This document shows, piece by piece, positions 1 through 64,000 of a stretch of DNA of 64,000 nt. The translations under genes and the position numbers were made by a program. Below the pieces are notes generated by a model that saw only the letters and a list, made by a program, of their open reading frames with translations, made no database searches and was not told the origin of the DNA. How positions within the stretch are numbered: position 1 is the first letter of the stretch; each line of letters starts with the position of its first letter. Location of the stretch: positions 234,048 to 298,047 of the forward strand of contig QZKH01000003.1 in NCBI GenBank assembly GCA_003598025.1, written 5' to 3'. The DNA is from Candidatus Omnitrophota bacterium. GTDB lineage: Bacteria > Omnitrophota > Gorgyraeia > Gygaellales > Profunditerraquicolaceae.

Positions 1-803
1 CGGTTGTTCCTATTGATGACCCTCCTGTAGAGATCATTAAGGTCAGATGTGGCAAATCTTCCTCCATCTAACGGCACCAATGGCCTTAAATCCGGAGGGA
101 TTACTGGTATTATATCCAGGATAAGGTACTCTGGTTTATTCCCGGACTTCTTGAAATCTTCGATTATTTTGAGTACCTTAATGGATTTACGGTTGGAAAC
201 GGTTTCTTTTGATTTTTCTAACTCACGGCGCAGTTTTCGGCAATAGTCATCAACATCAATCTCCTTCAATAATTCCTTTATTGCTTCGGCACCGATCTTC
301 GCTTTGAAATCAGAATTATATTTAGCCAATGCTTCCTGGTATTTGTCTTCAGTAAGAAGCTCTCTTTTCTTTAACGGGCTTGAGCCAGGGTCAATAACAA
401 CATATTCTTCATAATATATGACCTTTTCAATATCTCTTAAGGTCATGTCCAGTAAAGCAGCAAGGCGGCTTGGAACGGCCTTAAAAAACCAAATATGGGT
501 CACCGAAGCTGCAAGTTCGATATGCCCCATGCGCTCGCGCCTGACTGAGGACTTATCAACGGTAACACCGCATCTATCACAGGTTATGCCTTTGAATTTA
601 ATACCTTTATATTTACCGCAGTTACATTCCCAGTCTCTCACCGGGCCAAAAATCTTCTCGCAGAACAAACCATCTTTTTCGGGTTTTAAAGTCCTGTAGT
701 TTACAGTTTCCGCTTTTTTAACTTCACCCTTAGACCACGCCTTTATTATCTGAGGCGAAGCTATCCTTATAGATATATTATCAAAAGCAACTGTTTCTTC
801 CAT
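1..803 (-). CDS. rpoC: DNA-directed RNA polymerase beta' subunit, N-terminal part; gene continues beyond window start
   Basis: Minus-strand translation from the ATG at 801-803 reads [30 protein letters not shown]...[24 protein letters not shown], the beta' N-terminal Zn-finger signature. There is no stop before the window edge. The start overlaps the rpoB stop as TAATG. The listed + ORFs 49-246 and 418-699 are antisense shadows. Confidence 0.85.
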
Positions 804-3800
804 TATTTCACCTTTTCCATTCTCATATCCAGGCAGAGCGCCTGCAATTCTTTAATCAAGACATTAAACGATTCAGGAGTACCGTGGCTTAATCTTTGTT
901 CGCCTTTGACTATGGCTTCATAAATCCTGGTCCTTCCTGAAACATCGTCACTTTTTACCGTAAGCATCTCCTGTAATGTATATGCTGCCCCATAAGCCTC
1001 CAGCGCCCAGACTTCCATTTCACCCAGCCTCTGTCCACCAAACTGGGCCTTCCCGCCAAGCGGCTGTTGTGTAACCAATGAATAAGGCCCGATAGAACGG
1101 GCATGGATCTTTTCGTCAACAAGATGGATCAACTTCATCATGTAAATGTAGCCAACAGTAATCTTATGGTCAAAAGGTTCACCAGTGTAGCCGTCATACA
1201 GCGTGATCTTTCCTTCTTCGGGAAGCTCAGCTTCCTTAAGAAGCTCTTTTATTTCTGACTCGGTGATACTATCAAAAACCGGGCATCCGATTGATAAATT
1301 CAGGATTTTTGCCGCCCAGCCAAGATGCGTCTCCAAAATCTGGCCGACATTCATTCTTGAAGGCACACCTAAAGGATTTAAAACTATATCAACGGTCCTG
1401 CCATCAGGCATAAAAGGCATATCCTCGTCAGGAACGATTCTTGCAACAACACCCTTATTACCGTGCCTACCGGCAAGCTTATCGCCTTCGGCCAGTTTAC
1501 GTTTTGTTGCTATATAGACAACCACCCTTTTTAAAACTCCAGCGGGCAATTCATCTCCCCTCTTGACCTTTTCAATCTCCTGTTCCTGTTCATTTAGCAT
1601 ATCCTGTATCTGCTCATCGAAAGAAACGGATAATATCTTAGCTTCCTCATTTTCATTCAGATCTATCTTTTCAATCTTTGATTTATCTACGCCTAATAAC
1701 TGGCTAAGCCTGGATATTTTTTCAGTCTGCAGAAACTCTATTTCTTGTTTATAATAAGCTTTTATCTCCCTGATCTTCGCCAGTTCTTTACTTTTTTCTT
1801 CTTTACTCTTCCTGCCTCTGTCTTTACGCTGAAAGATGTTTACGTTTACGACCACACCTTCAACGCCGGGAGGGACGGTTAAAGAAGTATCCCTTACATC
1901 GGAAGCTTTTTCGCCGAAGATCGCCCGTAACAACCTCTCCTCCGGGGAAAGTTCGGATTCAGTCTTAGGGGTAACTTTCCCTACTAATATATCACCGGGA
2001 GTCACCTCAGCTCCAATGCGTATAATACCGTCCTCATCCAAGTCCTTAAGCGCTTCTTCACTTACATTAGGTATATCCCTGGTTATTTCTTCATTACCAA
2101 GCCTTGTTTCGGTGGCCTCTATTTCAAATTCTTCAACATGGACTGACGTGAGGACATCATCCTTGACAATTCTTTCACTTACCAGAATAGCGTCTTCAAA
2201 ATTATATCCTCTCCAGGGCATAAAGGCTACCAGGACATTCTTGCCTAGCGCAAGCTCGCCATTCTTCGTCCCGGAACCATCTGCAATTATATCTCCGGAC
2301 TCAACATACTGCCCGGGCTTGACTAAAGGCCTCTGATTTAAACATGTGTCGGCATTAGTCCTCAGGAATTTATTCAAATGGTATGTCCTCTTACCTATAG
2401 TAATAGAGCTTGCGTCCACCTGTATTACTTTACCGGAATTTTCAGCCAAAACAACGGTACCGCTGTCTCTGGCGACTTTTTCTTCCATGAAAGTACCTAC
2501 AAGCGGGGATTCAGTAACCATTAAAGGCACTGCCTGCCTCTGCATATTTGACCCCATCAATGCTCGGTTAGCGTCATCATGCTCTAAGAAAGGTATCAAT
2601 GAAGCGGCTACTGAAACAAGCTGCTTAGGCGATACATCCATATATTCTATATCCTTTGGGTCAACCTTGGGGAAATCGCCTTTAAAACGGCAGGAAATCT
2701 CTTTACCAATAAAGCTGCCTTCGGAATCAACAGGCGCGTTTGCCTGCGCTATAACTTTATCTTCTTCAATATCGGCAGTTAAATATTCTATCTTCTTAGT
2801 TACTCTTCCATTTTCGACTTTTCTATATGGAGTCTCAAGCAAACCTAATTCATTGACCCGCACATAAGTACTAAGAGAAGAGATAAGACCGATATTCGGT
2901 CCTTCAGGGGTCTCAATCGGACAGATTCTTCCATAATGCGAAGGATGAACGTCTCTTACCTCAAATCCTGCGCGCTCGCGGGACAACCCTCCCGGGCCTA
3001 ATGCGCTTAAACGCCTTTTATGAGTCATCTCTGCAAGCGGGTTAACCTGATCCATGAATTGTGAAAGCTGGCTTCTTGCGAAGAAATCCCTTATCTGGTT
3101 AGAGAGTAATTTTGAATTTATAAGGTAATGCACGCTCAAATTGCTCAGGTCACCAAGGATGCTCAGCCTTTCCCTTACCGAACGCTCAACCCTGGACATT
3201 CCGATACGGACCTGGTTCTGCACCAGCTCGCCCACTGTTTTTACTCTTCTGTTACCCAAATGGTCTATATCGTCGATTTTACCCTGCCCGTCTTTAAGAT
3301 TGATCAAATATTCAATTACTCTGATAACAGTCGCCGAATCAAGGATGCGTTTCTCAAGAGACACATCCATTGCCAGCTTTCTGTTCAGGATAAACCTCCC
3401 GGCTCTTTCTAAATCATACCTGGTTGGGTCAAAGAACAATCTGAAAAATAAAGCCTCAGCAGCCTCCTTAGTAACAGGCTCAGTAGGCCTCATTTTATGA
3501 TAAAAATCCAGATAAGCTTCTTCTTTATTTTTGGTTATGTCTTTTTTAAGGGTGTTGGCGATCTCCGGATATTCTTTACCAAAAGCAGAAATTATATCGG
3601 AATCCTGAGAGAAACCTAAAATCCTCAATAGCTGGGTTGCGGGGAAATTTCTTCGCCTGTCAACATAGGCAATCACGGTCTCAGATAAATCATACTTGAA
3701 TTCAAGCCAGGCGCCTCTATACGGGATAATACGGCCATAAAATATTTTCTTGCCCGTAGGGTGGGCCTCCTCTTCAAAGGAAACACCCGGGGAACGCTGT

Positions 3801-4207
3801 AACTGGCTGACCACAACACGCTCATCGCCGTTGATTATAAAAGTACCTGTATCAGTCATCAATGGGATCTCGCCAAAATATGCATCCTGCTCTTTTGTGT
3901 CTTGCGGTGTCATCAACCTGAATTTTGCTTTTAACGGGGCAGCGTATGTCAATGAGCGCCTTTTTGATTCCAATACATCGTATTTAGGCTTACCCAGTGT
4001 ATAGCTGATAAATTCAAGCTTAACTGACCTGTCCTGACTCTCAATAGGAAATACTTCTTCAAATATCTCCTGAAGACCGCGGTTTCTGCGCTGATCAACG
4101 GGCTGATCCATTTGAAGAAATTCTTTGTAAGACTCCATCTGCACATCCAGCAGGTTAGGCAGATTATAGACTTCTTTCAGCTTACCGAAATTCTTTCTTT
4201 TGGCCAT
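803..4207 (-). CDS. rpoB: DNA-directed RNA polymerase beta subunit (1134 aa, compact form)
   Basis: Full-length ORF with characteristic beta-subunit motifs (e.g. ...[39 protein letters not shown]...) and a conserved C-terminus. It lies immediately downstream of rplL and upstream of rpoC. Confidence 0.95.
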
Positions 4208-4238
4208 ATTTAGCTACCTTCAGATTATTTTGTTTAAC

Positions 4239-4625
4239 TTATTTTAATTCAACCGTTGCACCAGCAGCTTCCAACTTTTTCTTCATCTCCGCAGCTTCGT
4301 CCTTAGCAACACCTTCTTTTATCGGTTTTGGAGCACCATCGACTAAGTCCTTGGCTTCTTTTAAACCCAGGTTGGTCATCGCGCGGACTTCCTTAATCAC
4401 TGCGATCTTGTTTGAACCAGCACTAGCCAAAACTACGGTAAAAGCACTCTTTTCCTCCTGTGCAGCCTGGCCAGCCTGTGCACCACCAGCCGCAGGCATT
4501 GCAGCCATCATAGGCATATTAGCCTGTACACCGAATTTTTCTTCGAGTGCCTTAACTAAATCAGCCAATTCCAAAACTGTCATGCCTTCAATTGATTTAA
4601 TCAGTTCTTCTGCCTTTGCGCTCAT
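4239..4625 (-). CDS. rplL: 50S ribosomal protein L7/L12
   Basis: 128 aa with an Ala-rich hinge and a conserved C-terminal domain ([28 protein letters not shown]). Only 31 nt separate it from the rpoB start. Confidence 0.95.
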
Positions 4626-4639
4626 TTCTTTTCCTCCTT

Positions 4640-5164
4640 TTAACCTTTCTTATTTTTAATTTGATCTAAACAAACTACTAGCTTGCGTAGTGTACCCGAT
4701 AAAACCATAACTAAACCAGAAATCGGCGATTTCAAGCTGTAGACTACTTTTGCCCTCAGTACATCCGCACTTGGAAGTTTAGCCAGGGACTCAATATCCT
4801 TGGAAGTCAAAACCCTGTCCTTTAAAAACCCGCCTTCAAGCTTTAGGTCCTGATGATCCTTTAAAAACTCATAAAGAACTTTTGAAGCGCTGACAGGTTC
4901 TTCCTTAAGAAAGATAAACCCGCACGGCCCATCCACAAAACCTGTCAAAGATTCATATTCAGTTGACTTAAGCACTCTGCGAGCCACGGTGTTTTTTACA
5001 ACAAACAAATCCGCCTTAGCATTCTTAAGCGACTGCCTCAATTGAGACATATCAGGGCTTTTAATCTTTGCATATTTAATGATTATAAAACTATTATTAT
5101 CCTTGAGACTGTTTTTAATACGGCTCTCAGATGCTTCTTTAATTATTAAACCTATTTTTTTCAT
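4640..5164 (-). CDS. rplJ: 50S ribosomal protein L10
   Basis: 174 aa. Positioned between rplA and rplL, and its start overlaps the rplA stop. L10-like sequence. Confidence 0.9.
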
Positions 5165-5841
5165 ATTTCAATCCTTAAACCCGGGCTCATTGTTGATGAA
5201 AGATAAAGGCTGCTGATAAACTTGCCCTTAACTGAAGATGGTTTTGCCTCTGTAATAGCTTCTATGGTCTTTAATGCGTTTTCGTAAAGCTTTGGCTCAT
5301 CAAAAGAAGCTCTTCCTACAGATACATGAATACCACCCTGTTTATCAACACGAAACTCAATCTTACCTTTTTTTACGTCACTTATTGCTTTTGCGATATC
5401 GTTGGTGACCGTACCGGTTTTAGGGCTTGGCATCAGGCCTCTGGGCCCAAGCACCTTGCCGAGCTTGCTTAGGTCTTTCATCATCTCAGGGGTCGAAATA
5501 GCACATTCAAAATCAAGAAAGCCTCCGGAAACCTTTTCAATCAAATCCAATCCACCAACATAATCAGCCTGCGCTTCTTTGGCAATTTTCTCATGCTCGC
5601 CTTTGCAAAAAACAGCAACTCGTATCTTCTTACCTGTGCCATGAGGTAGAGCAACTGTGCCCCTTACAAGCTGGTCTGTCTTCTTGGGGTCAATATTCAA
5701 TTTAAAATGCAGGTCAACTGAACTGTCAAACTTAAGGTTAGATATCTTTTTAGCCAAAGAAACCGCTTCTTTCAATGAATAGGTTTTTGCACTCTCTACG
5801 TTTTTGCTGACCTCATTATATCTTTTGCTGTGGTTTTTCAT
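5161..5841 (-). CDS. rplA: 50S ribosomal protein L1
   Basis: 226 aa carrying L1 family motifs ([18 protein letters not shown]...GPRGLMP). Confidence 0.93.
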
Positions 5842-5843
5842 AG

Positions 5844-6269
5844 TTAACCTTCTATTGATATGCCCATGCTTCTGGCAGTACCGGCAACGATCTTTATTGC
5901 TGCCTCTAAATCACCGGTATTTAAATCCTTGACTTTTTGTTTAGCGATCTCTTCTACCTGCTTTCGGGTAACCGTTCCGATTTTCTCTCTCCCTGCCTGG
6001 CCGGATGCTTTTGCCAGGTTTGCCGCGCGTTTCAATAACACCGAAGACGGGGGTGTCTTGATTATAAAAGTAAAACTTTTATCTTCATAGACGGATATTA
6101 CAGCCGGAAGGATCAACCCTTCCCTGCCTTTTGTCTGCTCATTGAACTGCTTGCAGAATTGCATGATGTTTACACCGTGCTGGCCGAGTGCCGGCCCTAC
6201 CGGTGGCGCCGGATTAGCTGCTCCTGCAGGAACATGTAATTTTATCTGTGCGACAATTTTTTTTGCCAT
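5844..6269 (-). CDS. rplK: 50S ribosomal protein L11
   Basis: L11 sequence ([16 protein letters not shown]...PPVGPALG). The ORF-track start at 6293 is a TTG; the ATG at 6267-6269 gives the canonical N-terminus. Confidence 0.9.
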
Positions 6270-6271
6270 AG

Positions 6272-6799
6272 TTATATCTTCTCCACCTGCCAATATTCTA
6301 ATTCTACTGGCGTAGCCCTGCCAAAGATAGAGACGCTTACTTTCAGCTTTCCTTTCTCAGGATGCACCTCTTCTATGGTACCGTTAAAATTAACAAAAGG
6401 CCCCTCGGTTACTCTGACCTGTTCACCAGATTCAAAAACAACCTTGGGGCTTGGTTTTGCTTGTGTATCTTGAGTTCTTTTTAGAATATTATCTACTTCC
6501 TCTTTAGGCAGGGGCATGGGTTTTTTGCCTAAACCTATGAAGCCTGTTACTCCGGGAGTTCCTTTTATGAGAAGGTATGAATTTTCATTTAAATCCATTT
6601 CAACCAGTATATAGCCGGGGAAAAATTTTCTTTGGGATATTTTCTTTTTGCCTGAGCGGATCTCGGAAACCTGTTCGGTAGGGATTATTATTTTGCCAAT
6701 TGCTCCCTGCAGGCCCATCACAGATATCCTGTGTTCCAAAGCAATCTTAACTTTATCCTCTAAACCAGTCTGTGTATGTACAACGTACCAATTCATCAT
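6272..6799 (-). CDS. nusG: transcription termination/antitermination factor NusG
   Basis: 175 aa with an NGN domain ([14 protein letters not shown]) and a KOW motif. Classical secE-nusG-rplK context. Confidence 0.93.
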
Positions 6800-6987
6800 T
6801 TGAATAATATGTTTAGCATATGAGAAAGAAACAAATCAATGAGGCCGATATATAAAGCCAGGATACCGGTAACTCCAATGACGACGAATGTCGAACCAAC
6901 GAGTTCCTGCCTGGTCGGCCAGGAAACCTTCAATAGCTCTTGTTTAACTTCTCTTAAAAAATTTGCTGGTTTTGATATGATGCTCAT
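6796..6987 (-). CDS. secE: preprotein translocase subunit SecE
   Basis: A small single-TM protein with SecE-like sequence (MSIISKPANFLREVKQELLKVSWPTRQE...). The longer ORF begins with a GTG at 7029; the ATG at 6985-6987 is the more likely start. Confidence 0.8.
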   Translation of the reverse strand: MSIISKPANFLREVKQELLKVSWPTRQELVGSTFVVIGVTGILALYIGLIDLFLSHMLNILFK

Positions 6988-7050
6988 TTTATCCTGGTTA
7001 AAGCTGGAGCGGCAGGAATCATCCCGCACTTTTTACTCTGGCACAAACAA

Positions 7051-7121
7051 CAGGGGTGGAGGGAATCGAACCCCCAGTCCTGGTTTTGGAGACCAGTGGT
7101 TTGCCGTTAACCGACACCCCT
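7051..7121 (-). tRNA. trnW: tRNA-Trp (anticodon CCA)
   Basis: Minus-strand sequence AGGGGTGTCGGTTAACGGCAAACCACTGGTCTCCAAAACCAGGACTGGGGGTTCGATTCCCTCCACCCCTG. It has a 7 bp acceptor stem, anticodon loop CT-CCA-AA and a T-arm GTTCGATTCC. The 3' CCA is not encoded. Confidence 0.85.
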
Positions 7122-7189
7122 ATAAACTTTTTTTAAGTGCGGGATGCCATTAACCGACGCTCCTTTATTCACAAATAAATTTTCAAATG

Positions 7190-7339
7190 CTACTTAATTT
7201 CTTTATGTGCAACGTGCTTATGACAAAATCTGCAAAACTTCTTAGTTTCCAGCTTTTCCTGATGCAGCTTCTTGTTTTTTTTAACAGTGTAGTTTTTATT
7301 CTTACACACGGAACATTCTAAAGTAATTATCTCTCTCAT
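7190..7339 (-). CDS. rpmG: 50S ribosomal protein L33
   Basis: 49 aa [25 protein letters not shown]...[14 protein letters not shown] with the C4 zinc ribbon. The 72-aa ORF-track version carries an N-terminal extension that overlaps tRNA-Thr, so it was trimmed to the ATG at 7337-7339. Confidence 0.85.
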
Positions 7340-7356
7340 ATTCTTTTTCTTCTTTT

Positions 7357-7429
7357 CCCGCTTAAAAGCTGGAGACGGGAATTGAACCCGTGACCCCGTC
7401 CTTACCAAGGACGTGCTCTACCAACTGAG
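7357..7429 (-). tRNA. trnT: tRNA-Thr (anticodon GGT)
   Basis: Minus-strand sequence GCTGGAGTAGCTCAGTTGGTAGAGCACGTCCTTGGTAAGGACGGGGTCACGGGTTCAATTCCCGTCTCCAGCT. It has a D-loop AGCTCAGTTGGTAGAGC, anticodon loop with GGT, and a T-loop GGTTCAATTCC. Confidence 0.88.
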
Positions 7430-7598
7430 CTACTCCAGCGCGACTGCGCAAATCACAGGCTTCTCTATAATAATATATAATAATATATACAAAAACAAAA
7501 ACCACCCCATTAAAGAATTGTAAAATTCTTTACTTTTCTTAATGTAAATCTTGGGATTTCCTACGAAATGTTAATGTTAGGATTTATGTAAAGAATGA

Positions 7599-7627
7599 AG
7601 TATATAGTATATTTGCTGATTTGTCAA
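7599..7627 (-). promoter_or_regulatory. candidate sigma70-type promoter (TTGACA-17-TATACT) upstream of the tRNA-Thr/rpmG/secE/nusG/rpl cluster
   Basis: Minus-strand sequence TTGACA (7627-7622), a 17-nt spacer, then TATACT (7604-7599). It lies about 170 nt upstream of tRNA-Thr. Sequence inspection only. Confidence 0.4.
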
Positions 7628-7635
7628 CTTTTTTT

Positions 7636-8430
7636 TTAACTTTTTTTGTATCTTGCAAGGTTCTTAAAATCTTCCACTGTAAGCGCTTCCGGCCGAAGTT
7701 CAAGGCTGACAGAATAATCCGTGCTAAACCTAAGAAGGTCTTCAGGAAAGATAATATTTTTTACGGTATTCTTAATTTTTTTTCTACGCTGCCCAAAAGC
7801 TGCTTCAATTAACTTTAAAAACGTCATTTCCTGTTCAGGCGCAAGGCCTGGTTCTCCCCTGAACTTAATACTTAAGAATGCGGAGTCTATTTTGGGAACA
7901 GGATAAAATGAACCCTTTGATATTTTAAAGAGTTCTTTGGCTTCAGCAAAATATTGCACAAAACAACTTAAACGCCCATATACCTTAGAGCCTGGTTTTG
8001 CAACGACGCGGTCACAGAATTCCTTCTGCGCAGTTATATATAAATAAGATATAAGCTTACGGCTTAAAATCAATTTCTCGATTATCGGGGTAGTGATGTA
8101 ATAAGGTATATTTCCGAAGACTTTAACCCTCCGACCTAATTTACCTATAATAGTATCGAGGTCGGCTTTTAAAAAATCTTTGTTTATTATGTCAATGTTC
8201 TTTTTCCCCTTAAATTTGTCCTCTAGGACTTTTACCAGGTCTTGATCAATTTCGAAAGCAAACACCTTTTTTACCATATCGCTTATCAAGCCTGTCATCT
8301 GACCCTGCCCAGCGCCTATCTCGATTACGATATCATCAGGCGAAAAAGAGCATGCCTGGATAATTTTTTTGCGAATGCCTTGATTAACAAGAAAATTCTG
8401 GCCTAACTTTTTTTTAGGTTTATCGTGCAT
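7636..8430 (-). CDS. rsmA: 16S rRNA (adenine1518/1519-N6)-dimethyltransferase
   Basis: 264 aa with the KsgA N-terminus (KKKLGQNFLVNQGIRKKII) and a SAM-binding motif (VIEIGAGQGQMT). Confidence 0.92.
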   Translation of the reverse strand: MHDKPKKKLGQNFLVNQGIRKKIIQACSFSPDDIVIEIGAGQGQMTGLISDMVKKVFAFEIDQDLVKVLEDKFKGKKNIDIINKDFLKADLDTIIGKLGRRVKVFGNIPYYITTPIIEKLILSRKLISYLYITAQKEFCDRVVAKPGSKVYGRLSCFVQYFAEAKELFKISKGSFYPVPKIDSAFLSIKFRGEPGLAPEQEMTFLKLIEAAFGQRRKKIKNTVKNIIFPEDLLRFSTDYSVSLELRPEALTVEDFKNLARYKKS

Positions 8431-9356
8431 CGTATAGCAGTATTTATTGCCTCAAGGAAACTAAGGTGGCTGGCCCTATTGGTCCCGGCAATATCAAAAG
8501 CAGTCCCGTGCAGGGGCGACGTCCTGACGAAACCAAGCCCGAGGGTAAGATTAACACCGGAATTAAAATCATCTGTCAGCTTCAGGGCAATAAGAGATTG
8601 GTCGTGATATAAGGCTATTGCGCAATCATAATAGCCGCGATAATGCTTATAAATAGCTATATCAGCAGGAAGCAAATCTATACAATTATGCCTGAATTTC
8701 CTTTTCAATTTCATTACCGCTGGTTTGATTATATTATTTTCTTCGCTGCCGATTACGCCATTGTCTGAAGCATGAGGGTTTAAAGCGCATATAACGAGCC
8801 TGGGCCTGTTTATACCGAAAAGTGTCTTCAGAGAAATAACGGCATGGGAAACCAGTTTAAACAACATCCCGGCATTAAGCGCCTTAGAAACAGACGCCAG
8901 GGGTATATGCCTGGTTGCCAATATAAATTTCATTTTTCCGTTTAAAAGCATCATTGCAAAATCCTTACATTGAAATTTTTCGGCGATATATTCCGTATGC
9001 CCTCTCCATTTGATCCCGCAGCTATTGATCCACTCTTTTGAAACCGGTGCGGTTACCAAACAGTCAAGCTGGCCATTTTTTAACAAACCCAATGCAAAAT
9101 CCAGGTACTCTACAGAACACCGGGCATTATCAAGAGATGGCTTGCCAAACTTAAAACTCCTTCTTTTAACATTAGCGAGGTCATAAAAATCCGTATTTGG
9201 ATACTGACCTTGCGCCAACTTACCTATTTTAGCCAGCACCCATGCGTCGCCAACTATTCGAAACTTAGCTTTGCCGGAAAATGAATTAAGGGCCTTTAAA
9301 ATTATTTCGGGCCCTACCCCTGAGGGGTCTCCCATGGTTATGCCAATTCTTAACAT
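8403..9356 (-). CDS. pdxA: 4-hydroxythreonine-4-phosphate dehydrogenase
   Basis: PdxA motifs: IGITMGDPSGVGPEII, HTEYIAEK, ALNPHASDNG. The ORF-track start at 9470 gives a 38-aa extension; the ATG at 9354-9356 gives the canonical N-terminus and abuts the upstream gene's stop. Confidence 0.85.
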   Translation of the reverse strand: MLRIGITMGDPSGVGPEIILKALNSFSGKAKFRIVGDAWVLAKIGKLAQGQYPNTDFYDLANVKRRSFKFGKPSLDNARCSVEYLDFALGLLKNGQLDCLVTAPVSKEWINSCGIKWRGHTEYIAEKFQCKDFAMMLLNGKMKFILATRHIPLASVSKALNAGMLFKLVSHAVISLKTLFGINRPRLVICALNPHASDNGVIGSEENNIIKPAVMKLKRKFRHNCIDLLPADIAIYKHYRGYYDCAIALYHDQSLIALKLTDDFNSGVNLTLGLGFVRTSPLHGTAFDIAGTNRASHLSFLEAINTAIRCTINLKKS

Positions 9357-9357
9357 A

Positions 9358-10290
9358 TTAGAATATTTTAATATAAGATTTTTTCTTAAGGTCGCTGATC
9401 CATTCCTCGATTTTCTCAGCCATCTTCTTCTCAAAAAGATAGGAATATATGCTGTCGCGAGAATCTTCAAGGCTTATCTTCTTTGGAGGGAAAAGATCAT
9501 AAAATAAAAAGATGTAATACGATTCGGCTATCTTAACCGGCCTGGAAAGGCCTCCTTTATTCAGTCTGGAAATCGCAGTTTCGACTTCGGGTTTTAATTC
9601 ACCTTCTTTAACCCATAAAAATTTGTTGATCCTTATGGAATATTCTTTTGAAAGATCCTCAAAACTCTTCCCATCTTTAGCCTCGCCGTAGATTTTATTA
9701 GCCAGCTCTTTGCCGCTTATAACTAGAGCCTTGAATTCTTTTTGAGCAGGCATATTAAAATCTTCCGGATTATTTTCATAAAACGAGGTTACCTCTGAAG
9801 GCCTTATAACTATTTTATCCTTTACCTTCCTTTCAATAATCGCCCTCATAAGCATCTGCTCCCTTATCCTTTTTTCTACATCTGCTAAGGTGAGCCCGCG
9901 CCGCATAAGGTCGCTATCTAAATCCCTGCTTGAACCATAGCGTCTTCTAATGTCGTCAATCCTGGACTTTACACGCATGTCATCGATAGTTATATTCTCG
10001 TTTTTGGCTTCCTGAAGTATAAGCCTGTCGTCAATCAGCTTATCCAAAAGATCGCCTTTTATAGATTCTATATGTTTCTCAGCCTCAAGTTCATTTTTAT
10101 CCTGGAAGTATTGCGCCTTCATAAAATTAACAAATTCACCCATATCCTTTTGTGTTATTGCCTCGTTATTCACTATTGCAACGATCTTGTCCTGGGCAAA
10201 TAGCAAGTTTGTATTCAACAAAAAAATAAAAGTTAAAATTCCGCACAAAAACTTAATTAGGTTTTTCATTCTCATATTTTCCCTGATCAA
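9358..10290 (-). CDS. SurA N-terminal-domain periplasmic chaperone-like protein (signal peptide, no clear PPIase domain)
   Basis: 310 aa. Has an N-terminal signal peptide (LIKFLCGILTFIFLLNTNLLFAQD) and a SurA_N-like helical region. Found next to pdxA/rsmA as in surA-pdxA-ksgA operons. Confidence 0.65.
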   Translation of the reverse strand: MIRENMRMKNLIKFLCGILTFIFLLNTNLLFAQDKIVAIVNNEAITQKDMGEFVNFMKAQYFQDKNELEAEKHIESIKGDLLDKLIDDRLILQEAKNENITIDDMRVKSRIDDIRRRYGSSRDLDSDLMRRGLTLADVEKRIREQMLMRAIIERKVKDKIVIRPSEVTSFYENNPEDFNMPAQKEFKALVISGKELANKIYGEAKDGKSFEDLSKEYSIRINKFLWVKEGELKPEVETAISRLNKGGLSRPVKIAESYYIFLFYDLFPPKKISLEDSRDSIYSYLFEKKMAEKIEEWISDLKKKSYIKIF

Positions 10291-12193
10291 AAGACCTTTT
10301 TCCGTTTAATAGTATTTTTTTAAAATTGCCGATAGCTTCCCTTAAGAGCCTGCAGTAAAGGTCAAATCCTATTGTATCAATAAAACCGTGCTGCTGTGCC
10401 CCCAGAAGGTTGCCCGCGCCCCTAAGCTCAAGATCCTCCATAGCTATCTTGAACCCTGCGCCTATATAAGAGTGTTCTTCTAAAGCTGAAAGCCTTTTGG
10501 CTGCCTGGCTTTCAATTATTTCATTTTTAGGTATTAAAAAATACGCATATGCCGGCTTATCAAATCTCCCCACCCTTCCTCTTAACTGATGAAGGTCAGA
10601 CAGCCCAAAGGTATGCGCGTTGTTTACGATAATCGTATTTACATTGGGGATATCGATCCCCGACTCGATTATCATGGTGCAGAGCAATACATCCACCTGG
10701 CCATTCAGGAATCTAAGCATAACGTCTTCAAGTATGGATGCTGGCATTTGGCCATGCGCTACAGCGATATTGACTGATGGAGGTAAAATTTTAGCCAAGC
10801 TTTCTTCAAGCTGGTCAATGTCATAAACCCGGTTATGCACAAAATAAACCTGGCCGCCCCTTGACAGTTCTTTCATGACCGCCTGCTTTATCAAATCGGT
10901 ATCATATTCTACCACAGATGTCCTTATTGGCAACCTATTTTGGGGCGGGGTGTTAATAATAGAGAGATCCTTTGCACCCATCAGGCTCATATAAAGAGTC
11001 CTGGGTATCGGAGTGGCAGTCAAAGTCAAAACATCACATGATAACCTTAAAGATTTAAGCTTTTGCTTAGCCTTTACGCCAAATCTCTGCTCTTCATCAA
11101 TTATCACCAACCCCAAATCTCTAAATTTTATATCATCTGATAGCAGCCTGTGCGTACCGATAACAATATCAACATTACCTTTGGCCAATTCCCTGATTAT
11201 ATCTTTCTGCCTGCTTTTTGTCCTGAACCTTGAAAGCATATCTACATTAACAGGCATATCTTTAAGCCTTGAGTAAATGTTCTGATACAACTGCTCTACA
11301 AGTATGGTTGTAGGAGCAAGATAGGCTACCTGCTTACCGCTTACAACAGCCTTAAAAGCAGCCCTTAAGGCAACTTCAGTCTTGCCATAGCCTACATCCC
11401 CGCATAATAACCGGTCCATGACACGAGAAGATTCCATGTCGGATTTCACTTCCTGCATTGCTTTTATCTGGCCGGGGGTCTCTTTATATGGAAACCCTGA
11501 TTCAAACTCCCTCTGTAAATCAGAATCGGCAAGGAATTGAAATCCCTTCACACTTAGCCTCATTGCTTCTAAAGATAATAATTCCCAGGCAAGCTTTTGA
11601 ATCCCTTTCTTTGCCCTGTTTTTTACCCTCTGCCATTCTTTGCTGCCTAACCTATACAACCTCGGCCTTTTTGAAGCAAAAGTAATATATTTCTGGACAA
11701 GGTGCATTTTTTCTATGGGGACAAAAAGCTTTTCCTGCCGGTCGTATTCAATGACTATATGGCTGCGCTTGTCTTTGTCGCCTTTAATTTTCTCAAGCCC
11801 CAGGAACCTGCCTATACCATACTCATTGTGTACCACGTAATCGCCTACATTAAGGTCCACAAAGCTGGATACAGGAAAATCCTCGTTAAATACCCTGGTT
11901 TTAAATTCGCTTACTCGCTTTACCGGAAGTATTATGATGATCTGGTGGTCCCAAAGCAACTCTCCGTTATCAGGGTTAAAAGCTTTGATAAATGAAATGC
12001 TATCCAATTCAATATTAATCCTTACCGGTAATTCAAAGCTAAATGGATATACATCGAGGATGCTGCCACGGCGGGAAAAATGGCCTTCGGTACTGCAGTT
12101 TTGCGCTTTGTGATATCCAAAATCCACCAGGACAGACTCAATCCTGGCAAAGTCTGCATACTCTCCAACGCATAACTTCAAAGATTTAAACAT
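10253..12193 (-). CDS. mfd: transcription-repair coupling factor, short form (RNAP-interaction domain + SF2 translocase; lacks UvrB-homology N-terminal module)
   Basis: 646 aa. Contains the CarD/TRCF RID motif (VGDYVVHNEYGIGRFLGL), Walker A (GDVGYGKTEVALRAAF), DEEQ, TATPIPRTL, and motif VI (RGRVGRFDKPAYAYFL). The start abuts the secDF stop, leaving no room for the roughly 450-aa D1-D3 region. Confidence 0.8.
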   Translation of the reverse strand: MFKSLKLCVGEYADFARIESVLVDFGYHKAQNCSTEGHFSRRGSILDVYPFSFELPVRINIELDSISFIKAFNPDNGELLWDHQIIIILPVKRVSEFKTRVFNEDFPVSSFVDLNVGDYVVHNEYGIGRFLGLEKIKGDKDKRSHIVIEYDRQEKLFVPIEKMHLVQKYITFASKRPRLYRLGSKEWQRVKNRAKKGIQKLAWELLSLEAMRLSVKGFQFLADSDLQREFESGFPYKETPGQIKAMQEVKSDMESSRVMDRLLCGDVGYGKTEVALRAAFKAVVSGKQVAYLAPTTILVEQLYQNIYSRLKDMPVNVDMLSRFRTKSRQKDIIRELAKGNVDIVIGTHRLLSDDIKFRDLGLVIIDEEQRFGVKAKQKLKSLRLSCDVLTLTATPIPRTLYMSLMGAKDLSIINTPPQNRLPIRTSVVEYDTDLIKQAVMKELSRGGQVYFVHNRVYDIDQLEESLAKILPPSVNIAVAHGQMPASILEDVMLRFLNGQVDVLLCTMIIESGIDIPNVNTIIVNNAHTFGLSDLHQLRGRVGRFDKPAYAYFLIPKNEIIESQAAKRLSALEEHSYIGAGFKIAMEDLELRGAGNLLGAQQHGFIDTIGFDLYCRLLREAIGNFKKILLNGKRSFDQGKYENEKPN

Positions 12194-12198
12194 CAGAT

Positions 12199-14403
12199 CT
12201 ATTTTTTACTTTTACTTCTTTTACTCCAGGCAAGAACCAAAGGTGAAGCAATAAAAATCGTAGAATATACGCCGGAAATAAAACCGACTAACAACGTAAA
12301 CGCAAAGTTACTTAAGATCTCTCCGCCGTAAAAATATATAGCTAAAACCATAAGAAGCGTTACCCCGCTGGTCAAAATAGTCCTGGAGAGAGTCTGGTTT
12401 ACGCTGATATTTATTAATTCATACAGGCTCATTTTATTCAACAAGCGCCCATTCTCTCTTACCCTATCGTAAATAACTATGGTATCGTTTATTGAATAGC
12501 CGGCTATTGTCAGAAATGCGGTAATCGATAAAAGATCGATCTGCCTGCCGGTAAAAATCAGGAATACCAAGGCTACAGCCACGTCATGCAATAGTGCTAT
12601 TACTCCAGCAGCTGCGAAATTAAAATGCCTAAAGCGGAATGCAACATAAACAAGTATGCCTAACAATGACCATACCAGTGCTGATATTGCTTTACCCCTT
12701 AACAATTTTCCGGCAGCAGGGCCGACTTTTTCGACACGCATGAGCTGCACATCAGAACCTGCAAAAACAGACTGAAGTTTTTCGGTCAGGATCTTGCTTT
12801 CATCTGCGCCTGTCCTGATCAAGACTAATCTCGGGTCGTCTTTAAATTGCTGTATCTGCGCATCTCCTAAATTCATATCCTTAAGCAATCCCCTTATTTT
12901 ATCTATATCCGGCGAATCGCTAAATTTGTATTCCTGAAGCTGCCCCCCTGCAAAATCTATCCCATAAACAATCTGGCCCTTTTTAAAAAATAGGAATAAA
13001 CCAACAATAATTATTATTAAGGATACAGCGTAAAATATCCTTCTTTTTGATATAAAATCAAATTTAGGCTGGCCTATAAGTTTAAGCATAGGCAGATTTT
13101 TCAAAATATTAAATTTCATCAGCCACTCCAATATCGTCCTGGTGACAACTATTGCCGTAAACATACTTGCAATAATACCTATTGTAAGAGTAACCGCAAA
13201 ACCTCTGATCGGGCCTGTTCCAAACTGAAAGAGCAAAAATGCAGCTATTAATGTAGTAAGATTCGAATCCAGTATTGCGCTAAACGCCTTGTGATAACCG
13301 CTTGCCACAGCATTCCTGATATGTTTTCCTGCGCTTAATTCCTCCCTGATCCTTTCATTAATCAGGACATTGGCATCAATTGCCATACCCAGAGAGAGGG
13401 CGATACCAGCGATCCCGGGAAGAGTTAAAGTTGCAGAAACATTAAGAAGGACAGGCAGCATGGCCAAGCCACCCAAAATTATTATAAGGTTAAATATAAA
13501 AGCGATATTTGCTATTAAGCCGGCGAAAAGATAGTATACTGCCATGAAAACAAAAACAAAGCCACCTCCGATTATACTGGCTTTTATGCCCTTATTAATC
13601 GAATCCTGGCCCAGGAGCGGACCAACAGTCCTTTCTTCTTCTATATACATAGGTGCGGGAAGAGCGCCAACCTTAAGGACGATAGATAAATCCTTAGCCT
13701 GATCAGCAGTGAACCTGCCTGTAATCATCGCCTGGCCAGAAGGAATTGCTTCTTTGATCCTGGGAGCAGACTGCACTTTTCCATCCAGTACTATTGCCAG
13801 CATCCTTCCAATATTATTTGCGGTTATTTCTGCAAACTTCCTTGCCCCCTCATTACTGAAAGTAATTTCTACTACAGGCTGGTTAAATTCGCTTTGGTTA
13901 AAACGCACAGCAGCATTAACCAATGCATCTCCGGTCAAAACAGTTTTTTTCTCAACCAATACAGGTACGTTTTCATCTTCAATATACTTAAGCTCATATT
14001 CCTCAGGGATATTACCCTCTAATGCTGCTTTAAGCTTAACCTGGTCATCAGAGACCATTTTAAATTCCAATAAAGCAGTTTTGCCGATTAGATCTATAGC
14101 CCTGTCTCTATCGGTGACTCCTGGCAGTTGGACAACTATCTCATCCTCGCCCTGTTTCTGTATAGAAGGCTCGCGCACCCCAAACTGGTCTATCCTGTTT
14201 CTTATTACCTCTAAAGCCCTATCCCTGGCATCCTCTTTTGTTTCCTTGGATAAATGGCTGGTGTCAACTTTAAGGACTAAGTGCATACCGCCTTTTAAAT
14301 CCAGGCCTAAGTTAATCCTTTTATCAAGAGGAAAAGCAAAAAATAAACAAATTACAAGGATAGCAGTAATAAATACCGACTTGACCAACAGTTTATTATC
14401 CAT
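12199..14403 (-). CDS. secDF: protein translocase subunit SecDF (fused)
   Basis: 734 aa. The SecD periplasmic domain and six TMs are followed by a SecF-like second six-TM module. Confidence 0.9.
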   Translation of the reverse strand: MDNKLLVKSVFITAILVICLFFAFPLDKRINLGLDLKGGMHLVLKVDTSHLSKETKEDARDRALEVIRNRIDQFGVREPSIQKQGEDEIVVQLPGVTDRDRAIDLIGKTALLEFKMVSDDQVKLKAALEGNIPEEYELKYIEDENVPVLVEKKTVLTGDALVNAAVRFNQSEFNQPVVEITFSNEGARKFAEITANNIGRMLAIVLDGKVQSAPRIKEAIPSGQAMITGRFTADQAKDLSIVLKVGALPAPMYIEEERTVGPLLGQDSINKGIKASIIGGGFVFVFMAVYYLFAGLIANIAFIFNLIIILGGLAMLPVLLNVSATLTLPGIAGIALSLGMAIDANVLINERIREELSAGKHIRNAVASGYHKAFSAILDSNLTTLIAAFLLFQFGTGPIRGFAVTLTIGIIASMFTAIVVTRTILEWLMKFNILKNLPMLKLIGQPKFDFISKRRIFYAVSLIIIIVGLFLFFKKGQIVYGIDFAGGQLQEYKFSDSPDIDKIRGLLKDMNLGDAQIQQFKDDPRLVLIRTGADESKILTEKLQSVFAGSDVQLMRVEKVGPAAGKLLRGKAISALVWSLLGILVYVAFRFRHFNFAAAGVIALLHDVAVALVFLIFTGRQIDLLSITAFLTIAGYSINDTIVIYDRVRENGRLLNKMSLYELINISVNQTLSRTILTSGVTLLMVLAIYFYGGEILSNFAFTLLVGFISGVYSTIFIASPLVLAWSKRSKSKK

Positions 14404-14404
14404 T

Positions 14405-14692
14405 TTAAGAAGCTTTCTTTTTAATGTAAGCTATACAATTCTTCTCTACTTCCATTTTGGCATTATCATCAATACGCAAGATTACAGATTTTTCCTTGAC
14501 GTTAACTATCGTGCCGTGAACGCCGCCGGTAGTAACTACTTCGTCATTCTTATTCAGTGCCTCTAATAATTTCTGGTGTTCTTTCTCTTTAGCCTTTTGC
14601 GGCCGTATGATCAAAAAATAAAAAATAGCAAATATTAAGATTAACGGTATTAAATTTGTTATCGGACTTACTGCTTGTGCCTGAGGCATCAT
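14405..14692 (-). CDS. yajC: preprotein translocase subunit YajC
   Basis: 95 aa with a single N-terminal TM and the YajC core (EALNKNDEVVTTGGVHGTIVNVKEKSVILRIDDNAKMEVEKNCI). Lies upstream of secDF. Confidence 0.85.
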   Translation of the reverse strand: MMPQAQAVSPITNLIPLILIFAIFYFLIIRPQKAKEKEHQKLLEALNKNDEVVTTGGVHGTIVNVKEKSVILRIDDNAKMEVEKNCIAYIKKKAS

Positions 14693-14937
14693 TTTCCTCC
14701 TTTTTTCAGCTTCTTAAATAAGCTTTTTAGGGTATCAGAAGGCTGAGCCCCGTTTTTGACCCAAGATTCGAATTTGTCTGCCTTTATGTCCAACTTACCG
14801 CTCGAAGGATCATAAAAACCTAGCTCTTCGATAAACCTGCCATCGCGGGCTGTCGTTTCTTCAAAAACACTGACCCTGAAATGGGGTTTTCCCTTTGGAT
14901 TCTTTCCTATCCTTCTTAACCTGATACGAACTGCCAT
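14689..14937 (-). CDS. rpsP: 30S ribosomal protein S16
   Basis: 82 aa: MAVRIRLRRIGKNPKGKPHFRVSVFEETTARDGRFIEELGFYDP. Confidence 0.92.
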   Translation of the reverse strand: MAVRIRLRRIGKNPKGKPHFRVSVFEETTARDGRFIEELGFYDPSSGKLDIKADKFESWVKNGAQPSDTLKSLFKKLKKGGK

Positions 14938-14952
14938 TTTTGTTTCTCCTTT

Positions 14953-16440
14953 CTAATTATTAATCGCTTCCACTAACGCCCTTGCTTTATTCAATGACTC
15001 ATTGTACTCTTTCTGAGGTAAAGAATCGGCGACTATACCGGCTCCAGCCTGGATATAAGCGTATCCATCCTTTAAAACTATAGTCCTTATTGTTATGCAG
15101 GTGTCCATATTCCCGGAAAAAGAAAAATACCCGATACAACCAGCATACGGCCCGCGCCTTACATTTTCAAGCTCATCAATTATCTGCATTGCCCTGACCT
15201 TAGGGCTTCCCGAAACGGTACCAGCCGGAAAACATGCCTTGAGAGCATCAAAACTTGACTTGCCCCTCTTAAGGTATCCGCTTACTTCCGAAACAATATG
15301 CATCACGTGAGAGTATCTTTCAATAGTCATAAATTCTGAGACTTTTACCTTGCCAGCCTGGCAAACCCTGCCTAAATCATTCCTGCCTAAATCCACAAGC
15401 ATTATATGCTCTGAACGCTCTTTAGCGTCATTTAAAAGTTCGGACTCCATTTTTTTATCCTGAGATTCATCCCTGCCCCGCGGCCTGGTACCGGCGATAG
15501 GCCTGGTCTGAGCAAAGCCATCCTCGCAACGAACCAGCATTTCCGGAGAAGAGCCTATCAGGCTGAACTTATCCATTTTTAGGTAAAACATATACGCGGA
15601 TGGGTTAATACTACGCAGTTTCCTGTAAATGTCAAAAGAATTTTTGTTAATTTTTATCTTCAATCTTTGCGAGAGGACAACTTGAATAATATCGCCTTTA
15701 TGTATATATTCTTTGGCTTTCTTGATAATATTCATGAACCCGTCTTTAGTAAAATTAGATCTTAATGTGATTTTATACGGCTTACGCTCCAGGGGACCAG
15801 AAACAGGCATGATTTTCTTAAATTTCATCTCTAAGTGATTGATCTCTTCAACAGCTTGAGAATACAGTTTTTTAACATAATTATTATTTTTGGCAGAACT
15901 TATTCGGGGTAAATAACAAATAGATATGATCTTGATTTTGTGCTTAAGATGGTCAAAGACCAGCAAGCTTTTGGTAAGCATAAACACCGAATCCGGCAGG
16001 TTAAGGTCATCTTTGTTTTTATCGGGAATGTCTTCAATAAATCTGACGGTATCATAGGAAAGGTATCCTATAAAACCTCCGTAAAACCTCGGCAGTCCGT
16101 TGACTTCAACCGGGTGGAAGTCACGCATAATACCTTCAAGCTCTTCAAGCGACCCCTTCGAGGTAACATAAGACTTGATCTTACCCATTGACGGCTTAAT
16201 GATTTTTATTTCTTTATCCCTATTAGAAAAAATCATATGGGGTTTTGTCCCCAGGAATGAAAACCTGGCTATCTTCTCCTGGCCTTCTACCGATTCAAGG
16301 AGGAATGAATATTTATCCTCTTGTATCCTTAGAAATGCTGAAACAGGAGTATCTAAATCAGCGTTTATCTCCTTAAACACAGGAATAACATTGCCCTTCT
16401 TAGCATATTTTAGAAATTGTTTATAATCAGGATAGATCAT
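14953..16440 (-). CDS. chorismate-utilising enzyme, anthranilate/aminodeoxychorismate synthase component I (TrpE/PabB family)
   Basis: 495 aa with chorismate-binding domain motifs (SPEMLVRCEDG..., PIAGTRPRG, GAVGYFS-like GCIGYFSFSG). No trp genes are adjacent, so TrpE versus PabB cannot be resolved. Confidence 0.8.
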   Translation of the reverse strand: MIYPDYKQFLKYAKKGNVIPVFKEINADLDTPVSAFLRIQEDKYSFLLESVEGQEKIARFSFLGTKPHMIFSNRDKEIKIIKPSMGKIKSYVTSKGSLEELEGIMRDFHPVEVNGLPRFYGGFIGYLSYDTVRFIEDIPDKNKDDLNLPDSVFMLTKSLLVFDHLKHKIKIISICYLPRISSAKNNNYVKKLYSQAVEEINHLEMKFKKIMPVSGPLERKPYKITLRSNFTKDGFMNIIKKAKEYIHKGDIIQVVLSQRLKIKINKNSFDIYRKLRSINPSAYMFYLKMDKFSLIGSSPEMLVRCEDGFAQTRPIAGTRPRGRDESQDKKMESELLNDAKERSEHIMLVDLGRNDLGRVCQAGKVKVSEFMTIERYSHVMHIVSEVSGYLKRGKSSFDALKACFPAGTVSGSPKVRAMQIIDELENVRRGPYAGCIGYFSFSGNMDTCITIRTIVLKDGYAYIQAGAGIVADSLPQKEYNESLNKARALVEAINN

Positions 16441-16458
16441 CTTTTAAATTATTTTATT

Positions 16459-16552
16459 CGTTCGAGTCCATAAAACCGCACATTTCAGGGTGCGGATGAA
16501 GTTTGAGCGTTCAGTATTTCGCTCCAAAAAATTTCGGGTTAAAGCCCGAGCA
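16459..16552 (-). repeat. about 100 nt intergenic repeat element, copy 2 (inverted relative to copies at 24447 and 62499); hairpin + T-tract acts as a terminator-like structure after hisI
   Basis: The reverse complement aligns with 24447-24546 and 62499-62597 (gggctttaacccgaa...ttggagcgaaatactga.cg...ccgcaccctgaaatgtgcggttttatgg). The hisI stop codon and last 5 codons (KLLGL*) lie within the element. Confidence 0.75.
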
Positions 16553-16886
16553 GCTTAATTTTTCTAAAGAAACAGCTTCTTTTGCCGGTATGGCAGGCAA
16601 CACCTACCTGTTTTACCTTGATCAATAAGGTATCCATATCGCAATCATAATAAATACTCTTAACAAACTGAAAATGGCCTGAAGTCATGCCTTTTACCCA
16701 ATACTCTTTCCTGGAACGCGACCAAAAACAAGTCTTTTTAAGCTTCAGGGTGCGTTTAATAGACTCTTTATTCATATAAGCAAGCATAAGCACGGCATTA
16801 TCCTTATAATCCTGGATAATGACAGGAATAAGGCCGTTACTATCAAATTTCAAATCTTTAATACTGACTTTTTTCTCTTTTTTCAT
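16539..16886 (-). CDS. hisI: phosphoribosyl-AMP cyclohydrolase (monofunctional)
   Basis: 115 aa of HisI fold with Cys ligands (...[26 protein letters not shown]). No fused HisE domain. Confidence 0.88.
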
Positions 16887-17644
16887 AGCCTTACCGGTAT
16901 ATTCCTCTCCTTTAAGTATTCCTTGACTTGCTTTACCGTAAACTCCTGATAGTGGAAAATCGATGCCGCCAAAGCAGCATCTGCCTTTCCTTTATCAAAA
17001 ACTTCGTAAAAATCCTCCAATTTCCCCGCTCCGCCGGAAGCGATAACGGGGATATTAACAGCCTCGCTTATCCTATTTGTAAGCTCGATATCGTAGCCAT
17101 CTTTTGTACCATCATAATCCATACTTGTCAAAAGAATTTCTCCGGCACCAAGCCTATAAGCATTTTTAGCCCATTCTATGGCGTCAAGGCCAGCCGGTGT
17201 CCTGCCCCCGTTTATATAGACTTCCCATTTTTTGCCATCGGATGATCTCTTTGCGTCGATAGCCACTACTATACACTGGCTTCCGAACTTTGCAGATGAT
17301 TCTTTAATCAACTCGGGATATTTTACTGCAGCCGTATTTATAGATACCTTATCAGCTCCTGCATTAAGCAGGTCCTTAATATCATCGGAGGTAGCTATGC
17401 CTCCACCAACAGTAAAAGGCATAAATACATTCTCGGCAATCTTTTCAACAAGCTCAATCATTGTTTTTCTTTTTTCAAAACTTGCCGTGATGTCCAGAAA
17501 AACTAATTCATCAGCCTGCTGCTTATCATAGACCTTAGCAACCTCTACCGGGTCACCCGCATCTTTAAGCCCGAGAAATTTTATTCCTTTAACTACCCTA
17601 CCCTCTTTAATATCCAGGCAGGGTATTATTCTTTTTGTAAGCAT
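16883..17644 (-). CDS. hisF: imidazole glycerol phosphate synthase cyclase subunit
   Basis: 253 aa. [16 protein letters not shown]; classic HisF TIM barrel. Confidence 0.93.
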
Positions 17645-17661
17645 CTTATTTTTTGTTAGCC

Positions 17662-18102
17662 TTATTTCATCTTTACGCTAAGGTATCTTCCTAACAGCTT
17701 CCAGGTAACTTTACCGACTCTGCCGTCAGCCGGAATATTATTATCGCGCTGAAAAGCCCTTATGGCATCTTTAGTCTGCCTTCCCAATCTTCCGTCAATT
17801 TTGCCAGGATTGTAACCGGCGTTCTTAAGGGCTAACTGTATTTGCCTTACATTCGGCCTGGATTTTACTTCAGATATTCTGCCGGGCTTAGCCGCCATCA
17901 TTTCATTCCGGGCATTCAAAGCATTTAGTTCACTTTTAAGCGAGTCTACTTCTTCCTGTTTAATCTGAAGCTGCGAGTTTAAAGCAGAAAGTTCGTTTCT
18001 TAATGATTGGATTTCCAAATCTTTCTTTTTGGCTGCCGTGGCGCACCCCTGTAAAAGCAATACTGAAAACACAAGCACGATAACTATGGCCCTTTTTACC
18101 AC
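17662..18102 (-). CDS. lipoprotein with coiled-coil and putative peptidoglycan-binding domain (PG_binding_1-like)
   Basis: 146 aa with a GTG start. Has a lipobox LLLQGC, a heptad-rich coiled coil, and a C-terminal segment ([38 protein letters not shown]) typical of the PG-binding domain. Inserted between hisF and hisA. Confidence 0.6.
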
Positions 18103-18157
18103 ATCACCCTCCTTTTATTAGCCTTGCTTTCACATGCAAAGGCAAATTCGTTTATAC

Positions 18158-18874
18158 CTATGAATACTTAGCAGCTTCAGGCAAGGTAAATTTAGCTTCA
18201 TAAAGTGCCTTACCAATAATTACGCCGCTTAAGCCATCCTTCTCCAGCATCTTGAGGCGCATTAAATCCTGTAAACAGGAAACCCCTCCGGAAGCGATAA
18301 TCCTAATCCTGTGTGTTTTTAATAGCTGCTTCAATTTCTTAATATTAGGCCCTTTGAGAGTCCCATCCATATTCACATCAGTAAAAATTATTTCTTTTAA
18401 TCCACTCTTTTTAAGGGATTTTAAAAGCTTATCAACGCTGACTCTTGCAGCGCCCTTTTTCCATCCTTTTATCAAAACAGAATCCTGCCTTGCATCAACG
18501 CTTACAATTACCCTGTCCTTATATTTTTTCAAAACTTTTTCAAGGAATTTTGCCTCGATGGCCCTTGTGCCTAAAACCACCCTGTAAATCCCGGCATCAA
18601 GAAGGCGTTTTATATCAGCCTGGGTCCTTATGCCACCGCCAAATTCAACAGGTATGCTTACTGCCCTGGCGATTTCTTGAACATATCTAAAATTTTGCAT
18701 TTTCCCTTTTATCGCTCCGTCTAAATCAACGAGATGCAAAAGCTTTGCTCCCTGCCTCTGCCAATGCTTAGCAGTCATCACAGGGTCTGATGAGTAGACC
18801 GTTTTACCGGTCTTACCCTGCACCAGGCGCACAACCTTACCCTGCATTATATCTATAGCGGGTATAATTAACAT
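18158..18874 (-). CDS. hisA: 1-(5-phosphoribosyl)-5-[(5-phosphoribosylamino)methylideneamino]imidazole-4-carboxamide isomerase
   Basis: MLIIPAIDIMQGKVVRLVQG...; HisA TIM barrel. The ATG at 18872-18874 was chosen; the ORF-track start at 18886 is a TTG. Confidence 0.9.
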   Translation of the reverse strand: MLIIPAIDIMQGKVVRLVQGKTGKTVYSSDPVMTAKHWQRQGAKLLHLVDLDGAIKGKMQNFRYVQEIARAVSIPVEFGGGIRTQADIKRLLDAGIYRVVLGTRAIEAKFLEKVLKKYKDRVIVSVDARQDSVLIKGWKKGAARVSVDKLLKSLKKSGLKEIIFTDVNMDGTLKGPNIKKLKQLLKTHRIRIIASGGVSCLQDLMRLKMLEKDGLSGVIIGKALYEAKFTLPEAAKYS

Positions 18875-18875
18875 A

Positions 18876-19484
18876 TTATAAATCAATGAAGTTTCTTAAT
18901 ATCTTCATGCCGGTATCCTGGCTTTTTTCAGGATGGAATTGCACACCAAAGATATTATTCTTCCATATTATTGAACTAAAATTCACCCCGTATTCGGTTG
19001 AGGCAGCGATAATGCTTTTATCCGCAGGCTCAGGATAATAAGAGTGGCAGAAATAAACAAAAGATCCGGATTTAATATCTTTAAGCAACGGGCATGCCCC
19101 ATTAATAATATTCAGCTGATTCCAGCCCATATGGGGGACTTTAACTTTGAGATCTTGGTCAAAAAGCTTGACGCTCCCGGTAAGCAAACCAAGCCCTTTT
19201 TCCTTTAGCGCCTCCTGGCTAGATTCAAATAAAACTTGCATACCAAGGCATATGCCAAGAAAGAACTTATTTCCAGAGACCTGTTTTAATATTGAATCAA
19301 CAAGATTAACCCTTCTTAACTCGTCAATAGCGTCATCAAAGGCACCCACTCCGGGAAAAACAATTTTTTCGCACTTATCCAGATCTTTCGGACTATTTGT
19401 GACTATAGTTTTTTTACCCATAGACTCTATAGCTTTTTTGACGCTATGGATATTACCCATTCCATAATCAATAATACAGATCAT
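18876..19484 (-). CDS. hisH: imidazole glycerol phosphate synthase glutaminase subunit
   Basis: 202 aa class-I glutamine amidotransferase (MICIIDYGMGNIHSV, GICLGMQ, HPEKS). Confidence 0.92.
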   Translation of the reverse strand: MICIIDYGMGNIHSVKKAIESMGKKTIVTNSPKDLDKCEKIVFPGVGAFDDAIDELRRVNLVDSILKQVSGNKFFLGICLGMQVLFESSQEALKEKGLGLLTGSVKLFDQDLKVKVPHMGWNQLNIINGACPLLKDIKSGSFVYFCHSYYPEPADKSIIAASTEYGVNFSSIIWKNNIFGVQFHPEKSQDTGMKILRNFIDL

Positions 19485-19497
19485 AACAAACCCTTAT

Positions 19498-20112
19498 TTA
19501 ATCAATTATGCCTTTTGTCGAAGGAATACCTTTGCGGCGGGGATCAACTTGCGTGGCCTGATCCATTGCAATCCCTAACGCTTTAAATATAGGCTCTAAA
19601 TTTGTATGTAAATCTGGGTTATTCCTTGTTTCCAGCTTTATTACTAGATTTGCCCCTAATTTATTGACAAACCCTTCGAAGAAATGGTTAGCATATTCAA
19701 GAGAGTAATTTTCCTGCGAATTTATAGCAGCGAAGGTATGCGAAGGCAAAGATATGCCCTTAAAATAAGCCCTGCCGCTTATATCCACGCTCACATCAGC
19801 CACAACTTCTTCCATAGGAACAGAAGCAGAACCAAACCGCTTTATCCCTTCTTTCTGGCCCAAGGCCTCCTTAAAGGCATCTCCTAAAACAATCCCTACA
19901 TCTTCGTTAGTATGGTGTATATCTACTTTTAGATCGCCCTTTGCAGCGATCTCTAAATCAAACAGGCCATGAAAAGCAAAAAGTTCCAGCATATGATCCA
20001 ATATACCTATACCGGTATCAATTTTTGATTCACCAGTACCATCGATGTTTAATTTAATGGTTATTTCAGTTTCCTTTGTCTTTCTGGTTTTTAGTGCTTC
20101 TCTTTTTGGCAT
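19498..20112 (-). CDS. hisB: imidazoleglycerol-phosphate dehydratase (monofunctional)
   Basis: 204 aa with IGPD motifs (DTGIGILDHML, HHTNED..., ...LHTNLEPIFKALG). Confidence 0.92.
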   Translation of the reverse strand: MPKREALKTRKTKETEITIKLNIDGTGESKIDTGIGILDHMLELFAFHGLFDLEIAAKGDLKVDIHHTNEDVGIVLGDAFKEALGQKEGIKRFGSASVPMEEVVADVSVDISGRAYFKGISLPSHTFAAINSQENYSLEYANHFFEGFVNKLGANLVIKLETRNNPDLHTNLEPIFKALGIAMDQATQVDPRRKGIPSTKGIID

Positions 20113-20120
20113 TTTATCTC

Positions 20121-21347
20121 CTATTGAAATCGGATTTTTACTGACTCCATATGCTTAGATAAACCCTCTATTGAAGCGATCTTTTCAAGAGGCTCCCTGA
20201 CTTTCTCAAGTGATTTCTTTGAATAGCTTATAATATGGTTGCATTTAAGAAAATCGCAAACAGATAATCCGGAGAAAAACCTGGCAGTCCCCGAAGTAGG
20301 CAATACATGGCTGGGCCCTGCAACATAATCCCCCACTGCGGTAGGAGAATACGGCCCGAGGAAAATCGCCCCTGCGTTTTTAATGCCCCTGACAAGCCTC
20401 CTGGGGTTATTAACAAGTATCTCCAGGTGTTCAGGCGCTATTCTGTTAGCTACATCAACAGCCTGTGATAAGTTCTTCGTAAGGACGATAAAGCCATTCA
20501 TGCCTTCCAGACTTGATTTAATTAATTTAGCCATCTTCTTTGAATTCGTAATCAATACTGCCAAGCCCTGGGCGTGCTCAGCCTGCGCTTTTAAATCGGC
20601 TATTATAAATTTAGGGTCGCTGAATTGATTAGCGATGATGACTAATTCTGTGGGGCCTGCGATCATATCGATATCCGTATAACCAAAAACCTGGCGCTTA
20701 GCTTCACTCACATACATATTCCCCGGCCCGACTATCTTGTCAACTTTAGTTATGGTCTTTGTCCCGAAAGCAAGAGCGGCTATGCCCTGAGCGCCGCCTA
20801 CTCGGTATATTTCATTTACTTTTAACAGATCAGCGACAACCAATATATGCGGGTTAATGGCGCCATTAGCATCGGGAGGACTGATTAAAACTATCTTTTT
20901 AACACCGGCGATTTTTGCCGGTAAGACTGTCATATAAACACAAGAGACCAGCGGCGCTGTCCCTGCCGGTATATAAACCCCGACCTTCTCAATAGGCTCG
21001 TATTTTTCACCGAGGATCACGCCATCTGAACCCCTGGTCCTCCATGACCTTTTAAGAGTTTTATTATAAAACTTAGTAACATTATCGATAACTATCTTTA
21101 AATTCGAGACAAAATCCGGGTTTATATTCTGATAAGCGCCGCTTATATCTGCTTCAGCAACTTTCAACTGCCTTAACTGCATTTTGACTTTATCAAATTT
21201 CTTTGTGTATTTCAAAACTGCATCATCACCGTTAAAACGGACATCTTCGATGATCTTTTTAACCTTTTCCTCAATCCGCCTATAGCGGATTTGACCGCGG
21301 TTATAAATCTTGTCCAGTTGTTTGCTTGCAGGCCGTATTATTTTCAT
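20121..21347 (-). CDS. hisD: histidinol dehydrogenase
   Basis: 408 aa. HisD motifs ...AGPTE..., QAEH, and GDYVAGPSHVLPT. Confidence 0.92.
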   Translation of the reverse strand: MKIIRPASKQLDKIYNRGQIRYRRIEEKVKKIIEDVRFNGDDAVLKYTKKFDKVKMQLRQLKVAEADISGAYQNINPDFVSNLKIVIDNVTKFYNKTLKRSWRTRGSDGVILGEKYEPIEKVGVYIPAGTAPLVSCVYMTVLPAKIAGVKKIVLISPPDANGAINPHILVVADLLKVNEIYRVGGAQGIAALAFGTKTITKVDKIVGPGNMYVSEAKRQVFGYTDIDMIAGPTELVIIANQFSDPKFIIADLKAQAEHAQGLAVLITNSKKMAKLIKSSLEGMNGFIVLTKNLSQAVDVANRIAPEHLEILVNNPRRLVRGIKNAGAIFLGPYSPTAVGDYVAGPSHVLPTSGTARFFSGLSVCDFLKCNHIISYSKKSLEKVREPLEKIASIEGLSKHMESVKIRFQ

Positions 21348-23962
21348 AATCTCATCTCTTTTATATATTTCTTGAACTCATTTATTGTTAATTCCAGATT
21401 CTCAGGTTTATCTCCACCGGCTTGAGCAAAATCCATCCTGCCCCCGCCGCTGCCGCCGATACTCTTTGCGATTATCCGGATAATACCGGAAGCATCCATA
21501 CCCCTCTGGCATAAATCATTGGTTAATCCGACCACCAGAAAAACCTTGCCATTGACAGAAGACCCTAAAATTATAGCAGAACTTGCGACTTTAGACTTGA
21601 GCAAATCAACAGTTTTTCTAAGTAATTCCATATCATAGCCATTAAGGATGTGCGCAATAATATTTATTCCGTTTATTGATTCCGAACCCTGGATCAACTC
21701 ATCGATATTCTGCCTGGTTATATTGAGCCTCTGAGAGTAAAGTTCTTTTTCAAGCTGCTTGAGCTTATCCTGCTTTTTATTAATCTCATCAACAATTTTG
21801 TCCTCTTCGACATTTAATATCGAACTTATTTGGGAGAGGGTGCGGGATTCTCTCTTGAGCAAATCATAAGCAGCATCGCCGGTTAAAGCCTCTATCCTTC
21901 TTATCCCTGAAGCCACCGAGCTCTCCTGAATAATCTTAAAAATTCCGATTTGCGATGTAGAAACCAAATGCGTCCCGCCGCAAAGCTCTTTAGATACATC
22001 TCCTATCTCTACAATACGGACATCATCTTCATATTTATCCCCAAAAAAAGCAAGGGCCCCGGTTTTCTTTGCCAGATTTAGCGATGTTTTCTTTACCCTT
22101 AAATCTATATTCTTAAGAATATAACTGTTTACAAGGTCTTCGATGCGCTCCAATTCCTGCTGGCTTAAAGCTTTAAAATGCGAAAAATCAAACCTGAGCT
22201 TATCAAAATCAACCAGAGAACCCTGTTGTTTTACATGCGCGCCCAGTATAGTCCTTAACGCTGACTGAAGAAGGTGCGTTGCAGTATGGTTCCTGGCAAT
22301 CGCAAGCCTTCTTTGAGCATCTATTGCAGAAACAACTTGGCTGCCCTTAATAAAACTGCCTTGCTCGACGTTTCCAAAATGCAAAATTACTTTGCCGATT
22401 TTCTTGGTATTTTTCACAGAAAAGACTGACTTACCTTTTACAATTTTTCCCGTGTCACCAACCTGCCCTCCGCTCTCTGCGTAAAAAGGCGATCTATCCA
22501 ATATTAATACTGCGCTATCTCCCTTTATGATTTTCTTGATTTCATCGTTATCTTTCAGAATCTTGATGATCTTTGACTTGCTTTCATGTTCATTATATCC
22601 GGAAAACCTTGTATCTTTGGCAACAGCTTTAAAATCACGGCTTTCAAATACATCGCCTTTCATAGCGCTCTGTACCTTTGAACGGTTTTTCTGCTCCATG
22701 ATGTTTGAATTAAGCTTACCCGTAGAAATATCTGCTTTATATTTTTCTTTTAGCCACTTAGCGGTAACCTCTATCGGCAAACCATAAGTATCATATAGCT
22801 GAAAGGCGATATCGGCATTCTCATCAGCATTGGAAGCAGACTCGGCATCCGCAAATTTCTCAGTAAGGTATTTATCGCTTGATTTCAATATATCGAGAAA
22901 ACTTTTTTCTTCGGCCAGAATAATTTCTGCGATATCCTCTTTTCTGCTGTTTAATTCAGGATATGGCTCAGACATTAACTTGGCGACTATAGGAGTTAAT
23001 TTGTACAGAAAAGGCCTTTTTACACCCATACTTACCATATGATAAACACTCTTACGTATTATTTTCCTGACGATGTATCCCCTTTTTTCATTCGAAGGCA
23101 TAACGCCATCATAAATAGAAAAAACTATTGCCCTGATATGGTCGGCGACAGCATTAATAAGCTCTGCCTCAGGTAAAACAACACTATTTTTAATCTCTTT
23201 TATAAGAGGGATAAAAAGATCAGTTTCAAAATTAGAATAGACCCCCTGCATTACCGCAGCCAGCCTTTCTAAGCCCATACCGGTATCTATGTTTTTATTT
23301 GGCAAAGGCTCAAGCAAACCCCCTTCCTTACGGTTAAACTGGGTAAAAACCAAATTCCATATCTCGACAAACCTGCCGCATGAACATCCGGGGCTGCATG
23401 AATCCTTACCGCAGCCAACGCCCTCCCCGAAATCATAAAATATTTCAGAACAAGGCCCGCATGGCCCATTAGGCCCTTTTTCTTTTGCTTCAGACGGCCA
23501 AAAATTATCCTTGTCTCCAAGTTTAACTATTTTATGGCTAGGAAGCTTTATGATTTTTAGCCATTTTTCATAAGCTTCGCTGTCATCCTTATAAACTGAC
23601 ACCCAAAGCCTGGATTCAGGTATCTTGAGTTCTTTGGTCAAAAATTCCCATGCCCAGCAAATCGCATCTTCCTTAAAATAATCACCGAAAGAAAAATTAC
23701 CCAGCATCTCAAACATCGTGTGATGGCAGGCTGTTTTACCCACCTTTTCCAGGTCATCAGTACGCAGGCATCGCTGGGCAGTAGCAGCACGCTTGAATCC
23801 GGAATTAAATCCCATAAATTCTTTCTTAAACTGGTTCATTCCGGCAGGGGTAAATAATACAGTATTATCATCATGCGGGATAAGGCTGTCGCTGGCGACA
23901 ATCTTATGCCCTTTCTGCTTAAAATACTGGAGAAATTTATTTCTTATTAAATCAGCTTTCAT
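21344..23962 (-). CDS. alaS: alanine--tRNA ligase
   Basis: 872 aa. Has a class-II catalytic core, an editing domain with HTATHLL, and a C-terminal DHHA1-like GGSGGG motif. Conserved recA-recX-alaS order. Confidence 0.95.
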   Translation of the reverse strand: MKADLIRNKFLQYFKQKGHKIVASDSLIPHDDNTVLFTPAGMNQFKKEFMGFNSGFKRAATAQRCLRTDDLEKVGKTACHHTMFEMLGNFSFGDYFKEDAICWAWEFLTKELKIPESRLWVSVYKDDSEAYEKWLKIIKLPSHKIVKLGDKDNFWPSEAKEKGPNGPCGPCSEIFYDFGEGVGCGKDSCSPGCSCGRFVEIWNLVFTQFNRKEGGLLEPLPNKNIDTGMGLERLAAVMQGVYSNFETDLFIPLIKEIKNSVVLPEAELINAVADHIRAIVFSIYDGVMPSNEKRGYIVRKIIRKSVYHMVSMGVKRPFLYKLTPIVAKLMSEPYPELNSRKEDIAEIILAEEKSFLDILKSSDKYLTEKFADAESASNADENADIAFQLYDTYGLPIEVTAKWLKEKYKADISTGKLNSNIMEQKNRSKVQSAMKGDVFESRDFKAVAKDTRFSGYNEHESKSKIIKILKDNDEIKKIIKGDSAVLILDRSPFYAESGGQVGDTGKIVKGKSVFSVKNTKKIGKVILHFGNVEQGSFIKGSQVVSAIDAQRRLAIARNHTATHLLQSALRTILGAHVKQQGSLVDFDKLRFDFSHFKALSQQELERIEDLVNSYILKNIDLRVKKTSLNLAKKTGALAFFGDKYEDDVRIVEIGDVSKELCGGTHLVSTSQIGIFKIIQESSVASGIRRIEALTGDAAYDLLKRESRTLSQISSILNVEEDKIVDEINKKQDKLKQLEKELYSQRLNITRQNIDELIQGSESINGINIIAHILNGYDMELLRKTVDLLKSKVASSAIILGSSVNGKVFLVVGLTNDLCQRGMDASGIIRIIAKSIGGSGGGRMDFAQAGGDKPENLELTINEFKKYIKEMRL

Positions 23963-24425
23963 AACTAGTAATTGAATCTATAATGAGGTTGGCAGGAAAC
24001 CCGCGCCTGGCAAGATACGAATAGAGCCTGTTCCTTCTTTTGCTTGGCTCCAGCTCAGCAAGTTGTTTTGATTTCTTCATTATCAAACCTTTGATTACTT
24101 CAGCCTCAGAATATTTCCCCGTTAAATCTTTTATCGTTTGATCAATAATATTATTCGAGACTCCCTTAAGCTTGAGTTCGTATTTTATTTTAGTAATACC
24201 GACTCCGCGGCTAATCCTGGTTTCAGCCCAATTCTTAGCAAATATATTATCATCGATAAAGTTATGCTCTAACAACCAGTTAATGACATTATTTATTACC
24301 CCTGCATCGTATTTCTTGCTTTTCAACCTCCGGGTTAATTCGGCAACGCTTCGCTGCCTGAATTTGAGAAGAAGAAAGGCATAATTCCTTGCCTTAATTA
24401 TCTGCGGGTTATCTATCTTGTCCAC
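23952..24425 (-). CDS. recX: recombination regulator RecX
   Basis: 157 aa helical-repeat protein with a GTG start. Lies immediately downstream of recA on the same strand. Confidence 0.8.
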   Translation of the reverse strand: MDKIDNPQIIKARNYAFLLLKFRQRSVAELTRRLKSKKYDAGVINNVINWLLEHNFIDDNIFAKNWAETRISRGVGITKIKYELKLKGVSNNIIDQTIKDLTGKYSEAEVIKGLIMKKSKQLAELEPSKRRNRLYSYLARRGFPANLIIDSITSYES

Positions 24426-24426
24426 C

Positions 24427-24546
24427 TGGTATAATTATGAAGCTCCCCGAGCTAAAGCCCGAGGTTTCTTGGAGCGAAATACTGAGCGTACACACTCCCT
24501 CCGCACCTTTCAAGGTGCGGTTTTTGTGGCCGCGAACTTATAAAAT
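24427..24546 (+). ncRNA. candidate small RNA / repeat element copy 1: extended -10 promoter (TGgTATAAT at 24427-24435) followed by about 100 nt conserved element ending in hairpin 24501-24520 + TTTTT
   Basis: Plus strand, antisense to the recA-recX spacer. Homologous copies lie at 62499-62597 (+) and 16459-16552 (-). Hairpin ccgcaccttt-caa-ggtgcgg is followed by ttttt. Confidence 0.5.
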
Positions 24547-24595
24547 GTCGCCGGCGAATTTAACCAATGCGGCTTGCGCGCATTAAACGCTTAAA

Positions 24596-25618
24596 CTAAA
24601 TCTTCTTCCTTAACTCTTTTTCGATTGTTTCCTGCAGTTTAGGATTTTCCTTAAGCAGTTTTATAGCTGCTTCTCTTCCCTGCCCGATTTTCTCTTCGCC
24701 ATAAGACAACCAGGCGCCGCTTTTGTTTACTATTTCGGCGCTGATCGCAGCATCAAGTATGCTGGCAGTCTTTGATATGCCCTCATTATGCATTATCTCA
24801 AACTCTGCTTCCCTGAAAGGCGCAGCGACCTTGTTTTTTACTACTCTAGCCCTTACCCGGTTGCCTATTACCAGGTCATCTGATTTCAAAGTGGCGATTT
24901 TTCTTAAATCTATCCTCACAGATGAATAAAACTTAAGCGCCCTGCCTCCGGGTGTGGTTTCAGGAGAACCGAACATAACCCCGATCTTCTCCCTTATCTG
25001 GTTTATAAAAACCATACATGTTCGTGATTTACTGATAGCGCCAGTCAATTTTCTTAAGGCCTGGGACATCAATCTTGCCTGTAAGCCTACATGCGAATCA
25101 CCCATTTCCCCCTCAATTTCAGCACGGGGAGTCAGCGCGGCGACAGAATCAATGATAACTAAATCAACGGCATTTGAACGCACAAGCGTCTCTGCAATTT
25201 CTAGAGCCTGCTCACCGGTATCCGGCTGAGAGATTAATAGATCATCCAGGTTAACACCAACGATTTTGGCGTAATTTGAATCAAAAGCATGCTCTGCATC
25301 AATAAATGCAGCTACTCCTCCTAACGATTGGATCTCTTTAATAAGCGACAACGTAAGAGTTGTCTTTCCGGAAGCTTCAGGGCCATATATCTCAATAACC
25401 CTTCCCCTAGGAAAACCGCCGACACCAAGGGCCAAATCAAGGGTTAATGCGCCTGTAGGGATAACTTCCACATTAACCTTTACATCTGAACCCAGTTTCA
25501 TTATGGAACCTTTACCGAATTGTTTTTCGATCTGCGATAAAGCCAATTCAAGTGCTTTTTGGCGGTTAGATAGGTCTTTTGCGGGATCCTTTTGCAAAAC
25601 TTTCTTATCTACAGTCAT
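24596..25618 (-). CDS. recA: recombinase RecA
   Basis: 340 aa with Walker [10 protein letters not shown] and a conserved L1/L2 region. Confidence 0.97.
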
Positions 25619-25677
25619 AATTCCTCCGATAGTTTATGGTTTGAGAGATAATTATATCTTACTTAATTTAGGCTGTC

Positions 25678-25848
25678 AATCAGTTAGTTCATAGTTCATG
25701 GTTCATAGTTGACAGATAACCTGGAATTCATCGGCCATAAAAACCATATAACTATGAACTGTGAACCATAAACCCTCCTTATCTATATGACGGATTAAAA
25801 ACCTAAATCTAACACATTAGTTCATTGTTCATGGTTGATGGTTGATGG
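25678..25848. repeat. arrays of tandem heptamers (TAGTTCA/TGGTTCA/TTGTTCA/TAGTTGA and complement TGAACTA) arranged as imperfect inverted arrays
   Basis: 25685-25712 holds 4 units on the + strand, 25750-25773 holds 3 units in inverted orientation, and 25818-25848 holds 4+ units. The recA-GGDEF divergent intergenic region is 458 bp. Confidence 0.85.
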
Positions 25849-26004
25849 ATAATATTATAAGCATATGGATTACATGGGTATCGCGTATATCGTGTTGAGT
25901 ATTGAGTATTATTCCTTCTTGCAGGCGAGTTAATAATTCACTGTTTAAGGCTCAAAGTTACTATTCTAATTATGTAAAACTTTGAACTATGAACTGGGTA
26001 CTTC

Positions 26005-26070
26005 TGTGTCCTTGTGACATTGTGTCTTTGTGGCTAGCTACTTTCTATGTTTCTATGAACTATGAACTAA
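26005..26070 (+). repeat. composite repeat (TGTGAC.TTGTGTC...TGTGTCTTTG..CTA.TACTTTCTATGTTTCTATG + 2 TGAACTA units), family 2; second copy at 42312-42406
   Basis: Aligns with 42312-42406 and partly with 31556-31594. Confidence 0.75.
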
Positions 26071-26112
26071 CTGACATTGACACTTATCTTAAAATATGCT
26101 ACATTTTCTTTC

Positions 26113-27303
26113 ATGGATGAATCAATACAAAAGGTTAAGCAGGATCTTGAAAAGACAAAAGCAGAGCTGGCCATTCTCTATGAAGTCTCAAATGCAATGC
26201 GCACAACTCTTAAGCTTGATGAGATCCTTTATATAATCCTTACCGGTGTTACAGCCCATACCGGGCTAGGCTTTAACAGGGCGATTCTTTTTCTTGTTAA
26301 TGAAAATGAATCAATCCTTGAAGGAAAAATGGGCATAGGCCCTGAAACCGGAGAAGAGGCAAACCGTATATGGAACCAGATAGAACATGAAAACATGGGC
26401 CTGGATGAGCTTATAAGTGTCTATAAATCTTCGTCATTCAATGTCCTTGAATCCGGGTTCAACCAACAGGTCAGGCGTTTCAAGATACCGCTGGCAGAGA
26501 AGAATGATGACCTCTTTGCCCTGGGAGTGATGGAGGGGATGCCGCTCCTGCTTACCAAAGATGCAATAAAAGGTTACACAAATTACCCGGTGATACGCGA
26601 GTTAAAAAGCGAAGAACTCGCCATTGTCCCGCTAAAAGCTAAAGACAAGATAAACGGCCTCATCATAGCTGATAATTTTATTACAAAAAAAACCATAACT
26701 AAAGATGATATGCGTATGCTTGTCATGCTGGCTAACCAGGCAGGTCTTGCAATTGAAAACTCACAGCTTTTTGAGAAAACAATGCTCAGGGCCCACTCAG
26801 ATTCACTGACCGAATTATGGAACCACGGTTATTTTCAATATCTGCTCCAGACAGAAATTGACAGAGCCAGAGCGACAAACAATAAACTAAGCCTGATAAT
26901 GCTCGATATAGACGATTTTAAGATTTATAACGACCTTTCGGGACATCAGTCAGGGGACAGGATACTGAAAGAACTGGCTAGATTATTAAAGAACCAGTCA
27001 AGAAAAATGGACCATGTATGCCGTTATGGAGGAGAAGAATTCACCATTATACTACCCCACACCGAAGGCAACGAAGCTTATATGATAGCTGAACGCTTAA
27101 GAGAAGATGTAGAAAAATATCCTTTTTGGAAAGAAGAACTGCTTCCGAATAAAAAAGTTACGATAAGTATGGGGATTGCCACTTTCCCAATGGACGGGAA
27201 GAGCTCATCAGAGCTGATATCGGCATCCGATATAGCCCTATATCAAGCAAAAGCAAAAGGAAAAAACAACACCTTCCTCTACAAAACCCCAACCGGTATT
27301 TAA
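26113..27303 (+). CDS. GAF domain-containing diguanylate cyclase (GGDEF)
   Basis: N-terminal GAF-like region, then GGDEF domain with RYGGEEFTIILP and an upstream inhibitory-site-like RxxD. The ORF-track start at 26077 is a TTG inside the heptamer array; the first ATG is at 26113. The only plus-strand gene in the window. Confidence 0.85.
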   Translation: MDESIQKVKQDLEKTKAELAILYEVSNAMRTTLKLDEILYIILTGVTAHTGLGFNRAILFLVNENESILEGKMGIGPETGEEANRIWNQIEHENMGLDELISVYKSSSFNVLESGFNQQVRRFKIPLAEKNDDLFALGVMEGMPLLLTKDAIKGYTNYPVIRELKSEELAIVPLKAKDKINGLIIADNFITKKTITKDDMRMLVMLANQAGLAIENSQLFEKTMLRAHSDSLTELWNHGYFQYLLQTEIDRARATNNKLSLIMLDIDDFKIYNDLSGHQSGDRILKELARLLKNQSRKMDHVCRYGGEEFTIILPHTEGNEAYMIAERLREDVEKYPFWKEELLPNKKVTISMGIATFPMDGKSSSELISASDIALYQAKAKGKNNTFLYKTPTGI

Positions 27304-30300
27304 GCGGGGACAAGGTCAGCCTGTTTGTCTTTTATCCCTTTATTCTGGGAAAATTTAACTGAGACAATCTTGGAAACCCCAGATTCTTCCATTGTAATAC
27401 CGTACATTACATCAGCATTCGCAATTGTCTTCTTGTTATGCGTAATTACGATAAACTGGGAGGTTTCTGTAAAGTCCTGCAGTATCCTGCCGAACCTGTC
27501 AACATTTGCTTCGTCAAGAGCAGCATCAATCTCATCTAATACACAAAATGGTGCAGGTTTAACCTTGAATATCGCAAACATAAGCGCTATTGCAGACATG
27601 GATTTCTCCCCGCCGGAAAGAAGCAGGACATTTTGCAATTTCTTTCCCGGAGGCCTGCATACAATTTCAATGCCAGACTCAAGCGGGTCCTGCTCATCAA
27701 TAAGAAAGATCTGACCGTCACCCCCGTTAAATAAAAGCCTGAAGTAACTGCGGAACTCCTCCCTGACTTTTTCAAATGTCTCAAGAAACATCTTTTTTGT
27801 CGTGCGGTTTATCTTTAATATGGCTTCATGCAGCGATTCCTTAGAAGAAACCAGATCGTTCTGCTGCTGCACGAGAAAATCGTAACGCTTCTTAAGCTCA
27901 TCGTATTCTTCTATTGCAACAAGGTTAACCGAACCGTAAGAATCAACCCTGTTCTTGAGTTTTTCTATCTCTTGAGTTAGTACGTTTTCATCAATAGTGT
28001 CTTCGCTATGAGTCTCCTGCTCTGCCCCTAAATCAAGTTTATATGCCTGTAAAATCCTATCTTTGATGCTTTGGCACTGAAAATCAAGGTCCTTCTCCTG
28101 CATTTGTATTTCATAGATCCTGGCTTTTACCGCTTCAGCTTCTTTTCTGTTTGATTCTATCATTTTTACCGTTTCGCTTGTGCCTTCAGAGAGTTCCCTG
28201 AACCTGGCCTCATTTTCTTTTAGCATTTCCTGTTTGACGACTATCTCCTTGGCAAGTGCCTCGGAGGAAATACGCAAACCGCTGATTTCAGAATTAAGCG
28301 CTTCCTGTTTCTTTGACGCATCCTGCAATTGGGTATCTATACTCATTACTACATCCCTGTCCTGCTCGTAAGTTTTTTTAAGCATCATGACCGTTTCTTC
28401 TTCAGAATCTTTCTTCTCAAGCAATGCCTGTAGCTGTGTTTTTGCTTCGGCGATAGATATAAGCACGCCCTCTTTCTGCTCATTAGTAAATGTGATATTA
28501 TTTTGCTCTTTAATAATCAACGACTCCTGGGCTTTATTATTATCTTCGAGCTCTTTTTGCTGCTGGCTTATAGCCATGACTTTACCGGTAATAACCGAAA
28601 GTTCTTTGCCAAGGTCATTTAATTCAATTGTTATTACTTCCTCTTCTTCCTTTAATTTACTAAACTGTGCAGAAACCGTTTCATGATAAGCCTTTTTATT
28701 GGCTAAATTAATTTCTACAGTGCGCAGTTCTTCCTGCACCGCCGCCAGGCTTGCCTCAAGCTCTTTAATAATCAACTCCTTTTTCTCCTTGACCAGCCTT
28801 AATTCCTGTAATTTCTTATTAACCGAATCAATCAGCTGCTCAACCCTCTGCGCATCAAGATCAATCGGCTTTGCTTCTCCGGTAAGCCTTAAATTATCCT
28901 TATCATACGATTTGATCCTGACAACAAGGCCGTTCAAAATATCTGCTGGAAGCCTGTCTATCTTTATTTCGGCTTCCATAGATTCGCCGATATCTTCATA
29001 TCTGTGTTTAAGGTTGATCAGGAATTCACGCTGTGATTCAAGGGAAAGAAGCTGTTTTTCAAAACTATCTATTTCACTCTCTAGGCCAGTGAGTTCGCCG
29101 GCCTGGGACTGCCGCTCGGATTTTAATTGCTGTATCTTTTCATTAATACTTGCAAAGTTTGACTCCATAGCTGATAATTCAGAAGTTACCAAATTAAGGC
29201 TCTCTTCAATAAGGCTCTTTTCCTCGGTTATCTTTGCGTTCTCAACCTGAAGCCTTTTCTTTCTGGCAAGAAAAACCTGCTCCTGCGAGATCAGATCCGT
29301 AATCTGGTTCTTGGCTGAAGATATTTTGGACATCAATTCAAGGATATGTTTCTTGGCATTTGCTATTGCGTCCACAGAAGACCTTACGGAAAGATTAAGC
29401 TGACTGAGTTCGTCTTCTTTGGACCGGATATAGGTGTTCTTTTGGCTTATATCACTGCTGAGAGAATCAAACTCATTCTTGACCTTCATGAATTTTTCTT
29501 CATCGAATGACAGTTTCTCTTTGACTTGAGTGAGCTGTTTAGACAAATAAATCTTTGTTAATTCAAGTTCCTGTATTTTTTCTTTATTAAAATTTACCTT
29601 TTCATTGGCCCTAAAATCCTGATTATTAAGGTCAAGAATTATATCTTTGATTTTTCTGAGACTGTCTTCAATCCCTGCCAGCTCAACCTGCCTTCCGCTT
29701 ATATTCTCCTCATCCTGGCAAATTGCGGCGGACAGCTCGGCTTCTTTCGCCGTAAGTTGAGCAACATTATTCCTTATGTCATCCTTTTCAGTTAACAACC
29801 CTTTGATATGGCTGCTGGCGAGTTTAAATTCCTTAAGCTTTAATTCCTCAAATGCCTCCTTATACTTACGTGCCTTGTTAGCCTGTCTTTCCAAAGAGGA
29901 GATCTGTCTATTTACTTCAACGATTATATCATTTACCCGTAATAAGTTCTGCTGGGTTTCTTCCAGCTTCCTCAGCGCTTCTCTTTTCTGAGATTTATAT
30001 TTAGTGATCCCCGAGGCTTCATCAAAAACAAGGCGCCTGTCTTCCGGTTTGGAACTTAAAAGAAGGTCGATCTTGCCCTGTTCAACAAGAGAATAACTCT
30101 CGGCACCGATACCTGTGCCCATCAATAACTCCAGGATGTCTTTGAGCCTTACCTGGGTTTTATTAAGAAGGTATTCGCACTCCCCTGACCTAAAAATCCT
30201 CCTGGTTATCAAGACTTCCTCACTGTCAACGGCAAAATACCTGCCCTTATTATCAAAAGCAAGGCTGACTTCGGCCATGCTTAAAGGCTCTTTGGCATCT

Positions 30301-30506
30301 GTGCCGTTAAAAATAACATCAACCATGTCAGACCCTCGCAATGATTTTACTGATTGTTCTCCCAGCACCCAGCGCATGCTGTCAAATATATTGGATTTAC
30401 CGCAGCCATTCGGGCCGACTACTGCGGTAATACCGGGCTCAAATTGCAATACGGTTTTGTTAAGGAATGACTTGAATCCCAAGATCTCCAGCCTTTTTAA
30501 ATACAT
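27300..30506 (-). CDS. smc: chromosome partition protein SMC
   Basis: 1068 aa. Has an N-terminal Walker A (GPNGCGKSN), long coiled coils, a hinge, and a C-terminal signature LSGGEKSMSAIALMFAIF plus Walker B VLDEIDAALD. Confidence 0.93.
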   Translation of the reverse strand: MYLKRLEILGFKSFLNKTVLQFEPGITAVVGPNGCGKSNIFDSMRWVLGEQSVKSLRGSDMVDVIFNGTDAKEPLSMAEVSLAFDNKGRYFAVDSEEVLITRRIFRSGECEYLLNKTQVRLKDILELLMGTGIGAESYSLVEQGKIDLLLSSKPEDRRLVFDEASGITKYKSQKREALRKLEETQQNLLRVNDIIVEVNRQISSLERQANKARKYKEAFEELKLKEFKLASSHIKGLLTEKDDIRNNVAQLTAKEAELSAAICQDEENISGRQVELAGIEDSLRKIKDIILDLNNQDFRANEKVNFNKEKIQELELTKIYLSKQLTQVKEKLSFDEEKFMKVKNEFDSLSSDISQKNTYIRSKEDELSQLNLSVRSSVDAIANAKKHILELMSKISSAKNQITDLISQEQVFLARKKRLQVENAKITEEKSLIEESLNLVTSELSAMESNFASINEKIQQLKSERQSQAGELTGLESEIDSFEKQLLSLESQREFLINLKHRYEDIGESMEAEIKIDRLPADILNGLVVRIKSYDKDNLRLTGEAKPIDLDAQRVEQLIDSVNKKLQELRLVKEKKELIIKELEASLAAVQEELRTVEINLANKKAYHETVSAQFSKLKEEEEVITIELNDLGKELSVITGKVMAISQQQKELEDNNKAQESLIIKEQNNITFTNEQKEGVLISIAEAKTQLQALLEKKDSEEETVMMLKKTYEQDRDVVMSIDTQLQDASKKQEALNSEISGLRISSEALAKEIVVKQEMLKENEARFRELSEGTSETVKMIESNRKEAEAVKARIYEIQMQEKDLDFQCQSIKDRILQAYKLDLGAEQETHSEDTIDENVLTQEIEKLKNRVDSYGSVNLVAIEEYDELKKRYDFLVQQQNDLVSSKESLHEAILKINRTTKKMFLETFEKVREEFRSYFRLLFNGGDGQIFLIDEQDPLESGIEIVCRPPGKKLQNVLLLSGGEKSMSAIALMFAIFKVKPAPFCVLDEIDAALDEANVDRFGRILQDFTETSQFIVITHNKKTIANADVMYGITMEESGVSKIVSVKFSQNKGIKDKQADLVPA

Positions 30507-30509
30507 GCT

Positions 30510-30881
30510 TCACTCCTTTTGGGTATAAATAGCGCTATTAATTTTATTTAATAATTCCTCATTAGAAATTGGCTTAGTAAGGATTTCCTTTGCGCCCATC
30601 TTAAGTGCTTTGTCTTCTAAAGCTTTATCAGATAATCCTGTAATCAGATAACAAACTGTTTTCAAAGAAAAATTTTTTGCCTCCAATAAAATATCAAACC
30701 CGGCTTCTTCATCTTCAAGCCTGAGATCGCAAAATATTATCTCTGGTTTGAAATCTTTAATTAAAGAAAGGGCATCAATTTTAGTCGAAGCAGTTGCAAC
30801 ATCGTGCTTTCTGCGAGTGAAAAAAGCCTTTTGAAACTCGAGCACATCCTTTTCATCATCAACAACTAATATTCTGGCCAT
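30510..30881 (-). CDS. stand-alone response-regulator receiver (REC) domain protein
   Basis: About 123 aa CheY-like protein with the DD acidic pair, phospho-acceptor Asp in IIFCDLRL, a conserved T (LITG) and K (TKPI). The ATG is at 30879-30881 (the ORF-track TTG at 30887). Sits 2 nt after the HTH gene stop and overlaps the smc start region. Confidence 0.8.
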   Translation of the reverse strand: MARILVVDDEKDVLEFQKAFFTRRKHDVATASTKIDALSLIKDFKPEIIFCDLRLEDEEAGFDILLEAKNFSLKTVCYLITGLSDKALEDKALKMGAKEILTKPISNEELLNKINSAIYTQKE

Positions 30882-30883
30882 AA

Positions 30884-31066
30884 TCAATTTATACTTTTTG
30901 TATTCTCAACCATCCAGGAATCAATTTTCTCTTTCTGAAAACGCCACTGGCCGACAAGCTTAACCGCAGGTATCTTATGATGCTTAAGCCATTCATAAAT
31001 AGTCCTACGGCTGACTTTTAAATATAAAGATAAATCATCAATTGTCATTAATGCTGCAATATCCAT
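30884..31066 (-). CDS. excisionase-family helix-turn-helix DNA-binding protein (HTH_17-like)
   Basis: 60 aa from the ATG at 31064-31066, preceded by a GGAG RBS. Sequence: MDIAALMTIDDLSLYLKVSRRTIYEWLKHHKIPAVKLVGQWRFQKEKIDSWM. The ORF-track 80-aa version has an unsupported N-terminal extension. Confidence 0.65.
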   Translation of the reverse strand: MDIAALMTIDDLSLYLKVSRRTIYEWLKHHKIPAVKLVGQWRFQKEKIDSWMVENTKSIN

Positions 31067-31519
31067 TTTATCTCCTAACTTATTGTTGTGTATATGATAA
31101 TAAGAATTTTTGATTTTGTCAAGCATAATTTGCAGTTTCTTACATCCTTATGCATAACAGAATGAAAGGTTGCAATATTATCCATACTTTATCATTACAT
31201 AACCTGTTGTAAATAAATAAGTTAGGGTGAAAATTGATTGGTAATCGATAACTTCTTTGTCTGCGCAGGGTTACGAATTTTTTTTCAAAATTTATCCGGT
31301 GCCGGATAATCATGAATTTGCAAATGATGCTAATAGGCTTTATTATCTCTGCCAAATAATCTGGTTCGTTGGACGGATCCATGACTGTTTTTATATTCAA
31401 TAAAATTAAAGTAGTAATCTTAGCGAAGGCATAAATCTATGGGTAGGTGTATTAGAAGGACTTTCCTGTTAACCGATTAACTCAATTAAAAATTTTTGTA
31501 TTGGTATTGCAGGGGATAT

Positions 31520-31594
31520 CAGTTCATGGTTGATAGTTCATTGTTCATAGACGTGGCTAATTTCTATGTACTACCAACCATGAACTATGAATTA
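31520..31594. repeat. heptamer arrays forming a 15-bp-arm inverted repeat (gttcatggttgatag ... ctaccaaccatgaac) directly 3' of etfA
   Basis: 31520-31547 holds 4 units in CAGTTCA/TGGTTGA/TAGTTCA/TTGTTCA form, and 31581-31594 holds units in TGAACTA/TGAATTA form. The etfA stop codon (31592-31594) lies in the last unit. Confidence 0.8.
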
Positions 31595-32815
31595 TTTCTT
31601 TAATATCTCTTTGAATTTTCTCGTTAGGGCAGGTACTACCTGGAAGACATCTCCGACGATACCATATGTTGCTACTTTAAATATAGGCGCGTCCGGGTCC
31701 TTATTGATGGCTATAATAATCTTTGAAGATTGCATCCCGACGAGGTGCTGGATCTGGCCTGATATGCCGCAGGCAAAGTAAATCTTAGGCGAGACAGTGC
31801 GCCCGGTTTGCCCCACCTGGTGAGAATAAGGCATCCATCCCGCATCAACTGCCGCCCGGGAAGCACCGACAGCTGCGCCGATAACATGGGCAAATTCTTC
31901 AAGCATTTTAAAATTCTCGGGTGCACCCATACCTCTGCCTCCTGAAACAATAATATCAGCTTCGGCTAAATTGACCAACGATTCTACTTCATCGACAATA
32001 TCCAGAAGTTTAGTCCTAGAACTAAACAGCGCTGGATCGACTTTCTCAATTATGATTTTGCCTTTCCTTGCTTTATTCGGAGCCATAGGTTGCATGACTT
32101 TATGCCTGACGGTAGCCATCTGCGGCCTGAAATTAGGAGAAATTATAGTTGCCATTATATTACCGCCAAATGCTGGTCTTGTTTGCAGCAGTATTTTTTT
32201 GTCTGGATCAATATCTAAACCTGTACAATCTGCAGTAAGCCCTGCCTTTATCCTTATCGCAACCCTGGATATAAGCGAACGGCCGATTGAAGTAGCGCCG
32301 CAGAGCACTATTTCTGGTTTATATTTTTGTATTAAATAGACTAAGATGTTGGTATAAGGCTCATCCTGGAAATTAGCTATTTCTGGCGCCTGTACCAGAT
32401 AAATGTTATCCGCACCATGCCAAATTAATTCGTCCAATTGATCATCTAAGCCGTTGCCGATTAATACTGCGCTTACATCCGTCCCCAACTTTTTTGACAA
32501 CTCATGTGCCTTACCTAAAAGTTCGTAAGATACCGACTGGATCTTTCCTTTCTTTTGTTCAATAAATACCCAAACTCCCTTGTAGTCCTTGATATCCGGC
32601 AGCTTGCAAACTGACTGGTCTTTATCAATCATTATCGCTTTGAATTTACAAGCTGATACACAGGCCCCGCACAAAGTACACTTATCCTCGTCAATTACAG
32701 CGATTTTTTTGCCTTTAGCATCTAATCTGTCCATCATGCGGATGGCATCAAAGGGGCATGTCTTAACGCATAATGTGCAACCGGTGCATTTTTCTACAAT
32801 AATCTTTATAGGCAT
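31592..32815 (-). CDS. etfA: electron transfer flavoprotein alpha subunit with N-terminal 2x[4Fe-4S] ferredoxin domain (FixB/CarE-like)
   Basis: 407 aa. Two CxxCxxCxxxCP motifs at the N-terminus (CTGCTLCVKTCP; CTLCGACVSACK), then EtfA FAD-binding domain motifs. Confidence 0.88.
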   Translation of the reverse strand: MPIKIIVEKCTGCTLCVKTCPFDAIRMMDRLDAKGKKIAVIDEDKCTLCGACVSACKFKAIMIDKDQSVCKLPDIKDYKGVWVFIEQKKGKIQSVSYELLGKAHELSKKLGTDVSAVLIGNGLDDQLDELIWHGADNIYLVQAPEIANFQDEPYTNILVYLIQKYKPEIVLCGATSIGRSLISRVAIRIKAGLTADCTGLDIDPDKKILLQTRPAFGGNIMATIISPNFRPQMATVRHKVMQPMAPNKARKGKIIIEKVDPALFSSRTKLLDIVDEVESLVNLAEADIIVSGGRGMGAPENFKMLEEFAHVIGAAVGASRAAVDAGWMPYSHQVGQTGRTVSPKIYFACGISGQIQHLVGMQSSKIIIAINKDPDAPIFKVATYGIVGDVFQVVPALTRKFKEILKK

Positions 32816-33597
32816 CAGTGGACCTCGTCCTTAATCAGCTTTACAAGTTCATCAACTATTTCCGGGATCTCGCCCTTCAAAATCTGCCCGCCAGTCCTGG
32901 GAGCAGGAGTAAATATCTTAACAACCTGTGTCGGGGAACCGCATAGACCGATTGACTGAGCATCAAGCGCCAGTTCCTTCTGACCCAGGGTAGCAATTTT
33001 AGCTTGCTTTGCCTTCATCATTCCCTTTAAAGAAGGCAGCCTTGGATTGTTTATTTCTTTTACTACTGTCAATAAAGCCGGTAAAGGAGTCTCAATGATC
33101 TCAAAGCCTTCCTCCATCATACGCTCTACTCTCATAGCTTTATCTTTGACCTCTTCTATTTTTTTAACATATGTTACCTGCGGAATATCTAAATGCGCCG
33201 ATATACCCGGCCCTACCTGGGCAGTATCACCGTCAGAAGCCTGTTTACCGCAGATTATAAGGTCGTAATCGCCTATTTTCTTTATTGCTGCAGCTAAAGT
33301 ATAACTGGTAGCCCATGTATCGCTTCCGGCAAAAGCCCTGTCACATATAAGTACACCGTCATCAGCACCCAAAGAAATAGACTCCCGCAAGACAGCTTCT
33401 GCCTGGGGCGGGCCCATCGTAATAACGGTTACTTTACCGCCAAACCTTTCTTTCAACCTGATCGCTTCTTCAATTGCATAAACATCAAAAGGGTTGATTA
33501 TGGACTTTACTCCCTCCCTAATCAAGGTGTTTGTTTCAGGGTTAATCCTGACTTCGGTAGTCTCTGGTACCTGTTTTATGCAAACGATTATATTCAT
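32815..33597 (-). CDS. etfB: electron transfer flavoprotein beta subunit (FixA-like)
   Basis: MNIIVCIKQVPETTEVRIN...; the ATG is at 33595-33597. The stop overlaps the etfA start as ATGA. Confidence 0.88.
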   Translation of the reverse strand: MNIIVCIKQVPETTEVRINPETNTLIREGVKSIINPFDVYAIEEAIRLKERFGGKVTVITMGPPQAEAVLRESISLGADDGVLICDRAFAGSDTWATSYTLAAAIKKIGDYDLIICGKQASDGDTAQVGPGISAHLDIPQVTYVKKIEEVKDKAMRVERMMEEGFEIIETPLPALLTVVKEINNPRLPSLKGMMKAKQAKIATLGQKELALDAQSIGLCGSPTQVVKIFTPAPRTGGQILKGEIPEIVDELVKLIKDEVH

Positions 33598-33611
33598 ACT
33601 TATTTTCCCTA

Positions 33612-33640
33612 TTACTGTGAACAATGAACTGTGAACTATT
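33612..33640. repeat. heptamer array (TGAACAA TGAACTG TGAACTA) between acyl-CoA dehydrogenase stop and etfB start
   Basis: 3 units. The acd stop codon TAG (33636-33638, minus strand) lies inside the last unit. Confidence 0.75.
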
Positions 33641-34787
33641 TAGCCATCTCTTTTATCAACTGCAATGCAATTATATTCCTCTGGATCTGGTTTGTGCCCT
33701 CATAAATCTGGGTAATTTTTGCATCACGTACATATTTTTCTATCGGGTATTCTTTCATATATCCGTAACCGCCAAAAACCTGCAATGCATCCACAGTCAC
33801 TTTCATCGCGACATCTGAAGCATACATTTTAGCCATAGCTGATGCCTTAGCAACATCCTTTACCCCGGCATCAACCATCCTGGCAGTAGAATATACCAAT
33901 GCCCTGGCAGCTTCGATCTCGGTTGCCATATCAGCAAGCATCCACTGTATACCCTGGAAGCTGGAAATTGATTTACCGAATTGGTGCCTCTCCTTAGCGT
34001 ATCTTACCGCCAGTTCAAGCGCGCCCTGTCCGATTCCCAGAGCCTGGGCAGCAACACCCGGTCTTGACATATCAAATGTCCTCATTGTAACGATAAAACC
34101 CATTCCTTCTTTGGCTATAAGGTTTTCCTTTGGCACTTTACAATCAGTAAATATCAGCTCCCTGGTTGAGGAAGCGCGGATGCCGAATTTATCTTCTTTT
34201 TTGCCGAAGGTAAACCCCTTCATACCTTTTTCAAGAATAAAAGCTGAAGCGCCTCTTGCGCCTTTAGTCTTATCCGTCATTGCTATAACTACGTAAGTTT
34301 CTGCATCGCCACCGTTTGTTATAAAGTGCTTTAAGCCGTTTAAGATATAATGGTCGCCTTCTTTTTTCGCTGTCGTCTTTATTGCAGAGGCATCTGAGCC
34401 TGCTTCCGGTTCGGTTACGGCAAAAGCTGCCACTTTCTTACCGCTGGCAAGATCAGGCAGGTATTTCTTTTTTTGCTCTTCACTACCGAATAAAACTATA
34501 GGAAAGGTACCTAAGGCAGAGGCAGCATAGCAGACAGCAATACCGCCGCAGGCACGCGAAAACTCCTCGGTAGCGAGGCAGAGGTTCAAAACCCCTACTG
34601 ACATACCGCCAAATTCTTCCGGGATGAATAACCCAAACAATCCTGCCTCCGCTATTACCTTTATGACCTCCCACGGATATTCTTCGCTTTCATCATATTT
34701 AGCAGCTACGGGCCTGATCTTCTCTTCAGCTATCTTATGCGCCAGGTCCTTGACCATTTTTTGTTCTTCAGTCAACAAATAATCCAT
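33636..34787 (-). CDS. acyl-CoA dehydrogenase (short/butyryl-chain type)
   Basis: 383 aa of ACAD fold with the catalytic Glu region ([12 protein letters not shown]) and FAD-binding motifs. Adjacent to etfBA. Confidence 0.9.
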
Positions 34788-34841
34788 AACTCCCTCCCTC
34801 AGTATTTTTAAAGATAATTATAATAACACAAAGAAAATCTA

Positions 34842-35291
34842 TTACAAGTTTTTTATTAGTGCGACCTCTTGGCAATCAGGAAATTTCGGGCAATTAATAC
34901 ATTCAGCCCAAACTTTATGCGGAAGATCTGCATGTTTTATCCTGCGGAAGCCGAACTTTTTAAAAAAATCCGGCTTATAGGTAAGCACAAATAATTTCTT
35001 TGCACCGAGGTCTTTTGCCTCCTCGATACAACTTGCCACCAGCTGTGTACCAATCCCTTTTGATTGGCTCTTTTTTTCAACAGCCAATGACCTAAGTTCA
35101 GCCAGATCCTGCCAGCAGATATGCAGGGCAGAACAACCGATGACCCTACCCCTTTCTTCGATGACAATAAAATCGCGCAGCCTGTCAAAAAGCTCATTTA
35201 AGGAACGCGGAAGCATAAGGTCTTCTTCGGCAAATTTATTTATCAAATTTTGGATTTTCGGTATATCGCTGACTTTGGCTTTACGGATCAT
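34842..35291 (-). CDS. GNAT family N-acetyltransferase (ArgA-like short form) with C-terminal Cys cluster
   Basis: 149 aa. Acetyl-CoA binding motif (LAVEKKSQSKGIGTQLV); C-terminus CINCPKFPDC. Confidence 0.7.
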   Translation of the reverse strand: MIRKAKVSDIPKIQNLINKFAEEDLMLPRSLNELFDRLRDFIVIEERGRVIGCSALHICWQDLAELRSLAVEKKSQSKGIGTQLVASCIEEAKDLGAKKLFVLTYKPDFFKKFGFRRIKHADLPHKVWAECINCPKFPDCQEVALIKNL

Positions 35292-36517
35292 ACTATATCT
35301 GTCCCTTTTGCAACCACGACTATCCCAGAATCAGTCACATGGAACCTTTTTCTGTCTTCAGCCTGGTCATATCCTATAACCATGCCCTGAGGTATGTTGA
35401 CATCCTTATCAATGATCGCCCTCTTTATTTTGGCGTATCTGCCGACATTTACACCTTCCATAAGGATTGAATCGTATACCTGAGAATAACTGTTTATCCT
35501 GACATTCGGAGACAAAATAGATCTCTGCACCCTGCCGCCGCTTATGATACAACCGACAGAAACCAATGAATCCAGCACTAAGCCGATTCTCCCCGTAATC
35601 TCCTCTCCGGCAAAAACATTTTTGGCAGGCGGGAACTGTTCCTGGTAAGTCCTCACCGGCCAGTCTTTATCATAGAGGTTAAACACCGGGTCAACCTGCA
35701 CTAGGTCAATATTGGCATCATAATATGCGTCTATTGTCCCTATATCCCTCCAATACAAAGCCTCTTTTTTATTTTCATCAGCAAAATTATATGCGCACAC
35801 CTTAAGGCCCTTTTTAAGCATTTGGGGGATAATATCTTTGCCAAAATCATGGGAGCTGGACGAACGCTTGCTATCCTCGCCCAATTCTTTTATAAGCACC
35901 CCGCTATTAAAAACATAAATACCCATTGAGGCATAAATTTTGTTTGGCTTTGACGGGATAGTTACTGGATTCTTGGGCTTTTCATGAAAAGCAGTCACCC
36001 TGTCTGAAGAATCAACTTCCAGGACACCGAATTGAATAGCCTCATCCTTATCTACCTCAACCACGCCCACAGTTACATCGGCATTTTTCTCGCGGTGAAG
36101 GTCTATCAGGGTGTAATAATTCATCTTATAGATATGGTCCCCGGCTAAAATCAAAACTTCATCGGGTTTTTCATCTTCAAGCGTGTATAAGTTCTGGTAT
36201 ATAGCATCTGCGGTTCCCAAATACCATGACTCTCCCACCCTTTTCTGCGCCGGCAGAATTTCAATATACTGTCCGAGTTCTGAAGGCAAAATATTCCAGC
36301 CTAACCGTATATGCCTCTGCAAAGAAGCTGACTTATACTGAGTCAAAAGGTATATCTTCCTTAACCCTGAATTAATGCAATTACTTAATGTAAAGTCTAT
36401 TATCCTGTAAATGCCGCCAAAAGGAACAGCAGGCTTTGCCCTGTCGCGGGTCAAAGGATAAAGCCTCTCGCCTTTTCCGCCAGCCATTATAAAAGTAATA
36501 ACCTTGCGCATCATCAC
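35288..36517 (-). CDS. glgC: glucose-1-phosphate adenylyltransferase
   Basis: 409 aa. Has FIMAGGKGERLYPLTRDRAKPAVPFGGIYRIIDFTLSNCINSG, the GlgC N-terminal signature, and a left-handed beta-helix C-terminus. The start is GTG or an adjacent ATG. Confidence 0.92.
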   Translation of the reverse strand: MMMRKVITFIMAGGKGERLYPLTRDRAKPAVPFGGIYRIIDFTLSNCINSGLRKIYLLTQYKSASLQRHIRLGWNILPSELGQYIEILPAQKRVGESWYLGTADAIYQNLYTLEDEKPDEVLILAGDHIYKMNYYTLIDLHREKNADVTVGVVEVDKDEAIQFGVLEVDSSDRVTAFHEKPKNPVTIPSKPNKIYASMGIYVFNSGVLIKELGEDSKRSSSSHDFGKDIIPQMLKKGLKVCAYNFADENKKEALYWRDIGTIDAYYDANIDLVQVDPVFNLYDKDWPVRTYQEQFPPAKNVFAGEEITGRIGLVLDSLVSVGCIISGGRVQRSILSPNVRINSYSQVYDSILMEGVNVGRYAKIKRAIIDKDVNIPQGMVIGYDQAEDRKRFHVTDSGIVVVAKGTDIV

Positions 36518-37113
36518 AAAAACACCCCCATAATTCCCCTTCTTATCATCATAACCCCGATAGCTGCTAACAGTATATACATAATTTTTGATACGGCTCT
36601 TACCCCGGTCTGGCCCATCACGTGCAATATATCCTCTGCGCGCGCCAAAACATACCAGACAATAAGCATATTTAAAATTATGGAAAGCAGGGTCAGCTTT
36701 ACCCCATAGATATCAATCATCATCAGGGCGGTAGTCAATACAGCCGGCCCGGTGATCAATGGCGTGCCGAGAGGAAAAATACCCAGAAACTTATCATTCT
36801 TGTCGAAATTTAAACTCTTCTTGGCGCCGGGAAGAAGCAGCCTTACGGAAATTATAAATATCAGGGCGCCGCCAGCAATCTGAAAATCCGGTATAGTTAT
36901 GCCTATTACCCCTAACAGGCCTTTGCCGATAAAAAGAAATAAAACAGCAATCAATGAAGCCGTGGTAACCGAATCAATGACTATCTTCCTTCTCTGCTTT
37001 TTAGCCTGGCCATCCACCAAAGCGATAAAAAGCGGAATAGTGCCAACGACATCGACTGCAACAAATATGGGAATAAAAACTGATATAAAATCTCTCAGCG
37101 TAATATTAAACAT
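36514..37113 (-). CDS. MarC family (UPF0056) integral membrane protein
   Basis: 199 aa with 6 predicted TMs and MarC-like sequence. Confidence 0.7.
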   Translation of the reverse strand: MFNITLRDFISVFIPIFVAVDVVGTIPLFIALVDGQAKKQRRKIVIDSVTTASLIAVLFLFIGKGLLGVIGITIPDFQIAGGALIFIISVRLLLPGAKKSLNFDKNDKFLGIFPLGTPLITGPAVLTTALMMIDIYGVKLTLLSIILNMLIVWYVLARAEDILHVMGQTGVRAVSKIMYILLAAIGVMMIRRGIMGVFL

Positions 37114-37188
37114 GATTAAATATTATAGCCCATTGAGGCTAAAAAACAAGAAAAAATGAATCATTATATCTTTTTAGCGCAACAAGCG

Positions 37189-38712
37189 TCACTTCCCGAT
37201 TCTTTTCCTCAGCTCGAACCTGTAACTCCATCTGGATTTAGAAATAGGTACCCCAAAAATATTGTTTTGGATACCTATAAACGTGCTCTTAGAAACATTA
37301 TAATTATACTTGAGATGGCTTTTATAATAAGTATATAACGACATGACGCCCACCATTGGCTCAGAAGGGCTTCCGCTGCCATTCCCGGAAAAAACTAAAT
37401 AATCATATATATCAATCCTGTAAGGATGCAGTGAAAAAGTCAGATCATAAGTAGTGTAATCACCTGCCAGCATATACCATAACTCCGGGGCTACCATTAC
37501 ACTGGAGCCGGAAGGGATACTATTTCTTAATATCCGTCTGTTATAATCGTAAGTATCTGCCTTTGTCCAGGTGGCGGGGAGAAGTATGTTCATCCTTATA
37601 AAAGGCAGGCAACCGATAAAAATAAATAAAAGTATAACCCTGATGAATTCTTTTTTAGTGGCGATTTCTTTGTTTGTCAAAAATACGACGGTAGAAATAA
37701 AAAATATTAAGAACGCCTGCGTATACATATGCCTGAGGGTAAAGACAAAAATCAGGATTAGGATAGATATTATCAAGCCTAAGAAAATCGGCAGGTTAAC
37801 TGTGTCTTTATGTTTATTCTTCCGGCTCGTTAAAGACCTGACAGCAATGTAGAAAAGAAATACACTCAACGGCAGGTAAAATAATGTGTCTGCATAACGG
37901 ACATGGGTAATAACCGAATAAGATACTGCCCTGACAAAATCGTCGCTTATAAAAAATAATGCATAACTTAGAGCCTGGCTTAAAATAAGCTTATAATCAA
38001 ACCCGGAAGCTGCAAGCCATGCGAAAAGAGTTAAGAATAATCCGATTAAAATGCTAGCAATTAGCTTGATGAAGCTTTTAATACTATTCCGGCAATAGCC
38101 TAAGAATATACTTGCCGCAAAAAAAATGATTAATAACCCAAGCCAAAAAGAAGTTGCAAGACATAAAAAGGACGACAGTAAAATAAAAATGCTATTCCTG
38201 AAAGAATTAATTTCTTTATATTTAATTGCAAAGTAAACCAATGCCAGCCCAAAAAATACAGCCAGGGTATCAGGTCGCGAAATTCCCTTGATCGCCAAGA
38301 TCCATGAAAAAAATATCAATCCTAATATATATACCGGAGGTTCGTCATCAGCGAAGATTTTAAAAAGTTTATACTGCGCATAGGCAACAAAAAGGCATAT
38401 CAAGAGCGATAATGCTAAACTGGAAGATATTGAAAAACCGAAAATCATAAACCATACTCCATAAATAAACGCATACACGGGAGGATACCACACCGAACAA
38501 TTTTCGACTCCCGGCCTGTAGCCAAAAACCCCCGGAGACGCAAAAGTATGATTTAAGGCAAAATTCCTTGCCGGCTCTTTAAAGATCATTTCGTCTGTAG
38601 AAGGAAAAGGCAGCTTAAATATGTAAAGGTAGAAGCTGATTAAAAACAATAGCAGCCAAAAGATTATTACCCGGTTCTTATGCAACATATTTTTAAGTTC
38701 TGGCAATTGCAT
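37189..38712 (-). CDS. polytopic membrane protein, putative GT-C-fold glycosyltransferase (PMT_2/ArnT-like)
   Basis: 507 aa with more than 10 predicted TMs, a DE motif in the first loop (STDEMIFKEPARN) and an aromatic-rich C-terminal soluble segment. The assignment is tentative. Confidence 0.45.
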   Translation of the reverse strand: MQLPELKNMLHKNRVIIFWLLLFLISFYLYIFKLPFPSTDEMIFKEPARNFALNHTFASPGVFGYRPGVENCSVWYPPVYAFIYGVWFMIFGFSISSSLALSLLICLFVAYAQYKLFKIFADDEPPVYILGLIFFSWILAIKGISRPDTLAVFFGLALVYFAIKYKEINSFRNSIFILLSSFLCLATSFWLGLLIIFFAASIFLGYCRNSIKSFIKLIASILIGLFLTLFAWLAASGFDYKLILSQALSYALFFISDDFVRAVSYSVITHVRYADTLFYLPLSVFLFYIAVRSLTSRKNKHKDTVNLPIFLGLIISILILIFVFTLRHMYTQAFLIFFISTVVFLTNKEIATKKEFIRVILLFIFIGCLPFIRMNILLPATWTKADTYDYNRRILRNSIPSGSSVMVAPELWYMLAGDYTTYDLTFSLHPYRIDIYDYLVFSGNGSGSPSEPMVGVMSLYTYYKSHLKYNYNVSKSTFIGIQNNIFGVPISKSRWSYRFELRKRIGK

Positions 38713-38713
38713 T

Positions 38714-39931
38714 CTATATTTTCTTGATTAATAAGAGGCAGCTAAAACTGGCTAATGAAGATATAACTATAAGCCATTTAAGCCCGATTAACGGAAGCAA
38801 GAAAGCCCCCGAAAGGTTGCTGGCGGTAAGGGCGACATTGCTAAAACTACACAATAATGCAAAGGATGTTGCTTCATAACCTTTTAAAGAGTTTCGCGCC
38901 ATAAAATCCATTACCATTAGAAATATAAACATGCCGATAAATCCGTAAAAAATGTTATATATGACTGCTGTTACGGGTGTATAGTAAAGATAACTTAATG
39001 TTACGGCCCCTCCAAGAAAAACTGACCAATAAAGCCACTTCTTAACATTTATCCGCTGGCTGAACTTATAATATAATACCGCACCCATAATTTCAAAAAT
39101 AGTGCTTATCGTGCTTAAGGCGCCAATCCAAACCTTGCCCCAGCCGAAGCTGTCTCTTTGGATAAAGAATAGCGGCGTACCAAAAGAAGGTGAAAATCTA
39201 TACAAAAAAATAAACAATCCGACAACCAGTATTTTCTTATTAGTTAATACCGGCTTAAGGCTTGCAATTATTGGCAGCCTATTCCGGCCTGGATCTCTAA
39301 CCAGGTCTTCTTTAAAATAGAAAGCAGCTAAACCTACCAATAAATAAAAAGGTATAAGCGATAAAAACCCTATTCTGAATCCCCATTTTTCGGCAATGAT
39401 CCCACCCAATATCCCGGTGAGTAACCCGGATATAGAAATAGATATCCATTGGACGCTCTGTATCTTGCCGGTTATATTATAAGCCTTCCCCTCAACGCAC
39501 ATAACACCGTCGACACAAACGTCCCTGAAGGCGGCATTTGTAGAATTCAGCAAAAGGACGAAAACCAGCATAAAAACAGGTAAAGCTACAAGTCCTACAA
39601 CCATAACAGTTGCCAGGCTCATAAGTAAAGCAAAAAATATCAGTGATCTTTTAGTGAAGAAATTATCTACGACATAGCCAATTAACGGTTTCAGCAACCA
39701 TGCAGAACTGATTATGCTGCCTAAAACCATTATTTTGGAAGGTGAAAAATATAATGACTCTTTAAGGTAATAAAAAAGGCTCTGGGAAGGAAGGGATTCT
39801 ATGCCCTGCACAAAATAAACAGAACTGCTTAATGCGTATATCCAGAATAATTTCTTATTCAAGTTATTTAACGCTGGTATCCTGTTCTTGTTCTTGGGCA
39901 ACTTGGTTAAATGCGCCCTGCTTATCGGCAT
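38714..39931 (-). CDS. MFS-type transporter, folate-biopterin transporter (BT1)-like
   Basis: 405 aa with about 12 TMs and BT1-like N-terminal motifs (SLPSQSLFYYLKESLYF...KPLIGYVVDN). The start overlaps the secG 3' end by 68 nt, so the true start may be downstream. Confidence 0.55.
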   Translation of the reverse strand: MPISRAHLTKLPKNKNRIPALNNLNKKLFWIYALSSSVYFVQGIESLPSQSLFYYLKESLYFSPSKIMVLGSIISSAWLLKPLIGYVVDNFFTKRSLIFFALLMSLATVMVVGLVALPVFMLVFVLLLNSTNAAFRDVCVDGVMCVEGKAYNITGKIQSVQWISISISGLLTGILGGIIAEKWGFRIGFLSLIPFYLLVGLAAFYFKEDLVRDPGRNRLPIIASLKPVLTNKKILVVGLFIFLYRFSPSFGTPLFFIQRDSFGWGKVWIGALSTISTIFEIMGAVLYYKFSQRINVKKWLYWSVFLGGAVTLSYLYYTPVTAVIYNIFYGFIGMFIFLMVMDFMARNSLKGYEATSFALLCSFSNVALTASNLSGAFLLPLIGLKWLIVISSLASFSCLLLIKKI

Positions 39932-40220
39932 CTAGAGGCTGCTTTTGGGCCTCCTGCTTTTCCGTTGCGGGAACCGTATTACTCATTAAAGATTTATTCC
40001 GGTTAGCTGCAAAAAGCGCCAGGCTCAGGCAAGTAATAAAAAACAACACTGATAAAATAGTAGTGACCCGTGTGAGTACTGCCGGGGTCTTCGTCCCGAA
40101 CATTGACTCAACATCAGAAAAGGTATCAACCAAACCTCCACCCCTGCCCCTCTGCACGAGTATTATTATTATTAAAAGTATGCACACGATTACATGTAAT
40201 GCTATTATTAAACCGGTCAT
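39864..40220 (-). CDS. secG: preprotein translocase subunit SecG
   Basis: 118 aa. SecG N-terminal TM with GGG motif (LVQRGRGGGLVDTF) and a Q/E-rich tail. Sits in the conserved tpiA-secG position. Confidence 0.8.
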   Translation of the reverse strand: MTGLIIALHVIVCILLIIIILVQRGRGGGLVDTFSDVESMFGTKTPAVLTRVTTILSVLFFITCLSLALFAANRNKSLMSNTVPATEKQEAQKQPLDADKQGAFNQVAQEQEQDTSVK

Positions 40221-40990
40221 TTTAATACCTCACTTGCTTTTTTTATTATCGAGATAAAGGATTCTATAGAAAGGCTTGCGCCTCCGACTAAGGCACCGTC
40301 GACATCAGGTTTAAGTAGAATCTCGCTTATATTTTCCGGCTTGACGCTGCCTCCATATTGTATTCTAACCTCAGAAGCTACCTCTTCGCTATAAATATCT
40401 TTTATTAAGTCTCTTATATACTTATGGGCCTCCTGGGCCTGTTCAGCAGTAGCAGTTTTACCGGTACCGATAGCCCATACCGGTTCATAAGCTATAATAA
40501 TACCTGCCATCTTATCTGCGCTGATCCCAGAAACCCCATTCGTGATATGGTCATTCAATACCTTAAAAGTCTGACCGCCATCGCGCTCTTTAAGGGTCTC
40601 GCCTACACAAACAATCGGGATTAAACCATGATTAAGCGCAGCTATTATCTTTTTATTTACCGTTAAATTGGTCTCCGCAAAAAACTGCCTTCTTTCAGAA
40701 TGCCCTATTATAACATATTTGCAACCGGCATCTTTAAGCATAACAGGTGATATCTCTCCGGTAAAAGCACCCTGGTCTTCCCAATAAAGATTTTGCGCCC
40801 CTAATTCTATGGGAGAATCGACAATAATTTCTGCTACTTCCGCCAGACTGGTAAATACAGGGCAAATAACTACATCCGTATTCAGGTTTTTTACAGAGAA
40901 TAACTCTCTCTTTAATCCGCTGGCAAGCTCAATTGACTGCCCGATAGTTTTGTTCATTTTCCAGTTTCCAGCAATAATAATTTTTCTCAT
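40217..40990 (-). CDS. tpiA: triose-phosphate isomerase
   Basis: 257 aa with TIM motifs (IIAGNWKMN, VIGHSERR, AYEPVWAIGTG). Confidence 0.95.
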   Translation of the reverse strand: MRKIIIAGNWKMNKTIGQSIELASGLKRELFSVKNLNTDVVICPVFTSLAEVAEIIVDSPIELGAQNLYWEDQGAFTGEISPVMLKDAGCKYVIIGHSERRQFFAETNLTVNKKIIAALNHGLIPIVCVGETLKERDGGQTFKVLNDHITNGVSGISADKMAGIIIAYEPVWAIGTGKTATAEQAQEAHKYIRDLIKDIYSEEVASEVRIQYGGSVKPENISEILLKPDVDGALVGGASLSIESFISIIKKASEVLK

Positions 40991-41004
40991 CTTGATTTCC
41001 TTGT

Positions 41005-42186
41005 TTATTTATCTGCCAATGCAGCTATTCCGGGTAAAGTTTTTCCCTCCAGATACTCAAGACTTGCCCCGCCTCCTGTTGAAATATGGGACATTTTATC
41101 TTCCAGGTTAAATTTAGCTATGGCTGCAGCCGTGTCCCCTCCTCCGATTATGCTGACAGTATCAAGACCGGCAATAAATTCTGCGACATTTTTTGTTCCT
41201 TTACTGAAAGGCTCCATCTCAAATATACCTAAGGGGCCGTTCCAGACAATAGTTTTCGAAGATTTCAACTGGCTATTAAACAATTCCACTGTCTTTGGAC
41301 CGATATCTACTGCGATCATTCCCTCAGGTATCGACTCACCGACTACCTCAGGCTTGCTAGTTTCATCAATTTTAGCGACTACAATATGGTCAACAGGCAA
41401 TAGTATTTTTTTATTTGCTTCCTTTGCTTTTTCAAGTATAGCTTTAGCGATATCTATTTTGTCCTTCTCAAGCTTAGAATTACCGATCTGAATGCCTTTT
41501 GCCTTAAGAAAGGTATAGCTCATCCCGCCGCCTATGAGTATAATATCGCATTTCGGCAGCAGGTTGTCGATAACCCCTATCTTATCTGAAACTTTTGCTC
41601 CTCCTAAAATAACGGCAAAAGGTTTAGCCGGATTTGCGACTGCTGCGCCAAGGTATTTAATCTCCTTTTCTATTAAAAAACCGGCAACTGACTTTAAATA
41701 ATGCGTAACTCCTTCAGTCGATGCGTGAGCGCGGTGTGCCGTGCCGAAAGCATCATTGACAAACAAATCAGCTGATGATGCCAGTTTCTTTGCAAACTCC
41801 GGGTCATTTCCTTCTTCTTCCTCGTGAAACCGGAGGTTTTCCAATAAGATGACCTTTTCATTTGAGGATTTTATTTTAGACTCTACTTCAGGACCGACGC
41901 AATCATCAAGCATTAATACATTCTGACCAAGCAATTCCTTCAAGCGTAAAGAAACAGGCTTGAGGCTGTATTTAGCGATAACTTTGCCATCCGGACGGCC
42001 TAAGTGGCTCATAAGGATGAGTTTCTTGGCTTTATTAGCTATTATATAATTAATAGTCTCAAGAGTGGCCTTGATCCTGGTATCATCAGTTATCTTAAGA
42101 TCGCTATCTAGCGGGACATTAAAATCAGCCCGCATAAGCACAACCTTGCCATTCAAATCAATGTCTTTAATTGACATTTTATTCAT
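41005..42186 (-). CDS. pgk: phosphoglycerate kinase
   Basis: 393 aa with PGK motifs (RADFNVP, GGGMSYTFL, GGGDT). Confidence 0.95.
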   Translation of the reverse strand: MNKMSIKDIDLNGKVVLMRADFNVPLDSDLKITDDTRIKATLETINYIIANKAKKLILMSHLGRPDGKVIAKYSLKPVSLRLKELLGQNVLMLDDCVGPEVESKIKSSNEKVILLENLRFHEEEEGNDPEFAKKLASSADLFVNDAFGTAHRAHASTEGVTHYLKSVAGFLIEKEIKYLGAAVANPAKPFAVILGGAKVSDKIGVIDNLLPKCDIILIGGGMSYTFLKAKGIQIGNSKLEKDKIDIAKAILEKAKEANKKILLPVDHIVVAKIDETSKPEVVGESIPEGMIAVDIGPKTVELFNSQLKSSKTIVWNGPLGIFEMEPFSKGTKNVAEFIAGLDTVSIIGGGDTAAAIAKFNLEDKMSHISTGGGASLEYLEGKTLPGIAALADK

Positions 42187-42311
42187 GAATTTCCTCCTAT
42201 TTAAATGCTTTAATATATATCAATTTAGTTGGTTTGTCAAAGGTTTTCCCTTTACTGTCAGGATGGTTGGTTTATAATTCGTATAGGTATAGAGTATTGC
42301 GTTATTGCAAT

Positions 42312-42406
42312 ATGTGACTTTGTGTCGTGTGTCTTTGCGACTGAATACTTTATCTATTTCTATGAACTATCAACTATGAACCATAAACTATGAACTATGA
42401 ACTAAA
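42312..42406 (+). repeat. family-2 composite repeat plus 6-unit TGAACTA heptamer array
   Basis: tgtgactttgtgtcgtgtgtctttgcgactgaatactttatctatttctatg, followed by TGAACTA TCAACTA TGAACCA TAAACTA TGAACTA TGAACTA (42363-42404). The stop codon of the upstream minus-strand gene (42395-42397) lies inside the array. Confidence 0.8.
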
Positions 42407-44656
42407 ATCCACTTTCTGTCCTATTGGTAAACTTGCGATGAGAAGGCTTGAAAGCTTAAAGAATAGCAAAAATACCAGGCTGTTTATAAGTCCGATTACA
42501 GGAAAAAAGAATATCCCGGCCAAAACCCCCGAAAGACAGCTTCCCAACAGATCTGCGGCATAAAGCAATCCGGCATTGGCAGCTTTGAAGCTGACATTAT
42601 TATTAATCAGCGAATTGGCCAAAACAAATTGAAAACCGACACAAAAACCGGGCAAAGCAAATAAGAATACAAAAAGTATATAATTATTAACAAAGATGAT
42701 ATTTTTATCAAATAAAACTATCAAAGATGAGATTATTGAAATAATCAGCAATTCACCAGATATAAACAGTTTACTAAGCAGTTTTCTTTCCGTTTTAAAT
42801 CTGCCGGCAACCAGGCTTCCCACAGCAGCTCCGGACATAAATATGCTGATAAGAAAACCTATTCTCTGGTAAAGGTAACCGAAATATACCTGAAAAGCAA
42901 ACGAAAGCATAAGCATAACCATCATCCCGAAAAACCCAGTAACAGCAACTGGATAAAAAATCTGGATATCGTTTTTCAGGTAATTTTTTAAACGCAAAAC
43001 CAATATAAAAACAGTGGCAATGATAACAAGAATCAACAACGCCGTTAAATTTATACTCTTTACCTTTTCAAAGATATATTTCATTCCGGATGAATATTTA
43101 TTACTCCATAAACGCATGCTTTCATAAACTGCGACCGGCCTGAGGTCAGTGTTAACTTCTTTTGTTGCATTCTTCAACTGAGCACTAAACCATTCCTGCC
43201 GAGCGGCATCCAATCTGTAATTAAGATAACCTGCATTCAGAAAATCAGTAGTAATCCCCATTTGTTTCATTCTGTTCTCAATTACTTTCGGGTTGAAATT
43301 ATATTTGATAAAGCGCGAATCTGTGCCTATGTATAAATTATAATCTCCGGGAATAACGGAAGTATACGCAAAAACATCTTTGAGGCCGTTAAATATGCAG
43401 GCATTCATATCTTTAAGCTCATTGCCCATATAAGTACTTGACCCTAAAAGGCTAAATACAATTAATCCGCCCCTATTTAATTTCGTTTTTACTAAAGCAA
43501 AAAACTCTTTAGTCAGAAGCCTGTTTGCCGACAAATCAACCGGGCCGCTGACACCAAGAAAAATAATATCAAATTTATCAACTGCCCGTAACAAAAAGAG
43601 CCTTCCATCAATATTACTCAGCCATAATCTTTTATCTGAGAGTTCAAGCAGGCTAAGTTCATCAGGATGCTTCTTGACCATTTCAATCAGTAAAGGATCA
43701 AGCTCGGCATAATCGACTCTATCTACAGGGTATTTAAATATTTCCGATATCACTCCCCCTATCCCGCCGCCGATCACAAGTATCCGCTTAGGGTTATCAC
43801 TTAATAACAAGGGAAAATTTACAAAATCTTCAATTAAATTAGTATCGGGATGCGGCAATATTACTGCCGGAAGGCCATTATAATAAAATACCGTCTGCTT
43901 ATTATCCTTGGTTACTGCGACATTGCCGTATACAGAATTTCTGTTTTCAACCGCCCCCTCCCTGCCAAATCTTATTTTAAGCGAAGACTTTTCCAAATCA
44001 GCCGGCCGGTTAAAAATTATTGTAAATATAAATACTGCGAATATGGAAATAAGTAGAAATTTAGCCCTGCCTGCAGAAAAACTTTTAAGAAAAACAAAGC
44101 CGACGATCGCGCTAGCTAAGGCAACCAAGTAAGCAATCTGAAATGATGAATAATGGGTTACCAGGGCATAAGTAAAAACAAAACCTCCGATTATAGTGCC
44201 CAGCGTTTCTAAGGCATAAATATTTGCGACCGGACTTGCCTTCTTGTCATTTTTTGAAGAGAATAGTGAACAGGCACAGCTGAATAAAGCGCCATGGCTG
44301 GAAGCTATAAGCAGATTCGCCATGAACGATAACAATAGCACTTGCCCTATTCCCAGCGCCTCATAGGGTTTAAGATCAAAAAGAAATTTAAATGTCCTGG
44401 AAAAATATAATGCTGCAGGCAGGCTGGCTGAAAAAATAAGGTTAAGCACAACAAAATATAACCTGGATTTATCCTTGTTACGCCTAAGCAACAGAGAAAA
44501 AATGTAGGCGCCTAAAGATTCAAGGAAAATCCAGCTGGATAATATGGCCCCGATAACAAGCTCATTACCATATGCGCTAAAAGATATCTCCCTCAATAGA
44601 AGGACCTGCGCGATTATGCCGCTTGCTCCCACTAGAACCAGAAAGAATATATTCAT
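42395..44656 (-). CDS. membrane-embedded spermidine-synthase-like (aminopropyltransferase-fold) fusion protein
   Basis: 753 aa. About 7 N-terminal TMs, then a central SpeE-like Rossmann domain (ILVIGGGIGGVISEI...DRVDYAELDP...DIIFLGVSGP), then about 7 C-terminal TMs. Inserted between gap and pgk. Confidence 0.65.
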   Translation of the reverse strand: MNIFFLVLVGASGIIAQVLLLREISFSAYGNELVIGAILSSWIFLESLGAYIFSLLLRRNKDKSRLYFVVLNLIFSASLPAALYFSRTFKFLFDLKPYEALGIGQVLLLSFMANLLIASSHGALFSCACSLFSSKNDKKASPVANIYALETLGTIIGGFVFTYALVTHYSSFQIAYLVALASAIVGFVFLKSFSAGRAKFLLISIFAVFIFTIIFNRPADLEKSSLKIRFGREGAVENRNSVYGNVAVTKDNKQTVFYYNGLPAVILPHPDTNLIEDFVNFPLLLSDNPKRILVIGGGIGGVISEIFKYPVDRVDYAELDPLLIEMVKKHPDELSLLELSDKRLWLSNIDGRLFLLRAVDKFDIIFLGVSGPVDLSANRLLTKEFFALVKTKLNRGGLIVFSLLGSSTYMGNELKDMNACIFNGLKDVFAYTSVIPGDYNLYIGTDSRFIKYNFNPKVIENRMKQMGITTDFLNAGYLNYRLDAARQEWFSAQLKNATKEVNTDLRPVAVYESMRLWSNKYSSGMKYIFEKVKSINLTALLILVIIATVFILVLRLKNYLKNDIQIFYPVAVTGFFGMMVMLMLSFAFQVYFGYLYQRIGFLISIFMSGAAVGSLVAGRFKTERKLLSKLFISGELLIISIISSLIVLFDKNIIFVNNYILFVFLFALPGFCVGFQFVLANSLINNNVSFKAANAGLLYAADLLGSCLSGVLAGIFFFPVIGLINSLVFLLFFKLSSLLIASLPIGQKVDFSS

Positions 44657-44661
44657 TTTAT

Positions 44662-44703
44662 AAAAAATGGGGGGCTTACTCTGTTTCCGTAACGTAAGCC
44701 CCC
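44662..44703 (-). terminator. rho-independent terminator-like hairpin after gap (10-bp GC-rich stem + T5)
   Basis: Minus strand: GGGGGCTTAC-loop-GTAAGCCCCC followed by ATTTTTAT. It leads directly into the ATG of the downstream gene. Confidence 0.5.
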
Positions 44704-44721
44704 GTTAAGAGATCTATACTA

Positions 44722-45756
<1,035 letters not shown>

Positions 45757-45886
45757 TTAATATTGTTAAATATTCCGACTTTACTTTTCCTTAGTTTTTG
45801 GACTATTTAAGTATGTTAATATATTTATCTGTCCCCCTTTCAAAAAAGACTGTAAAATAAATGGATCAAGTTATTTTCAAGCTGGA

Positions 45887-46882
45887 TTAATTCTCTCTTA
45901 GGATTTTTGCAGCAAGTTCCGGCGGCGTTGGCACGACGTAAAAACCTGAGCCCCATTCAAAACCAGCTAACCTGGTTAATTTAGGCATAAACTCTATATG
46001 CCAATGATAGCTGTCATAAACAGTATCTCCGTTAATCGGAGAAGAATGCACTATATAATTATAAGAAATATTTGAAAAAACTTTTTTTAGCTTGGTAACT
46101 GTATCCTTCAGGATTGAAGCTAATTCAGGTATCTCTGCATCTGCCATATGGCAGAACCTGCTATTATGAGCTTTAGGCATAATCCAGATTTCAAAAGGGA
46201 ACCGCGAAACGAACGGGCAAAAAGAAACAAAGTACTTATTCTCTATTATTACCCTTTCTTTTTCCTGAAGCTCCTGCCTGATTACATCACAGAAAATACA
46301 ACGGTCTCTATAGTCATAATAGTTCTTTGAACCCTTCAGCTCTTCTACCGCACTCTTGGGGACCATAGGAAGAGCGATAATCTGGGAATGCGGGTGCTCA
46401 AGAGAGGCGCCTGCTGCAGGGCCAAAATTTTTGAATATCATTATATATTTGAACCTGTGGTCCCGGGCTAAATCCCTTGCACGGGAGCAAGACATCGAGA
46501 TATAGCTTTCAATTTCGCTGTTAAGAAGACTGGGGATATCCTTATAATGGTAGGGGCTTTCAATCAATATTTCATGAGCGCCAACACCATTTGACATATC
46601 ATAAATGCCTACGCCTCTGCGGTCTAAATCACCTTCAATCTGTAAAGCCGGAAATTTATTAGGAACTACCCTTACTTGCCAGCCGGGAGAATTAGGTGAA
46701 GACCCATCGATCCTGACGGCATCGATCTCAGGCGGAGTCAGCTTTTCGTTACCATAGCAAAAAGGACAAATCCCGCCCTTAAAAGCATGCTGCTCATATT
46801 CAAAATCCGCAGGCAAGGCCGGATGGTCAGTATCAACAATTACCCATCTGCCGCCAATAGGATCCCTTCGTAACTCTGACAT
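45887..46882 (-). CDS. galactose-1-phosphate uridylyltransferase family protein (HIT-like, canonical HPH active site)
   Basis: 331 aa. Has the Zn motif CPFCYGNE and the nucleophile motif LEHPHSQII. This is GalT class I / ADP-glucose phosphorylase-like. Confidence 0.8.
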   Translation of the reverse strand: MSELRRDPIGGRWVIVDTDHPALPADFEYEQHAFKGGICPFCYGNEKLTPPEIDAVRIDGSSPNSPGWQVRVVPNKFPALQIEGDLDRRGVGIYDMSNGVGAHEILIESPYHYKDIPSLLNSEIESYISMSCSRARDLARDHRFKYIMIFKNFGPAAGASLEHPHSQIIALPMVPKSAVEELKGSKNYYDYRDRCIFCDVIRQELQEKERVIIENKYFVSFCPFVSRFPFEIWIMPKAHNSRFCHMADAEIPELASILKDTVTKLKKVFSNISYNYIVHSSPINGDTVYDSYHWHIEFMPKLTRLAGFEWGSGFYVVPTPPELAAKILREN

Positions 46883-46884
46883 AT

Positions 46885-47913
46885 CTATACCTCAACCTCT
46901 CTTAAATATTTAGCTGAATCTTCAGGCGATAAAGGACATATATAAAAACCTGTACCCCATTCAAAACCTGCTACCTTTGTTAGGCGCGGGATTATTTCGA
47001 TGTGCCAGTGATAATCATTATCAATGCTTTTCCAGTAACCAGACTTAGGCCTTCTAAACGGCGCAGTGTGTAAAACATAATTATAAGAAATATCATTAAG
47101 GCCTACCTTGATTTTTTGAAGTATCTTTTTCATAACTTTGGCAAGGTATAACCTATGTTCCGGCTCGATGTTGACAAAATCGCAGGAATGCTTCTTTGGC
47201 AAAATCCATACTTCAAAAGGAAACCTCGCCGCAAACGGCGTAATGGCAATAAACCCGTCTATATCAAGGATAACTCTTTCTTTAGATGACATCTCCTGGT
47301 TGATTAAATCACAAAAAATACACCTTTCATGGTATTCATAATAAAGCCTTGCGCCTTTAAGCTCTTCTTTGACTCTTTTTGGGTTAACAGGTGTTGCAAT
47401 AAGCTGGGAACGCGAATGTTTTAGCTTGCTGCCCCCGGCAGACCAGCCGTAATTCTTAAAAACTAAAACGTATTTAAAACGCTCATCCTTTTCCAGATCC
47501 CTTATGCGGTCAACATAACAGGCCAGTACCTTGGATATTTGCTGTTCTTCTAGATCAGCCATGTTAGCTATATGCTTATTCGTCTCGACAACGATTTCGT
47601 GCGCACCGATGCCGCTCATAAGATCATACAAGCCCCTGCCATGCCGGTCAAGCTGACCTTCAATCCTTAAAAATGGGGCAATACTCGGGACAACCCTGAG
47701 TTCCCATCCGGGGCTGTTTTTCGCAGAACCGGTTGGCCTGACAGCATATATTTCAGGGGGAGTTTGGGATTCATGCCCCTGGCAGAAAGGGCACGAAGGA
47801 GCTTCCTCCTGTCCATTCGTGGGGGCAATACCGAATTGATCTGGCCTGCGCAACCGCTCAGTTGCTACAATAACCCACCTGCCTATAATCGGATCTTTTC
47901 GTAATTCTGGCAT
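46885..47913 (-). CDS. GalT-family paralog with substituted active site (HSR instead of HPH)
   Basis: 342 aa, collinear with the downstream paralog. CPFCQGHE is retained, but the nucleophile motif reads LKHSRSQLI. Confidence 0.75.
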   Translation of the reverse strand: MPELRKDPIIGRWVIVATERLRRPDQFGIAPTNGQEEAPSCPFCQGHESQTPPEIYAVRPTGSAKNSPGWELRVVPSIAPFLRIEGQLDRHGRGLYDLMSGIGAHEIVVETNKHIANMADLEEQQISKVLACYVDRIRDLEKDERFKYVLVFKNYGWSAGGSKLKHSRSQLIATPVNPKRVKEELKGARLYYEYHERCIFCDLINQEMSSKERVILDIDGFIAITPFAARFPFEVWILPKKHSCDFVNIEPEHRLYLAKVMKKILQKIKVGLNDISYNYVLHTAPFRRPKSGYWKSIDNDYHWHIEIIPRLTKVAGFEWGTGFYICPLSPEDSAKYLREVEV

Positions 47914-48013
47914 ATTTTATAAATATGTTTCTTGATTAATCTTGTTGAAAGATTGGGATACACATATCGCTGCATAACTATCCCGGAGTTTCCAATTATA
48001 CCATCATATTGGC

Positions 48014-48976
48014 CTAATGCAAACAATTTTTAAAAACATCGCCGAGAATAACCTTATGCCCTGCAATAAAATCACCGGCCTTCATTGCTTTTTTATTCTC
48101 TGCCTGCAGTTCTTTTATGGTCACTGCTCCGTCGCCTGTTTTAACGACTATCCCTGCCTTAGATACTTCCAGTATCTGACCGGGTTTATATCCGCTGCCA
48201 AAACTATCATTAACTAACTCTAATTCTAGTATCCTCAGTAATTTTCCATTCAAATAAGAATAGCTGCCGGGCCAACCCAAACAGCCCCTGACATGGTTAA
48301 TAATGGCCCTGGAATGCTTACTCCATTCTATAAGCCCGTCTTCTTTCTTGAGTTTACGCGCATATGTAACTTTAGATTCTTCCTGAGGAATCAAGGTATA
48401 TTTACCGCTTGGAATTGAGCTTAAAACTTTAATGACTAATTCTGCGGATAATTCTGAAAGTTTCTCTGCCAAAGTAACGGCCGTATCGCTTTCGTTGATC
48501 TGAATAGACTTTTGGCAAATAACAGGCCCGGCATCCATTTTAGTGTTAATTTTAATAGCCGAAACTCCAGTATATTTTTCGCCGTTAATCAACGCCCAAT
48601 TAACCGGAGCAGCACCCCTGTATTTAGGGAGGAGAGAAGCGTGCATATTAAATGCCATAATTTTTGCGGTTTTTATCACAGCAGAAGAAAGAATCTGGCC
48701 ATATGCAATAACTACAAGCAGGTCCGGATCTATTTTTTTTAATGTTACTAGACTGACAGAATCGTTTATATCCTGCGGTTGATAGGTCTTGATCCCTAAA
48801 TCCTGGCATAGCTTCTTGACTGGAGTAGCGCAAATTTGCCTGCCTCTTCCCTTAGCTCTGTCGGGCTGAGTAAACACGCAAGCCACGTTATAACCGTTAT
48901 CGAAAATAGCCTTTAACGGCTTTACGGCAAACTCAGAACTGCCTAAGAAAACAATATTCATCTTTCTCTTATCCAT
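48014..48976 (-). CDS. fmt: methionyl-tRNA formyltransferase
   Basis: 320 aa with a formyltransferase N-domain (NIVFLGSSEFAV; HASLLPKYRGAAPVNWA) and a C-terminal tRNA-binding domain. Confidence 0.93.
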   Translation of the reverse strand: MDKRKMNIVFLGSSEFAVKPLKAIFDNGYNVACVFTQPDRAKGRGRQICATPVKKLCQDLGIKTYQPQDINDSVSLVTLKKIDPDLLVVIAYGQILSSAVIKTAKIMAFNMHASLLPKYRGAAPVNWALINGEKYTGVSAIKINTKMDAGPVICQKSIQINESDTAVTLAEKLSELSAELVIKVLSSIPSGKYTLIPQEESKVTYARKLKKEDGLIEWSKHSRAIINHVRGCLGWPGSYSYLNGKLLRILELELVNDSFGSGYKPGQILEVSKAGIVVKTGDGAVTIKELQAENKKAMKAGDFIAGHKVILGDVFKNCLH

Positions 48977-48979
48977 ATT

Positions 48980-50827
48980 CTAAACCGGGTCCATGTCTAT
49001 GGTTATTATTATACCTGAATGAGAAACTTTTTTTAAGCATCTTTTTATCAAGGCAGACATCGCCAATGGCCTGCTTCCTTTTGTAACTATATTCCAGTAG
49101 AAATTGCCCCTTATCTTAAATGGCTGCGCCTGCTTTAACGATAACACCTCTAAGCTTCTGCCATCAGTTTCTTTGGTAATAACCTCAAAAAACCGGTTAG
49201 CGCAATCAGAGACTTTATTTTCATCGGGGGAACGTAATTTTATTACAGCTAAATGCTTATAAGGCGGAAACCCCAGCTGTTTTCTGAAATCCATCTCAGG
49301 TAAGATAAACTCTTCGGGATTATTATTTTTTAAAGACTTAAAAACATAATGTCCCGGCATAGAAGTTTGGATGATCATTTTAGCCGTGCACAAATTTAGC
49401 AGCCCCCGCAATAATAATAATGTTTTTTCTGCAGAGCGGAAATCTATCCTGCTTAACATGCTATCAATATTTAACACACATACCAAGTCAAATTTTTTGC
49501 TGTCTAAGCTTAAAATATTTTTATTTGCGATAACAATGTCTGCATAGCTTGAGCCTGCTTCTTGTGCATGCTCAAGCTTTACGATCCTGGCTCTGGGAAA
49601 AAGCCTGTATATCTGGCTTTCTACTTTTTCAATGCCTATGCCTTCATATCTTATGTAATCCGAGTTGCATTGAGGGCAAAGCCTAGGAGCGGCGATACTA
49701 TAATTACAATAGCTGCAGCTTAAGATGTTTTTCTCGTAGTAATATACCAGGTTTACGCTGCACCTCGGGCACTCAAGCTCATAGCCGCACTTTAAACAAC
49801 TTCCATAAGATGCAAAACCTTTCTTATCAAAATATACCAGCACGCTGCCTTTGTTGCTTAGAGTCGAATCAATTACTCCTTGTAAGTACCTGGAAATCTG
49901 CTCTGTTTTCTTCGTGTTACCCTTAAAATAAGTCCTATCGTCTAAGATGAAGATATCCCTGACAGCCTGCTCAACGGCAACTTCATTAAAATCAATATTC
50001 TTATCTCTACTTAACAAAACTGTTTCGAGTGGCCTTGCTACTGAGCCCAAAATCAAACTTGTGCCATTTAATTTTGCCCTCATAATTGCCACCTGGCGTC
50101 CGCTATAATGAGGCACCTGATCCTGCTTATACACATAGTCAGTTTCTTCATCAATTATAATCAATCCTTGATTTTGAAGTGGCGCAAATACCGCGGAACG
50201 CGTTCCTACGATAATATTTACTTCTCTATTCCTGATCTTCAGCCATTCCCGAAGCTCTGATGGGCTTTTTCTAAACAATGTTGAAATCACGGCATTAGGT
50301 ATTTCCGCAGCCCTCTCTTTGAACCTGGCGACCTTTAAAATATCCGGCAGCAAAATCAATGCCTGCTTACCTAAATCAATACATTTTCTTAACTCATTTA
50401 AATAAAAATCCCAGCGCCCCTGTCGATCTGCGTTAATCAATGAAGTGATACTGGCCCTTGAGGTTTTAGGCAGATTTTCCTGAGCCTTTCCCAACTCAAG
50501 CCCTTTCTTGCAGCTTCTTGACTGCCAAGGCAAAGCTGTATCAATAACCTCACCCCACGAACAACAGTAATACTGCGATACCAATTTTGTAAGCCGTAAT
50601 AATTCCTTGCTTAATATAGGGGCATCATCAAGCAAACTTATTATAGGTTTAACGTTCTTTATTGAACTTTGTTTTGATACCCCGACAATATAACCGACGC
50701 ATTTCCTGGCTCCGAATGTAACTAACGCCCTCATGCCTGGGACAACACGGGGCACGAATGCAGCCGGAACCGAATAATCAAATGGACCGTCAACCGGAAT
50801 AGGTATTACTATTTTAACGTATAACAT
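48980..50827 (-). CDS. priA: primosomal protein N' (PriA) with degenerate helicase motifs I/III/VI
   Basis: 615 aa. Has the PriA 3'BD N-terminus, DEET Walker B (IIIDEETDYVYKQDQ) and a Cys-rich zinc-binding region (CLKCG...CPRC...CSYC...CPQC). The Walker A position reads ADRQGRWDFYL instead of GxxGSGKTEVYL. Confidence 0.8.
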   Translation of the reverse strand: MLYVKIVIPIPVDGPFDYSVPAAFVPRVVPGMRALVTFGARKCVGYIVGVSKQSSIKNVKPIISLLDDAPILSKELLRLTKLVSQYYCCSWGEVIDTALPWQSRSCKKGLELGKAQENLPKTSRASITSLINADRQGRWDFYLNELRKCIDLGKQALILLPDILKVARFKERAAEIPNAVISTLFRKSPSELREWLKIRNREVNIIVGTRSAVFAPLQNQGLIIIDEETDYVYKQDQVPHYSGRQVAIMRAKLNGTSLILGSVARPLETVLLSRDKNIDFNEVAVEQAVRDIFILDDRTYFKGNTKKTEQISRYLQGVIDSTLSNKGSVLVYFDKKGFASYGSCLKCGYELECPRCSVNLVYYYEKNILSCSYCNYSIAAPRLCPQCNSDYIRYEGIGIEKVESQIYRLFPRARIVKLEHAQEAGSSYADIVIANKNILSLDSKKFDLVCVLNIDSMLSRIDFRSAEKTLLLLRGLLNLCTAKMIIQTSMPGHYVFKSLKNNNPEEFILPEMDFRKQLGFPPYKHLAVIKLRSPDENKVSDCANRFFEVITKETDGRSLEVLSLKQAQPFKIRGNFYWNIVTKGSRPLAMSALIKRCLKKVSHSGIIITIDMDPV

Positions 50828-51905
50828 TAGAAAGGCTGATTGCAGGATTCGGTTTTATTAAGTCTTTCATGTTATCCCTGGCTTCTTTAATCCGCGCAGG
50901 GTTATCTCTTAACAATATCACTAGTTTTTTTAGTTCCTCTGTGTTTTTGGCAGCAAAACCTGCATTTTGAGAAACTATCACTCTTGCGTTGACTGTCTCC
51001 TGGCCGGGGATAGGGCTGATAAACACCGGCACAAGCCTCATGGCGATCAATTCTGAAATAGTCAGCCCACCCGGCTTTGTAATCATCAGGTCAGAAACAG
51101 CCATAAGTTCATAAATATTATTTATAAAAGCAAATATTTTAACCTTAGGGTAATTTTTGGCAATCAAACGCTTGTATAACTTTTTATTATTAGCACAAAC
51201 AACCAGTATTTGCATTTCTCCTTTCAGGGCAAAAACTATATCTTCAATCGGCCCCATTCCGAAAGAACCGGTTGATATCAATACTGTAAAAACATCGTTA
51301 TCTAACCCTATCTTGGCCCTGAGGGAAGATTTATCATAATTATCGTAAAATTCGCCTTTTGCCGGTATACCAAATACATCAATCTTATTTTCAGCTATTC
51401 CCATCCCTGCCAATTCCCGGGATGTGACCTCAGACGCAACTATATAGTTATCGATACAATCATTTAGCCAGAAAGGGTGCACGCCGAAATCAGTTATAAC
51501 CGTAATTACCTTTGCCGCTATTTTACGCTTCTTTTTAAGATGCTCAACTGCGCCTGGAGGAAGAAAATGTGTTGTAATAATATAATCTGGTTGCTCTGAA
51601 ATCATAAATCTTTCAAAACGTATAAAAAATATCCTGTTTATAAACGACTGTATCCTGTTTGTCAGCCTGGCAATACGCTTATTACTGGTCAAGTAAAATA
51701 ATAGCCCCCACAATAAAGGCATATGCGTAACTAAAATAGAGTAGCCGCCTGAATAAACAAATTTATAGAATGAATTTGAATATTCAAGTATATCAACAAT
51801 GGTTATTTGATGAGAGGTAAATTCTTTTTTGAAATGATTGAATACTGCAGTAGCAGCGCTAGCGTGGCCTGCCCCTGCTGAAGCATAAACAATTATTATT
51901 TTCAT
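50814..51905 (-). CDS. GT28-family glycosyltransferase, MGDG-synthase/UgtP-like (diacylglycerol glycosyltransferase)
   Basis: N-terminus KIIIVYASAGAGHASAATAV, typical of the MGDG_synth N-domain, with a GT-B C-terminal domain. The ATG at 51903-51905 was chosen over the upstream ORF-track start. Confidence 0.7.
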   Translation of the reverse strand: MKIIIVYASAGAGHASAATAVFNHFKKEFTSHQITIVDILEYSNSFYKFVYSGGYSILVTHMPLLWGLLFYLTSNKRIARLTNRIQSFINRIFFIRFERFMISEQPDYIITTHFLPPGAVEHLKKKRKIAAKVITVITDFGVHPFWLNDCIDNYIVASEVTSRELAGMGIAENKIDVFGIPAKGEFYDNYDKSSLRAKIGLDNDVFTVLISTGSFGMGPIEDIVFALKGEMQILVVCANNKKLYKRLIAKNYPKVKIFAFINNIYELMAVSDLMITKPGGLTISELIAMRLVPVFISPIPGQETVNARVIVSQNAGFAAKNTEELKKLVILLRDNPARIKEARDNMKDLIKPNPAISLSNVIR

Positions 51906-51910
51906 TGACC

Positions 51911-52453
51911 CTAATTCCTTAAGATGAACCTTGAGGCTTCGTAGAGGTTTTTGAATACAAAATCGGGCTTGACCTGCCAATTCTCGCTGTTAATAAGATT
52001 TTCCTGCCCGGTAAGCACTAGTATGGATGTGCACCCTGAGGATCGAGCAGCCAGAATATCTTTCATGCTATCACCTATGAAATAACTCTTGCTTAGATTA
52101 ATGTTGAATTCTTTCGCTGCTTTTTTTAGGCTGCCAATTTTGGGCTTCCGGCAAGAACAGTCTTCCTCAGGCAAATGGAAACAATAATAAACACGGTCGA
52201 TATCGCCACCGTAAGACCTTATCTCCTCAATCATCTTAGAGGTTATTAAATCTAAATCGGCTTTATCCAGTAAACCTTTGCCAACGCAAGCCTGGTTTGA
52301 GATTATAAAAATCTTAAACCCTGATTTCTTAAGATCGGCGATTGCCTTTTTCACATTGGGAAGAAATTTAAATCCTTTTATGCTCGTTACGTATTTCCCG
52401 TACCCGGGGAACTTATTAATAACGCCGTCCCGGTCAAGAAAAATAGCTCTCAT
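51911..52453 (-). CDS. gmhB: D-glycero-D-manno-heptose 1,7-bisphosphate phosphatase
   Basis: 180 aa HAD-IIIA member with FLDRDGVIN and a Zn-binding CxHx...CxC (CFHLPEEDCSCRKP). Confidence 0.88.
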   Translation of the reverse strand: MRAIFLDRDGVINKFPGYGKYVTSIKGFKFLPNVKKAIADLKKSGFKIFIISNQACVGKGLLDKADLDLITSKMIEEIRSYGGDIDRVYYCFHLPEEDCSCRKPKIGSLKKAAKEFNINLSKSYFIGDSMKDILAARSSGCTSILVLTGQENLINSENWQVKPDFVFKNLYEASRFILRN

Positions 52454-53477
52454 TATCTTTTACCCAATCTATAAGCTTGTTTATGCCGCTTTTGACTGAA
52501 ACTTTTGTATCCCATTTAAGTTCTTTCTTCACTTTTGCGGTATCAGTTATATAAACCTTCTGGTCTGATGGCCTCCAATCGGAAAATTCTGTCTTTGGCC
52601 TTTTGCCGGTAGCACTTTCAAGCTGGTCTAAGAATTCCAGGAGCGATATTGTATTATCGGGACCGCCGCCTATGTTAAACAGCCCTCTTTCTAAATCACT
52701 GTTTATGAATTTATTGAACGCATCAACAAGATCATCTACATACAGCATATCCCGGACCTGTTTACCGTTACCATAAATAGTAATTGGCTTATTGAATAAA
52801 GCAGCGATTATAAACCAGGCAACCCATCCCTGGTCCTCAAAACCGAACTGCCTTGTGCCATATGTACAAGACATGCGGAAAACCGCTGTTTTCATCTTAT
52901 AAATATGGCTATATTCCTGTACATAAAGGTCACCCACAAGCTTAGATACTCCGTAAGGTGTATGCCCCGTAAGGTCCGTAGACATGCTTTCATTGACTCC
53001 TACGACACCGTCATAAATGTATCTTTTCTCCTTTTCAATTAAGGCGATCTTATCAACGTTTTCGCCAAATGTTTTATTGGTTGAGCAATAGACAATAACC
53101 GTATCTTTGGATTTAGCCCTTGCTGCTTCAAGGACATTAAGGGTCCCAAAAGCATTGATGCTAAAATCTTCTTTAGGCATACGCACGCTAGAAGGAACTC
53201 CGGGCTGGCCTGCAGTATGTATTACCACATCAACTCCTTTACCTATTGCCTTTGCCACATCCTTCTCATCCCTGACATCCCCTTTTATAAGTTCAATATT
53301 CTTGAATTGCTGTAAATATTTCCAGTTAAATTCAACCGAATTCTTATCATAACCGAATATTTTAGAACGCATGAGATTATCAAGGACAATAACTTTATTT
53401 TTTGAATTTTGCTTTGAAAAAAACTCCGCACAGTGACTACCCACAAGCCCTGCCCCTCCGGTGACCAATACTCTCAT
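52434..53477 (-). CDS. NAD-dependent sugar-nucleotide epimerase/dehydratase (SDR family)
   Basis: 347 aa with VLVTGGAGLVGSH Rossmann and YxxxK catalytic motifs. CDP-paratose-epimerase-like. Confidence 0.8.
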   Translation of the reverse strand: MRVLVTGGAGLVGSHCAEFFSKQNSKNKVIVLDNLMRSKIFGYDKNSVEFNWKYLQQFKNIELIKGDVRDEKDVAKAIGKGVDVVIHTAGQPGVPSSVRMPKEDFSINAFGTLNVLEAARAKSKDTVIVYCSTNKTFGENVDKIALIEKEKRYIYDGVVGVNESMSTDLTGHTPYGVSKLVGDLYVQEYSHIYKMKTAVFRMSCTYGTRQFGFEDQGWVAWFIIAALFNKPITIYGNGKQVRDMLYVDDLVDAFNKFINSDLERGLFNIGGGPDNTISLLEFLDQLESATGKRPKTEFSDWRPSDQKVYITDTAKVKKELKWDTKVSVKSGINKLIDWVKDNESYFS

Positions 53478-54244
53478 TTCCTTAATCTCCTTTCAGTGAT
53501 TATTTCACGATATTTCAAATAACTTAAGAATTGATATAATGCCGCATTGAAAGCGATCATAAAGCCGATAAAACCGTCTTTATAACCCCTTCTAGTAAAA
53601 TAAGTGCGCATAAACCTGTCATAGCTCCTCCAGAGAAACCTGCCCAGGCGCATAGGCTTGTTTTGCGTAAGCCATTTTCGCGCTTCCCAGCTTGTTTGTT
53701 TATTCAGCTTAGTTATAAAATCTTCAAGGTTTCTATATGAATAATGAATAAGATCTGAATGAAGATGGCCGCAAGCGCCGTCCATAAAAGCCCGGGGATG
53801 CACTGCTGCTTCTTCATATCTGAATTTACTCTTCCTGAATAATTTAAGCTGCCCGCTAGGGTACCACCCCCCATACCTGACCCAGTAATTTCCTATATAA
53901 TTCCTCCTAGGAACAGTAAAACCGTTCTCTTTAGGGTTATCGGACAATTTTTGGGCTATTTCATTTTTTAGCTCGGATGTGACTATTTCATCTGCATCAA
54001 GGCTTAAGACCCATTCATTAGCAGCTTTTGAATAAGCCCAATTCCTATGCGCGCCCTCAACTTCCATTTTCCTAATAAAGATTTTGTCCGTGTACTTGGC
54101 AGCGATTTCTCTGGTATGATCAGTACTCTGGTCATCAACAATGATTATCTCATCAGCCCAAAACACCGAATCAAGGCACCTGGACAATCGCTCTTGTTCA
54201 TTTCTTGTTATCACAACCACAGAAAGCCTGACCTTATCAGTCAT
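53474..54244 (-). CDS. glycosyltransferase family 2
   Basis: 256 aa with a GT-A fold (LSVVVITRNEQERL...DAD motif). Confidence 0.8.
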   Translation of the reverse strand: MTDKVRLSVVVITRNEQERLSRCLDSVFWADEIIIVDDQSTDHTREIAAKYTDKIFIRKMEVEGAHRNWAYSKAANEWVLSLDADEIVTSELKNEIAQKLSDNPKENGFTVPRRNYIGNYWVRYGGWYPSGQLKLFRKSKFRYEEAAVHPRAFMDGACGHLHSDLIHYSYRNLEDFITKLNKQTSWEARKWLTQNKPMRLGRFLWRSYDRFMRTYFTRRGYKDGFIGFMIAFNAALYQFLSYLKYREIITERRLRK

Positions 54245-55359
54245 TAAACAATATCCTTGATTATTCCTGTTACGAATTTAATCTGCTCCTCAGTTATATA
54301 CGGGAACATCGGCAGCGATAATATTTCGTCGCATACTTTCTCAGCAACGGCAAAATCACCTTTCTTATATTTCAAGTGAGCATAAGCCTTTTGTAAATGC
54401 AGCGGTATAGGATAATGAATGATGCTGGAGACGCCTGCATCAGAAAGCGCCCTGTGTATCTGATCTCTCTTTGCCGATCTGATAGCATAAACATGATAGA
54501 TATGTTTTACAGAAGGCAGAGATACTGGGCAAACCACATTTTTGGCACTATTTAATTGGCTGTCATATATTTTAGCAGCTTCCTGCCGAAGGTTGTTCCA
54601 TTTATCAATTCTTTTTAATTTTATCCTAAGCAGCGCTGCCTGGATAGTATCAAGCCTGGAATTGTATCCAATCATGGCATGCTCATATTTGGATATCCTG
54701 CCATAATCTCTTAACATGCATAACTTATCAAATACAGCCTTATTTTTCGTAACCACCATGCCTCCGTCACCCATTGCGCCGAGATTCTTAGAAGGATAAA
54801 AACTGAAACAACCGACATCGCCAATCTCTCCGGCAAACATGCGCCTGCCTTCCGGCATGGTTATACTGGCACCGTGTGCCTGAGCAGCATCCTCAATGAC
54901 TTTTAAATTATGTTTATTGGCCAGTTGCATTATTTTAGGCATATTTGCCGGCTGCCCGTAAAGATGCACTACCATTATCGCCTTTGTTTTACGGGTTATC
55001 GCTTTTTCAATCTTGTTTACATCTATATTATATGTTGCCTCATCGATATCGACAAAAACAGGCTTTGCCCCCGTATAACTTACAGCTAAAGCCGAAGCAA
55101 TAAATGTAAAAGCCGGAACAATAACTTCATCGAGCTGGCCGATATCCAAGCCTTTGAGAGCAAGAAATAAAGCAGCGGTACCTGAGCTCACGCCTAAAGC
55201 GTATGGGCAATTGCAAAAAGCAGCGAATTCCTTTTCGAACTCAACTAAATCCTGGCCCAGGATAAAATCACCCCTGTTGATAACCTTCTCTATCGCCAGA
55301 GATAATTCCCTTTTAATCTCTTCATGCTGTTTACTTAAATCGCAGAATGGTACATTCAC
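54244..55359 (-). CDS. DegT/DnrJ/EryC1/StrS family PLP-dependent sugar aminotransferase
   Basis: 371 aa with a GTG start. Characteristic motifs include SFYPSKNLGAMGDGG. Confidence 0.9.
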   Translation of the reverse strand: MNVPFCDLSKQHEEIKRELSLAIEKVINRGDFILGQDLVEFEKEFAAFCNCPYALGVSSGTAALFLALKGLDIGQLDEVIVPAFTFIASALAVSYTGAKPVFVDIDEATYNIDVNKIEKAITRKTKAIMVVHLYGQPANMPKIMQLANKHNLKVIEDAAQAHGASITMPEGRRMFAGEIGDVGCFSFYPSKNLGAMGDGGMVVTKNKAVFDKLCMLRDYGRISKYEHAMIGYNSRLDTIQAALLRIKLKRIDKWNNLRQEAAKIYDSQLNSAKNVVCPVSLPSVKHIYHVYAIRSAKRDQIHRALSDAGVSSIIHYPIPLHLQKAYAHLKYKKGDFAVAEKVCDEILSLPMFPYITEEQIKFVTGIIKDIV

Positions 55360-56444
55360 ATCAGCCTCCTTACGGCATCAAAAACCTGGTCCACCTGGAT
55401 TGAATCAATGCACTCCTTGCTATGAACGCAATGAGCAAGCTTAAAATCCTTATAACATGGCCGGCAATCCAACTGGCGCTTCAATACTATATGTTCATCG
55501 TTTTTTGGATATGGTCCATAAACAACTTCACTTACCGGGCCAAAGATAGATACTGTCCTGATGTCTAAAGCAACCGCAATATGCAAAGGCCCGCCATCAT
55601 TAGTAACTAAAACCCTGCACCTCTTCAACAATGCCGGAAGATCGGTTAAGCTTACTATGCCCGTAATATCCAAAGCTTTATTACGCATACATGAAAGCAC
55701 CCCGGAAGTAATATCCTTCTCTTCCCGGCTTGCAACAATTATAACCTTAATATTAAATTGGTCAATAATTCTATCTGCCAGCTCTGCAAATTTCTCTGCA
55801 GGCCAGTGTTTTATATACGCATCCTTGCCCCAGCTCTGTCCGGCACCCGGGACTATGCCGATGACTGCTTCATCCGGCCCTATACCGTGGTTTAAAAGCA
55901 GAGAATCGATATTTTGCCGGCTTTCTTTGTTTATCTCCAGGCTCATCCTTTTATCCATAATTTCAATTCCGGATTCTCTGGCTAAATCTATATAATATTC
56001 CACCATATGCTTTTCATTGTAACCTTCAATATCCAAAGAGCGTGTAAAAAAACCCCTTTTCCTCTTAAAGTTATACCCTATTCTCTGCTTTATGTTCATC
56101 AATTTGGCGATTAGGCTGTATCTGTAGTCCAGAGAATAATCAATACAGGTATCGAATTTATATTTTTTTAACGCGCCGATCAAGCTGAATAATTTCTTTA
56201 TGCCAGCCAAAGGGGATTCTTTAAAAATCCTCTTAAGATCGCCTCTATTTAAATCAATTACTGCATCCAAATAAGGATTGGTTTTCAACAGTGCGCCTAC
56301 TCTCTGGTTGCACCAGTAGCCGATAAAACTCTCAGGATATTTCTCCTTTATCCCTTTTAAAACCGGCGTGGTAAATAAAACATCTCCGATACCGAAAGGA
56401 TTTATTATAAGGAATCTCCTGGTATTACCTTTTGAAGTCGTCAT
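55356..56444 (-). CDS. glycosyltransferase family 9 (ADP-heptose:LPS heptosyltransferase-like)
   Basis: GT9 motifs: N-terminal INPFGIGDVLFTTP and C-terminal NDGGPLHIAVAL. Confidence 0.85.
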   Translation of the reverse strand: MTTSKGNTRRFLIINPFGIGDVLFTTPVLKGIKEKYPESFIGYWCNQRVGALLKTNPYLDAVIDLNRGDLKRIFKESPLAGIKKLFSLIGALKKYKFDTCIDYSLDYRYSLIAKLMNIKQRIGYNFKRKRGFFTRSLDIEGYNEKHMVEYYIDLARESGIEIMDKRMSLEINKESRQNIDSLLLNHGIGPDEAVIGIVPGAGQSWGKDAYIKHWPAEKFAELADRIIDQFNIKVIIVASREEKDITSGVLSCMRNKALDITGIVSLTDLPALLKRCRVLVTNDGGPLHIAVALDIRTVSIFGPVSEVVYGPYPKNDEHIVLKRQLDCRPCYKDFKLAHCVHSKECIDSIQVDQVFDAVRRLM

Positions 56445-57819
56445 CAAATCTCTCTATATCATCTTCCTCAAGGTAGCTGCCTGTCTGCACCTCGACGACC
56501 CTAAGGACTGAATTACCGGGATTCTCAAGCCTGTGTTTCTGGCCGATAGGCACATAAATACTGTTGTTTGCTTTTACCACTTTTGCCTTTCCGGAGGTCG
56601 TAACCTTGGCGCATCCGGAAACCACCACCCAATGTTCAGCCCTTTTTGTATGCCTCTGCAGGCTTAATCGTTTCTTAGGATAAATCTGAATAAGCTTTAT
56701 TTTAAAACCAATTCCCTTCTGCAGTACGGTGAATTCTCCCCAGGGCCTTTTTTCCGTTATATGGGATATACATTCTTTACGCCTGCCCACTTTTAACAAA
56801 TCAACTATCTTTTTTACGTCCTGAGCATTATTGTTGTTGCATACTAATATCGCATCCGGCGTATCTGCTATTATCAGGTCGCGCACCCCTACCGCAGATA
56901 TAAACCTTGCCGAGCGGCTAAAAACACTCACCCCCCTGCAATTAAGGCCGAGAAAATCAGCTTTGGAGACATTCCCGCAGGCATCCTTGGGGAGTATTTT
57001 GGTTAAGGCATCCCAGCTGCCAAGATCAGTCCAATAGAAATCAGCCGGCACGAGCACGATCTTCTTTGAAAATGCCATTATACCGTAATCAACAGAGATC
57101 GGCTTAATACTGAACCATTTCTTCCCCACCTGCTCTATCTTCTTTACATCTTTAAATATTTGATACATGTCAGGAAGGAATTTTCTTAGTTCCTCCATAA
57201 AAACAGATGCCTTCCAAATAAAAATCCCGCTATTCCAGAAGAAACGTTTGTCTATCGCATATTTTTTAGCTAAGGCAAATGCCGGCTTTTCAATAAATTT
57301 GCTCACCTTAATACATTTGACCCCTAAGCCACTTAATGGCTTTGCTGTTTTTATATATCCGTAGCCGGTAGATGCGTCTTGGGGCTTGATCCCGATTGTC
57401 ACCATGAAATCTTTCCTGGCGCATTTTATTGCACTTTTTATACAGCTGGAAAATTCCTTTTTGCCGCGGATATAATGATCAGAAGGCAGGACCAACATTA
57501 CCGCTTCCTTATCCTTTGCCAATATCAGGCTGGCGGCAAGTGCGATAGCCGCAGCTGTATTTCTTGCATCCGGCTCAAGCACAATATTAGAATCAGGGAC
57601 TTTCAGCGTCTTTATCTGGCTTTTTAATTCATACAAATAAAGCTTATTGCTTATTATAAATATATTCTCGGGTTCAATTATCCCGCTTAGCCGTATTATG
57701 GTATTCTGAAGCAAAGAATTGTTGCTTAAGACATGCATGAATTGTTTTGGTTCAAGCTCCCTGCTAAAAGGCCAGAACCGTGTTCCTGTGCCACCAGCTA
57801 AAATCACCGCATAATTCAT
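56425..57819 (-). CDS. mannose-1-phosphate guanylyltransferase / mannose-6-phosphate isomerase (bifunctional, cupin C-terminus)
   Basis: 464 aa. N-terminus AVILAGGTGTRFWP, with a C-terminal cupin that has a conserved His/Glu (QRHTKRAEHWVVVSG). Confidence 0.88.
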   Translation of the reverse strand: MNYAVILAGGTGTRFWPFSRELEPKQFMHVLSNNSLLQNTIIRLSGIIEPENIFIISNKLYLYELKSQIKTLKVPDSNIVLEPDARNTAAAIALAASLILAKDKEAVMLVLPSDHYIRGKKEFSSCIKSAIKCARKDFMVTIGIKPQDASTGYGYIKTAKPLSGLGVKCIKVSKFIEKPAFALAKKYAIDKRFFWNSGIFIWKASVFMEELRKFLPDMYQIFKDVKKIEQVGKKWFSIKPISVDYGIMAFSKKIVLVPADFYWTDLGSWDALTKILPKDACGNVSKADFLGLNCRGVSVFSRSARFISAVGVRDLIIADTPDAILVCNNNNAQDVKKIVDLLKVGRRKECISHITEKRPWGEFTVLQKGIGFKIKLIQIYPKKRLSLQRHTKRAEHWVVVSGCAKVTTSGKAKVVKANNSIYVPIGQKHRLENPGNSVLRVVEVQTGSYLEEDDIERFDDDFKR

Positions 57820-58748
57820 AGCGCTAACACCTTTCTTACAGTATTAAAAACTTCTTCTACACTTATATCGGTTAAACTTCCGCCTTCAATTACTATTTTA
57901 TTCTCTGTCCAGGGGCCCCATCTTCTTGGTGCCTTTGAAGGGATATCATTCCTGAATAATGCTATTACTTTTGTCCCGAGGCTTGCCGCTAAATGCATGG
58001 GCCCGCTATCCCCGGATATTAATAAGTCAGCGCCTTTAATTATTTTTGCCAACTCAGGCAAGCTGGTTTTTCCGGTCATATCTGTTATAAGGCTATGCGG
58101 CGACCTGAATAGCCCGCCATACTTATTCAGCTCATCCCTACCGCCGACAATTACAACCTTTTTCTTAATCTCATTTACTATCCTTAAAACAAGCTCCTTA
58201 AACCTCTCCAGAGGCCATTGCTTAATATTATCGCTGGTCCAGGGATGAATTACAATAGTATTGTTGCCGGGAACCGGGCCAATATCAATATGCGAATCAA
58301 AACTTCTGCTTGTGGCACCGATCAAGGAAACCAGCTCAAGATTATATTCGACTTCATGCCTATCTCCGGTATATTTACGGTCAGGGATTTTACGGTTAAG
58401 CAAAAAAGGCCACTTCCGGTCAAACCCTACCCTAACAGGTATCCCGGCAAGAAAGTTTATTAAATTGAGTTCCTGCGAAGGATTAAATACTATACTTATG
58501 TCAAATTTCTTAACTGCAAGTTTTCTGGAGAAATTTAATATTTCGAAAAAACTATGTTTATGGTTATTCCAGGTGATCACCTCCCCGGCTTCATTAATAA
58601 ATCCGGCTAACTCTTTAACATAAGGGTTACAAACCAAAGTTATACCGGCATCGGGAAAAGCTTCCTTTATCGCCCTAATACAGGGAATAATCAGCAAAAA
58701 TTCGCCAAATCGGTCATTACGGAACAATAATATATTTTTCTTAGCCAT
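57816..58748 (-). CDS. glycosyltransferase family 9 (heptosyltransferase-like)
   Basis: 310 aa with a GT9 C-terminal motif (GDSGPMHLAASLG). Confidence 0.85.
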   Translation of the reverse strand: MAKKNILLFRNDRFGEFLLIIPCIRAIKEAFPDAGITLVCNPYVKELAGFINEAGEVITWNNHKHSFFEILNFSRKLAVKKFDISIVFNPSQELNLINFLAGIPVRVGFDRKWPFLLNRKIPDRKYTGDRHEVEYNLELVSLIGATSRSFDSHIDIGPVPGNNTIVIHPWTSDNIKQWPLERFKELVLRIVNEIKKKVVIVGGRDELNKYGGLFRSPHSLITDMTGKTSLPELAKIIKGADLLISGDSGPMHLAASLGTKVIALFRNDIPSKAPRRWGPWTENKIVIEGGSLTDISVEEVFNTVRKVLAL

Positions 58749-59967
58749 TTTCTTCTGAACAAAAACGTTTAAAAGATAAAAGTAAACCTATCATAAACCA
58801 GAAGATCATCGATACCCTAGAATAATAAAGACTGGTTTCTGTAAGCCCGTTTATCAAAAAAGCAGCTATTCCGGCAACCAAAGAAATTACGTAAGTCTTG
58901 AGATATCCGCTAGTAAGCTTAGAATATATTTTTTTTGCCTCAGAAAAAACGCTAATCAAGAGCCATATGAAAATACTCAATCCTATAATACCCGTCTCAC
59001 CGGCCATCTGAAGGTAATGATTATGAGCATACATATGATCTGCCGTCCCTGCATAGTCCGGCTCAGGAAGTTTGTATTTTAGATAATTTTCCGGGAAAGT
59101 AGAAAATCCTACTCCGATAAAAGGATGATGCTTGATCATATTCATAGTATTGCGGTAAACGCTTATCCTGTCATCATTCAACATAAACCTTACAGGATTA
59201 TAATTGACATCCTTAGCCCAGTTTTTTACATTTTTTGGCAGTAAAAACGGTGATATCAAGATAAATATGATAAGAAGTGTGGTTAAAAGCTTATTCCTCT
59301 TCAATATAGCTATCAAAAGAACGCTTAAATATAACGCAAGAGCTGTCCCGCGGGAAAGAGTAAGGAACACCCCGGTAATAGCAAGTAAGCTAAAAAATAG
59401 CATACAGGTTTTTTTAGCTCCCTTAAAAGCAAACAACGCCATGCCGGTAATAACGGGTGCTATAGCGCTGACATAAACACCGAAAACATTGGCATTAGGG
59501 AAAGCTGCTGTGGCGCGCTTTAGCCCGATATTTATTATCGGTGCATGGCCGCGTATAAAATCTTTTCCTGAATATAACTGCCAGAGCCCGTCAATAGAAG
59601 ACATAACAGCACCGCAGATAATCCCCCCCAGAATCCTGCCCAGATGTTTTTTATCGCGCACCTCTTCAGCGCAAATGAGAAAGAGCATGGCATATTCAAC
59701 AAATTTCCATATCCCCCTTATGCTGGACTTAAGATCAATGCTATTTTTAAAAGAGATTATTGAAATAATGACCAGTAATATAAACGGGATATTTATTGCG
59801 GTTCGGACAAAAAGTCTCTGGCGTTTAAGGATTTTCTTTAAGAGAAAACTGCAGAATAAAAAGCCCATAAATGAGTAGGTAAACGCCGGAGAAATAGAAA
59901 TTGAAAACGGGATTAATATTATTGACCAATAAATAATAAAATCACAGATGCTTATAACTTTTGACAC
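58741..59967 (-). CDS. O-antigen ligase family membrane protein (Wzy_C domain)
   Basis: 408 aa with about 10 TMs and the periplasmic loop motif HNHYLQMAGETGIIG. GTG start. Confidence 0.8.
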   Translation of the reverse strand: MSKVISICDFIIYWSIILIPFSISISPAFTYSFMGFLFCSFLLKKILKRQRLFVRTAINIPFILLVIISIISFKNSIDLKSSIRGIWKFVEYAMLFLICAEEVRDKKHLGRILGGIICGAVMSSIDGLWQLYSGKDFIRGHAPIINIGLKRATAAFPNANVFGVYVSAIAPVITGMALFAFKGAKKTCMLFFSLLAITGVFLTLSRGTALALYLSVLLIAILKRNKLLTTLLIIFILISPFLLPKNVKNWAKDVNYNPVRFMLNDDRISVYRNTMNMIKHHPFIGVGFSTFPENYLKYKLPEPDYAGTADHMYAHNHYLQMAGETGIIGLSIFIWLLISVFSEAKKIYSKLTSGYLKTYVISLVAGIAAFLINGLTETSLYYSRVSMIFWFMIGLLLSFKRFCSEENG

Positions 59968-60648
59968 TTAGCCTCCGAATCTGTATTTTATCATATAGAA
60001 AATAGCCCAAAAAGCATCATTGAGCCTTATTTTCTTGCCTTCTTTGTATGAACGCGGGATATATGAAACAGGGACCTCGATTATCCTGAGCTTACGTTTA
60101 ATTGCATTGCATACAATCTCAACGTCAATATCAAATCCATTTGCCTTTAAATCAAGGTTCAAAAAAGTCTTGCGCGAAGCCAGCTTATAACAGGTCGCAT
60201 AATCATTGAGCCTGCTTGAATAAAGCAAATTCAAGAACCCGGTAAGGGCTTTATTGCCAAGCCTGTGGAAGAATAACCCTTGATACCCCCCCAGGAACCT
60301 CACACCAAGAACCAGGCTTTCATCAGCGCAATCTTTGATGGCGCTGATTAATTTACGGTAATCTTCGGGATTATATTCCAGGTCTGCATCTTGTATCAAT
60401 ACATAATCTCCTGTTGCATTGCTAAGCCCGCTCTTAAAAGCAGCGCCCTTGCCCCTGTTGCTGGAATGATAAATAACTTTCAGGTTCAAAAGCTTTAATT
60501 CGGAAATAATACCCATTGTACCGTCTGTAGAGCCATCATCCACTACGATGATCTCTTTGTCGATATCAATACGCTGTATCTTCTCTATAACCTGCCTTAT
60601 TGTCTTTGACTCGTTGAAAACAGGCACTATCACTGATAATAACGGCAT
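59968..60648 (-). CDS. glycosyltransferase family 2
   Basis: 226 aa: LSVIVPVFNE...VVDDGSTDGT...QDADL. Confidence 0.85.
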   Translation of the reverse strand: MPLLSVIVPVFNESKTIRQVIEKIQRIDIDKEIIVVDDGSTDGTMGIISELKLLNLKVIYHSSNRGKGAAFKSGLSNATGDYVLIQDADLEYNPEDYRKLISAIKDCADESLVLGVRFLGGYQGLFFHRLGNKALTGFLNLLYSSRLNDYATCYKLASRKTFLNLDLKANGFDIDVEIVCNAIKRKLRIIEVPVSYIPRSYKEGKKIRLNDAFWAIFYMIKYRFGG

Positions 60649-60649
60649 T

Positions 60650-61345
60650 TTACTTCATCCTCTCTTTTAATGCCCAAAGATATATCCGGATATAATTAGG
60701 CAACAGCCTGAAAACCTTAAAACTGGATTTACCCTTTTCTCTTTCTTTCCATTTTGTGGGGACTTCTGTCACCTTGAAACCATTAAAATAAGCCCTTAAA
60801 GCCAGCTCCATCGATACCTCAAAGCCTTTAGAATAGATAGTTATGCCTTTAATAGCTTCCTTACGGTACATTTTAAAGGCATTTGCTATATCATGGGTAG
60901 GTACACCGATAAGTAAATGCACAGTAAAACCTCCTAACCGTGACAGCATAGCCTTGAATTTCGGCCCTCCCTGCCTCAAACCCCCTTTAATATATCTTGA
61001 GCCGCAAACAACATCATAACCCTGTATTATTTTATCATACATTTTATTGACAGTTTGAAGTTCGTCACACAAATCCGCCATTACCGGCAACAAAACATCT
61101 CCCTTGGCGTTTCCGATACCGCACATTATCGCATTAGCAAAGCCCCTCTCTTTTTCATTATTAACCAGCACTAAGTTAGGATAAGAAGTAGCTAATCTAT
61201 TTACCAATGCATGCGTATTATCGGTCGAATGGTCATTCACGACTACCAGCTCATGCTCTGGTAGCATGGCCTGTTCAAGCTTACTAATAACATCAGCGAT
61301 ATTTGCTTCTTCGTTATATGCAGGGATGATAATAGAGAGTTTCAT
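60650..61345 (-). CDS. glycosyltransferase family 2 (polyprenyl-phosphate sugar transferase-like)
   Basis: 231 aa: LSIIIPAYNEEANI...VVNDHSTDNT...MADL. Confidence 0.85.
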   Translation of the reverse strand: MKLSIIIPAYNEEANIADVISKLEQAMLPEHELVVVNDHSTDNTHALVNRLATSYPNLVLVNNEKERGFANAIMCGIGNAKGDVLLPVMADLCDELQTVNKMYDKIIQGYDVVCGSRYIKGGLRQGGPKFKAMLSRLGGFTVHLLIGVPTHDIANAFKMYRKEAIKGITIYSKGFEVSMELALRAYFNGFKVTEVPTKWKEREKGKSSFKVFRLLPNYIRIYLWALKERMK

Positions 61346-63504
61346 TTAATCAATTTGAATATTTTAATCGTATTATTAGAAAAAACCTCTTTAAATTCAC
61401 CGGGATGTTCAATTGCCCAGTAATATTCTATAGGAAATTCAATCTTTTCAGTCTGATGAAGAGAATAGATAAAAATGAAATCGGTATTACGCCTTTTAAG
61501 ATTGACCAGCCAAATATTATAATCGGCATTCCCGCGGTAATTATTTGGCTCATTTAAATTCTCATGTAATGAGGTAAAATTATAACCCCATTCGTATGAA
61601 CTGTCACTAAAATAATGGGGCATAGCCGGGTCGGTTTTATTGACCGAAACATAATAAACATTATTTTTAAAACCTGTGCCATAAAGCGGGTATACCACCG
61701 GCCTGCCGGCGTAGGCGATATTGTTTGATTGGGTATTATTATTGAGCCATTCCCAGGCATAGGTTGCTTCAGGCCAAAATCCTGAATATTCAACCATTTT
61801 TACATATCTTTTATATTCGTTACGTATATAGAATTTCTGGGCAAGGGTAAGCCCTAAAAAACAGCATAATGCTATTAAGGTTAATGCCCGAACATCCGGT
61901 CTGAATCTTAAAATCGAAGCCTGTCTCTTAATTAAAAAATAAAACAGGGCAAATGTAAGTAATCCGGAATTGGCCAATTCCCAATATGAGGATAACTCCA
62001 GGGACGGAAAAACGATACATAAAAAAATAATAATGGTAACTGCTTTTTTATTTATTCTGAGCTTCTGTATTAAAAAGAATGCGAGCACCATTCCTATAGA
62101 TAAAGCTGCAAATAAATACCTTAAATTAGCAAGGGGTATCACATACCTGTAGGTTAAATACATTAAAAAAGGCAGGATCGAAAAATAAAGCAAAAAATAG
62201 TCTTTTTTGGATTTATTCTTTACAAATATATAAACCGGGGCTATAAGCGAAGCCGGAAGGGTAAAAAATAACGTCTGCACGCCCAAGCCTTCATGGAAAA
62301 GGGCTTTTATCAGGCTATAATCTTCCGGTTTGAAATGAGCCCGGTAAATGACCGGCTCCATGACACCACGTAACAATCTAAAACCGAATAATTCTACATT
62401 AAGCGGATAAAGCGGGTTACCGGTATTTATATAATTCCTCAGATAAGAGTATCCTCCCAAAAACAGCACGGAAATAATAAAAAGAAAAATGGAGCTCATC
62501 GGGCTAAAGCCCGAGGTTTCTTGGAGCGAAACACTGAGCGGCCCAACTCCATCCGTACCTTTAAAGGTGCGGTTTTGTGGCCGCGAACGTATAAAACCCG
62601 CTTTCTTTATCTCTTTAAAAGAAATAAACACATATGGCATAAACAACAACAAACTGTAAGGCAGCCCTACAGTCTTAGTCCCCAGAAGAAGCCCGATACT
62701 TAAACCAAAAAGTATATTATTTTTTAGCGAAAATTCTTCATACAATAATAAAAGAAAATATAAAGCTGACAGGAAATAAAAACACACCATCAGGTCAACA
62801 TAAGCGATCTCCAGCTGTTTAAAATAATTTGGCATCAGCGAGAATAAAGATGCCGCAAATAATGAATAGGGCGAAGATACCCCTATCTTTCTTGCCAATG
62901 CATAAGTTGCCGTAAAGCTAAGCGCAAAAAAGGGAAGCTGCCCCAGGTCAGCGACAAATACGCTCCTAAAAGGCATGATAAGCCATAAGTAGAACAGGCT
63001 GCCATTTATTGGATAATACGAAGGGCTGGGATCGTCAAAAACCGTGATCGGGATGTTTAAATTCCTGTTTTTAAGCCATTCCACAGCAAAGGTAAAATGA
63101 TAATTTAAAGAATCCCAGCCAAAAGGCGGATTGAAAAGATTGATAGAAGATTTAATTACAACAAATCCCGTAATTGTAGAAATAGCTAAAAGTAATAATT
63201 TGCTTTTAAGTAGATCCCCAAGATTAGTTCTTACGTCCTTAATGGAAGGGTTAATTACCGGCCTATTAAAAACAAACATAGTTAAAAACATTATAATCAA
63301 ATTTAAATATATGAGATTTTCAAGGGTCAATGCCCCGGCAATACCTAAGGCCTGTTCTGACAGAATAATCTGCGAAACGTAAATAATAAATGCGCAGATC
63401 AGTGATTCGGCCAGGCCTACAGGCTTAAATCCCCTAAAGGTGATTAGAAAAGCATTAAAAATTACGATAGCATTCATAAATATGCAAGCAAGCAGCATTC
63501 TCAT
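61342..63504 (-). CDS. GT-C-fold membrane glycosyltransferase (ArnT/PMT-like) carrying an in-frame about 33-codon repeat-element insertion
   Basis: 720 aa with more than 12 predicted TMs and a C-terminal soluble domain. The segment IKKAGFIRSRPQNRTFKGTDGVGPLSVSLQETSGFSPM is encoded by repeat-element copy 3 (62499-62597). Confidence 0.6.
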   Translation of the reverse strand: MRMLLACIFMNAIVIFNAFLITFRGFKPVGLAESLICAFIIYVSQIILSEQALGIAGALTLENLIYLNLIIMFLTMFVFNRPVINPSIKDVRTNLGDLLKSKLLLLAISTITGFVVIKSSINLFNPPFGWDSLNYHFTFAVEWLKNRNLNIPITVFDDPSPSYYPINGSLFYLWLIMPFRSVFVADLGQLPFFALSFTATYALARKIGVSSPYSLFAASLFSLMPNYFKQLEIAYVDLMVCFYFLSALYFLLLLYEEFSLKNNILFGLSIGLLLGTKTVGLPYSLLLFMPYVFISFKEIKKAGFIRSRPQNRTFKGTDGVGPLSVSLQETSGFSPMSSIFLFIISVLFLGGYSYLRNYINTGNPLYPLNVELFGFRLLRGVMEPVIYRAHFKPEDYSLIKALFHEGLGVQTLFFTLPASLIAPVYIFVKNKSKKDYFLLYFSILPFLMYLTYRYVIPLANLRYLFAALSIGMVLAFFLIQKLRINKKAVTIIIFLCIVFPSLELSSYWELANSGLLTFALFYFLIKRQASILRFRPDVRALTLIALCCFLGLTLAQKFYIRNEYKRYVKMVEYSGFWPEATYAWEWLNNNTQSNNIAYAGRPVVYPLYGTGFKNNVYYVSVNKTDPAMPHYFSDSSYEWGYNFTSLHENLNEPNNYRGNADYNIWLVNLKRRNTDFIFIYSLHQTEKIEFPIEYYWAIEHPGEFKEVFSNNTIKIFKLIK
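62499..62597 (+). repeat. about 100 nt repeat element copy 3, inserted in-frame within the GT-C glycosyltransferase CDS
   Basis: About 85% identical to 24447-24546. The hairpin ccgtacctttaaaggtgcgg + tttt is retained. The -10 box is degenerate (aaaaat). Confidence 0.8.
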
Positions 63505-63523
63505 AAAATCCTCGCTAAAATTA

Positions 63524-64000
63524 TTATTTAACTTCGGTTAACCTGGCAGTTACCAGCATCCCACCGGCAAAAACCCTTATTAACAACGGTATATTTTCAT
63601 CCTTTTTTAAAAATTTAATAGTCAGGCTGGTTTGGTGATAAGGATTCTTATCTACTCTCTTTATTTTTCCGTCAATCGTAAAAATATTATTTTGTTCATT
63701 CATTATTTTTGAGCCGCTATATATCAAACCCGCGACAAATACATAATTCTTTTGATTAGAATTAATATACATTTTGATTTCTTTAGTTGCGGCTAAATCT
63801 GTTTTTATGAGTTTATGCATCAAAGAAAGAGGATCATATGTACTTGGCAGGATTTTACGCTCAACGCCTTCTATTTTCATAACAAGTTTCTTTTGGTCGT
63901 AACTGACCTCTTTTACTGATTTTTTGCCTTTAGCAATCAGTTCCTCTCTGAAGAATAATGGGACAGAGCTTGCTTTATCGATATAAGAATCCAGCGTGGC
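63524..64000 (-). CDS. hypothetical protein, C-terminal part; gene continues beyond window end
   Basis: Open minus-strand frame from the stop at 63524 to the window edge with no stop (>=159 codons); the listed 118-aa ORF is its C-terminal part. No confident family assignment; it could be an LPS-transport-type periplasmic protein given the context. Confidence 0.5.
   Translation of the reverse strand, partial: ATLDSYIDKASSVPLFFREELIAKGKKSVKEVSYDQKKLVMKIEGVERKILPSTYDPLSLMHKLIKTDLAATKEIKMYINSNQKNYVFVAGLIYSGSKIMNEQNNIFTIDGKIKRVDKNPYHQTSLTIKFLKKDENIPLLIRVFAGGMLVTARLTEVK

Follow-up and report, generated by a model that had tools for sequence, protein, structure and literature searches.

Junction between hisI and trpE

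The window analysed here is a 64,000-nt stretch of a Candidatus Omnitrophota contig. Its minus strand carries a co-directional run of genes, hisF-hisI-trpE-rpsP-yajC-secDF, with a repeat element between hisI and trpE; the other gaps in the run are -4 to 17 nt. hisI ends with aag ctg ctc ggg ctt taa (16556-16539), and a 98-nt spacer separates it from the trpE ATG. A covariance model of the element family matches 16451-16562 on the minus strand over 112 positions (107.8 bits, E ~1e-23). The junction comprises the following features:

14953..16440, minus strand: trpE/pabB-type chorismate-binding enzyme, the first gene downstream; the orthologue in relatives has PF04715 and PF00425
16441..16448, minus strand: putative original 8-nt hisI-trpE spacer, TTTAAAAG (tttaaaag), by comparison with empty sites
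16449..16455, minus strand: remnant of the former hisI end, with the last base of the Ile codon (A), a Lys codon (AAA) and a stop (TAA), read from the sequence and from RKIK-stop being the commonest HisI C-terminus; its first three bases are the right target half
16456..16557, minus strand (sense): element core, 102 nt or 34 codons, a decayed copy; delimited by the covariance-model match, 63 flanks and two empty sites
16472..16475, minus strand: UUUU after hairpin 2
16476..16495, minus strand: hairpin 2 (6-bp stem, 8-nt loop, -8.7 kcal/mol), the stem of the terminator proposed earlier
16534..16549, minus strand: hairpin 1 (TCGGGC-TTTA-ACCCGA, weakened), with the hisI stop codon inside it
16539..16557, minus strand: new hisI 3' end derived from the element, (AT)T AAG CTG CTC GGG CTT TAA, encoding (I)KLLGL-stop
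16539..16886, minus strand: hisI (PRA-CH, PF01502), 115 aa
16558..16561, minus strand: AAAT, the left half of the target AAAT^AAA, within the pre-existing hisI codons Lys-Ile (AAA AT/)

The preliminary description of this DNA had placed the element at 16459-16552 and had regarded it as the third copy of a repeat, inverted with respect to the other two. The location and the inversion both hold, as the copy at 16.5 kb is on the minus strand and those at 24.4 and 62.5 kb are on the plus strand; the width does not, since the inserted unit is slightly wider (16456-16557). The string gggctttaa, which had been taken for the terminus of the element, is in fact core positions 11-19, the 5' arm and loop of hairpin 1.

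Repeat family and predicted fold

The covariance model finds exactly three copies in the window (127, 113 and 108 bits); the next best match scores 17 bits. The same three related segments are also recovered by BLAST and by pattern search. The two copies outside the his region, and the gene that contains one of them, are:

24439..24541, plus strand: element core, 103 nt (match 24434-24546, 113 bits), in the recA-recX spacer and antisense to both genes
62491..62592, plus strand: element core, 102 nt (match 62486-62597, 127 bits), inside the gene for a 720-aa protein
61342..63504, minus strand: gene for the 720-aa protein, a conserved Omnitrophota membrane protein with no Pfam hit, adjoining glycosyltransferase genes

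Hairpins followed by a T-run are common by chance, and the hisI feature could be an ordinary native intergenic hairpin with a fortuitous likeness to the other two loci. This explanation is refuted by the strength of the match over 112 positions and by the existence of a syntenic site without the element in relatives (see below); it retains practically no probability.

When the invariant core is searched for in one genome per species, copies turn up in four Candidatus Omnitrophota MAGs and in two MAGs labelled Planctomycetia; five further matches are unrelated chance hits. A two-anchor pattern matches 79 metagenome contigs and yields zero copies in viral contigs. Many of the metagenome matches are at contig ends, as is expected of a multi-copy repeat that breaks assemblies. 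Over all loci the covariance model finds 96 copies, 78 of them distinct; because the metagenome copies were chosen by the exact two-anchor pattern and many are from a few related samples, these counts are not independent and conservation is overstated.

The fold was derived with RNAalifold from seven copies, and the covariance model was built on that fold. The 102-nt core folds, as single-stranded RNA or DNA, into two domains. Domain 1 has a GCUCC/GGAGC stem around a variable hairpin of 6-8 bp. Domain 2 has an AUAC/GUAU stem, a UGA/GAAY internal loop, a GCGGCC/GGCCGC stem, a second variable hairpin and UUUU. Covariation is extensive: 97.2% of cells are paired, and compensatory changes are seen in 19 of the 29 pairs. 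None of 500 shuffles reaches the observed values, and sliding the pairing partners reduces the paired fraction to 30-43%. Unpaired nucleotides such as GGAGCGAAAUACUGAGCGG and CGAAYGUAU are near-invariant. There are only 44 G-U cells to 30 A-C cells, a slight excess that is compatible with folding of either RNA or single-stranded DNA.

The hisI copy is among the most decayed members of the family. It keeps 21 of the 29 pairs (family median 29), has the lowest GC of 77 copies and deviates at five of the 42 columns with at least 95% conservation (median 0).

No Rfam family matches the window at the gathering threshold, and none matches the copies of L006, L008 and L009 at E <= 10. The motif CUGANGA defines the hammerhead. 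A hammerhead-like or kink-turn-like core at CUGA...GAA was considered and rejected, as CUGANGA is absent and there is no Rfam match. A small conserved ORF starting at the element ATG (frame F1) was likewise rejected, since indels break the frame in L006 and L011 and the stems covary. The consensus, translated by hand, is open across the element in three of six frames (F3, R1 and R3), and these peptides are present in spanning ORFs.

Divergent relatives of the element score 24-55 bits (L099 2481-2597, L028 5408-5513, L046 309-429, L018 8742-8832); their different hairpins and shorter cores suggest older or sister subfamilies. Four other copies carry an extra 16-42 nt in the hairpin 2 loop or after hairpin 1 (L004 596-749, L011 1264-1391, L086 6944-7076, L053 502-635); these may be nested insertions or an expansion segment.

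Insertion site and empty sites

Sixty-three distinct pairs of flanks are available, with a modal core length of 102 nt. The left flank is AAAT in 61 of the 63 and the right flank is AAA in 61 of the 63; beyond these positions the flanks are random.

The recA-recX spacer is 170 nt in the window and 71 nt in the locus of the closest RecX relative (78% identity; L101). In the orientation of the element, the relative reads AATTAT/AAAATGTC; the window reads AATTAT, then the core (GAAGC...GAACTTAT), then AAAATGTC, and is identical to the relative on either side of the core. The target at this copy is TTAT^AAA, and the inserted unit, as given by the empty site, is the 102-103-nt core. A 105-nt element ending in AAA was considered, as was a target duplication of AAAT; both are rejected, because the recA-recX empty site puts AAA in the target. 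At hisI, the empty sites of four relatives (L091-L094) contain AGAAAAAT, which matches the left target half of the hisI copy.

No target-site duplication is found in the two comparisons of empty and filled sites (hisI-trpE and recA-recX). Nor are there terminal inverted repeats, as inversion of one end (GAAGCUCC...) does not give the other (...GCGAAYGUAU). These comparisons show the putative mobile unit to be the 102-nt core, placed in a fixed orientation at an asymmetric AAAT^AAA target, without duplication and without terminal inverted repeats.

New end of hisI

Among the HisI C-termini compared, the ending RKIKLLGL-stop is restricted to the window. The closest HisI relatives (83-85% identity) end SCFFRKI-stop, and most other HisI proteins end RKIK-stop. 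An exact look-up of the HisI protein of the window gave no record. It had been proposed earlier that the element supplies the 3' end and the stop codon of hisI. The comparison of C-termini across relatives bears this out: the tail KLLGL is peculiar to the window and absent from the relatives' HisI, and the closest relatives, whose loci are without the element, end RKI-stop.

The four loci that encode the closest HisI proteins are syntenic (hisB-hisH-hisA-PG_binding-hisF-hisI-trpE-rpsP-yajC-secDF). In all four, hisI abuts trpE (AGA AAA ATA TAA ATG), and the covariance-model search of these loci finds zero copies of the element.

In the window, the present end of hisI on the minus strand is TGT TTC TTT AGA AAA ATT AAG CTG CTC GGG CTT TAA. 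On the 3' side of the core the window reads A AAA TAA TTTAAAAG ATG; the remainder of the old Ile codon, the Lys codon and the stop codon are still legible. When the left flank is joined to this downstream relic, the ancestral sequence becomes AGA AAA AT^A AAA TAA, which is R-K-I-K-stop, followed by the 8-nt spacer and the trpE ATG; the relatives with empty sites are 78-85% identical and are not direct ancestors.

The insertion divided the Ile codon at the end of hisI, so that translation of hisI now proceeds into the element, in the frame of its conserved (A)TG. Followed in the consensus, this frame stays open for 24 codons, up to a TGA in the hairpin 2 loop. The hisI copy differs from the consensus at two relevant places. 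Its first core base is T instead of G, which keeps the Ile, and its hairpin 1 loop has CTTTAA instead of CTAAAG, which places a TAA after KLLGL; these differences hold the new HisI tail to KLLGL. We infer that both arose after insertion as 'healing' changes, and likewise their order.

In a second group of relatives (L095-L097), the hisI-trpE spacer is 126 nt (3343-3468) and HisI ends RRIKLK-stop. This spacer was considered as a possible element copy and rejected, as its sequence is unrelated to the element; consequently, the hisI-trpE junction has been remodelled more than once. A separate feature of the his region is a lipoprotein-like PG_binding_1 protein (17662-18102, minus strand), encoded between hisA and hisF here and in all relatives examined; such a passenger is unusual in a his operon.

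Terminator-like hairpin upstream of trpE

In the hisI copy, ttttatgg comes directly after hairpin 2 (ccgcaccctgaaatgtgcgg, 16495-16476). Measured from the trpE ATG, the hairpin is 36-55 nt and the end of the U-run 31 nt upstream. The preliminary description was therefore correct in noting a hairpin plus U-tract 30-60 nt upstream of the trpE/pabB start; the observed span is 31-55 nt. It went on to interpret the element as co-opted at this place, as a terminator-like structure that separates the his cluster from the chorismate gene; on this reading, the his transcript would end at an intrinsic terminator ahead of trpE.

In common with a canonical intrinsic (rho-independent) terminator, the structure has a GC-rich stem-loop with a U-run directly after it, on the transcribed strand. 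The hairpin has five G-C pairs, is followed by UUUUAUGG, stands in the sense orientation and is flagged, together with the U-run, as terminator-like by a consensus terminator scan. The insertion has also widened the hisI-trpE gap from 0-8 nt to 98 nt. Dispersed small repeats are known that are transcribed into stable hairpins, among them a terminator-like stem plus U-run, and that can affect genes nearby (PMC10969869); SPRITE is one example of a repeat with terminator-like hairpins (PMC10969869).

The family as a whole argues against this interpretation. The hairpin and the UUUU are found in every copy (sense, antisense or inside an ORF), nested in the GCGGCC/GGCCGC and AUAC/GUAU stems; the supposed terminator hairpin is thus the element's own second hairpin. 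The tail that follows it is UUUUCUGG or UUUUGUGG in 61 of the 78 copies, and in the family fold the UUUU is part of the internal loop that separates hairpin 2 from the 3' strand of the GCGGCC/GGCCGC stem. The strength of hairpin 2 does not differ between sense and antisense copies (p = 0.11), and no evidence of selection for a terminator function is seen at the element.

The hisI copy is also a poor candidate on its own. Its hairpin 2 has -8.7 kcal/mol against a family median of -13.8 kcal/mol; it is weaker than in 87% of copies, with just 13% weaker still. Unlike a canonical terminator, it has a 6-bp stem, an 8-nt loop and only four consecutive U, is nested in a larger conserved fold and stands mid-operon. 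Over 12 kb, the scan that flags it reports 15 such sites where shuffled sequence gives 11.3 +/- 3.4; a hairpin plus T-run on its own is therefore not beyond chance.

The position in the operon points the same way. The site of hairpin 2 is not the end of a transcription unit: trpE, rpsP, yajC and secDF come next (gaps 15, -4, 1 and 5 nt), and in relatives hisI adjoins trpE directly. The 31 nt between the U-run and the trpE ATG leave too little space for a promoter, and efficient termination would silence trpE, rpsP, yajC and secDF. A co-opted terminator is accordingly judged unsupported, and we consider it unlikely.

Instead, the hairpin and U-run between hisI and trpE are simply the second hairpin of the element. 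Most likely, the transcript that serves trpE-rpsP-yajC-secDF still continues across it, and termination there would be partial at most. Partial termination, or stabilisation of an mRNA 3' end, is possible at the hisI copy; the former is conceivable because a GC-rich hairpin of 6 bp with UUUUAU after it can be enough to end some transcripts.

Copies beside and within genes

Copies lie in both orientations relative to their flanking genes, with approximately 42 sense and 46 antisense in a crude count from mechanical ORF calls. At 11 distinct loci with a sense copy, the upstream ORF terminates at the TGA of AAAT/GA, exactly 7 nt inside the model match. Genes with the original ending AAA T^AA A account for this; the T of the target and the GA of the element rebuild the stop codon. 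A T/GA stop rebuilt at a gene end in this way leaves the protein unchanged.

Other copies are translated. The 62.5-kb core lies in frame and antisense in the gene for the 720-aa membrane protein, where it adds 34 residues in a loop between hydrophobic segments. Exactly those 34 residues are missing from 113 of 121 homologues (approximately 50% identity, approximately 685 aa), and excision of the core in silico gives IKKAGF/IFLFII, which resembles homologue P0009. In orthologues from other lineages, the same A-rich loop has received insertions independently: P0075 (L098) holds a sense copy (67.6 bits, E = 9e-15) and P0078 a divergent relative of the element (24 bits).

In a radical-SAM/DUF6873 protein (L018), a copy lies between parts 1-94 and 107-228 of the DUF6873 profile. 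In an ArsP_1 permease (L035), a whole antisense copy is read through as a C-terminal tail. The in-frame insertions claimed here are only those checked against homologues or Pfam; many other ORFs that span a copy are spurious N-terminal start extensions and are not counted.

A search for further proteins with the element peptide used a 35-residue query, which is too short for the purpose; it gave five matches, one of them internal in a 3295-aa protein (P0276). Residues 2239-2272 of this protein are a 34-residue stretch 68% identical to the antisense element peptide, and are a candidate for a further in-frame insertion in a giant protein.

Nature and mobility of the element

Taken together, the evidence makes the feature between hisI and trpE a probable decaying copy of a small mobile element, non-autonomous and widespread in Candidatus Omnitrophota; the probability of this reading is put at about 0.78. 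The core would integrate in a single fixed orientation into the asymmetric target AAAT^AAA. Its mobility is deduced from the presence/absence differences and from the flanks. Inspection of the window ORF map reveals no evident transposase, and neither solo ends nor longer autonomous versions of the element are found in approximately 100 loci.

A different view is that the element is a structured RNA of benefit to the host, such as a cis-regulatory UTR module or a small RNA, and that its copies are kept for their function and are not selfish. The very strong covariation is consistent with this, as are the near-invariant unpaired segments, the slight excess of G-U over A-C cells and the conservation of the element across hosts whose orthologous proteins are only approximately 50% identical. 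Such a role is hard to reconcile with presence/absence polymorphism at two loci among close relatives, with similar numbers of sense and antisense copies, or with copies within coding sequences. The fixed target sequence on either flank, the assembly breaks at copies and the zero matches to Rfam families also count against it, and we regard it as very unlikely.

For a mobile element, the site-specific, orientation-specific and duplication-free pattern appears to fit single-strand transposition of the IS200/IS605 type best; a site-specific recombinase would fit it less well. A more radical proposal is that the fold itself, as RNA or single-stranded DNA, specifies recognition of AAAT^AAA, by guide or bridge pairing or by intron-like homing. 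This is a long shot. If true, the element would be a minimal, site-specific mobile module of 34 codons that is compatible with coding, and a phylum-wide generator of protein loop insertions and C-terminal tails; its mover would belong to an enzyme class not yet linked to such small elements.

Comparison with known elements

IS200/IS605 elements lack terminal inverted repeats and target duplications, and insert in one orientation immediately 3' of a fixed tetranucleotide. They have hairpins near their ends, in which compensatory changes are tolerated. In its insertion pattern and its near-end hairpins, the Omnitrophota element resembles this general description and that of the PATEs derived from IS200/IS605. 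It differs from both in that the right flank AAA is conserved, hairpin 2 lies 31 nt from the 3' end, and no Y1 transposase (window ORF map, by inspection) or related full-length IS (approximately 100 loci) was found. Membership of the IS200/IS605 (PATE) group, as judged from these features, is unproven.

Rickettsia palindromic elements (RPEs) are short, structured repeats of approximately 100-150 bp that occur in many copies and are by themselves non-coding (PMC10969869). They are found between genes and also in frame within unrelated protein genes, where the added peptide is accommodated in loops (PMC10969869). The Omnitrophota element is similar in having in-frame copies (the 720-aa protein, the DUF6873 protein and the L098 orthologue), and in having a modal length of 102 nt, a multiple of three, with frames F3, R1 and R3 open. 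It is unlike RPEs in occurring in an unrelated phylum, in its 7-nt asymmetric target AAAT^AAA and exact modal length of 34 codons, and in that three of its six frames are fully open and a stop codon (T/GA) is often rebuilt at gene ends. The element can thus be described as an analogue of RPEs and not as a member of the group, a likeness that concerns behaviour, with no sequence relationship expected.

Other classes of small repeats fit less well. Classical MITEs, derived from DDE transposons, are also small, non-coding, multi-copy and polymorphic for presence/absence; this class was rejected, as the element is without terminal inverted repeats and target duplication. Correia and RUP elements have inverted terminal repeats and target duplications; the Omnitrophota element has neither, and its sequence and architecture are different. 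REP/BIME elements (a single imperfect palindrome of 20-40 nt with a conserved tetranucleotide, linked to RAYT) were also rejected, since the element has 102 nt, two hairpins and conserved unpaired segments. A literature search found no paper that ties Omnitrophota to such an element.

The Omnitrophota element thus joins the small structured non-autonomous repeats as one that is RPE-like in effect and IS200/IS605-like in insertion pattern. Omnitrophota is a poorly studied phylum, known mostly from metagenomes, and here has an RPE-like repeat of unusually clean properties. At the his locus, insertion of a mobile element has left its scar in the form of the odd HisI tail and the 98-nt hisI-trpE spacer, and a regulatory terminator should not be annotated there without RNA evidence. 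A model of the family is useful in annotation, since such elements break assemblies, lengthen ORF calls or produce spurious ones, and insert peptides into real proteins. The pairs of empty and filled sites open the mechanism of insertion to experiment.

Further observations

One other region of the window stands out. Positions 9471-10252 are 782 nt without an ORF of at least 70 aa in a tightly packed region, with no Rfam match at the gathering threshold.

At L061, L089 and L073, separate contigs share one flank of a copy and differ at the other; this indicates recombination between copies or assembly chimeras at the repeat. Some short contigs carry two copies each, in the same orientation and 0.2-1.5 kb apart, which suggests that copies are locally very dense in some populations:

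L034, 3544-3655 and 3767-3878: paired copies
L051, 1680-1791 and 3117-3228: paired copies
L030, 710-822 and 1329-1440: paired copies

Follow-up and report, generated by a model that had tools for sequence, protein, structure and literature searches.

The runs of a 7-bp unit scattered through a 64-kb stretch of a Candidatus Omnitrophota genome (64,000 nucleotides of contig QZKH01000003.1, hereafter the window) are probably gene-less miniatures and solo arms of palindromic cassettes that resemble ribosomal intervening sequences (IVS), and would be recent insertions of a probably selfish or near-neutral kind. The region upstream of recA in this genome holds inserted repeat elements, not a new SOS-type operator. 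Reports of short heptamer runs in the intergenic DNA of bacteria go back to 1990, and no explanation has come with them; the flanking of PF05635 genes by such runs (15/16 loci) and the polarity of GTTSA runs, both described below, provide a shared and testable handle on the heptamer arrays and on the function of PF05635. In the searchable literature we found no paper that makes the link between tandem arrays and PF05635, and one may exist beyond it. This link, the polar inverted pairing and the occurrence in many phyla had been missed by the sequence-only reading of the window from which this analysis started.

The pattern GTTSA-N2-GTTSA (GTTSANNGTTSA) has 17 matches in the 64-kb window versus 0.24 ± 0.51 in shuffled sequences, so that the heptamer frequency in the window is far above chance. 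The arrays were also detected by TRF, and 7 was the only outstanding period among the periods 4–12 scanned; no second heptamer family was present in the window. The unit family is T[AGT]GTT[CG]A, in which positions 3–5 and 7 are almost invariant and positions 1, 2 and 6 vary. The runs are imperfect, contain 2–7 units and measure 49 bp or less. They occupy four loci (recA/GGDEF, the etfA 3' end, acd/etfB and upstream of pgk), all of them intergenic, and overlap coding sequence only where a first unit lies on a stop codon. The search in the source genome covered the window and a 9.5-kb extension of the contig, a tightly packed operon in which no arrays were found.

Five heptamer runs had been described between recA and the divergent GGDEF gene, and all five were recovered in place (A1–A5, Table 1). 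The interval itself had been put at 458 bp and is 494 bp, since TTG 26077 is part of the –35 box, and alignment with orthologs puts the start codon of the GGDEF gene at ATG 26113. The region has recA, the GAF-GGDEF gene and SMC as its neighbours. A1 starts 5 bp upstream of the recA –35 box and A5 stops 7 bp short of the GGDEF –35 box; the two arrays have the same orientation relative to their –35 boxes, which they abut without overlapping. A perfect 20-nt inverted repeat (25680–25699 versus 26055–26074) bounds a 395-bp block. Within this block A1 and A2 are the 5' and 3' arms of a hairpin pair (spacer ~37–39 nt, 83% inverted match over 24 nt), and A3 with its flanks (TTAGTTCAT...GATAA) is close to a copy of A1 with its flanks (86% over 36 nt). 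The decayed tract at 25926–25961 matches the A1/A3 repeat family at 61% and shows a partial inverted match to A4. Beside the heptamer arrays lies a tract of 8-bp period (26003–26035). It is part of a companion module that is shared, by alignment, with 42305–42362; the pattern TAGAAANANANAAAGTAN6CRCAAAGACACA, derived from these two copies, matches only 26021–26055 and 42328–42362.

Table 1. Heptamer arrays, adjoining modules and promoters in the window (positions count from the first letter of the window).
Feature	Position	Strand	Composition and remarks
recA promoter	25651-25679	-	-35 TTGACA, 17-nt spacer, -10 TATAAT; promoter scan, 12/12 matches
Array A1	25685-25712	+	4 units: TAGTTCA TAGTTCA TGGTTCA TAGTTGA
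Array A2	25750-25773	- (inverted)	3 units and a partial one; reverse complement GTTTATGGTTCACAGTTCATAGTT
Array A3	25818-25848	+	TAGTTCA TTGTTCA TGGTTGA TGGTTGA TGG
Degenerate array	25893-25913	+	GTGTTGA GTATTGA GTATTAT; TRF period 7 at 25895-25910, period-7 scan
Decayed period-7 tract	25926-25961	+	GAGTTAA TAATTCA CTGTTTA AGGCTCA AAGTTAC
Array A4	25978-25996 (units 25983-25996)	- (inverted)	CAGTTCA TAGTTCA AAGTT
Companion module adjoining A5	26003-26055	-	leader-like TAGAAAcATAGAAAGTA, then 8-bp-period tract CACAAAGA CACAATGT CACAAGGA CACAG
Array A5	26053-26069 (units 26056-26069)	- (inverted)	TAGTTCA TAGTTCA TAG
GGDEF-gene promoter	26077-26105	+	TTGACA, 17-nt spacer, TACATT with extended TG; promoter scan
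Gene-less hairpin element	31520-31591	.	directly after etfA stop codon (31592-31594)
Solo array and new ribosome-binding region	33600-33638 (run 33614-33638)	-	TAGTTCA CAGTTCA TTGTTCA CAG
Array of 6-7 units	42360-42404 (with companion module 42305-42404)	-	TRF score 69

The other three loci have arrays at the ends of genes. The etfA element consists of CAGTTCA TGGTTGA TAGTTCA TTGTTCA, a 22-nt spacer and an inverted run ...CCAACCATGAACTATGAA. The array at 33614–33638 is an insert between the acd stop codon, 1 nt ahead of the array, and the etfB ATG. GG[CG][TA]AAATA[GA] flanks this insert on both sides, a suggestive but imperfect 10-bp candidate target-site duplication. The array at 42360–42404 begins at the TAG stop codon of the spermidine-synthase-like gene 42395–44656 and is followed by its companion module; the –35 box of pgk (42240) follows ~60 nt downstream of the element. 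Three arrays of the window begin on a stop codon or no more than 3 nt from one, and the sequence-only reading's description of a lineage-specific intergenic 'punctuation' element fits in this respect. Its further statement that every array places stop codons in all three frames of both strands holds for the array at 42360–42404 only; in each of the five arrays upstream of recA, between one and three frames of a strand contain a stop. No canonical terminator was detected at the array sites, the etfA 3' intergenic region included. A search against Rfam 15 returned two tRNAs only from the window, nothing meaningful at 25550–26150 and nothing in 15 related loci; a known RNA family was rejected for the arrays, which had no match at the gathering score.

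Hairpins between neighbouring runs of opposite orientation had been considered possible, and strong folds were computed for them. The A1/A2 region (25675–25785) folds with z = –3.3 on the plus strand and –4.1 on the minus strand, and the RNA of the etfA element (31510–31600, minus strand) with –27.7 kcal/mol (z = –6.3), whereas single runs are unstructured (z about 0 to +1). The inverted pairs of the window (n = 3; A1/A2, A3/A4 and 31520/31570) all read GTTSA-run ... TSAAC-run; A5, 33614–33638 and 42360–42404 are solo arms. The same polarity was found elsewhere. The partner of a GTTSA array lay downstream in 24 cases versus upstream in 1 at genome loci, and downstream in 58 versus upstream in 1 at viral loci; with genome and viral loci pooled, the count was 82 downstream and 2 upstream (84 partnered arrays). 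Across phyla and phage contigs, a typical GTTSA pair consists of 3–5 units, a spacer and an inverted run, and pairs built in the same way are present in Mucilaginibacter, Methylomirabilales, cyanobacteria and other taxa, over a GC range of 0.24–0.69. A search for annotated relatives of the phage hairpins returned unannotated gut-phage fragments only. With respect to flanking genes, 143 arrays of other genomes showed no orientation bias (co-directional contexts 25 versus 28).

Arrays of this design also flank a gene. At loci with a PF05635 (23S_rRNA_IVP) gene not belonging to a diversity-generating retroelement (DGR), runs of a 7–8-nt unit flanked the gene in 15/16 cases, and 14/15 of the pairs were inverted. 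The flank periodicity score at these 15 loci was 14–21 out of 21, compared with a maximum of 13 among 46 control genes; the single DGR Avd locus (n = 1) had no periodic flanks. The PF05635 identity of the cassette proteins was confirmed (the family, ~120 aa, is also TIGR02436). In contexts selected by the protein, inverted heptamer arms abutted the start and stop codons in 5/5, and among complete cyanobacterial plasmids with a PF05635 gene the arms were inverted in 7/8 and direct in 1/8. A locus reached via RecA, L241, reads (TAGTAAC)n – IVP gene – (GTTACTA)n. One cassette (L260, 5330–5860) was found with exactly the unit family of the window. Its 5' arm, CAGTTCA TAGTTCA TTGTTCA TAGTTCA, is followed by the Shine–Dalgarno sequence and ATG of the PF05635 ORF and is complementary at 27/28 positions to its 3' arm, TGAACTA TGAACAA TGAACTA TGAACTA; a gene-less TAGTTCA hairpin nested in the ORF interrupts it. 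As with the window gene 42395–44656, the stop codon of the upstream gene lies within the first array units at three loci (L338, L241, L331), and arms abutting the upstream stop or the downstream start occur at another (L357).

The window itself, including the 395-bp block, contained no PF05635 ORF or remnant by HMM and tblastn searches, and 2.4 Mb of loci, most of them chosen for their arrays, had only 4 PF05635 genes. Since these genes are rare relative to the arrays, the gene could be a passenger of the hairpins rather than their origin. With a single PF05635 protein as the query, no relatives were found among viral contigs. Many PF05635 homologues are located on very short contigs. The family, named '23S rRNA intervening sequence protein', is still called functionally uncharacterised (10.1101/2024.02.27.582315). 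A universal rule that the 5' arm has stops in three frames or is purine-rich was rejected, as it fails for several arm families; arms made of AGTCAGG and of GGCAAATG have no stop codon in any frame. Seven metagenome matches, with TAGTTCATAGTTCATAGAAA ahead of a conserved TTCCGCT...TTGACCAGCGGATTACATAG sequence, were also set aside: the single long example has no long ORFs, and the matches have the look of ends of an unrelated, possibly eukaryotic element.

We consider it improbable that the runs are plain simple-sequence repeats, arising by slippage wherever intergenic DNA tolerates them and having neither element identity nor a partner gene. The runs are indeed tandem, imperfect, variable in unit number and strictly intergenic, decayed tracts are present near recA, and heptanucleotides are given as the commonest class of long simple-sequence repeats in most genomes (Mrazek, 2007, as quoted in PMC4679880). 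Slippage alone nevertheless leaves unexplained a single unit family at four loci without any other heptamer family, the strong polarity of the inverted partners (82:2), the repetition of one arm's variant units in the other, a non-repeat module common to two arrays and the near-universal flanking of PF05635 genes. Palindromic cassettes and their gene-less derivatives are the reading that we prefer.

Comparison with relatives bears on the age of the arrays. With the source itself excluded, the closest relative by RecA is 86% identical. A syntenic Omnitrophota relative (L243; RecA 83% identical, same gene order) lacks heptamer runs at all three comparable sites and in 13.5 kb of syntenic DNA, and the arrays are likewise absent from L241–L245. 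The recA/GGDEF spacer is 174 bp in L243 versus 494 bp in the window, and L243 retains both promoters without the arrays, with the GGDEF –35 and –10 boxes conserved. In L243 the acd and etfB genes overlap (TAATG) with no insert, and the etfA 3' end has palindromes of a different kind. Judged from the aligned loci, the heptamer arrays are sporadic and lineage-specific and are not conserved at orthologous sites.

An SOS-type operator of LexA, or one specific to recA, was rejected because the arrays are dispersed to etfA, acd/etfB and pgk, and L243 and L241 have none upstream of recA; the view of the sequence-only reading that the arrays are no known SOS box is borne out. Its suggestion of an iteron-like array did not survive: plasmid-type iterons are 17–22-bp direct repeats beside a rep gene and an AT-rich unwinding region, and here the unit is 7 bp, with neither a rep gene among the neighbours nor an origin context. 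A protein-binding array specific to recA/GGDEF conflicts with the same runs at the other three loci and with their absence from the relative that keeps both promoters.

In a broader form, the runs would be binding arrays for a global regulator, a nucleoid protein or a ribbon-helix-helix protein resembling omega or ParG that reads 7-bp heptads, and its target here would be the pair of divergent promoters of recA and the GGDEF gene, which it would modulate. Heptads in direct and in converging arrangement are bound by the omega repressor of pSM19035. The position of A1 and A5 5–7 bp from the –35 boxes, their common relative orientation and the perfect 20-nt inverted repeat point in this direction, as does a unit with near-invariant positions 3–5 and 7 and variable positions 1, 2 and 6. 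Similar paired sites of Geobacter metallireducens have been proposed to serve global regulators (PMC2700814), and TTTTGAT heptads at V. cholerae ctxAB recruit regulators (10.1101/2021.05.14.444153). We give this account little credence, however: the copies elsewhere in the window are located within an operon or at the 3' ends of genes rather than at promoters, the neighbouring genes have no common function, the relative that retains both promoters has no arrays, no candidate binder is encoded alongside, and the 143 arrays elsewhere have no orientation bias relative to genes.

A function at the RNA level, as a multi-frame stop and re-initiation signal or as a site for an RNA-binding protein ((UAG-N4)n spacing is close to that of HutP sites), is very unlikely. 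It would suit the three arrays at stop codons, the lack of structure in single runs and the sense-strand reading of TAGTTCA in both solo arrays whose flanking genes share one strand (n = 2); translational regulation has been proposed for TAACTGA runs that immediately precede start codons (MacGregor, 2015, PMC4679880). The five arrays near recA, however, have a divergent promoter on either side and are probably untranscribed, most arrays do not have stops in all frames, and the orientation argument rests on n = 2, with other genomes showing no bias. To our knowledge, HutP-type proteins are not known in Omnitrophota.

A conventional MITE derived from an insertion sequence with a DDE transposase, with the heptamer runs as terminal inverted repeats, is scarcely tenable: terminal inverted runs, the 395-bp block with perfect 20-nt inverted repeat ends, multiple copies and a relative without them would fit, but there is no direct target duplication at 25680/26074, the interiors of the copies are unrelated, solo arms are common and no transposase was detected among ten flanking genes scanned. 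An assembly artefact in low-complexity DNA has a negligible probability, in spite of the metagenome-assembled source and of PF05635 homologues on very short contigs, which suggest assembly breaks near such repeats, given that the runs are short, imperfect and present at four loci, that an independently retrieved record of this contig shows no difference across 12.6 kb, and that isolates have equivalent arrays in their finished chromosomes and plasmids.

On the cassette reading, a small family of palindromic repeats would have colonised the intergenic DNA of this genome. Its plan would be 3–5 tandem 7-bp units, a spacer and an inverted run; the full-length form, seen in other genomes, would have a PF05635/TIGR02436 gene for a four-helix-bundle protein between the arms, and A1/A2, A3/A4 and 31520–31591 would be gene-less miniatures. 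The copies would be selfish or near-neutral and are likely to have been resized by replication slippage; their spacers differ within the window, and no clear target-site duplication was found. Where a pair is transcribed (etfA 3' end, acd/etfB junction), a stem of 18–28 bp may act by analogy with the ribosomal IVS stem, becoming an RNase III target or a barrier for 3' ends where an operon finishes with no canonical terminator. In the recA/GGDEF interval, insertion would have expanded the distance from –35 box to –35 box from ~70 bp to ~400 bp. Regulation of recA or of the GGDEF gene by the elements is unsupported. Because each of the two –35 boxes is adjoined by an array, A1 or A5, in equal relative orientation, and the two arrays share a perfect 20-nt inverted repeat, a promoter-related function of A1 and A5 could exist.

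Several known systems resemble the arrays in part. The omega operators of pSM19035 are composed of 7–10 contiguous heptads (unit WATCACW) that overlap a promoter, act in plasmid partition and copy control and have the cognate gene adjacent, features that do not apply to the window. Like the window arrays, they consist of contiguous 7-bp units in direct and converging orientation at promoters, converging being preferred over diverging; the arrays A1 and A5 abut –35 boxes without overlap, and most other copies are away from promoters. REP, BIME and REPIN sequences are likewise short, dispersed intergenic palindromes, lineage-specific and often arranged as inverted doublets at operon ends, where they can stabilise mRNA 3' ends. 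A REP arm, however, is one imperfect palindrome that has a GT[AG]G head and is moved by a RAYT transposase, whereas the arms described here are tandem heptamers without a GTAG head, and the gene associated with them encodes a four-helix-bundle protein for which no catalytic activity is known.

Leptospira has a 23S rRNA intervening sequence with an S23p ORF. In such IVS, as in the cassettes, a stem is formed from both ends with the PF05635 ORF in the loop; the IVS lies in rRNA helix 45 and is excised by RNase III, whereas the window copies are intergenic and have no ORF. In the Coxiella 23S IVS, a Shine–Dalgarno sequence and three GACAGAT heptamers precede the S23p ATG, RNase III cuts at the first repeat, and the number of GACAGAT units differs between strains (PMC4990558).

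The paired sites of Geobacter metallireducens, GTTGCTYN x4, TCTCCGTS[Y] x3 and MTYCTGA x5, lie on opposite strands at variable distance (Aklujkar, 2009, PMC2700814). They share with the window pairs the 3–5 tandem units of 7–9 nt, the opposite strands and a location between operon genes (e.g. proB/proA); they occur in tens of copies and are species-specific, being absent from G. sulfurreducens (PMC2700814). Their units differ from that of the window, and they have been read as sites of IHF/HU-type global regulators, without experiment and with no link to PF05635 (PMC2700814). TAACTGA repeats of marine Beggiatoaceae, cyanobacteria and Bacteroidetes comprise 2–6 heptamers and are nearly all intergenic (MacGregor, 2015, PMC4679880). 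Like the window arrays they abut start and stop codons, and they interrupt ribosomal and housekeeping operons (PMC4679880). In BOGUAY, by comparison, they are almost all solo, forward and directly before start codons, with one inverted pair and no PF05635 link (PMC4679880). The heptamer arrays of our genome scan have a three-phylum spread that matches that of the TAACTGA repeats, and TAACTGA is one base per unit away from the GTAACTR arms of Omnitrophota PF05635 genes.

Closest in general form are the cyanobacterial STRR sequences, reportedly described by Mazel in 1990, and the long simple-sequence repeats: like the arrays of the window they have 7-bp units in short tandem intergenic runs, a favoured unit per genome, many loci and a sporadic distribution across phyla. 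The window arrays differ by their polar inverted pairs, no such pairing having been found in the descriptions of STRR or long simple-sequence repeats in the literature searched, which also yielded no paper with the unit TAGTTCATAGTTCA. The heptamer arrays are of a known kind, that of STRR, TAACTGA repeats and Geobacter paired sites; the unit and the phylum are new. It is possible, if rather unlikely, that all of these, the window arrays and many phage hairpins form one selfish IVS-like superfamily, in which the autonomous form would encode the PF05635 protein. This protein, a relative of the DGR accessory protein Avd, would act in trans to recognise or mobilise its own arms, with spread between phyla, possibly on phages, and with RNase III cutting the transcribed stems and so splitting the operon mRNAs, as happens to 23S rRNA at ribosomal IVS.

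All five heptamer runs described between recA and the GGDEF gene by the sequence-only reading were found (A1-A5; see table), and the recA/GGDEF arrays were also picked up by Tandem Repeats Finder. The arrays are genuine and depart from randomness: the 64-kb window has 17 occurrences of GTTSA-N2-GTTSA where shuffles predict 0.24, and period 7 was the sole outstanding period when periods 4-12 were scanned. With the exception of one TTGAGTA tract, the strong period-7 regions all belong to the T[A/G/T]GTT[C/G]A family, in which G3, T4, T5 and A7 are near-invariant. Two earlier details required correction. Measured to ATG 26113, the start codon of the GGDEF gene, the spacer is 494 bp and not 458 bp (TTG 26077 belongs to the -35 box), and stop codons in all three frames of both strands are not a property of most arrays. 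Both divergent promoters are clear. A1 and A5, which have a perfect 20-nt inverted repeat in common, end 5-7 bp upstream of the recA and GGDEF -35 boxes; the elements here are upstream of either promoter and probably not transcribed. It is possible that they act on these promoters, their position being the point in favour; the regulatory reading proposed earlier found no support beyond this. Separately, two degenerate units (CAAACCA TAAACTA) immediately precede the GGAGG ribosome-binding site in the recA 5' leader, and A2 contains a perfect Shine-Dalgarno followed by a 5-codon mini-ORF, AAGGAGGGTTTATGGTTCACAGTTCATAG (MVHSS*), probably by chance.

Coordinates of repeat features and promoters (window positions unless a locus number, denoting a retrieved contig, is given)
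Feature	Location	Detail
A1	25685-25712	
A2	25750-25773	
A3	25818-25848	
A4	25983-25996	
A5	26056-26069	
TTGAGTA tract	25874-25913	
recA promoter		TTGACA-17-TATAAT, 12/12 matches
GGDEF gene promoter		TTGACA-17-TACATT
Degenerate units, recA leader	25627-25643 (-)	
Shine-Dalgarno and mini-ORF	25757-25789 (-)	inside A2
Run, 22 nt, inverted run	31520-31591	directly 3' of etfA stop
Array inside operon	33614-33638	between acd stop and etfB ATG
6-7-unit array	42360-42404	begins at TAG stop of spermidine-synthase-like gene (42395-44656), upstream of pgk
~95-nt repeat	16441-16538 (-)	
~95-nt repeat	24440-24560 (+)	
ATGTTGA/GTGTTGA hairpin	L042 3265-3353	
ATGTTGA/GTGTTGA hairpin	L018 1554-1642	
ATGTTGA/GTGTTGA hairpin	L056 11920-12001	
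ATGTTGA/GTGTTGA hairpin	L064 1533-1621	

The gene content of the window is housekeeping (rpoB, ribosomal proteins, his genes, alaS, recX, recA, GAF-GGDEF, SMC, acd-etfBA, pgk), carried nearly entirely by the minus strand. Arrays recur at three more sites (etfA, acd/etfB, pgk), and the genes neighbouring them have no function in common, which speaks against a gene-specific operator, an iteron or an SOS box; the earlier statement that this is not a known SOS box was correct, and the iteron-like alternative was not borne out. A ~55-nt module adjoining A5 was found again beside the 42360 array. A second dispersed repeat (~95 nt, 80% identical, copies in opposite orientations) includes a terminator-like hairpin, CCGCACC...GGTGCGG-T5; the recA-recX spacer has one of the copies, antisense to both genes, and the one copy scanned (16400-16600) had no Rfam match.

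The window's RecA matches a Candidatus Omnitrophota MAG protein at 100% identity, and the hits ranked after it are at most 86% identical. In the relative L243, whose RecA is 83% identical, the genes run in the same order, acd-etfB-etfA-PilZ-HTH-SMC-GGDEF/recA. Between recA and the GGDEF gene L243 has 174 bp, containing equivalent -35/-10 boxes but no heptamers, and compared with it the window has gained ~330 bp between the two -35 boxes. At the point where acd and etfB of L243 overlap (TAATG), the window carries a 39-nt insert bounded by an imperfect 10-bp duplication. The L243 etfA 3' end (4496-4720) carries unrelated, REP-like palindromes, GGGACACCC/GGGTGTCCC, where the window has the heptamer hairpin; the same operon end is filled by different palindromic repeats in different lineages. 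Because the syntenic L243 sites lack heptamers, the window arrays are recent, lineage-specific insertions or expansions. Of the readings proposed earlier, the "lineage-specific punctuation element" comes closer than the regulatory one.

Viral contigs were scanned for four GTTSA units, and one genome per species for four GTTSAT[AGT] units; each scan yielded at least 120 stretches. Among the matches listed, sources included cyanobacteria, Bacteroidota, Desulfobacterota, Methylomirabilales, Acidobacteriota and others (GC 0.24-0.69), ~80% of arrays were outside ORFs, no orientation bias relative to genes was observed, and many arrays had an inverted partner 10-130 nt away. For the partnered arrays among these listed matches, the partner was downstream in 24 versus upstream in 1 (genome loci) and downstream in 58 versus upstream in 1 (viral loci). 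Since the partner is nearly always downstream, the element is 5'-(NNGTTSA)n - spacer - (TSAACNN)n-3', on either strand. The three window pairs all follow this GTTSA...TSAAC polarity and, as anticipated for adjacent arrays of opposite orientation, fold strongly (etfA hairpin -27.7 kcal/mol, z -6.3); single runs are unstructured on folding. No Rfam family matched the array elements of the window or related loci.

Other short-repeat elements were seen at the retrieved loci. One phage hairpin family consists of (ATGTTGA/GTGTTGA)x4, a conserved 33-nt loop, TTGCCTCACGGACTCAAGGGCGCTAGCCTAAA, and inverted arms. In the databases its relatives are limited to unannotated phage fragments from the human gut. 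The L056 and L064 copies both come from IMGVR_UViG_3300045988_172751, and a single 52.9-kb phage contig has at least two copies at separate positions. The viral contigs L058 (1-2792), L068, L094 and L085 (GC 0.57-0.62) carry at least four (GTTCAAG-type)n hairpins within a few kb, with polypurine AAAGAGAGG in the loops and, for some, adjoining CCCCTTCGGGG terminator-like hairpins; these had no match among annotated phages. In Mucilaginibacter sp. (L171, 5852-6000), a composite of a GTTCA/GTTGA run and a second heptamer family (TAGTCCA TAGACGA TGGTCGA TAGTCCA) is present in two tandem copies, and the flank TAGCCGGAA 3' of the run is common to several Mucilaginibacter species. In freshwater-sediment metagenome contigs (L249, L272, L288, L299, L301, L306, L323), TAGTTCA runs share a conserved left flank, GCGCAAATGATCGCGCAGCGAGTTCATTGTTCG, and lead into short tandem tracts of the CACAGAG / CACGAAT type; the resemblance of these tracts to the window's 8-bp-period module suggests that several short-repeat families travel together.

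The main value of the window arrays is the cross-genome pattern they led to, namely PF05635 (23S_rRNA_IVP) genes between tandem-repeat arms. In L241, an Omnitrophota contig reached through RecA alone, such a gene lies between hisB and hisH, with (TAGTAAC)n upstream and (GTTACTA)n downstream. Five PF05635 ORFs emerged when every retrieved locus was searched by HMM (PF05635 / TIGR02436 identity confirmed by Pfam and NCBIfam), four of them with inverted 7-8-nt array flanks (Richelia, CAGTTGA; Bacteroidia, GGCAAATG; L260; L241). The fifth, which served as negative control, is the Avd-like PF05635/PF22296 gene of a diversity-generating retroelement (DGR) on a viral contig (L099, 11880-12640); it is located between variable-repeat-like and A-rich template-repeat-like copies of one ~110-nt sequence and lacks heptamer flanks. 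In L260, the 5' arm (CAGTTCA TAGTTCA TTGTTCA TAGTTCA) is followed by a Shine-Dalgarno and the ATG of the ORF, and the 3' arm is TGAACTA TGAACAA TGAACTA TGAACTA. These arms use exactly the window's units and are 27/28 complementary; a gene-less TAGTTCA hairpin is nested within the ORF. Against selection bias, a second locus set was picked by protein alone: five metagenome/genome contexts (epimerase genes, hisB/hisH, ilvB/ilvN twice, and cca/aminotransferase in a CPR bacterium) and eight complete cyanobacterial plasmids. Inverted arrays abutted the start and stop codons in 5/5 contexts and 7/8 plasmids. The sole exception in the sample, a Pseudanabaena plasmid (L376), carries (AAAGCYA)n arrays in direct orientation on either side, the upstream one of ~14 units; its gene is inserted between cas6 and cas4, as that of a Picosynechococcus plasmid (L375) is between cmr2 and cmr3. 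At 15/16 non-DGR loci a flank scored 14-21 out of 21 for 7- or 8-nt periodicity, whereas 46 control genes reached 13 at most. Cassette units vary widely (GTAACTR, AGTCAGG, GGAGATAA, GGGTGTA, GGGAAAA, GGGAGTA), and the first array units often contain the upstream gene's stop codon, likewise at window gene 42395-44656.

No PF05635 ORF or remnant was found in the window, and arrays far outnumber such genes, of which 2.4 Mb of loci, mostly selected for arrays, contained 4. The most fitting reading of the window copies is therefore as solo arms and miniature elements lacking the gene, analogous to what MITEs and REPs are to their parent elements. The arms could have their origin in the PF05635 gene, or the gene could be carried inside them as a passenger. 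Elements presumably spread, with arrays resized by slippage. Paired arms, where transcribed, would form 18-28-bp stems, which could serve as substrates for RNase III or as barriers at 3' ends, in the manner of the Coxiella 23S IVS. No canonical terminators were found at the etfA and 42395 gene ends, which agrees with a role of the stems without proving it.

STRR and Mrazek's long SSRs belong to a class of heptanucleotide repeats that is known but unexplained, as do the TAACTGA repeats of Beggiatoaceae, cyanobacteria and Bacteroidetes (PMC4679880); new here are the unit sequence and the phylum. The degenerate units of the recA leader recall the Beggiatoaceae runs just upstream of start codons. 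For Geobacter metallireducens there is a catalogue of paired sites, with 3-5 tandem units of 7-9 nt on opposite strands, which were ascribed to global regulators yet unknown (PMC2700814). PF05635 genes are on record between cas genes (PMC3936711) and, described as uncharacterised, in rRNA insertions of CPR bacteria (10.1101/2024.02.27.582315). A link between heptamer arrays and PF05635 is not made in the papers cited here or in others found in the literature searched. The Coxiella 23S IVS carries heptamers 5' of the S23p ATG, the first of which is the site of RNase III cleavage (PMC4990558).

Follow-up and report, generated by a model that had tools for sequence, protein, structure and literature searches.

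Tandem arrays of a degenerate heptamer, with the consensus TAGTTCA (TGAACTA on the opposite strand), are dispersed through non-coding DNA of a Candidatus Omnitrophota genome, where they probably form the arms of small palindromic insertion elements, all non-coding and members of one family. We consider the elements best read as cargo-less palindromes of MITE-like or IVS-like character. An initial annotation had offered insertion-site preference of a small mobile sequence as one account of the arrays, and this account is now favoured: the arrays are absent from the corresponding sites in related genomes, copies of the elements share interior sequence, and palindromic arms of the same kind flank cargo elsewhere.

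Results

Heptamer arrays in a 64-kb window

The stretch of DNA analysed (64 kb; "the window") contains tandem repeats dominated by period-7 arrays, as detected by TRF. Together with a register scan, this yielded 32 units in nine arrays, arranged as head-to-tail copies of 7 nt and including arrays of at least three copies (Table 1). Six arrays reach three or more units, compared with none in each of 100 dinucleotide-preserving shuffles; the arrays initially described 3' of etfA, between acd and etfB, 3' of the SpeE-like gene and in the recA-GGDEF spacer are confirmed. The unit is dispersed over four loci, all non-coding, and every array lies in one of four intergenic gaps; coding sequence makes up 93% of the window.

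Units conform to YRGTTSA, in which positions 3-5 (GTT) and 7 (A) are almost invariant and positions 1, 2 and 6 vary. The consensus unit carries a stop codon on either strand (TAG or TGA), and three such units place a stop in all frames of both strands. Arrays are consequently tolerable only in non-coding DNA or, in rare cases, as in-frame sequence whose stops have been lost by mutation. The motif TTTCTATG, described earlier as consistently preceding arrays in the TGAACTA orientation, does so in only three of six cases (at 26056, 31564 and 42363, not at 25748, 25983 or 33618); of the copies of TTTCTATG in the window, four of six abut arrays. A search of Rfam at gathering score recovered only two tRNAs in the window and nothing above chance in the repeat regions, and no rRNA was found in the window.

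Table 1. Positions of heptamer arrays, putative elements and adjoining sites in the window.
Feature	Position	Strand	Description
recA promoter-like site	25651..25679	-	TTGACA-17-TATAAT, 12/12; ancestral; outer boundary of element 1
Putative palindromic element 1	25680..25773		left arm 25680-25712, loop 25713-25747, right arm 25748-25773
Ancestral spacer core	25774..25817	-	GTTAGATT...CGTC...AGGAGG; conserved in five Omnitrophota
Putative palindromic element 2	25818..26074		left arm 25818-25848, 207-nt non-coding interior, right arm 26056-26074
Arrays (5), recA-GGDEF spacer	25685-25712; 25748-25772; 25818-25848; 25983-25996; 26056-26069
Non-repeat segment beside element 2 right arm	26005..26055	+	shared with SpeE-side 42313-42362
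GGDEF-gene promoter-like site	26077..26105	+	TTGACA-17-TACATT, TG before -10; outer boundary of element 2
Putative palindromic element directly 3' of etfA	31520..31594		left arm 31520-31550, loop ~31551-31563, right arm 31564-31594
Array AGTTCAT x4.3	31521-31550		3' of etfA
Array, reverse orientation	31564-31594		3' of etfA
Solo array with short non-repeat tail, acd/etfB gap	33598..33638	-	absent from relatives' junction
Array, 3 units	33614-33638		between acd and etfB
Putative SpeE-side element	42264..42404		right arm 42363-42404 (6 units), TTTCTATG 42357-42364, shared interior 42313-42362
Array, ~6 units (6.4)	42360-42404		3' end of SpeE-like gene

Arrangement of the arrays as probable arms

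A full element consists of a TAGTTCA array, a loop and a TGAACTA array, with the TAG end facing outward on both sides. Directly 3' of etfA, the inverted repeat previously given arms of 15 bp is present, although the arms as quoted pair at 14 of 15 positions and the repeat extends to arms of 21 nt with 90% complementarity; folding of the pair, as had been suggested, gave a hairpin of -28.7 kcal/mol (z = -5.2). The etfA stop codon (TAA, 31592-31594) is furnished by the outermost unit of the right arm, a degenerate TGAATTA (TAATTCA on the gene strand), and the C-terminus of EtfA is the same as in relatives.

Between acd and etfB the inserted sequence reads, on the mRNA strand, TAG TTCA CAGTTCA TTGTTCA CAGTAAT AGGGAAAATAAGT, followed by the etfB ATG (the likely start, at 33597-33595). 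The acd stop codon (33636-33638) is the first TAG of the array. This array has no partner and is a solo arm; its RNA is unstructured and lies 20 nt upstream of the etfB start. The proposal that arrays recur at operon boundaries fails for this one, which lies inside the acd-etfB-etfA operon. The SpeE-like ORF reads through one unit before reaching its stop (TAG, 42395-42397) in the second; a strongly degenerate left arm is tentatively placed at about 42264-42286, visible only in a predicted fold whose z score (about -1.8) is not significant. The earlier observation that the stop codons of these three minus-strand genes (etfA, acd and SpeE-like) each fall inside a unit was borne out.

The recA-GGDEF spacer holds two elements, separated by an ancestral core that is part of neither. 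Element 1, whose left arm reads TCAGT TAGTTCA TAGTTCA TGGTTCA TAGTTGA, adjoins the recA -35 box and comprises an inverted repeat with 24-nt arms, 83% complementary and 39 nt apart. The longer interior of element 2 contains TTGAGTA x2.3 (25895-25910), a short array (25983-25996), octamer-like TGTGNCNT repeats (~26005-26037) and two copies of TTTCTATG (26042-26057). Its right arm stops 2 nt short of the GGDEF -35 box, and the last 20 nt of this arm are a perfect inverted copy of 25680-25699 (20 nt, 100% complementary).

Local alignment revealed a 51-nt non-repeat interior common to element 2 and the SpeE-side element, at a score reached by none of 500 shuffles; the last 14 nt of the segment also occur in the etfA element (GCTAnTTTCTATGT). 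Judged from these sequences, the shared interior points to common descent of the element copies. Arms match no better within an element than between loci (complementarity 0.89 versus 0.88, p = 0.16), and selection for pairing is therefore unsupported.

Absence of the arrays from related genomes

In the syntenic Omnitrophota relatives L121, L128 and L235, arrays are absent from the acd-etfB, recA-spacer and SpeE-pgk sites. At the acd-etfB junction L121 has AAATAATG and L128 has AAATAAAAGATG, against a 40-nt insert in the window; among relatives, one carries a different heptamer at this junction and two carry none, and the C-terminus of Acd is unchanged. The SpeE-pgk junction of L235 has no array. 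The distance between the -35 boxes of recA and of the GGDEF gene is 397 nt here versus 70-76 nt in L121 and L126, with the conserved core retained between, and the recA -35/-10 arrangement also occurs in relatives. Since arrays are missing from the relatives' junctions while protein ends and promoters are unchanged, we conclude that they are insertions. The start of an element coincides exactly with either an ancestral stop codon or the margin of a -35 box, and the adjoining proteins and promoters remain intact. A relative, L126, bears an in-frame 54-nt inverted-array insertion in hisF.

The hisB/hisH junction of L124 and the acd-etfB junction of the window both fit duplication of a TA within the stop codon; the unit itself starts with TA, making the two origins indistinguishable and target-site duplications ambiguous. 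Insertion may target the TA of stop codons, and copy number within an arm may drift through slippage.

Polarity at stop codons in other phyla

Among 120 loci from other phyla bearing the same heptamer, the stop codon of the upstream ORF lay in the array or within 6 nt of it at 47 of 88 TAG ends versus 11 of 81 TGA ends (Fisher p = 5e-8). The overlap with stop codons is genuine and, given its polarity, non-trivial: it occurs on the TAG side and hardly ever on the TGA side. Inverted pairs faced TAG-outward in 15 instances and TAG-inward in four (p = 0.02), and 133 of the 137 arrays in other genomes were intergenic. No bias in orientation relative to co-directional genes was seen (33 versus 29), nor any enrichment near downstream starts in either orientation, and the flanks of arrays in other phyla had nothing in common beyond the repeat. 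Genomes with TGAACTA arrays contained 271 period-7 arrays in 872 kb, versus 16 in 789 kb of control loci. Cultured isolates with these arrays include Neolewinella lacunae, Pedobacter albus and Pollutibacter soli.

Cargo-bearing versions with Avd-like genes

At seven independent insertion sites (hisB/hisH, epimerase/epimerase, ilvB/ilvN, gatA/gatB and three set-A loci), inverted heptamer arrays in the TAG-outward arrangement flank an Avd-like gene annotated as "23S rRNA IVS protein" (PF05635, TIGR02436), a small gene of a type initially recognised in rRNA insertions. Such stand-alone cargo occupies inter-cistron positions in genomes of Omnitrophota, Planctomycetota and Bacteroidota. One further copy, in L079, is internally deleted, and the L124 junction is consistent with insertion into the TA of a TAA stop. 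Within the window neither a cargo gene nor a remnant was found, the element interiors containing no ORF or Avd-like relic. No transposase or other mobility enzyme occurs among the annotated genes of the window, and the larger relatives of the elements carry only the TIGR02436 Avd-like gene. The TAGTTCA elements of the window may be linked to the Avd-like cassette in this organism, through architecture only; they would be cargo-less derivatives or parasites of such cassettes, much as MITEs are to insertion sequences.

Discussion

Comparison with known repeats and elements

The elements resemble cyanobacterial STRR, TAACTGA heptamers, rRNA IVS and MITEs. In the 23S rRNA IVS of Coxiella, an S23p ORF lies within an inverted-repeat stem accompanied by tandem heptameric repeats that vary in number among strains, and RNase III cuts at the first repeat (PMC4990558). 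IVS with an S23p (PF05635) ORF, as in Coxiella and Leptospira, share with our elements a terminal inverted-repeat stem around a loop, with or without an Avd-like gene for a four-helix bundle, and the same gene family stands between inverted heptamer arrays in our related loci. They differ in that the window elements occupy gaps between protein-coding genes or sites upstream of promoters rather than rRNA helices, retain the stem without an ORF, and use TAGTTCA or xxGTAAC as the heptamer in place of GACAGAT.

Like the TAACTGA repeats of Beggiatoaceae, Cyanobacteria and Bacteroidetes (MacGregor 2015, PMC4679880) and cyanobacterial STRR, the arrays are dispersed intergenic tandem heptamers in sets of two to six or more, with stops in all forward frames, some sets overlapping the upstream gene's stop, and a patchy distribution over the same phyla. 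Unlike the TAACTGA repeats, their unit (TGAACTA/TAGTTCA) has no rotation equal to TAACTGA, they show no preference for positions just upstream of starts, their stops occur on both strands, and they are mostly inverted pairs. TAACTGA itself occurs once per strand, at two element ends (26068-26074 and, as the reverse complement, 25680-25686).

Bacterial MITEs co-transcribed with genes (Correia/nemis, ERIC, RUP) are likewise small, non-coding and near genes, with terminal inverted repeats, form hairpins in mRNA, vary in presence at orthologous sites and include internal-deletion derivatives of a larger element; here, in contrast, the terminal repeats are tandem heptamers and the larger relative carries an Avd-like gene rather than a transposase. 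Rickettsia palindromic elements offer a parallel for a palindrome tolerated in frame in a housekeeping protein (hisF of L126), but that copy is in a relative, not in the window, and there is no sequence relationship. REP/BIME clusters with RAYT transposases are similar as mosaics of short palindromic units that alternate in orientation and occupy gene 3' ends and inter-cistron gaps, but those units are GC-rich imperfect palindromes of 20-40 nt with a GTAG head, as opposed to AT-rich heptamer arrays; no RAYT gene was seen in the window.

Alternative explanations

Foremost among the alternatives, though unlikely, is that the arrays are cis-regulatory, each heptamer being bound by one protomer of a protein that recognises RNA or DNA in single-stranded form (such as a cold-shock or S1-like protein), and that they tune translation or transcription of adjacent genes. 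Heptamer-binding has been proposed for the TAACTGA repeats of Beggiatoaceae and for repeats upstream of recF and recO in Nostoc (PMC4679880; bioRxiv 10.1101/2022.06.06.494920), which are precedents for this view. The uneven distribution of mismatches, with GTT and the final A kept, and the identical 20 nt directly upstream of the recA and GGDEF -35 boxes could reflect sequence-specific recognition, and the unstructured acd-etfB array so close to the etfB start would suit such a role. The case for factor binding is nonetheless weaker because the arrays are not conserved at orthologous sites and show no orientation or start-codon bias; the in-frame copy in hisF and the arrays flanking an inserted cargo gene in seven places also count against it.

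We think it more doubtful still that the arrays are microsatellite-like products of slippage, arising independently at each site, excluded from genes by their stop codons alone and having neither mobility nor function. Some bacteria are known to have an excess of heptamer-length repeats (PMC4679880), the genomes with TGAACTA arrays are rich in other heptamer arrays, and copy numbers vary among loci. Slippage, however, cannot make one heptamer out of different local sequences, and the TAGTTCA unit recurs at four unrelated loci along with a shared non-repeat interior; the consistently inverted, TAG-outward arrangement, the polar stop-codon association and the palindromic insertion in hisF argue similarly. 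Transcription termination or Rho loading at operon ends, a role raised initially, is very improbable. It would fit with the start of three arrays at stop codons, the strong hairpin of the etfA pair and the unstructured RNA of the TAGTTCA reading, whose one UC dinucleotide per unit might suit Rho; but none of the three regions scanned has a GC-rich stem with a T run, single arrays do not fold, one array is inside an operon, and the recA-spacer copies lie upstream of both promoters.

Implications

In our view the insertion elements are not dedicated regulators but passengers, selfish or neutral, that may incidentally affect mRNA ends. RNA processing is plausible solely as a parallel to the excision of rRNA IVS by RNase III (PMC4990558), and for paired arrays alone. 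At the 3' end of etfA, where both arms would be transcribed, the ~21-bp stem could be an RNase III substrate or a hairpin protecting the 3' end, and such cleavage or protection would leave the operon almost unharmed by the insertion.

More speculatively, inverted arrays of heptamers that contain stop codons may define a type of selfish, IVS-like cassette that spans phyla and has so far gone unrecognised. In its complete form this cassette would contain an Avd-like gene (S23p, TIGR02436) and insert precisely at inter-cistron stops; folding into a stem, either excised by RNase III or keeping translational coupling intact, would render it harmless. The arrays would be the recognition target of an Avd-like pentamer, perhaps together with a reverse transcriptase provided in trans, and the window arrays would be cargo-less offspring. 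This wider proposition is tentative, and we hold it with less confidence than the insertion-element reading itself.

Dispersed heptamer repeats have been known from cyanobacteria since 1990 and from giant sulfur bacteria and Bacteroidetes since 2015; to our knowledge they have no accepted origin or function. What is new here is the placement of heptamer arrays in Omnitrophota, a consistent anatomy in which paired arrays are inverted, turn their TAG ends outward and have their outer ends on stop codons, and the tie between this anatomy and orphan Avd-like "23S rRNA IVS protein" genes inside conserved operons. If the link holds, it would offer a testable model of why insertions between tightly coupled genes are tolerated in compact genomes, and would point to a nucleic acid with which a very large family of proteins without known function might interact. 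Cultured isolates bearing the arrays make experiments feasible. Were the cassette class to prove true, three puzzles would be joined: heptamer repeats, rRNA IVS and the abundant orphan Avd-like genes.

Heptamer arrays and their gene setting

The window has a G+C content of 40.4% and holds 58 genes by a greedy ORF call, covering 93% of the sequence; 55 of these lie on the minus strand, an extreme co-orientation across 64 kb. Its RecA is identical to RJP28923.1 of a Candidatus Omnitrophota MAG. We confirmed the arrays of TAGTTCA/TGAACTA heptamers placed by the initial annotation within 31520-42404, and found five more between recA and the GGDEF gene. When up to two mismatches are allowed in each unit, six arrays in the window have at least three units, versus none in 100 dinucleotide-preserving shuffles; the arrays are genuine and non-random, not an artefact. 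The stop codons of etfA, acd and the spermidine-synthase-like (SpeE-like) gene lie inside units, as had been described. Other features required amendment: the inverted repeat at etfA is present, but its quoted 15-bp arms pair at 14 of 15 positions (it can be extended to 21-nt arms with 90% complementarity); TTTCTATG, thought always to precede TGAACTA-oriented arrays, does so at three of six; and the acd-etfB array sits within an operon rather than, as proposed for all, at an operon boundary. For etfB the likely start codon is the ATG at 33597-33595, yielding the conserved MNIIVC N-terminus.

The SpeE-like gene splits gap from pgk in what is usually an unbroken gap-pgk-tpi-secG cluster (40217-45741), and pgk possesses a strong promoter-like site of its own (42212-42240); the order SpeE-like then pgk-tpi-secG also occurs in a relative, L235.

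Features of the window and of compared loci (L numbers; L121, L124, L126 and L128 are Omnitrophota relatives)
Feature	Position	Strand	Remarks
recA	24596-25618	minus	divergent from GAF-GGDEF gene
etfA	31592-32815	minus	operon acd, etfB, etfA
acd	33636-34787	minus	operon acd, etfB, etfA
Fused MFS/spermidine-synthase-like gene, 753 aa	42395-44656	minus	near gap, pgk, tpi, secG
SMC, response regulator, HTH_17 genes			near the arrays
Inverted pair (element 1)	25680-25773		recA spacer
Inverted pair (element 2)	25818-26074		recA spacer
Inverted pair	31520-31594		etfA element
Inverted pair	42264-42404		more tentative
recA-side promoter-like site			TTGACA-17-TATAAT, 12/12
GGDEF-side promoter-like site			TTGACA-17-TACATT
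recA-upstream core	25774-25817	minus	window
recA-upstream core	L121 9867-9934
recA-upstream core	L126 9843-9918
recA-upstream core	L128 ~9862-9922
recA-upstream core	L124 ~9812-9870
TIGR02436/PF05635 cassette	L124 17589-18045		array-bracketed, TAG-outward
TIGR02436/PF05635 cassette	L208 2470-2950		array-bracketed, TAG-outward
TIGR02436/PF05635 cassette	L215 2480-2912		array-bracketed, TAG-outward
TIGR02436/PF05635 cassette	L225 1715-2166		array-bracketed, TAG-outward
TIGR02436/PF05635 cassette	L028 5797-6247		array-bracketed, TAG-outward
TIGR02436/PF05635 cassette	L072 4750-5241		array-bracketed, TAG-outward
TIGR02436/PF05635 cassette	L083 5772-6226		array-bracketed, TAG-outward

Anatomy of the unit and element

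The 32 units conform to the consensus YRGTTSA, with GTT in 31-32 and the final A in 30 of them, and positions 1, 2 and 6 account for most of the variation. Because a unit contains TAG, and its complementary strand TGA, three consensus units place a stop in all frames of both strands. Excepting that at acd-etfB, the arrays form inverted pairs, a TAGTTCA array, a loop and a TGAACTA array, with the TAG ends facing outward (TAG-outward). The etfA pair is predicted to fold as a hairpin of ~21 bp (-28.7 kcal/mol, z = -5.2), whereas single arrays showed no predicted structure beyond that of shuffled sequence, the acd-etfB array being less structured than 196 of 200 shuffles. With single arrays unstructured and no terminator-like site found on scanning three regions, the suggested role in termination is not supported.

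Pairwise local alignment revealed a 51-nt non-heptamer segment beside the right arm common to the recA-side and SpeE-side elements, at a score reached by none of 500 shuffles (aligning all four elements with MAFFT was uninformative), and GCTAnTTTCTATGT, also outside the heptamer repeat, is common to the etfA element too. The arrays are dispersed and related to one another, and their common non-repeat sequence favours copying of a single element over slippage that arose separately at every locus. Complementarity between arms of one element did not differ significantly from that between arms of different loci. The repeat regions had no Rfam match at gathering or permissive thresholds, and neither six-frame hmmsearch nor tblastn found an Avd-like gene or remnant in the loops of the window. 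Other short tandem repeats are present: octamer-like TGTGNCNT, in about four copies, within the shared interior (26005-26037 and 42313-42342), and TTGAGTA (x2.3) at 25895-25910, in the same block as element 2.

Comparison with related genomes

Four syntenic Omnitrophota contigs were obtained via RecA homologues; a metagenome RecA scan gave mostly distant sequences (62-68% identity), only L128 being useful. The repeat block of the recA spacer is flanked exactly, on both sides, by promoter-like sites. Relatives have the same promoters, separated (-35 to -35) by 70-76 nt versus 397 nt in the window. Between elements 1 and 2 the window retains a conserved core, GTTAGATT...CGTC...AGGAGG, kept upstream of recA in five Omnitrophota as GTTAGATT, CGTC and A(A/G)GGAGG with a T-rich run after it; in L124 there is a clear hairpin and T run. 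Candidate roles for this core are an SOS-type operator, a small RNA or leader, and a terminator for the gene upstream. The listed TTG start of the GGDEF gene (26077) is actually the -35 box. The -10 box TACATT (26100-26105) lies just 7 nt ahead of the ATG at 26113, with the same spacing in relatives, and the mRNA is probably leaderless. The outermost ends of the block carry TAACTGA and TCAGTTA (26068-26074 and 25680-25686), the exact heptamer of repeats in Beggiatoaceae, which with a single copy at each end is possibly a coincidence.

The acd-etfB junction reads AAATAATG in L121, AAATAAAAGATG in L128, and AAA TAG TTCA CAGTTCA TTGTTCA CAGTAAT AGGGAAAATAAGT ATG in the window. The last residues of Acd and EtfA are the same as in relatives, so that the arrays begin exactly at the ancestral stop codon. 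At acd-etfB, L126 has a different heptamer array, of TAAGTAC type. Unrelated GC-rich palindromic repeats lie 3' of etfA in L121 (GGGACACCC/GGGTGTCCC, 4499-4620) and between hisB and hisH in L128 (AGGGACGGTTCTCAA/TTGAGAACCGTCCCT, 15955-16040), junctions that hold heptamer elements in the window or L124 and that seemingly tolerate, or attract, insertion of repeats from several families. The SpeE-pgk spacer of one relative has no array; SpeE-like homologues are only ~40% identical, with variable C-terminal tails. In L126 a ~54-nt inverted-array insertion (18177-18238) interrupts hisF (17780-18595) in frame, and a loop of the protein gains 18 residues (SVHSSKFMVDNDKPRTKNQEQT, at the position of RSSDGK in the window), a behaviour like that of Rickettsia palindromic elements. 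These comparisons show that the arrays are inserted relative to the relatives. Since the elements appear and vanish at junctions under tight constraint, and can even enter coding sequence, their behaviour is that of mobile DNA and not of conserved regulators.

Distribution and polarity in other phyla

Scanning one genome per species for an exact 17-mer retrieved at least 120 loci; the matches listed include Bacteroidota (Prevotella, Saprospiraceae, Chitinophagales), Cyanobacteria, Planctomycetota, Acidobacteriota, Bacillota and another Omnitrophota. Carriers available in culture include Neolewinella lacunae KCTC 42187, Pedobacter albus KR3-3 and Pollutibacter soli JS81. Among these matches listed, 107 of 120 loci have arrays of at least four units, 133 of 137 arrays are intergenic, and period-7 arrays number 271 in 872 kb, versus 16 in 789 kb of unselected control loci; heptamers other than TGAACTA are diverse. 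Relative to co-directional genes the two orientations are about equally frequent (33 versus 29), and there is neither enrichment near downstream start codons nor a flank motif common across phyla beyond decaying units, again among the matches listed. TTTCTATG is largely lineage-specific, recurring once, in a Pirellulales cassette.

Among the same listed matches there are 88 cases of a long ORF entering from the TAGTTCA side: 34 stop inside the array, 16 of these at its very first TAG, and another 13 stop no more than 6 nt from it. Of 81 entering from the TGAACTA side, 7 stop inside and 4 within that distance (Fisher p = 5e-8). The trivial reading, that ORFs simply run into stops, does not explain this asymmetry, because the two sides halt ORFs equally well. 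The three stop overlaps of the window, all on the TAG side, are instances of this general rule. Inverted pairs are more often TAG-outward (15) than TAG-inward (4; p = 0.02) among the matches listed.

Cassettes carrying an Avd-like gene

Between hisB and hisH of L124, inverted TAGTAAC arrays bracket a 124-aa gene for a TIGR02436 four-helix-bundle protein (PF05635, Avd-like "23S rRNA IVS protein"). Searching the loci examined with a profile of this protein turned up four further genes of the kind, three lying exactly between TAG-outward TAGTTCA arrays, on Pirellulales, Bacteroidales and Saprospiraceae contigs. Close homologues in public assemblies sit between two epimerase genes, ilvB/ilvN and gatA/gatB; all of them are bracketed by inverted xxGTAAC arrays, with the stop of the preceding gene in or at the first unit and the ATG of the next gene 2-10 nt past the last unit. 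The tabulated cassettes lie between cistrons within conserved operons. The L124 junction, GAT TA|GTAAC...GTTAC TA|AC ATG versus GAT TAA ... ATG in relatives, fits a putative insertion into the TA of the stop codon. The loop of an array pair in L079 (7454-7637) codes for 62 aa that match the L072 protein with an internal deletion (E = 3e-16), which shows a route from cassette to short hairpin.

Discussion

We conclude that the arrays of the window, which share the architecture and polarity of cargo-bearing cassettes, are most likely arms of cargo-less palindromic insertion elements belonging to a family of array-flanked Avd-like cassettes. No cargo gene occurs in this 64-kb genome fragment, and no mobility enzyme was identified among its annotated genes. 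The elements would be mobile, with TA or a stop codon as the putative target; arms may change by slippage, and where both are transcribed they could direct RNase III processing or protect 3' ends. The conserved heptamer core, and an identical 20-mer adjoining both the recA and GGDEF promoters, leave room for recognition by a specific protein.

The elements are related to known kinds: bacterial heptamer repeats, rRNA intervening sequences (IVS) and MITEs. In Beggiatoaceae, Cyanobacteria and Bacteroidetes, TAACTGA repeats lie between genes, in some cases across the stop codon of the gene upstream, and have been proposed to act post-transcriptionally (PMC4679880); in Nostoc, heptamer repeats upstream of recF and recO alter reporter expression (bioRxiv 10.1101/2022.06.06.494920). 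In Coxiella the 23S rRNA IVS forms a stem-loop that has terminal inverted repeats, an S23p ORF and tandem heptameric repeats that vary in number among strains, with RNase III cutting at the first repeat (PMC4990558). Avd, a protein of diversity-generating retroelements, is a homologue of PF05635 (PMC10053308). Our literature search found no description of heptamer-array-flanked S23p genes between cistrons or of heptamer repeats in Omnitrophota; its coverage being incomplete, this silence is weak evidence of novelty. The findings provide a testable, and possibly new, link between heptamer arrays and orphan Avd-like genes.

Follow-up and report, generated by a model that had tools for sequence, protein, structure and literature searches.

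Enzymes of the class I galactose-1-phosphate uridylyltransferase (GalT) type, among them the human GALT affected in galactosemia, have been described as homodimers whose two equivalent active sites are each shared between the chains. In the GalT site, residues N77/D78, S161, H164, H166 and Q168 are supplied in cis, and R28, R31 and the loop 311–323 are supplied in trans. The two arginines of the Escherichia coli enzyme (R28/R31, corresponding to human R48/R51) touch the hexose-1-phosphate, with Arg48 coming from the opposite chain (PMC5081055), and intersubunit hydrogen bonds have been described for ARG48A–PHE99B and ARG51A–ASP98B (PMC8513022). The ADP-glucose phosphorylase At5g18200 from Arabidopsis (PDB codes 1Z84, 1ZWJ and 2H39) likewise forms a homodimer, and its two sites are identical (bioRxiv 10.64898/2026.09.13.751320). 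No bacterial ADP-glucose phosphorylase is mentioned in a 2024 review of α-glucan enzymes of prokaryotes, and the lone literature match for a bacterial enzyme of that name proved to be a misuse of the term for GlgC. The literature that we searched contained no description of a natural, genetically fixed GalT-like heterodimer, of a HIT pseudoenzyme partner or of a bacterial ADP-glucose phosphorylase.

Organization of the locus

The stretch of Omnitrophota DNA analysed here (64,000 nucleotides; the window) encodes two collinear GalT-like proteins, designated B and A in their order on the minus strand. The features relevant to the analysis are as follows.

46885–47913, minus strand: gene B, 342 residues, H-S-R motif (...LKHSRSQLI...)
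45887–46882, minus strand: gene A, 331 residues, H-P-H motif (...LEHPHSQII...)
46883–46898, minus strand: B/A junction, read directly from the sequence, with the B stop codon TAG at 46887–46885 separated by 2 nt from the A start codon ATG at 46882
47914–48023, minus strand: fmt–B intergenic region with one sigma-70-like match (TTTGCA-17-TATAAT, extended TG) at 48023–47995
44722–45741, minus strand: gap, conserved neighbour downstream of A
42395–44656, minus strand: membrane-fused spermidine-synthase-like gene, found in some relatives only
41005–42186, minus strand: pgk, conserved downstream neighbour
40217–40990, minus strand: tpiA, conserved downstream neighbour, with secG next
35288–36517, minus strand: glgC (glucose-1-phosphate adenylyltransferase; scores 486 bits on TIGR02091, cut-off 425)

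The coordinates of the two reading frames in an earlier sequence-only reading of this DNA are exact; both frames lie on the minus strand, with 2 nt between them. Pairwise alignment gives 48% identity over the full length of A and B (E = 8e-120), indicating that the duplication is old. A Shine–Dalgarno-like GAGG lies 7 nt 5' of the ATG of A, within the 3' end of B, and this layout is compatible with translational coupling of the two genes. The sigma-70-like match 5' of B is a consensus match only, and such matches are no more numerous in the region than expected by chance. A promoter and terminator scan, in which overall counts were not above those of shuffled sequence, found no terminator between A and gap, and an Rfam scan of 44000–49500 gave no matches. 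The same reading placed the pair close to glgC; a true glgC is indeed present in the window, but it lies about 9.4 kb, or eight genes, downstream and does not adjoin the pair, the conserved neighbours being gap, pgk and tpiA.

The order B, A, gap was found in all 21 Omnitrophota loci with room for it, down to 57% identity, so that the pair is conserved as a pair in related genomes and is not peculiar to this assembly. The longer arrangement B-A-gap-(x)-pgk-tpiA-secG is maintained across Omnitrophota, and fmt and priA join gap, pgk and tpiA among the conserved neighbours.

Complementary degeneration of A and B

Both proteins score above the gathering thresholds of Pfam families PF01087 and PF02744, which define the class I GalT branch of the HIT superfamily (IPR001937). 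The modified HIT motif H-x-H-x-Q, whose second histidine is the nucleophile, is present in A, where the entire cis site is intact (N75-K-F, S160 and H163-P-H165-S-Q167), and is absent from B, which reads H166-S-R168-S-Q170. Arg168 occupies the nucleophile position in three independent alignments, namely to copy A, to the HSHSQ motif of At5g18200 and, by profile, to H164-P-H166 of E. coli GalT; no other histidine falls at that position in any of the three, bearing out the earlier claim that the nucleophile of this copy has been replaced. The substitution is general among the 120 closest B homologs, which carry H-x-R (108) or H-x-K (12).

The remainder of B is well preserved. The predicted ligands of the structural zinc site beside the active site (C41, C44, H114 and H166, which include the CxxC pair already recognized from the sequence) and those of a second metal site (C198, C201, H242, H302 and H304) are each 99–100% conserved. 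Also retained are R20-x-x-R23 near the N terminus and the loop AGFEWGTGFY near the C terminus. Ser77 replaces the ribose-binding asparagine, and B contains an inserted basic residue (K163) and a strongly conserved B-specific insertion of eight residues, K290-x-G-Y-W-K-S-I297. An AlphaFold2 (AF2) model of B is confident (pLDDT 89.5, pTM 0.90), with disorder only in residues 315–319 of the trans loop, as would be expected for a loop that becomes ordered only in the dimer. The best Foldseek matches to this model are 1Z84, 2H39 and 1ZWJ (target-normalized TM-scores of 0.88–0.92); 1HXP and 5IN3 are matched as well, with TM-scores of 0.8–0.9 across 1Z84, 1HXP and 5IN3. By descent and fold, B can thus be regarded as a member of the GalT/HIT family, but on its residues not as a catalytic one.

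Gene A was correctly described earlier as keeping the catalytic H-P-H (H163-P-H165), but its own degeneration was overlooked. Its predicted zinc ligands C39, C42, H112 and H163 are 99–100% conserved in the A clade and both metal sites are present; however, the two trans-acting arginines are missing, replaced by His20 and Leu23. Its C-terminal loop is less conserved distally but still largely reads AGFEWG[ST]GFY, so that the losses in A and B do not mirror each other exactly. Lysine occupies position 23 in many A orthologs and could partly stand in for arginine; an A homodimer might therefore retain some activity.

These differences were quantified over 121 B, 121 A and 94 canonical sequences, the equivalence of A and B residues with E. 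coli GalT positions having been checked by profile alignment. Characteristic substitutions of the B clade are Asn to Ser77 (100%), His to Arg/Lys168, Pro to Asn112 and Ala to Phe81; those of the A clade are Arg to His20 (97%) and Arg to Lys/Leu23. The match to the canonical consensus is 0.35 for A and 0.99 for B in the trans N-terminal motif, 0.73 and 0.90 in the trans C-terminal loop, and 0.96 and 0.70 in the cis nucleotide loop, and at the metal sites the two are equal. The alignments indicate that B has lost residues of its own site (the nucleophile histidine and the ribose asparagine) and that A has lost the arginines that would reach into the site of its partner. An A:B dimer would consequently contain one intact composite site and one that is doubly degenerate. 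As a control, 18 single-copy genes have canonical residues at all catalytic positions, and each of them is from a non-Omnitrophota locus; every tandem pair is complementary. In about 20 of 150 family representatives, cis and trans positions are both degenerate; these lie outside this simple model, and the N-terminal alignment of such divergent sequences is uncertain.

B is at least as conserved as its partner: mean pairwise identity is 0.80 in the B clade and 0.78 in the A clade, and B is the more conserved in 16 of 19 genome pairs, synonymous sites being saturated at 70–79% protein identity. Such comparisons indicate that B is under selection and not in decay. The degenerate site of B keeps H166, S169 and Q170 in 100% of window-type sequences, and the R/K163 insertion and K165 are conserved too; this is unlike a mere relic and suggests that B may do more than serve as a scaffold.

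The same division is found elsewhere. A second type of tandem pair occurs in genomes named as Avigastranaerophilus, Riflebacteria and rumen MAGs (loci L030 and L032–L035), with QT|N|HPHSQ in the upstream gene and RR|D|HAHSH in the downstream gene. Neighbor-joining trees place these pairs outside the Omnitrophota A/B clade; the neighbours of L033 and L034 (ffh, an M42 peptidase and ORFs without a Pfam match) are uninformative. The slot that the pair occupies in Omnitrophota can hold instead a single canonical gene (L050 and L051), a split pair of a second lineage (L052) or a fused B-A protein of 596–599 residues, represented by three clusters 52–56% identical to each other. The N-terminal half of the fusion retains ERAKRP and AGFEWGTGxYINP and has lost the CxxC, the NKFPAL loop and the HxH; its C-terminal half lacks the RxxR segment and retains CPFC, VPNKFPAL and HPHTQ. 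The AF2 model of one natural fusion (P0121) is mediocre (pLDDT 70.7, pTM 0.70), the N-terminal half having only three homologs in the alignment, and lends weak support only. In the trees the shallow clades are well resolved, but deep nodes are poorly supported and the branch holding the deletion-type B' and the fusion N-terminal halves is long, so that window-type B and B' may or may not share an origin. The distribution and motifs indicate that the cis/trans split arose independently in other phyla and recurs in a second Omnitrophota lineage.

The substitutions, the extent to which they are conserved and complement each other, the gene order, the gene fusions and the fold are observations; physical heterodimerization, a single active site, the substrate and any role of a second site are inferred. 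A and B are probably the two subunits of a class I GalT-type nucleotidyltransferase that works only as a heterodimer. Its most likely activity is that of an ADP-glucose phosphorylase (ADP-glucose:phosphate adenylyltransferase), and B is proposed to contribute the trans half of the active site of A without being catalytic itself. An active/inactive heterodimer had been raised as one option by the sequence-only reading; complementary loss, conserved adjacency, convergence and the B-A fusions now support it strongly by comparison, the fusions giving indirect support for a shared dimeric site.

Active sites of this family are assembled from two chains. The zinc-held H-x-H-x-Q loop with the nucleophile histidine, a serine on the α-phosphate and the nucleotide loop Asn-(Asp/Lys)-Phe come from the cis chain; two N-terminal arginines and a C-terminal loop, which together hold the sugar-1-phosphate, come from the trans chain. 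According to the model, site 1 of the A:B dimer, made up of N75, S160, H163, H165 and Q167 of A together with R20, R23 and the AGFEWGTGFY loop of B, would be complete, and the usual ping-pong reaction would proceed there with His165 transiently adenylylated. Site 2 would combine S77, G/S162, the extra K/R163, K165 and R168 of B with H20 and L23 of A; predicted to be dead for nucleotidyl transfer, it may either serve only to support the fold or have been turned into a basic ligand-binding pocket. The arrangement likely originated from a duplicated homodimeric enzyme, in which complementary loss would have been tolerated while one site worked and would then have locked A and B together.

Alternative readings

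The heterodimer might also carry a regulatory second site, the altered pocket of B acting as an allosteric or sensor site; we regard this as a tentative refinement of the main model and not as a replacement. The pocket has kept the zinc site and the glutamine and gained three basic residues (R/K163, K165 and R168); conceivable ligands are phosphate, pyrophosphate and a sugar phosphate, in a manner reminiscent of the non-catalytic subunits of ADP-glucose pyrophosphorylase. The 90–100% conservation of its residues with a gain of positive charge, the conserved insertion K290–I297, the finding that B evolves no faster than A and the tie of the operon to gap-pgk-tpiA, a setting in which levels of phosphate and of ADP count, are all in keeping with such a role. 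However, the second Omnitrophota lineage has deleted the pocket in both its split pair and its fused genes, which makes it dispensable for the core function; the sequence names no ligand and the ribose-binding asparagine is gone.

Another reading concerns the substrate. Source databases name proteins of both types galactose-1-phosphate uridylyltransferase, and A scores above the cut-off of TIGR00209 galT_1 (136.6 bits against 102.1), which would fit a true Leloir-pathway enzyme (UDP-glucose:galactose-1-phosphate uridylyltransferase), heterodimeric or not. We consider this unlikely. B falls below the same cut-off (98.3 bits) and both proteins are far below that of PRK11720 (138 bits for A and 120.7 for B against 448). 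The closest solved structure for each is At5g18200 (1Z84; E = 1e-64 for A and 3.6e-72 for B), in line with the earlier remark that some relatives act as ADP-glucose phosphorylases, whereas the matches to E. coli GalT are much weaker (E = 8e-27 and 3.7e-18), human GALT is likewise far more distant and the Foldseek ranking agrees. A scan of ORFs covering most of the window found neither galK nor galM, and the only epimerase lies in a glycosylation cluster. Canonical relatives adjoin a GH57 gene (L021 and L025), glgA (L036, L037, L042 and L043) or glgC (L047), and others are fused to GlgA (P0154) or to GH57 (P0176 and P0203). The glgC gene in the window shows that ADP-glucose, on which the closest characterized relative acts, is made by the organism. 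Gene context points to ADP-glucose and α-glucan metabolism rather than to the annotated GalT role, the putative substrate assignment being based on this context and on approximately 37–40% identity to one characterized plant enzyme.

It is less probable still that, as in the other option raised by the sequence-only reading, B is neofunctionalized, here as an independent homodimer in which Arg/Lys168 takes part in new chemistry (single-displacement transfer, or hydrolysis of another nucleotide substrate) while A acts separately. The high conservation of B, its confident fold and its retention of both metal sites, the glutamine and both trans elements would suit an enzyme in its own right, and the lysine at position 168 of some orthologs could in principle be a nucleophile. 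Yet interchange between arginine and lysine points to a role for charge and not to a nucleophile, and the nucleotide-ribose asparagine is lost as well. Nor would an independent B explain why A has lost, in three separate lineages, exactly the trans arginines that B retains, why B and A never occur apart in Omnitrophota or why halves of the two types are fused with the B half devoid of its whole cis site. Finally, enzyme genes that are dying classically lose the catalytic nucleophile first, but recent duplication followed by decay of a functionless B is ruled out by an intact reading frame, by H-x-R/K in 120 of 120 close homologs, by orthologs that stand next to A even at 57% identity, by conservation exceeding that of A in most genome pairs and by the age of the duplication.

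Significance and relation to known systems

If the heterodimer model is correct, the locus would represent a natural separation of the cis and trans halves of an active site onto two genes. It would amount to a genetic dissection of the site, with the R28/R31-equivalent arginines and the C-terminal loop assigned to the trans half and the asparagine, serine, histidine and glutamine to the cis half, and would be a clean and repeated example of a heterodimer fixed by duplication and then complementary loss, the single-gene, split and fused stages all surviving at one locus. In metabolic reconstructions of Omnitrophota, both genes of the pair should not be counted as enzymes. More speculatively, and with considerable doubt, the GalT/ADP-glucose-phosphorylase fold may be prone to repeated division into catalytic and non-catalytic partners in bacteria, with the pocket of window-type B serving as a basic, zinc-anchored sensor of phosphate, pyrophosphate or sugar phosphate that gates ADP-glucose phosphorolysis. 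Together with GlgC this could form a cycle converting ATP and Pi to ADP and PPi, or a glycogen-independent ADP-glucose valve, transcriptionally tied to the lower-glycolysis genes gap-pgk-tpiA.

Among described proteins, At5g18200 is the nearest counterpart, with about 36–40% identity to A and B. It shares with the pair the two-repeat HIT half-barrel, both metal sites, the RAKRP and GFExGTG motifs and, in the case of A, the HxHxQ loop, but its two sites are built from one gene product, whereas here two diverged genes are involved, of which one has lost the nucleophile and the other the trans arginines; Asn334, 95% conserved in canonical members, is valine in A and cysteine in B. The E. coli and human enzymes (1HXP, 1HXQ, 1GUP and 5IN3) belong to the same family and have the same architecture and intersubunit active site, but they are homodimers acting on UDP-hexose and are only about 21–22% identical to A and B. 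Mixed dimers of wild-type and mutant GALT occur in patients.

Two further systems offer parallels outside the family. In pairs of ADP-glucose pyrophosphorylase subunits (GlgC/GlgD of Firmicutes and the small and large subunits of plants), one paralog is catalytic and the other, encoded alongside, is non-catalytic and possibly regulatory; these proteins, however, have an unrelated fold (a nucleotidyltransferase domain and a β-helix), their sites are not composite and they show no complementary loss of cis and trans residues. Heterodimeric ABC transporters form two head-to-tail composite sites, one of which, after duplication, keeps the consensus while the other is degenerate on both chains. Their protein family and chemistry are entirely different, but as a mechanistic analogy they resemble the arrangement proposed for A and B.

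The tandem genes and their conservation

The two GalT-like genes, here called B and A, are adjacent and on the same strand:

46885-47913, minus strand: gene B, a 342 aa ORF reading LKHSRSQLI
45887-46882, minus strand: gene A, a 331 aa ORF reading LEHPHSQII

A spacer of 2 nt separates the B stop codon from the ATG that starts A, with GAGG 7 nt upstream of this ATG. Pairwise alignment gives 48% identity across the full length (E 8e-120), and both products score above the Pfam gathering thresholds for the N- and C-terminal GalT domains. The sequence-only reading held that the upstream copy, B, had lost its nucleophilic histidine and kept the CxxC zinc site, and this was borne out: alignments of B with A, with At5g18200 (the Arabidopsis ADP-glucose phosphorylase and the closest solved structure to B; MSHSHSQMM) and, by profile, with E. 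coli GalT (H164-P-H166-G-Q168) all place Arg168 rather than a different histidine in the nucleophile column, and the zinc ligands (CxxC/His/His) and second metal site are present. The gene reported as a nearby glgC is genuine (486 bits with TIGR02091, cut-off 425), but it lies ∼9.4 kb from the pair with eight genes between.

Among the 120 homologs nearest to B, which have 71-94% identity and come mainly from Omnitrophota MAGs, 108 carry H-x-R and 12 carry H-x-K; the 120 closest homologs of A all have H-x-H. Scanning a single genome for each GTDB species gave 47 loci. Wherever an Omnitrophota contig extends far enough (21 loci), the gene immediately after the B-type gene is an A-type gene in the same orientation, so that the pair is not unique to this assembly, and the adjacency persists down to B orthologs at 57% identity. 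Similarity to the window copy is higher for B than for A in 16 of 19 genome pairs, the mean pairwise identity is 0.80 inside the B clade versus 0.78 inside the A clade, and the wider order priA-fmt-B-A-gap-(speE-like)-pgk-tpiA-secG is conserved. Together, homolog motifs, locus scan, clade identities and gene order leave neither of the objections foreseen in the sequence-only reading standing. Decay of B is ruled out, as H-x-R/K is found in 120/120 homologs, B is as conserved as A and synteny is kept.

Between gap and pgk, the window encodes a multi-pass membrane protein of 753 aa whose central part is a spermidine-synthase domain (42395-44656, minus strand); among Omnitrophota relatives, this inserted gene is present at loci L001, L004 and L008 and absent from L006, L007, L010 and L017. 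Elsewhere in the window, also on the minus strand, two long ORFs have no Pfam match (37189-38712, 507 aa, with no NCBIfam match either; 61342-63504, 720 aa). A cluster of acyl-CoA dehydrogenase, ETF-beta and ETF-alpha genes (31592-34787, minus strand), the last with an N-terminal 2x[4Fe-4S] ferredoxin domain, resembles electron-bifurcating Bcd/Etf systems in layout. The match of the minus-strand ORF at 10253-12193 to Mfd (transcription-repair coupling factor) spans only model positions 294-821 of 907, and overlapping ORFs (9358-10290 and 8403-9470) lie downstream; the mfd gene may be split or frameshifted. Upstream of priA is a long same-strand glycosylation cluster (51911-61345, minus strand) containing genes for a HAD phosphatase, an NAD epimerase/dehydratase, several GT2 enzymes, a DegT aminotransferase, two GT9 heptosyltransferases, ManC and an O-antigen-ligase-like Wzy_C protein. 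An MGDG-synthase-like GT28 gene adjoins priA, and the MGDG synthase, HAD, epimerase and GT2 part of the cluster is syntenic over Omnitrophota loci.

Active-site residues of A and B

Column conservation was compared between 121 sequences each of A and B and 94 canonical relatives, At5g18200 among them. In B, the nucleophile His is replaced by Arg168 (91% Arg, the remainder Lys), the Asn of the N-(K/D)-F nucleotide loop by Ser77 (100%), flanked by Ile78 and Phe81, and a consensus Pro by Asn112; the Ser-bearing turn ahead of the motif carries Gly/Ser162, an inserted Arg/Lys163 and Lys165. A retains every canonical residue that B changed. Both arginines of the N-terminal S-P-x-R-A-K-R-P motif are gone from A (His20 in 97%, Lys/Leu23) and are kept in B (Arg20 in 100%, Arg23 in 98%). 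Profile alignment equates these arginines with E. coli R28/R31 and B Ser77 with E. coli N77. E. coli R28/R31 (human R48/R51) make contact with UDP-glucose at its hexose-1-phosphate moiety, and in the human GALT structure Arg48 comes from the chain opposite that of Gln188 (PMC5081055); in a GALT simulation, stable intersubunit hydrogen bonds join ARG48A to PHE99B and ARG51A to ASP98B, and UMP is contacted by Asn97, Asp98 and His186 (PMC8513022). Since the literature puts the two sets on opposite chains, the arginines and C-terminal loop act in trans, reaching into the partner's site, and the Asn loop, Ser, His and Gln in cis.

Match of A and B to the canonical consensus by element
Element: A; B
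Trans N-terminal motif: 0.35; 0.99
Trans C-terminal loop: 0.73; 0.90
Cis nucleotide loop: 0.96; 0.70
Cis His133 region: 0.97; 0.76
Catalytic loop: 0.91; 0.85
Both metal sites: ∼1.0; ∼1.0

Because the losses are complementary element by element, an A:B dimer would unite the cis residues of A with the trans residues of B in a single site that is canonical throughout, leaving the other (cis from B, trans from A) degenerate from both chains. Neither site of an A:A dimer would have the trans arginines, and neither site of a B:B dimer the nucleophile. An A/B heterodimer of GalT-like paralogs, considered plausible in the sequence-only reading, is a prediction well supported by comparative genomics.

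The AlphaFold2 model of B (pLDDT 89.5, pTM 0.90) is poorly defined only in the loop after RxxR (residues 21-40) and in the trans loop (315-319), which fits segments ordered only against a partner. A Foldseek search with this model gave At5g18200 structures as top hits (target-normalised TM 0.88-0.92, 36-37% identity), followed by E. coli, Pyrobaculum and human GalT.

The predicted dead pocket of window-type B shows no relaxation: H166, S169 and Q170 do not vary, a further three basic residues are kept, and a conserved B-specific insertion of eight residues precedes the H-W-H motif. Either structural demands at the zinc site and interface or a regulatory, ligand-binding role could account for this conservation; that another lineage has deleted the same pocket argues that it is not essential to the core function.

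Split, fused and control loci

That deletion is seen at a second slot in Omnitrophota relatives, PGM-acyltransferase-S1-tyrS-X-gap-pgk-tpiA-secG, where X has three states:

L050 and L051, 5001-6002: single canonical gene (P0486)
L052, 4055-5996: split pair, B'/A'
L048, 6001-7791, and L049, 6001-7800: fused B'-A' gene, 596-599 aa (P0121, P0391, P0392)

The first gene of the split pair (313 aa) keeps QRAKRP and AGFEWGTGFYINP and is without the CxxC motif, NKFPAL loop and HxH. In the fused proteins (52-56% mutual identity), the N-terminal half keeps ERAKRP and the C-terminal loop, a deletion of ∼55 residues having taken the zinc CxxC and nucleotide loop; the C-terminal half keeps CPFC, VPNKFPAL and HPHTQ, wholly lacks the RxxR segment and has a decaying C-terminal loop of its own. 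The fused gene is the end state of the A/B division of labour, with the partners joined at an orthologous locus, and the single, split and fused states in Omnitrophota-like genomes are a complete evolutionary series. A model of the fused protein, from a shallow alignment (AlphaFold2; pLDDT 70.7, pTM 0.70), hints weakly at a packed pseudo-dimer. In a bootstrapped neighbour-joining tree, A'-type proteins and fused C-terminal halves are sister to canonical single genes (97%) and this group is sister to window-type A (89%), with poor support for deep nodes including the origin of B-type genes; from these sister relations, the trans arginines were lost at least twice in the A/A'/canonical group.

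Eighteen single-copy genes, all at non-Omnitrophota loci, have the canonical residue at each of the catalytic positions (R, R, N, S, H, H, Q); three single-copy loci, L019, L027 and L039, are non-canonical. All tandem pairs are complementary. These include a second pair type with reversed gene order relative to B-A (L030 and L032-L035, ∼4990-8015 in each; MAGs named Avigastranaerophilus, Riflebacteria and rumen bacteria). Its upstream copy (Q-T, N, HPHSQ) has lost the trans arginines and its downstream copy (R-R, D, HAHSH) has kept them, with Asn changed to Asp and Gln to His; the nucleophile His is retained in both, and the 'degenerate' partner may still be partly active. Neither copy groups within the Omnitrophota A/B clade, so this pair type represents convergence. 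About 20 of 150 family representatives (among them P0124, P0132, P0140, P0149, P0171, P0202, P0206 and P0267), and also locus L039, appear to lack the nucleophile or Asn and the trans arginines alike, with all metal ligands kept; they do not fit a simple catalytic/partner scheme, and misalignment may account for part of this. P0152 (871 aa) has a low-complexity N-terminus of 140 residues followed by two complete tandem GalT-like copies, each with HxHSQ, and looks eukaryote-like in composition.

Probable reaction and known systems

The characterised protein closest to A and B is ADP-glucose phosphorylase rather than a Leloir GalT. Of the two NCBIfam galT equivalog models, A scores above the cut-off of one and B above neither, and the window ORFs that were scanned showed no galK or galM. 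Canonical relatives in Planctomycetota, Myxococcota/Deltaproteobacteria and Aminicenantes are directly beside GH57 (L021, L025) or glgA (L036, L037, L042, L043), and at L047 glgC adjoins and overlaps the GalT-like gene; other canonical GalT-like proteins form fusions with a GlgA-type starch synthase (P0154) or with GH57 (P0176, P0203). These observations, with the GlgC of the window, lead us to favour ADP-glucose + Pi -> glucose-1-phosphate + ADP, or its reverse, as the probable reaction, which would proceed at the lone A-cis/B-trans site through an adenylyl-His165 intermediate. Asn334, 95% conserved in canonical members, is replaced in A and B alike, so their substrate may differ from the canonical one. 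The conserved placement ahead of gap-pgk-tpiA might, speculatively, link the enzyme to glycolytic flux, and together with GlgC its net reaction might be ATP + Pi -> ADP + PPi.

Class I GalTs and At5g18200 are described as homodimers in which the neighbouring subunit is strictly needed to complete the pocket (bioRxiv 10.64898/2026.09.13.751320). In the literature searched, we found no natural heterodimer described for class I GalTs, no pseudoenzyme partner in the HIT family and no ADP-glucose phosphorylase from bacteria, and a 2024 review of prokaryotic alpha-glucan enzymes mentions no such bacterial phosphorylase. The logic proposed for A and B resembles that of the catalytic/non-catalytic subunit pairs of AGPase and of ABC transporters with one degenerate site.
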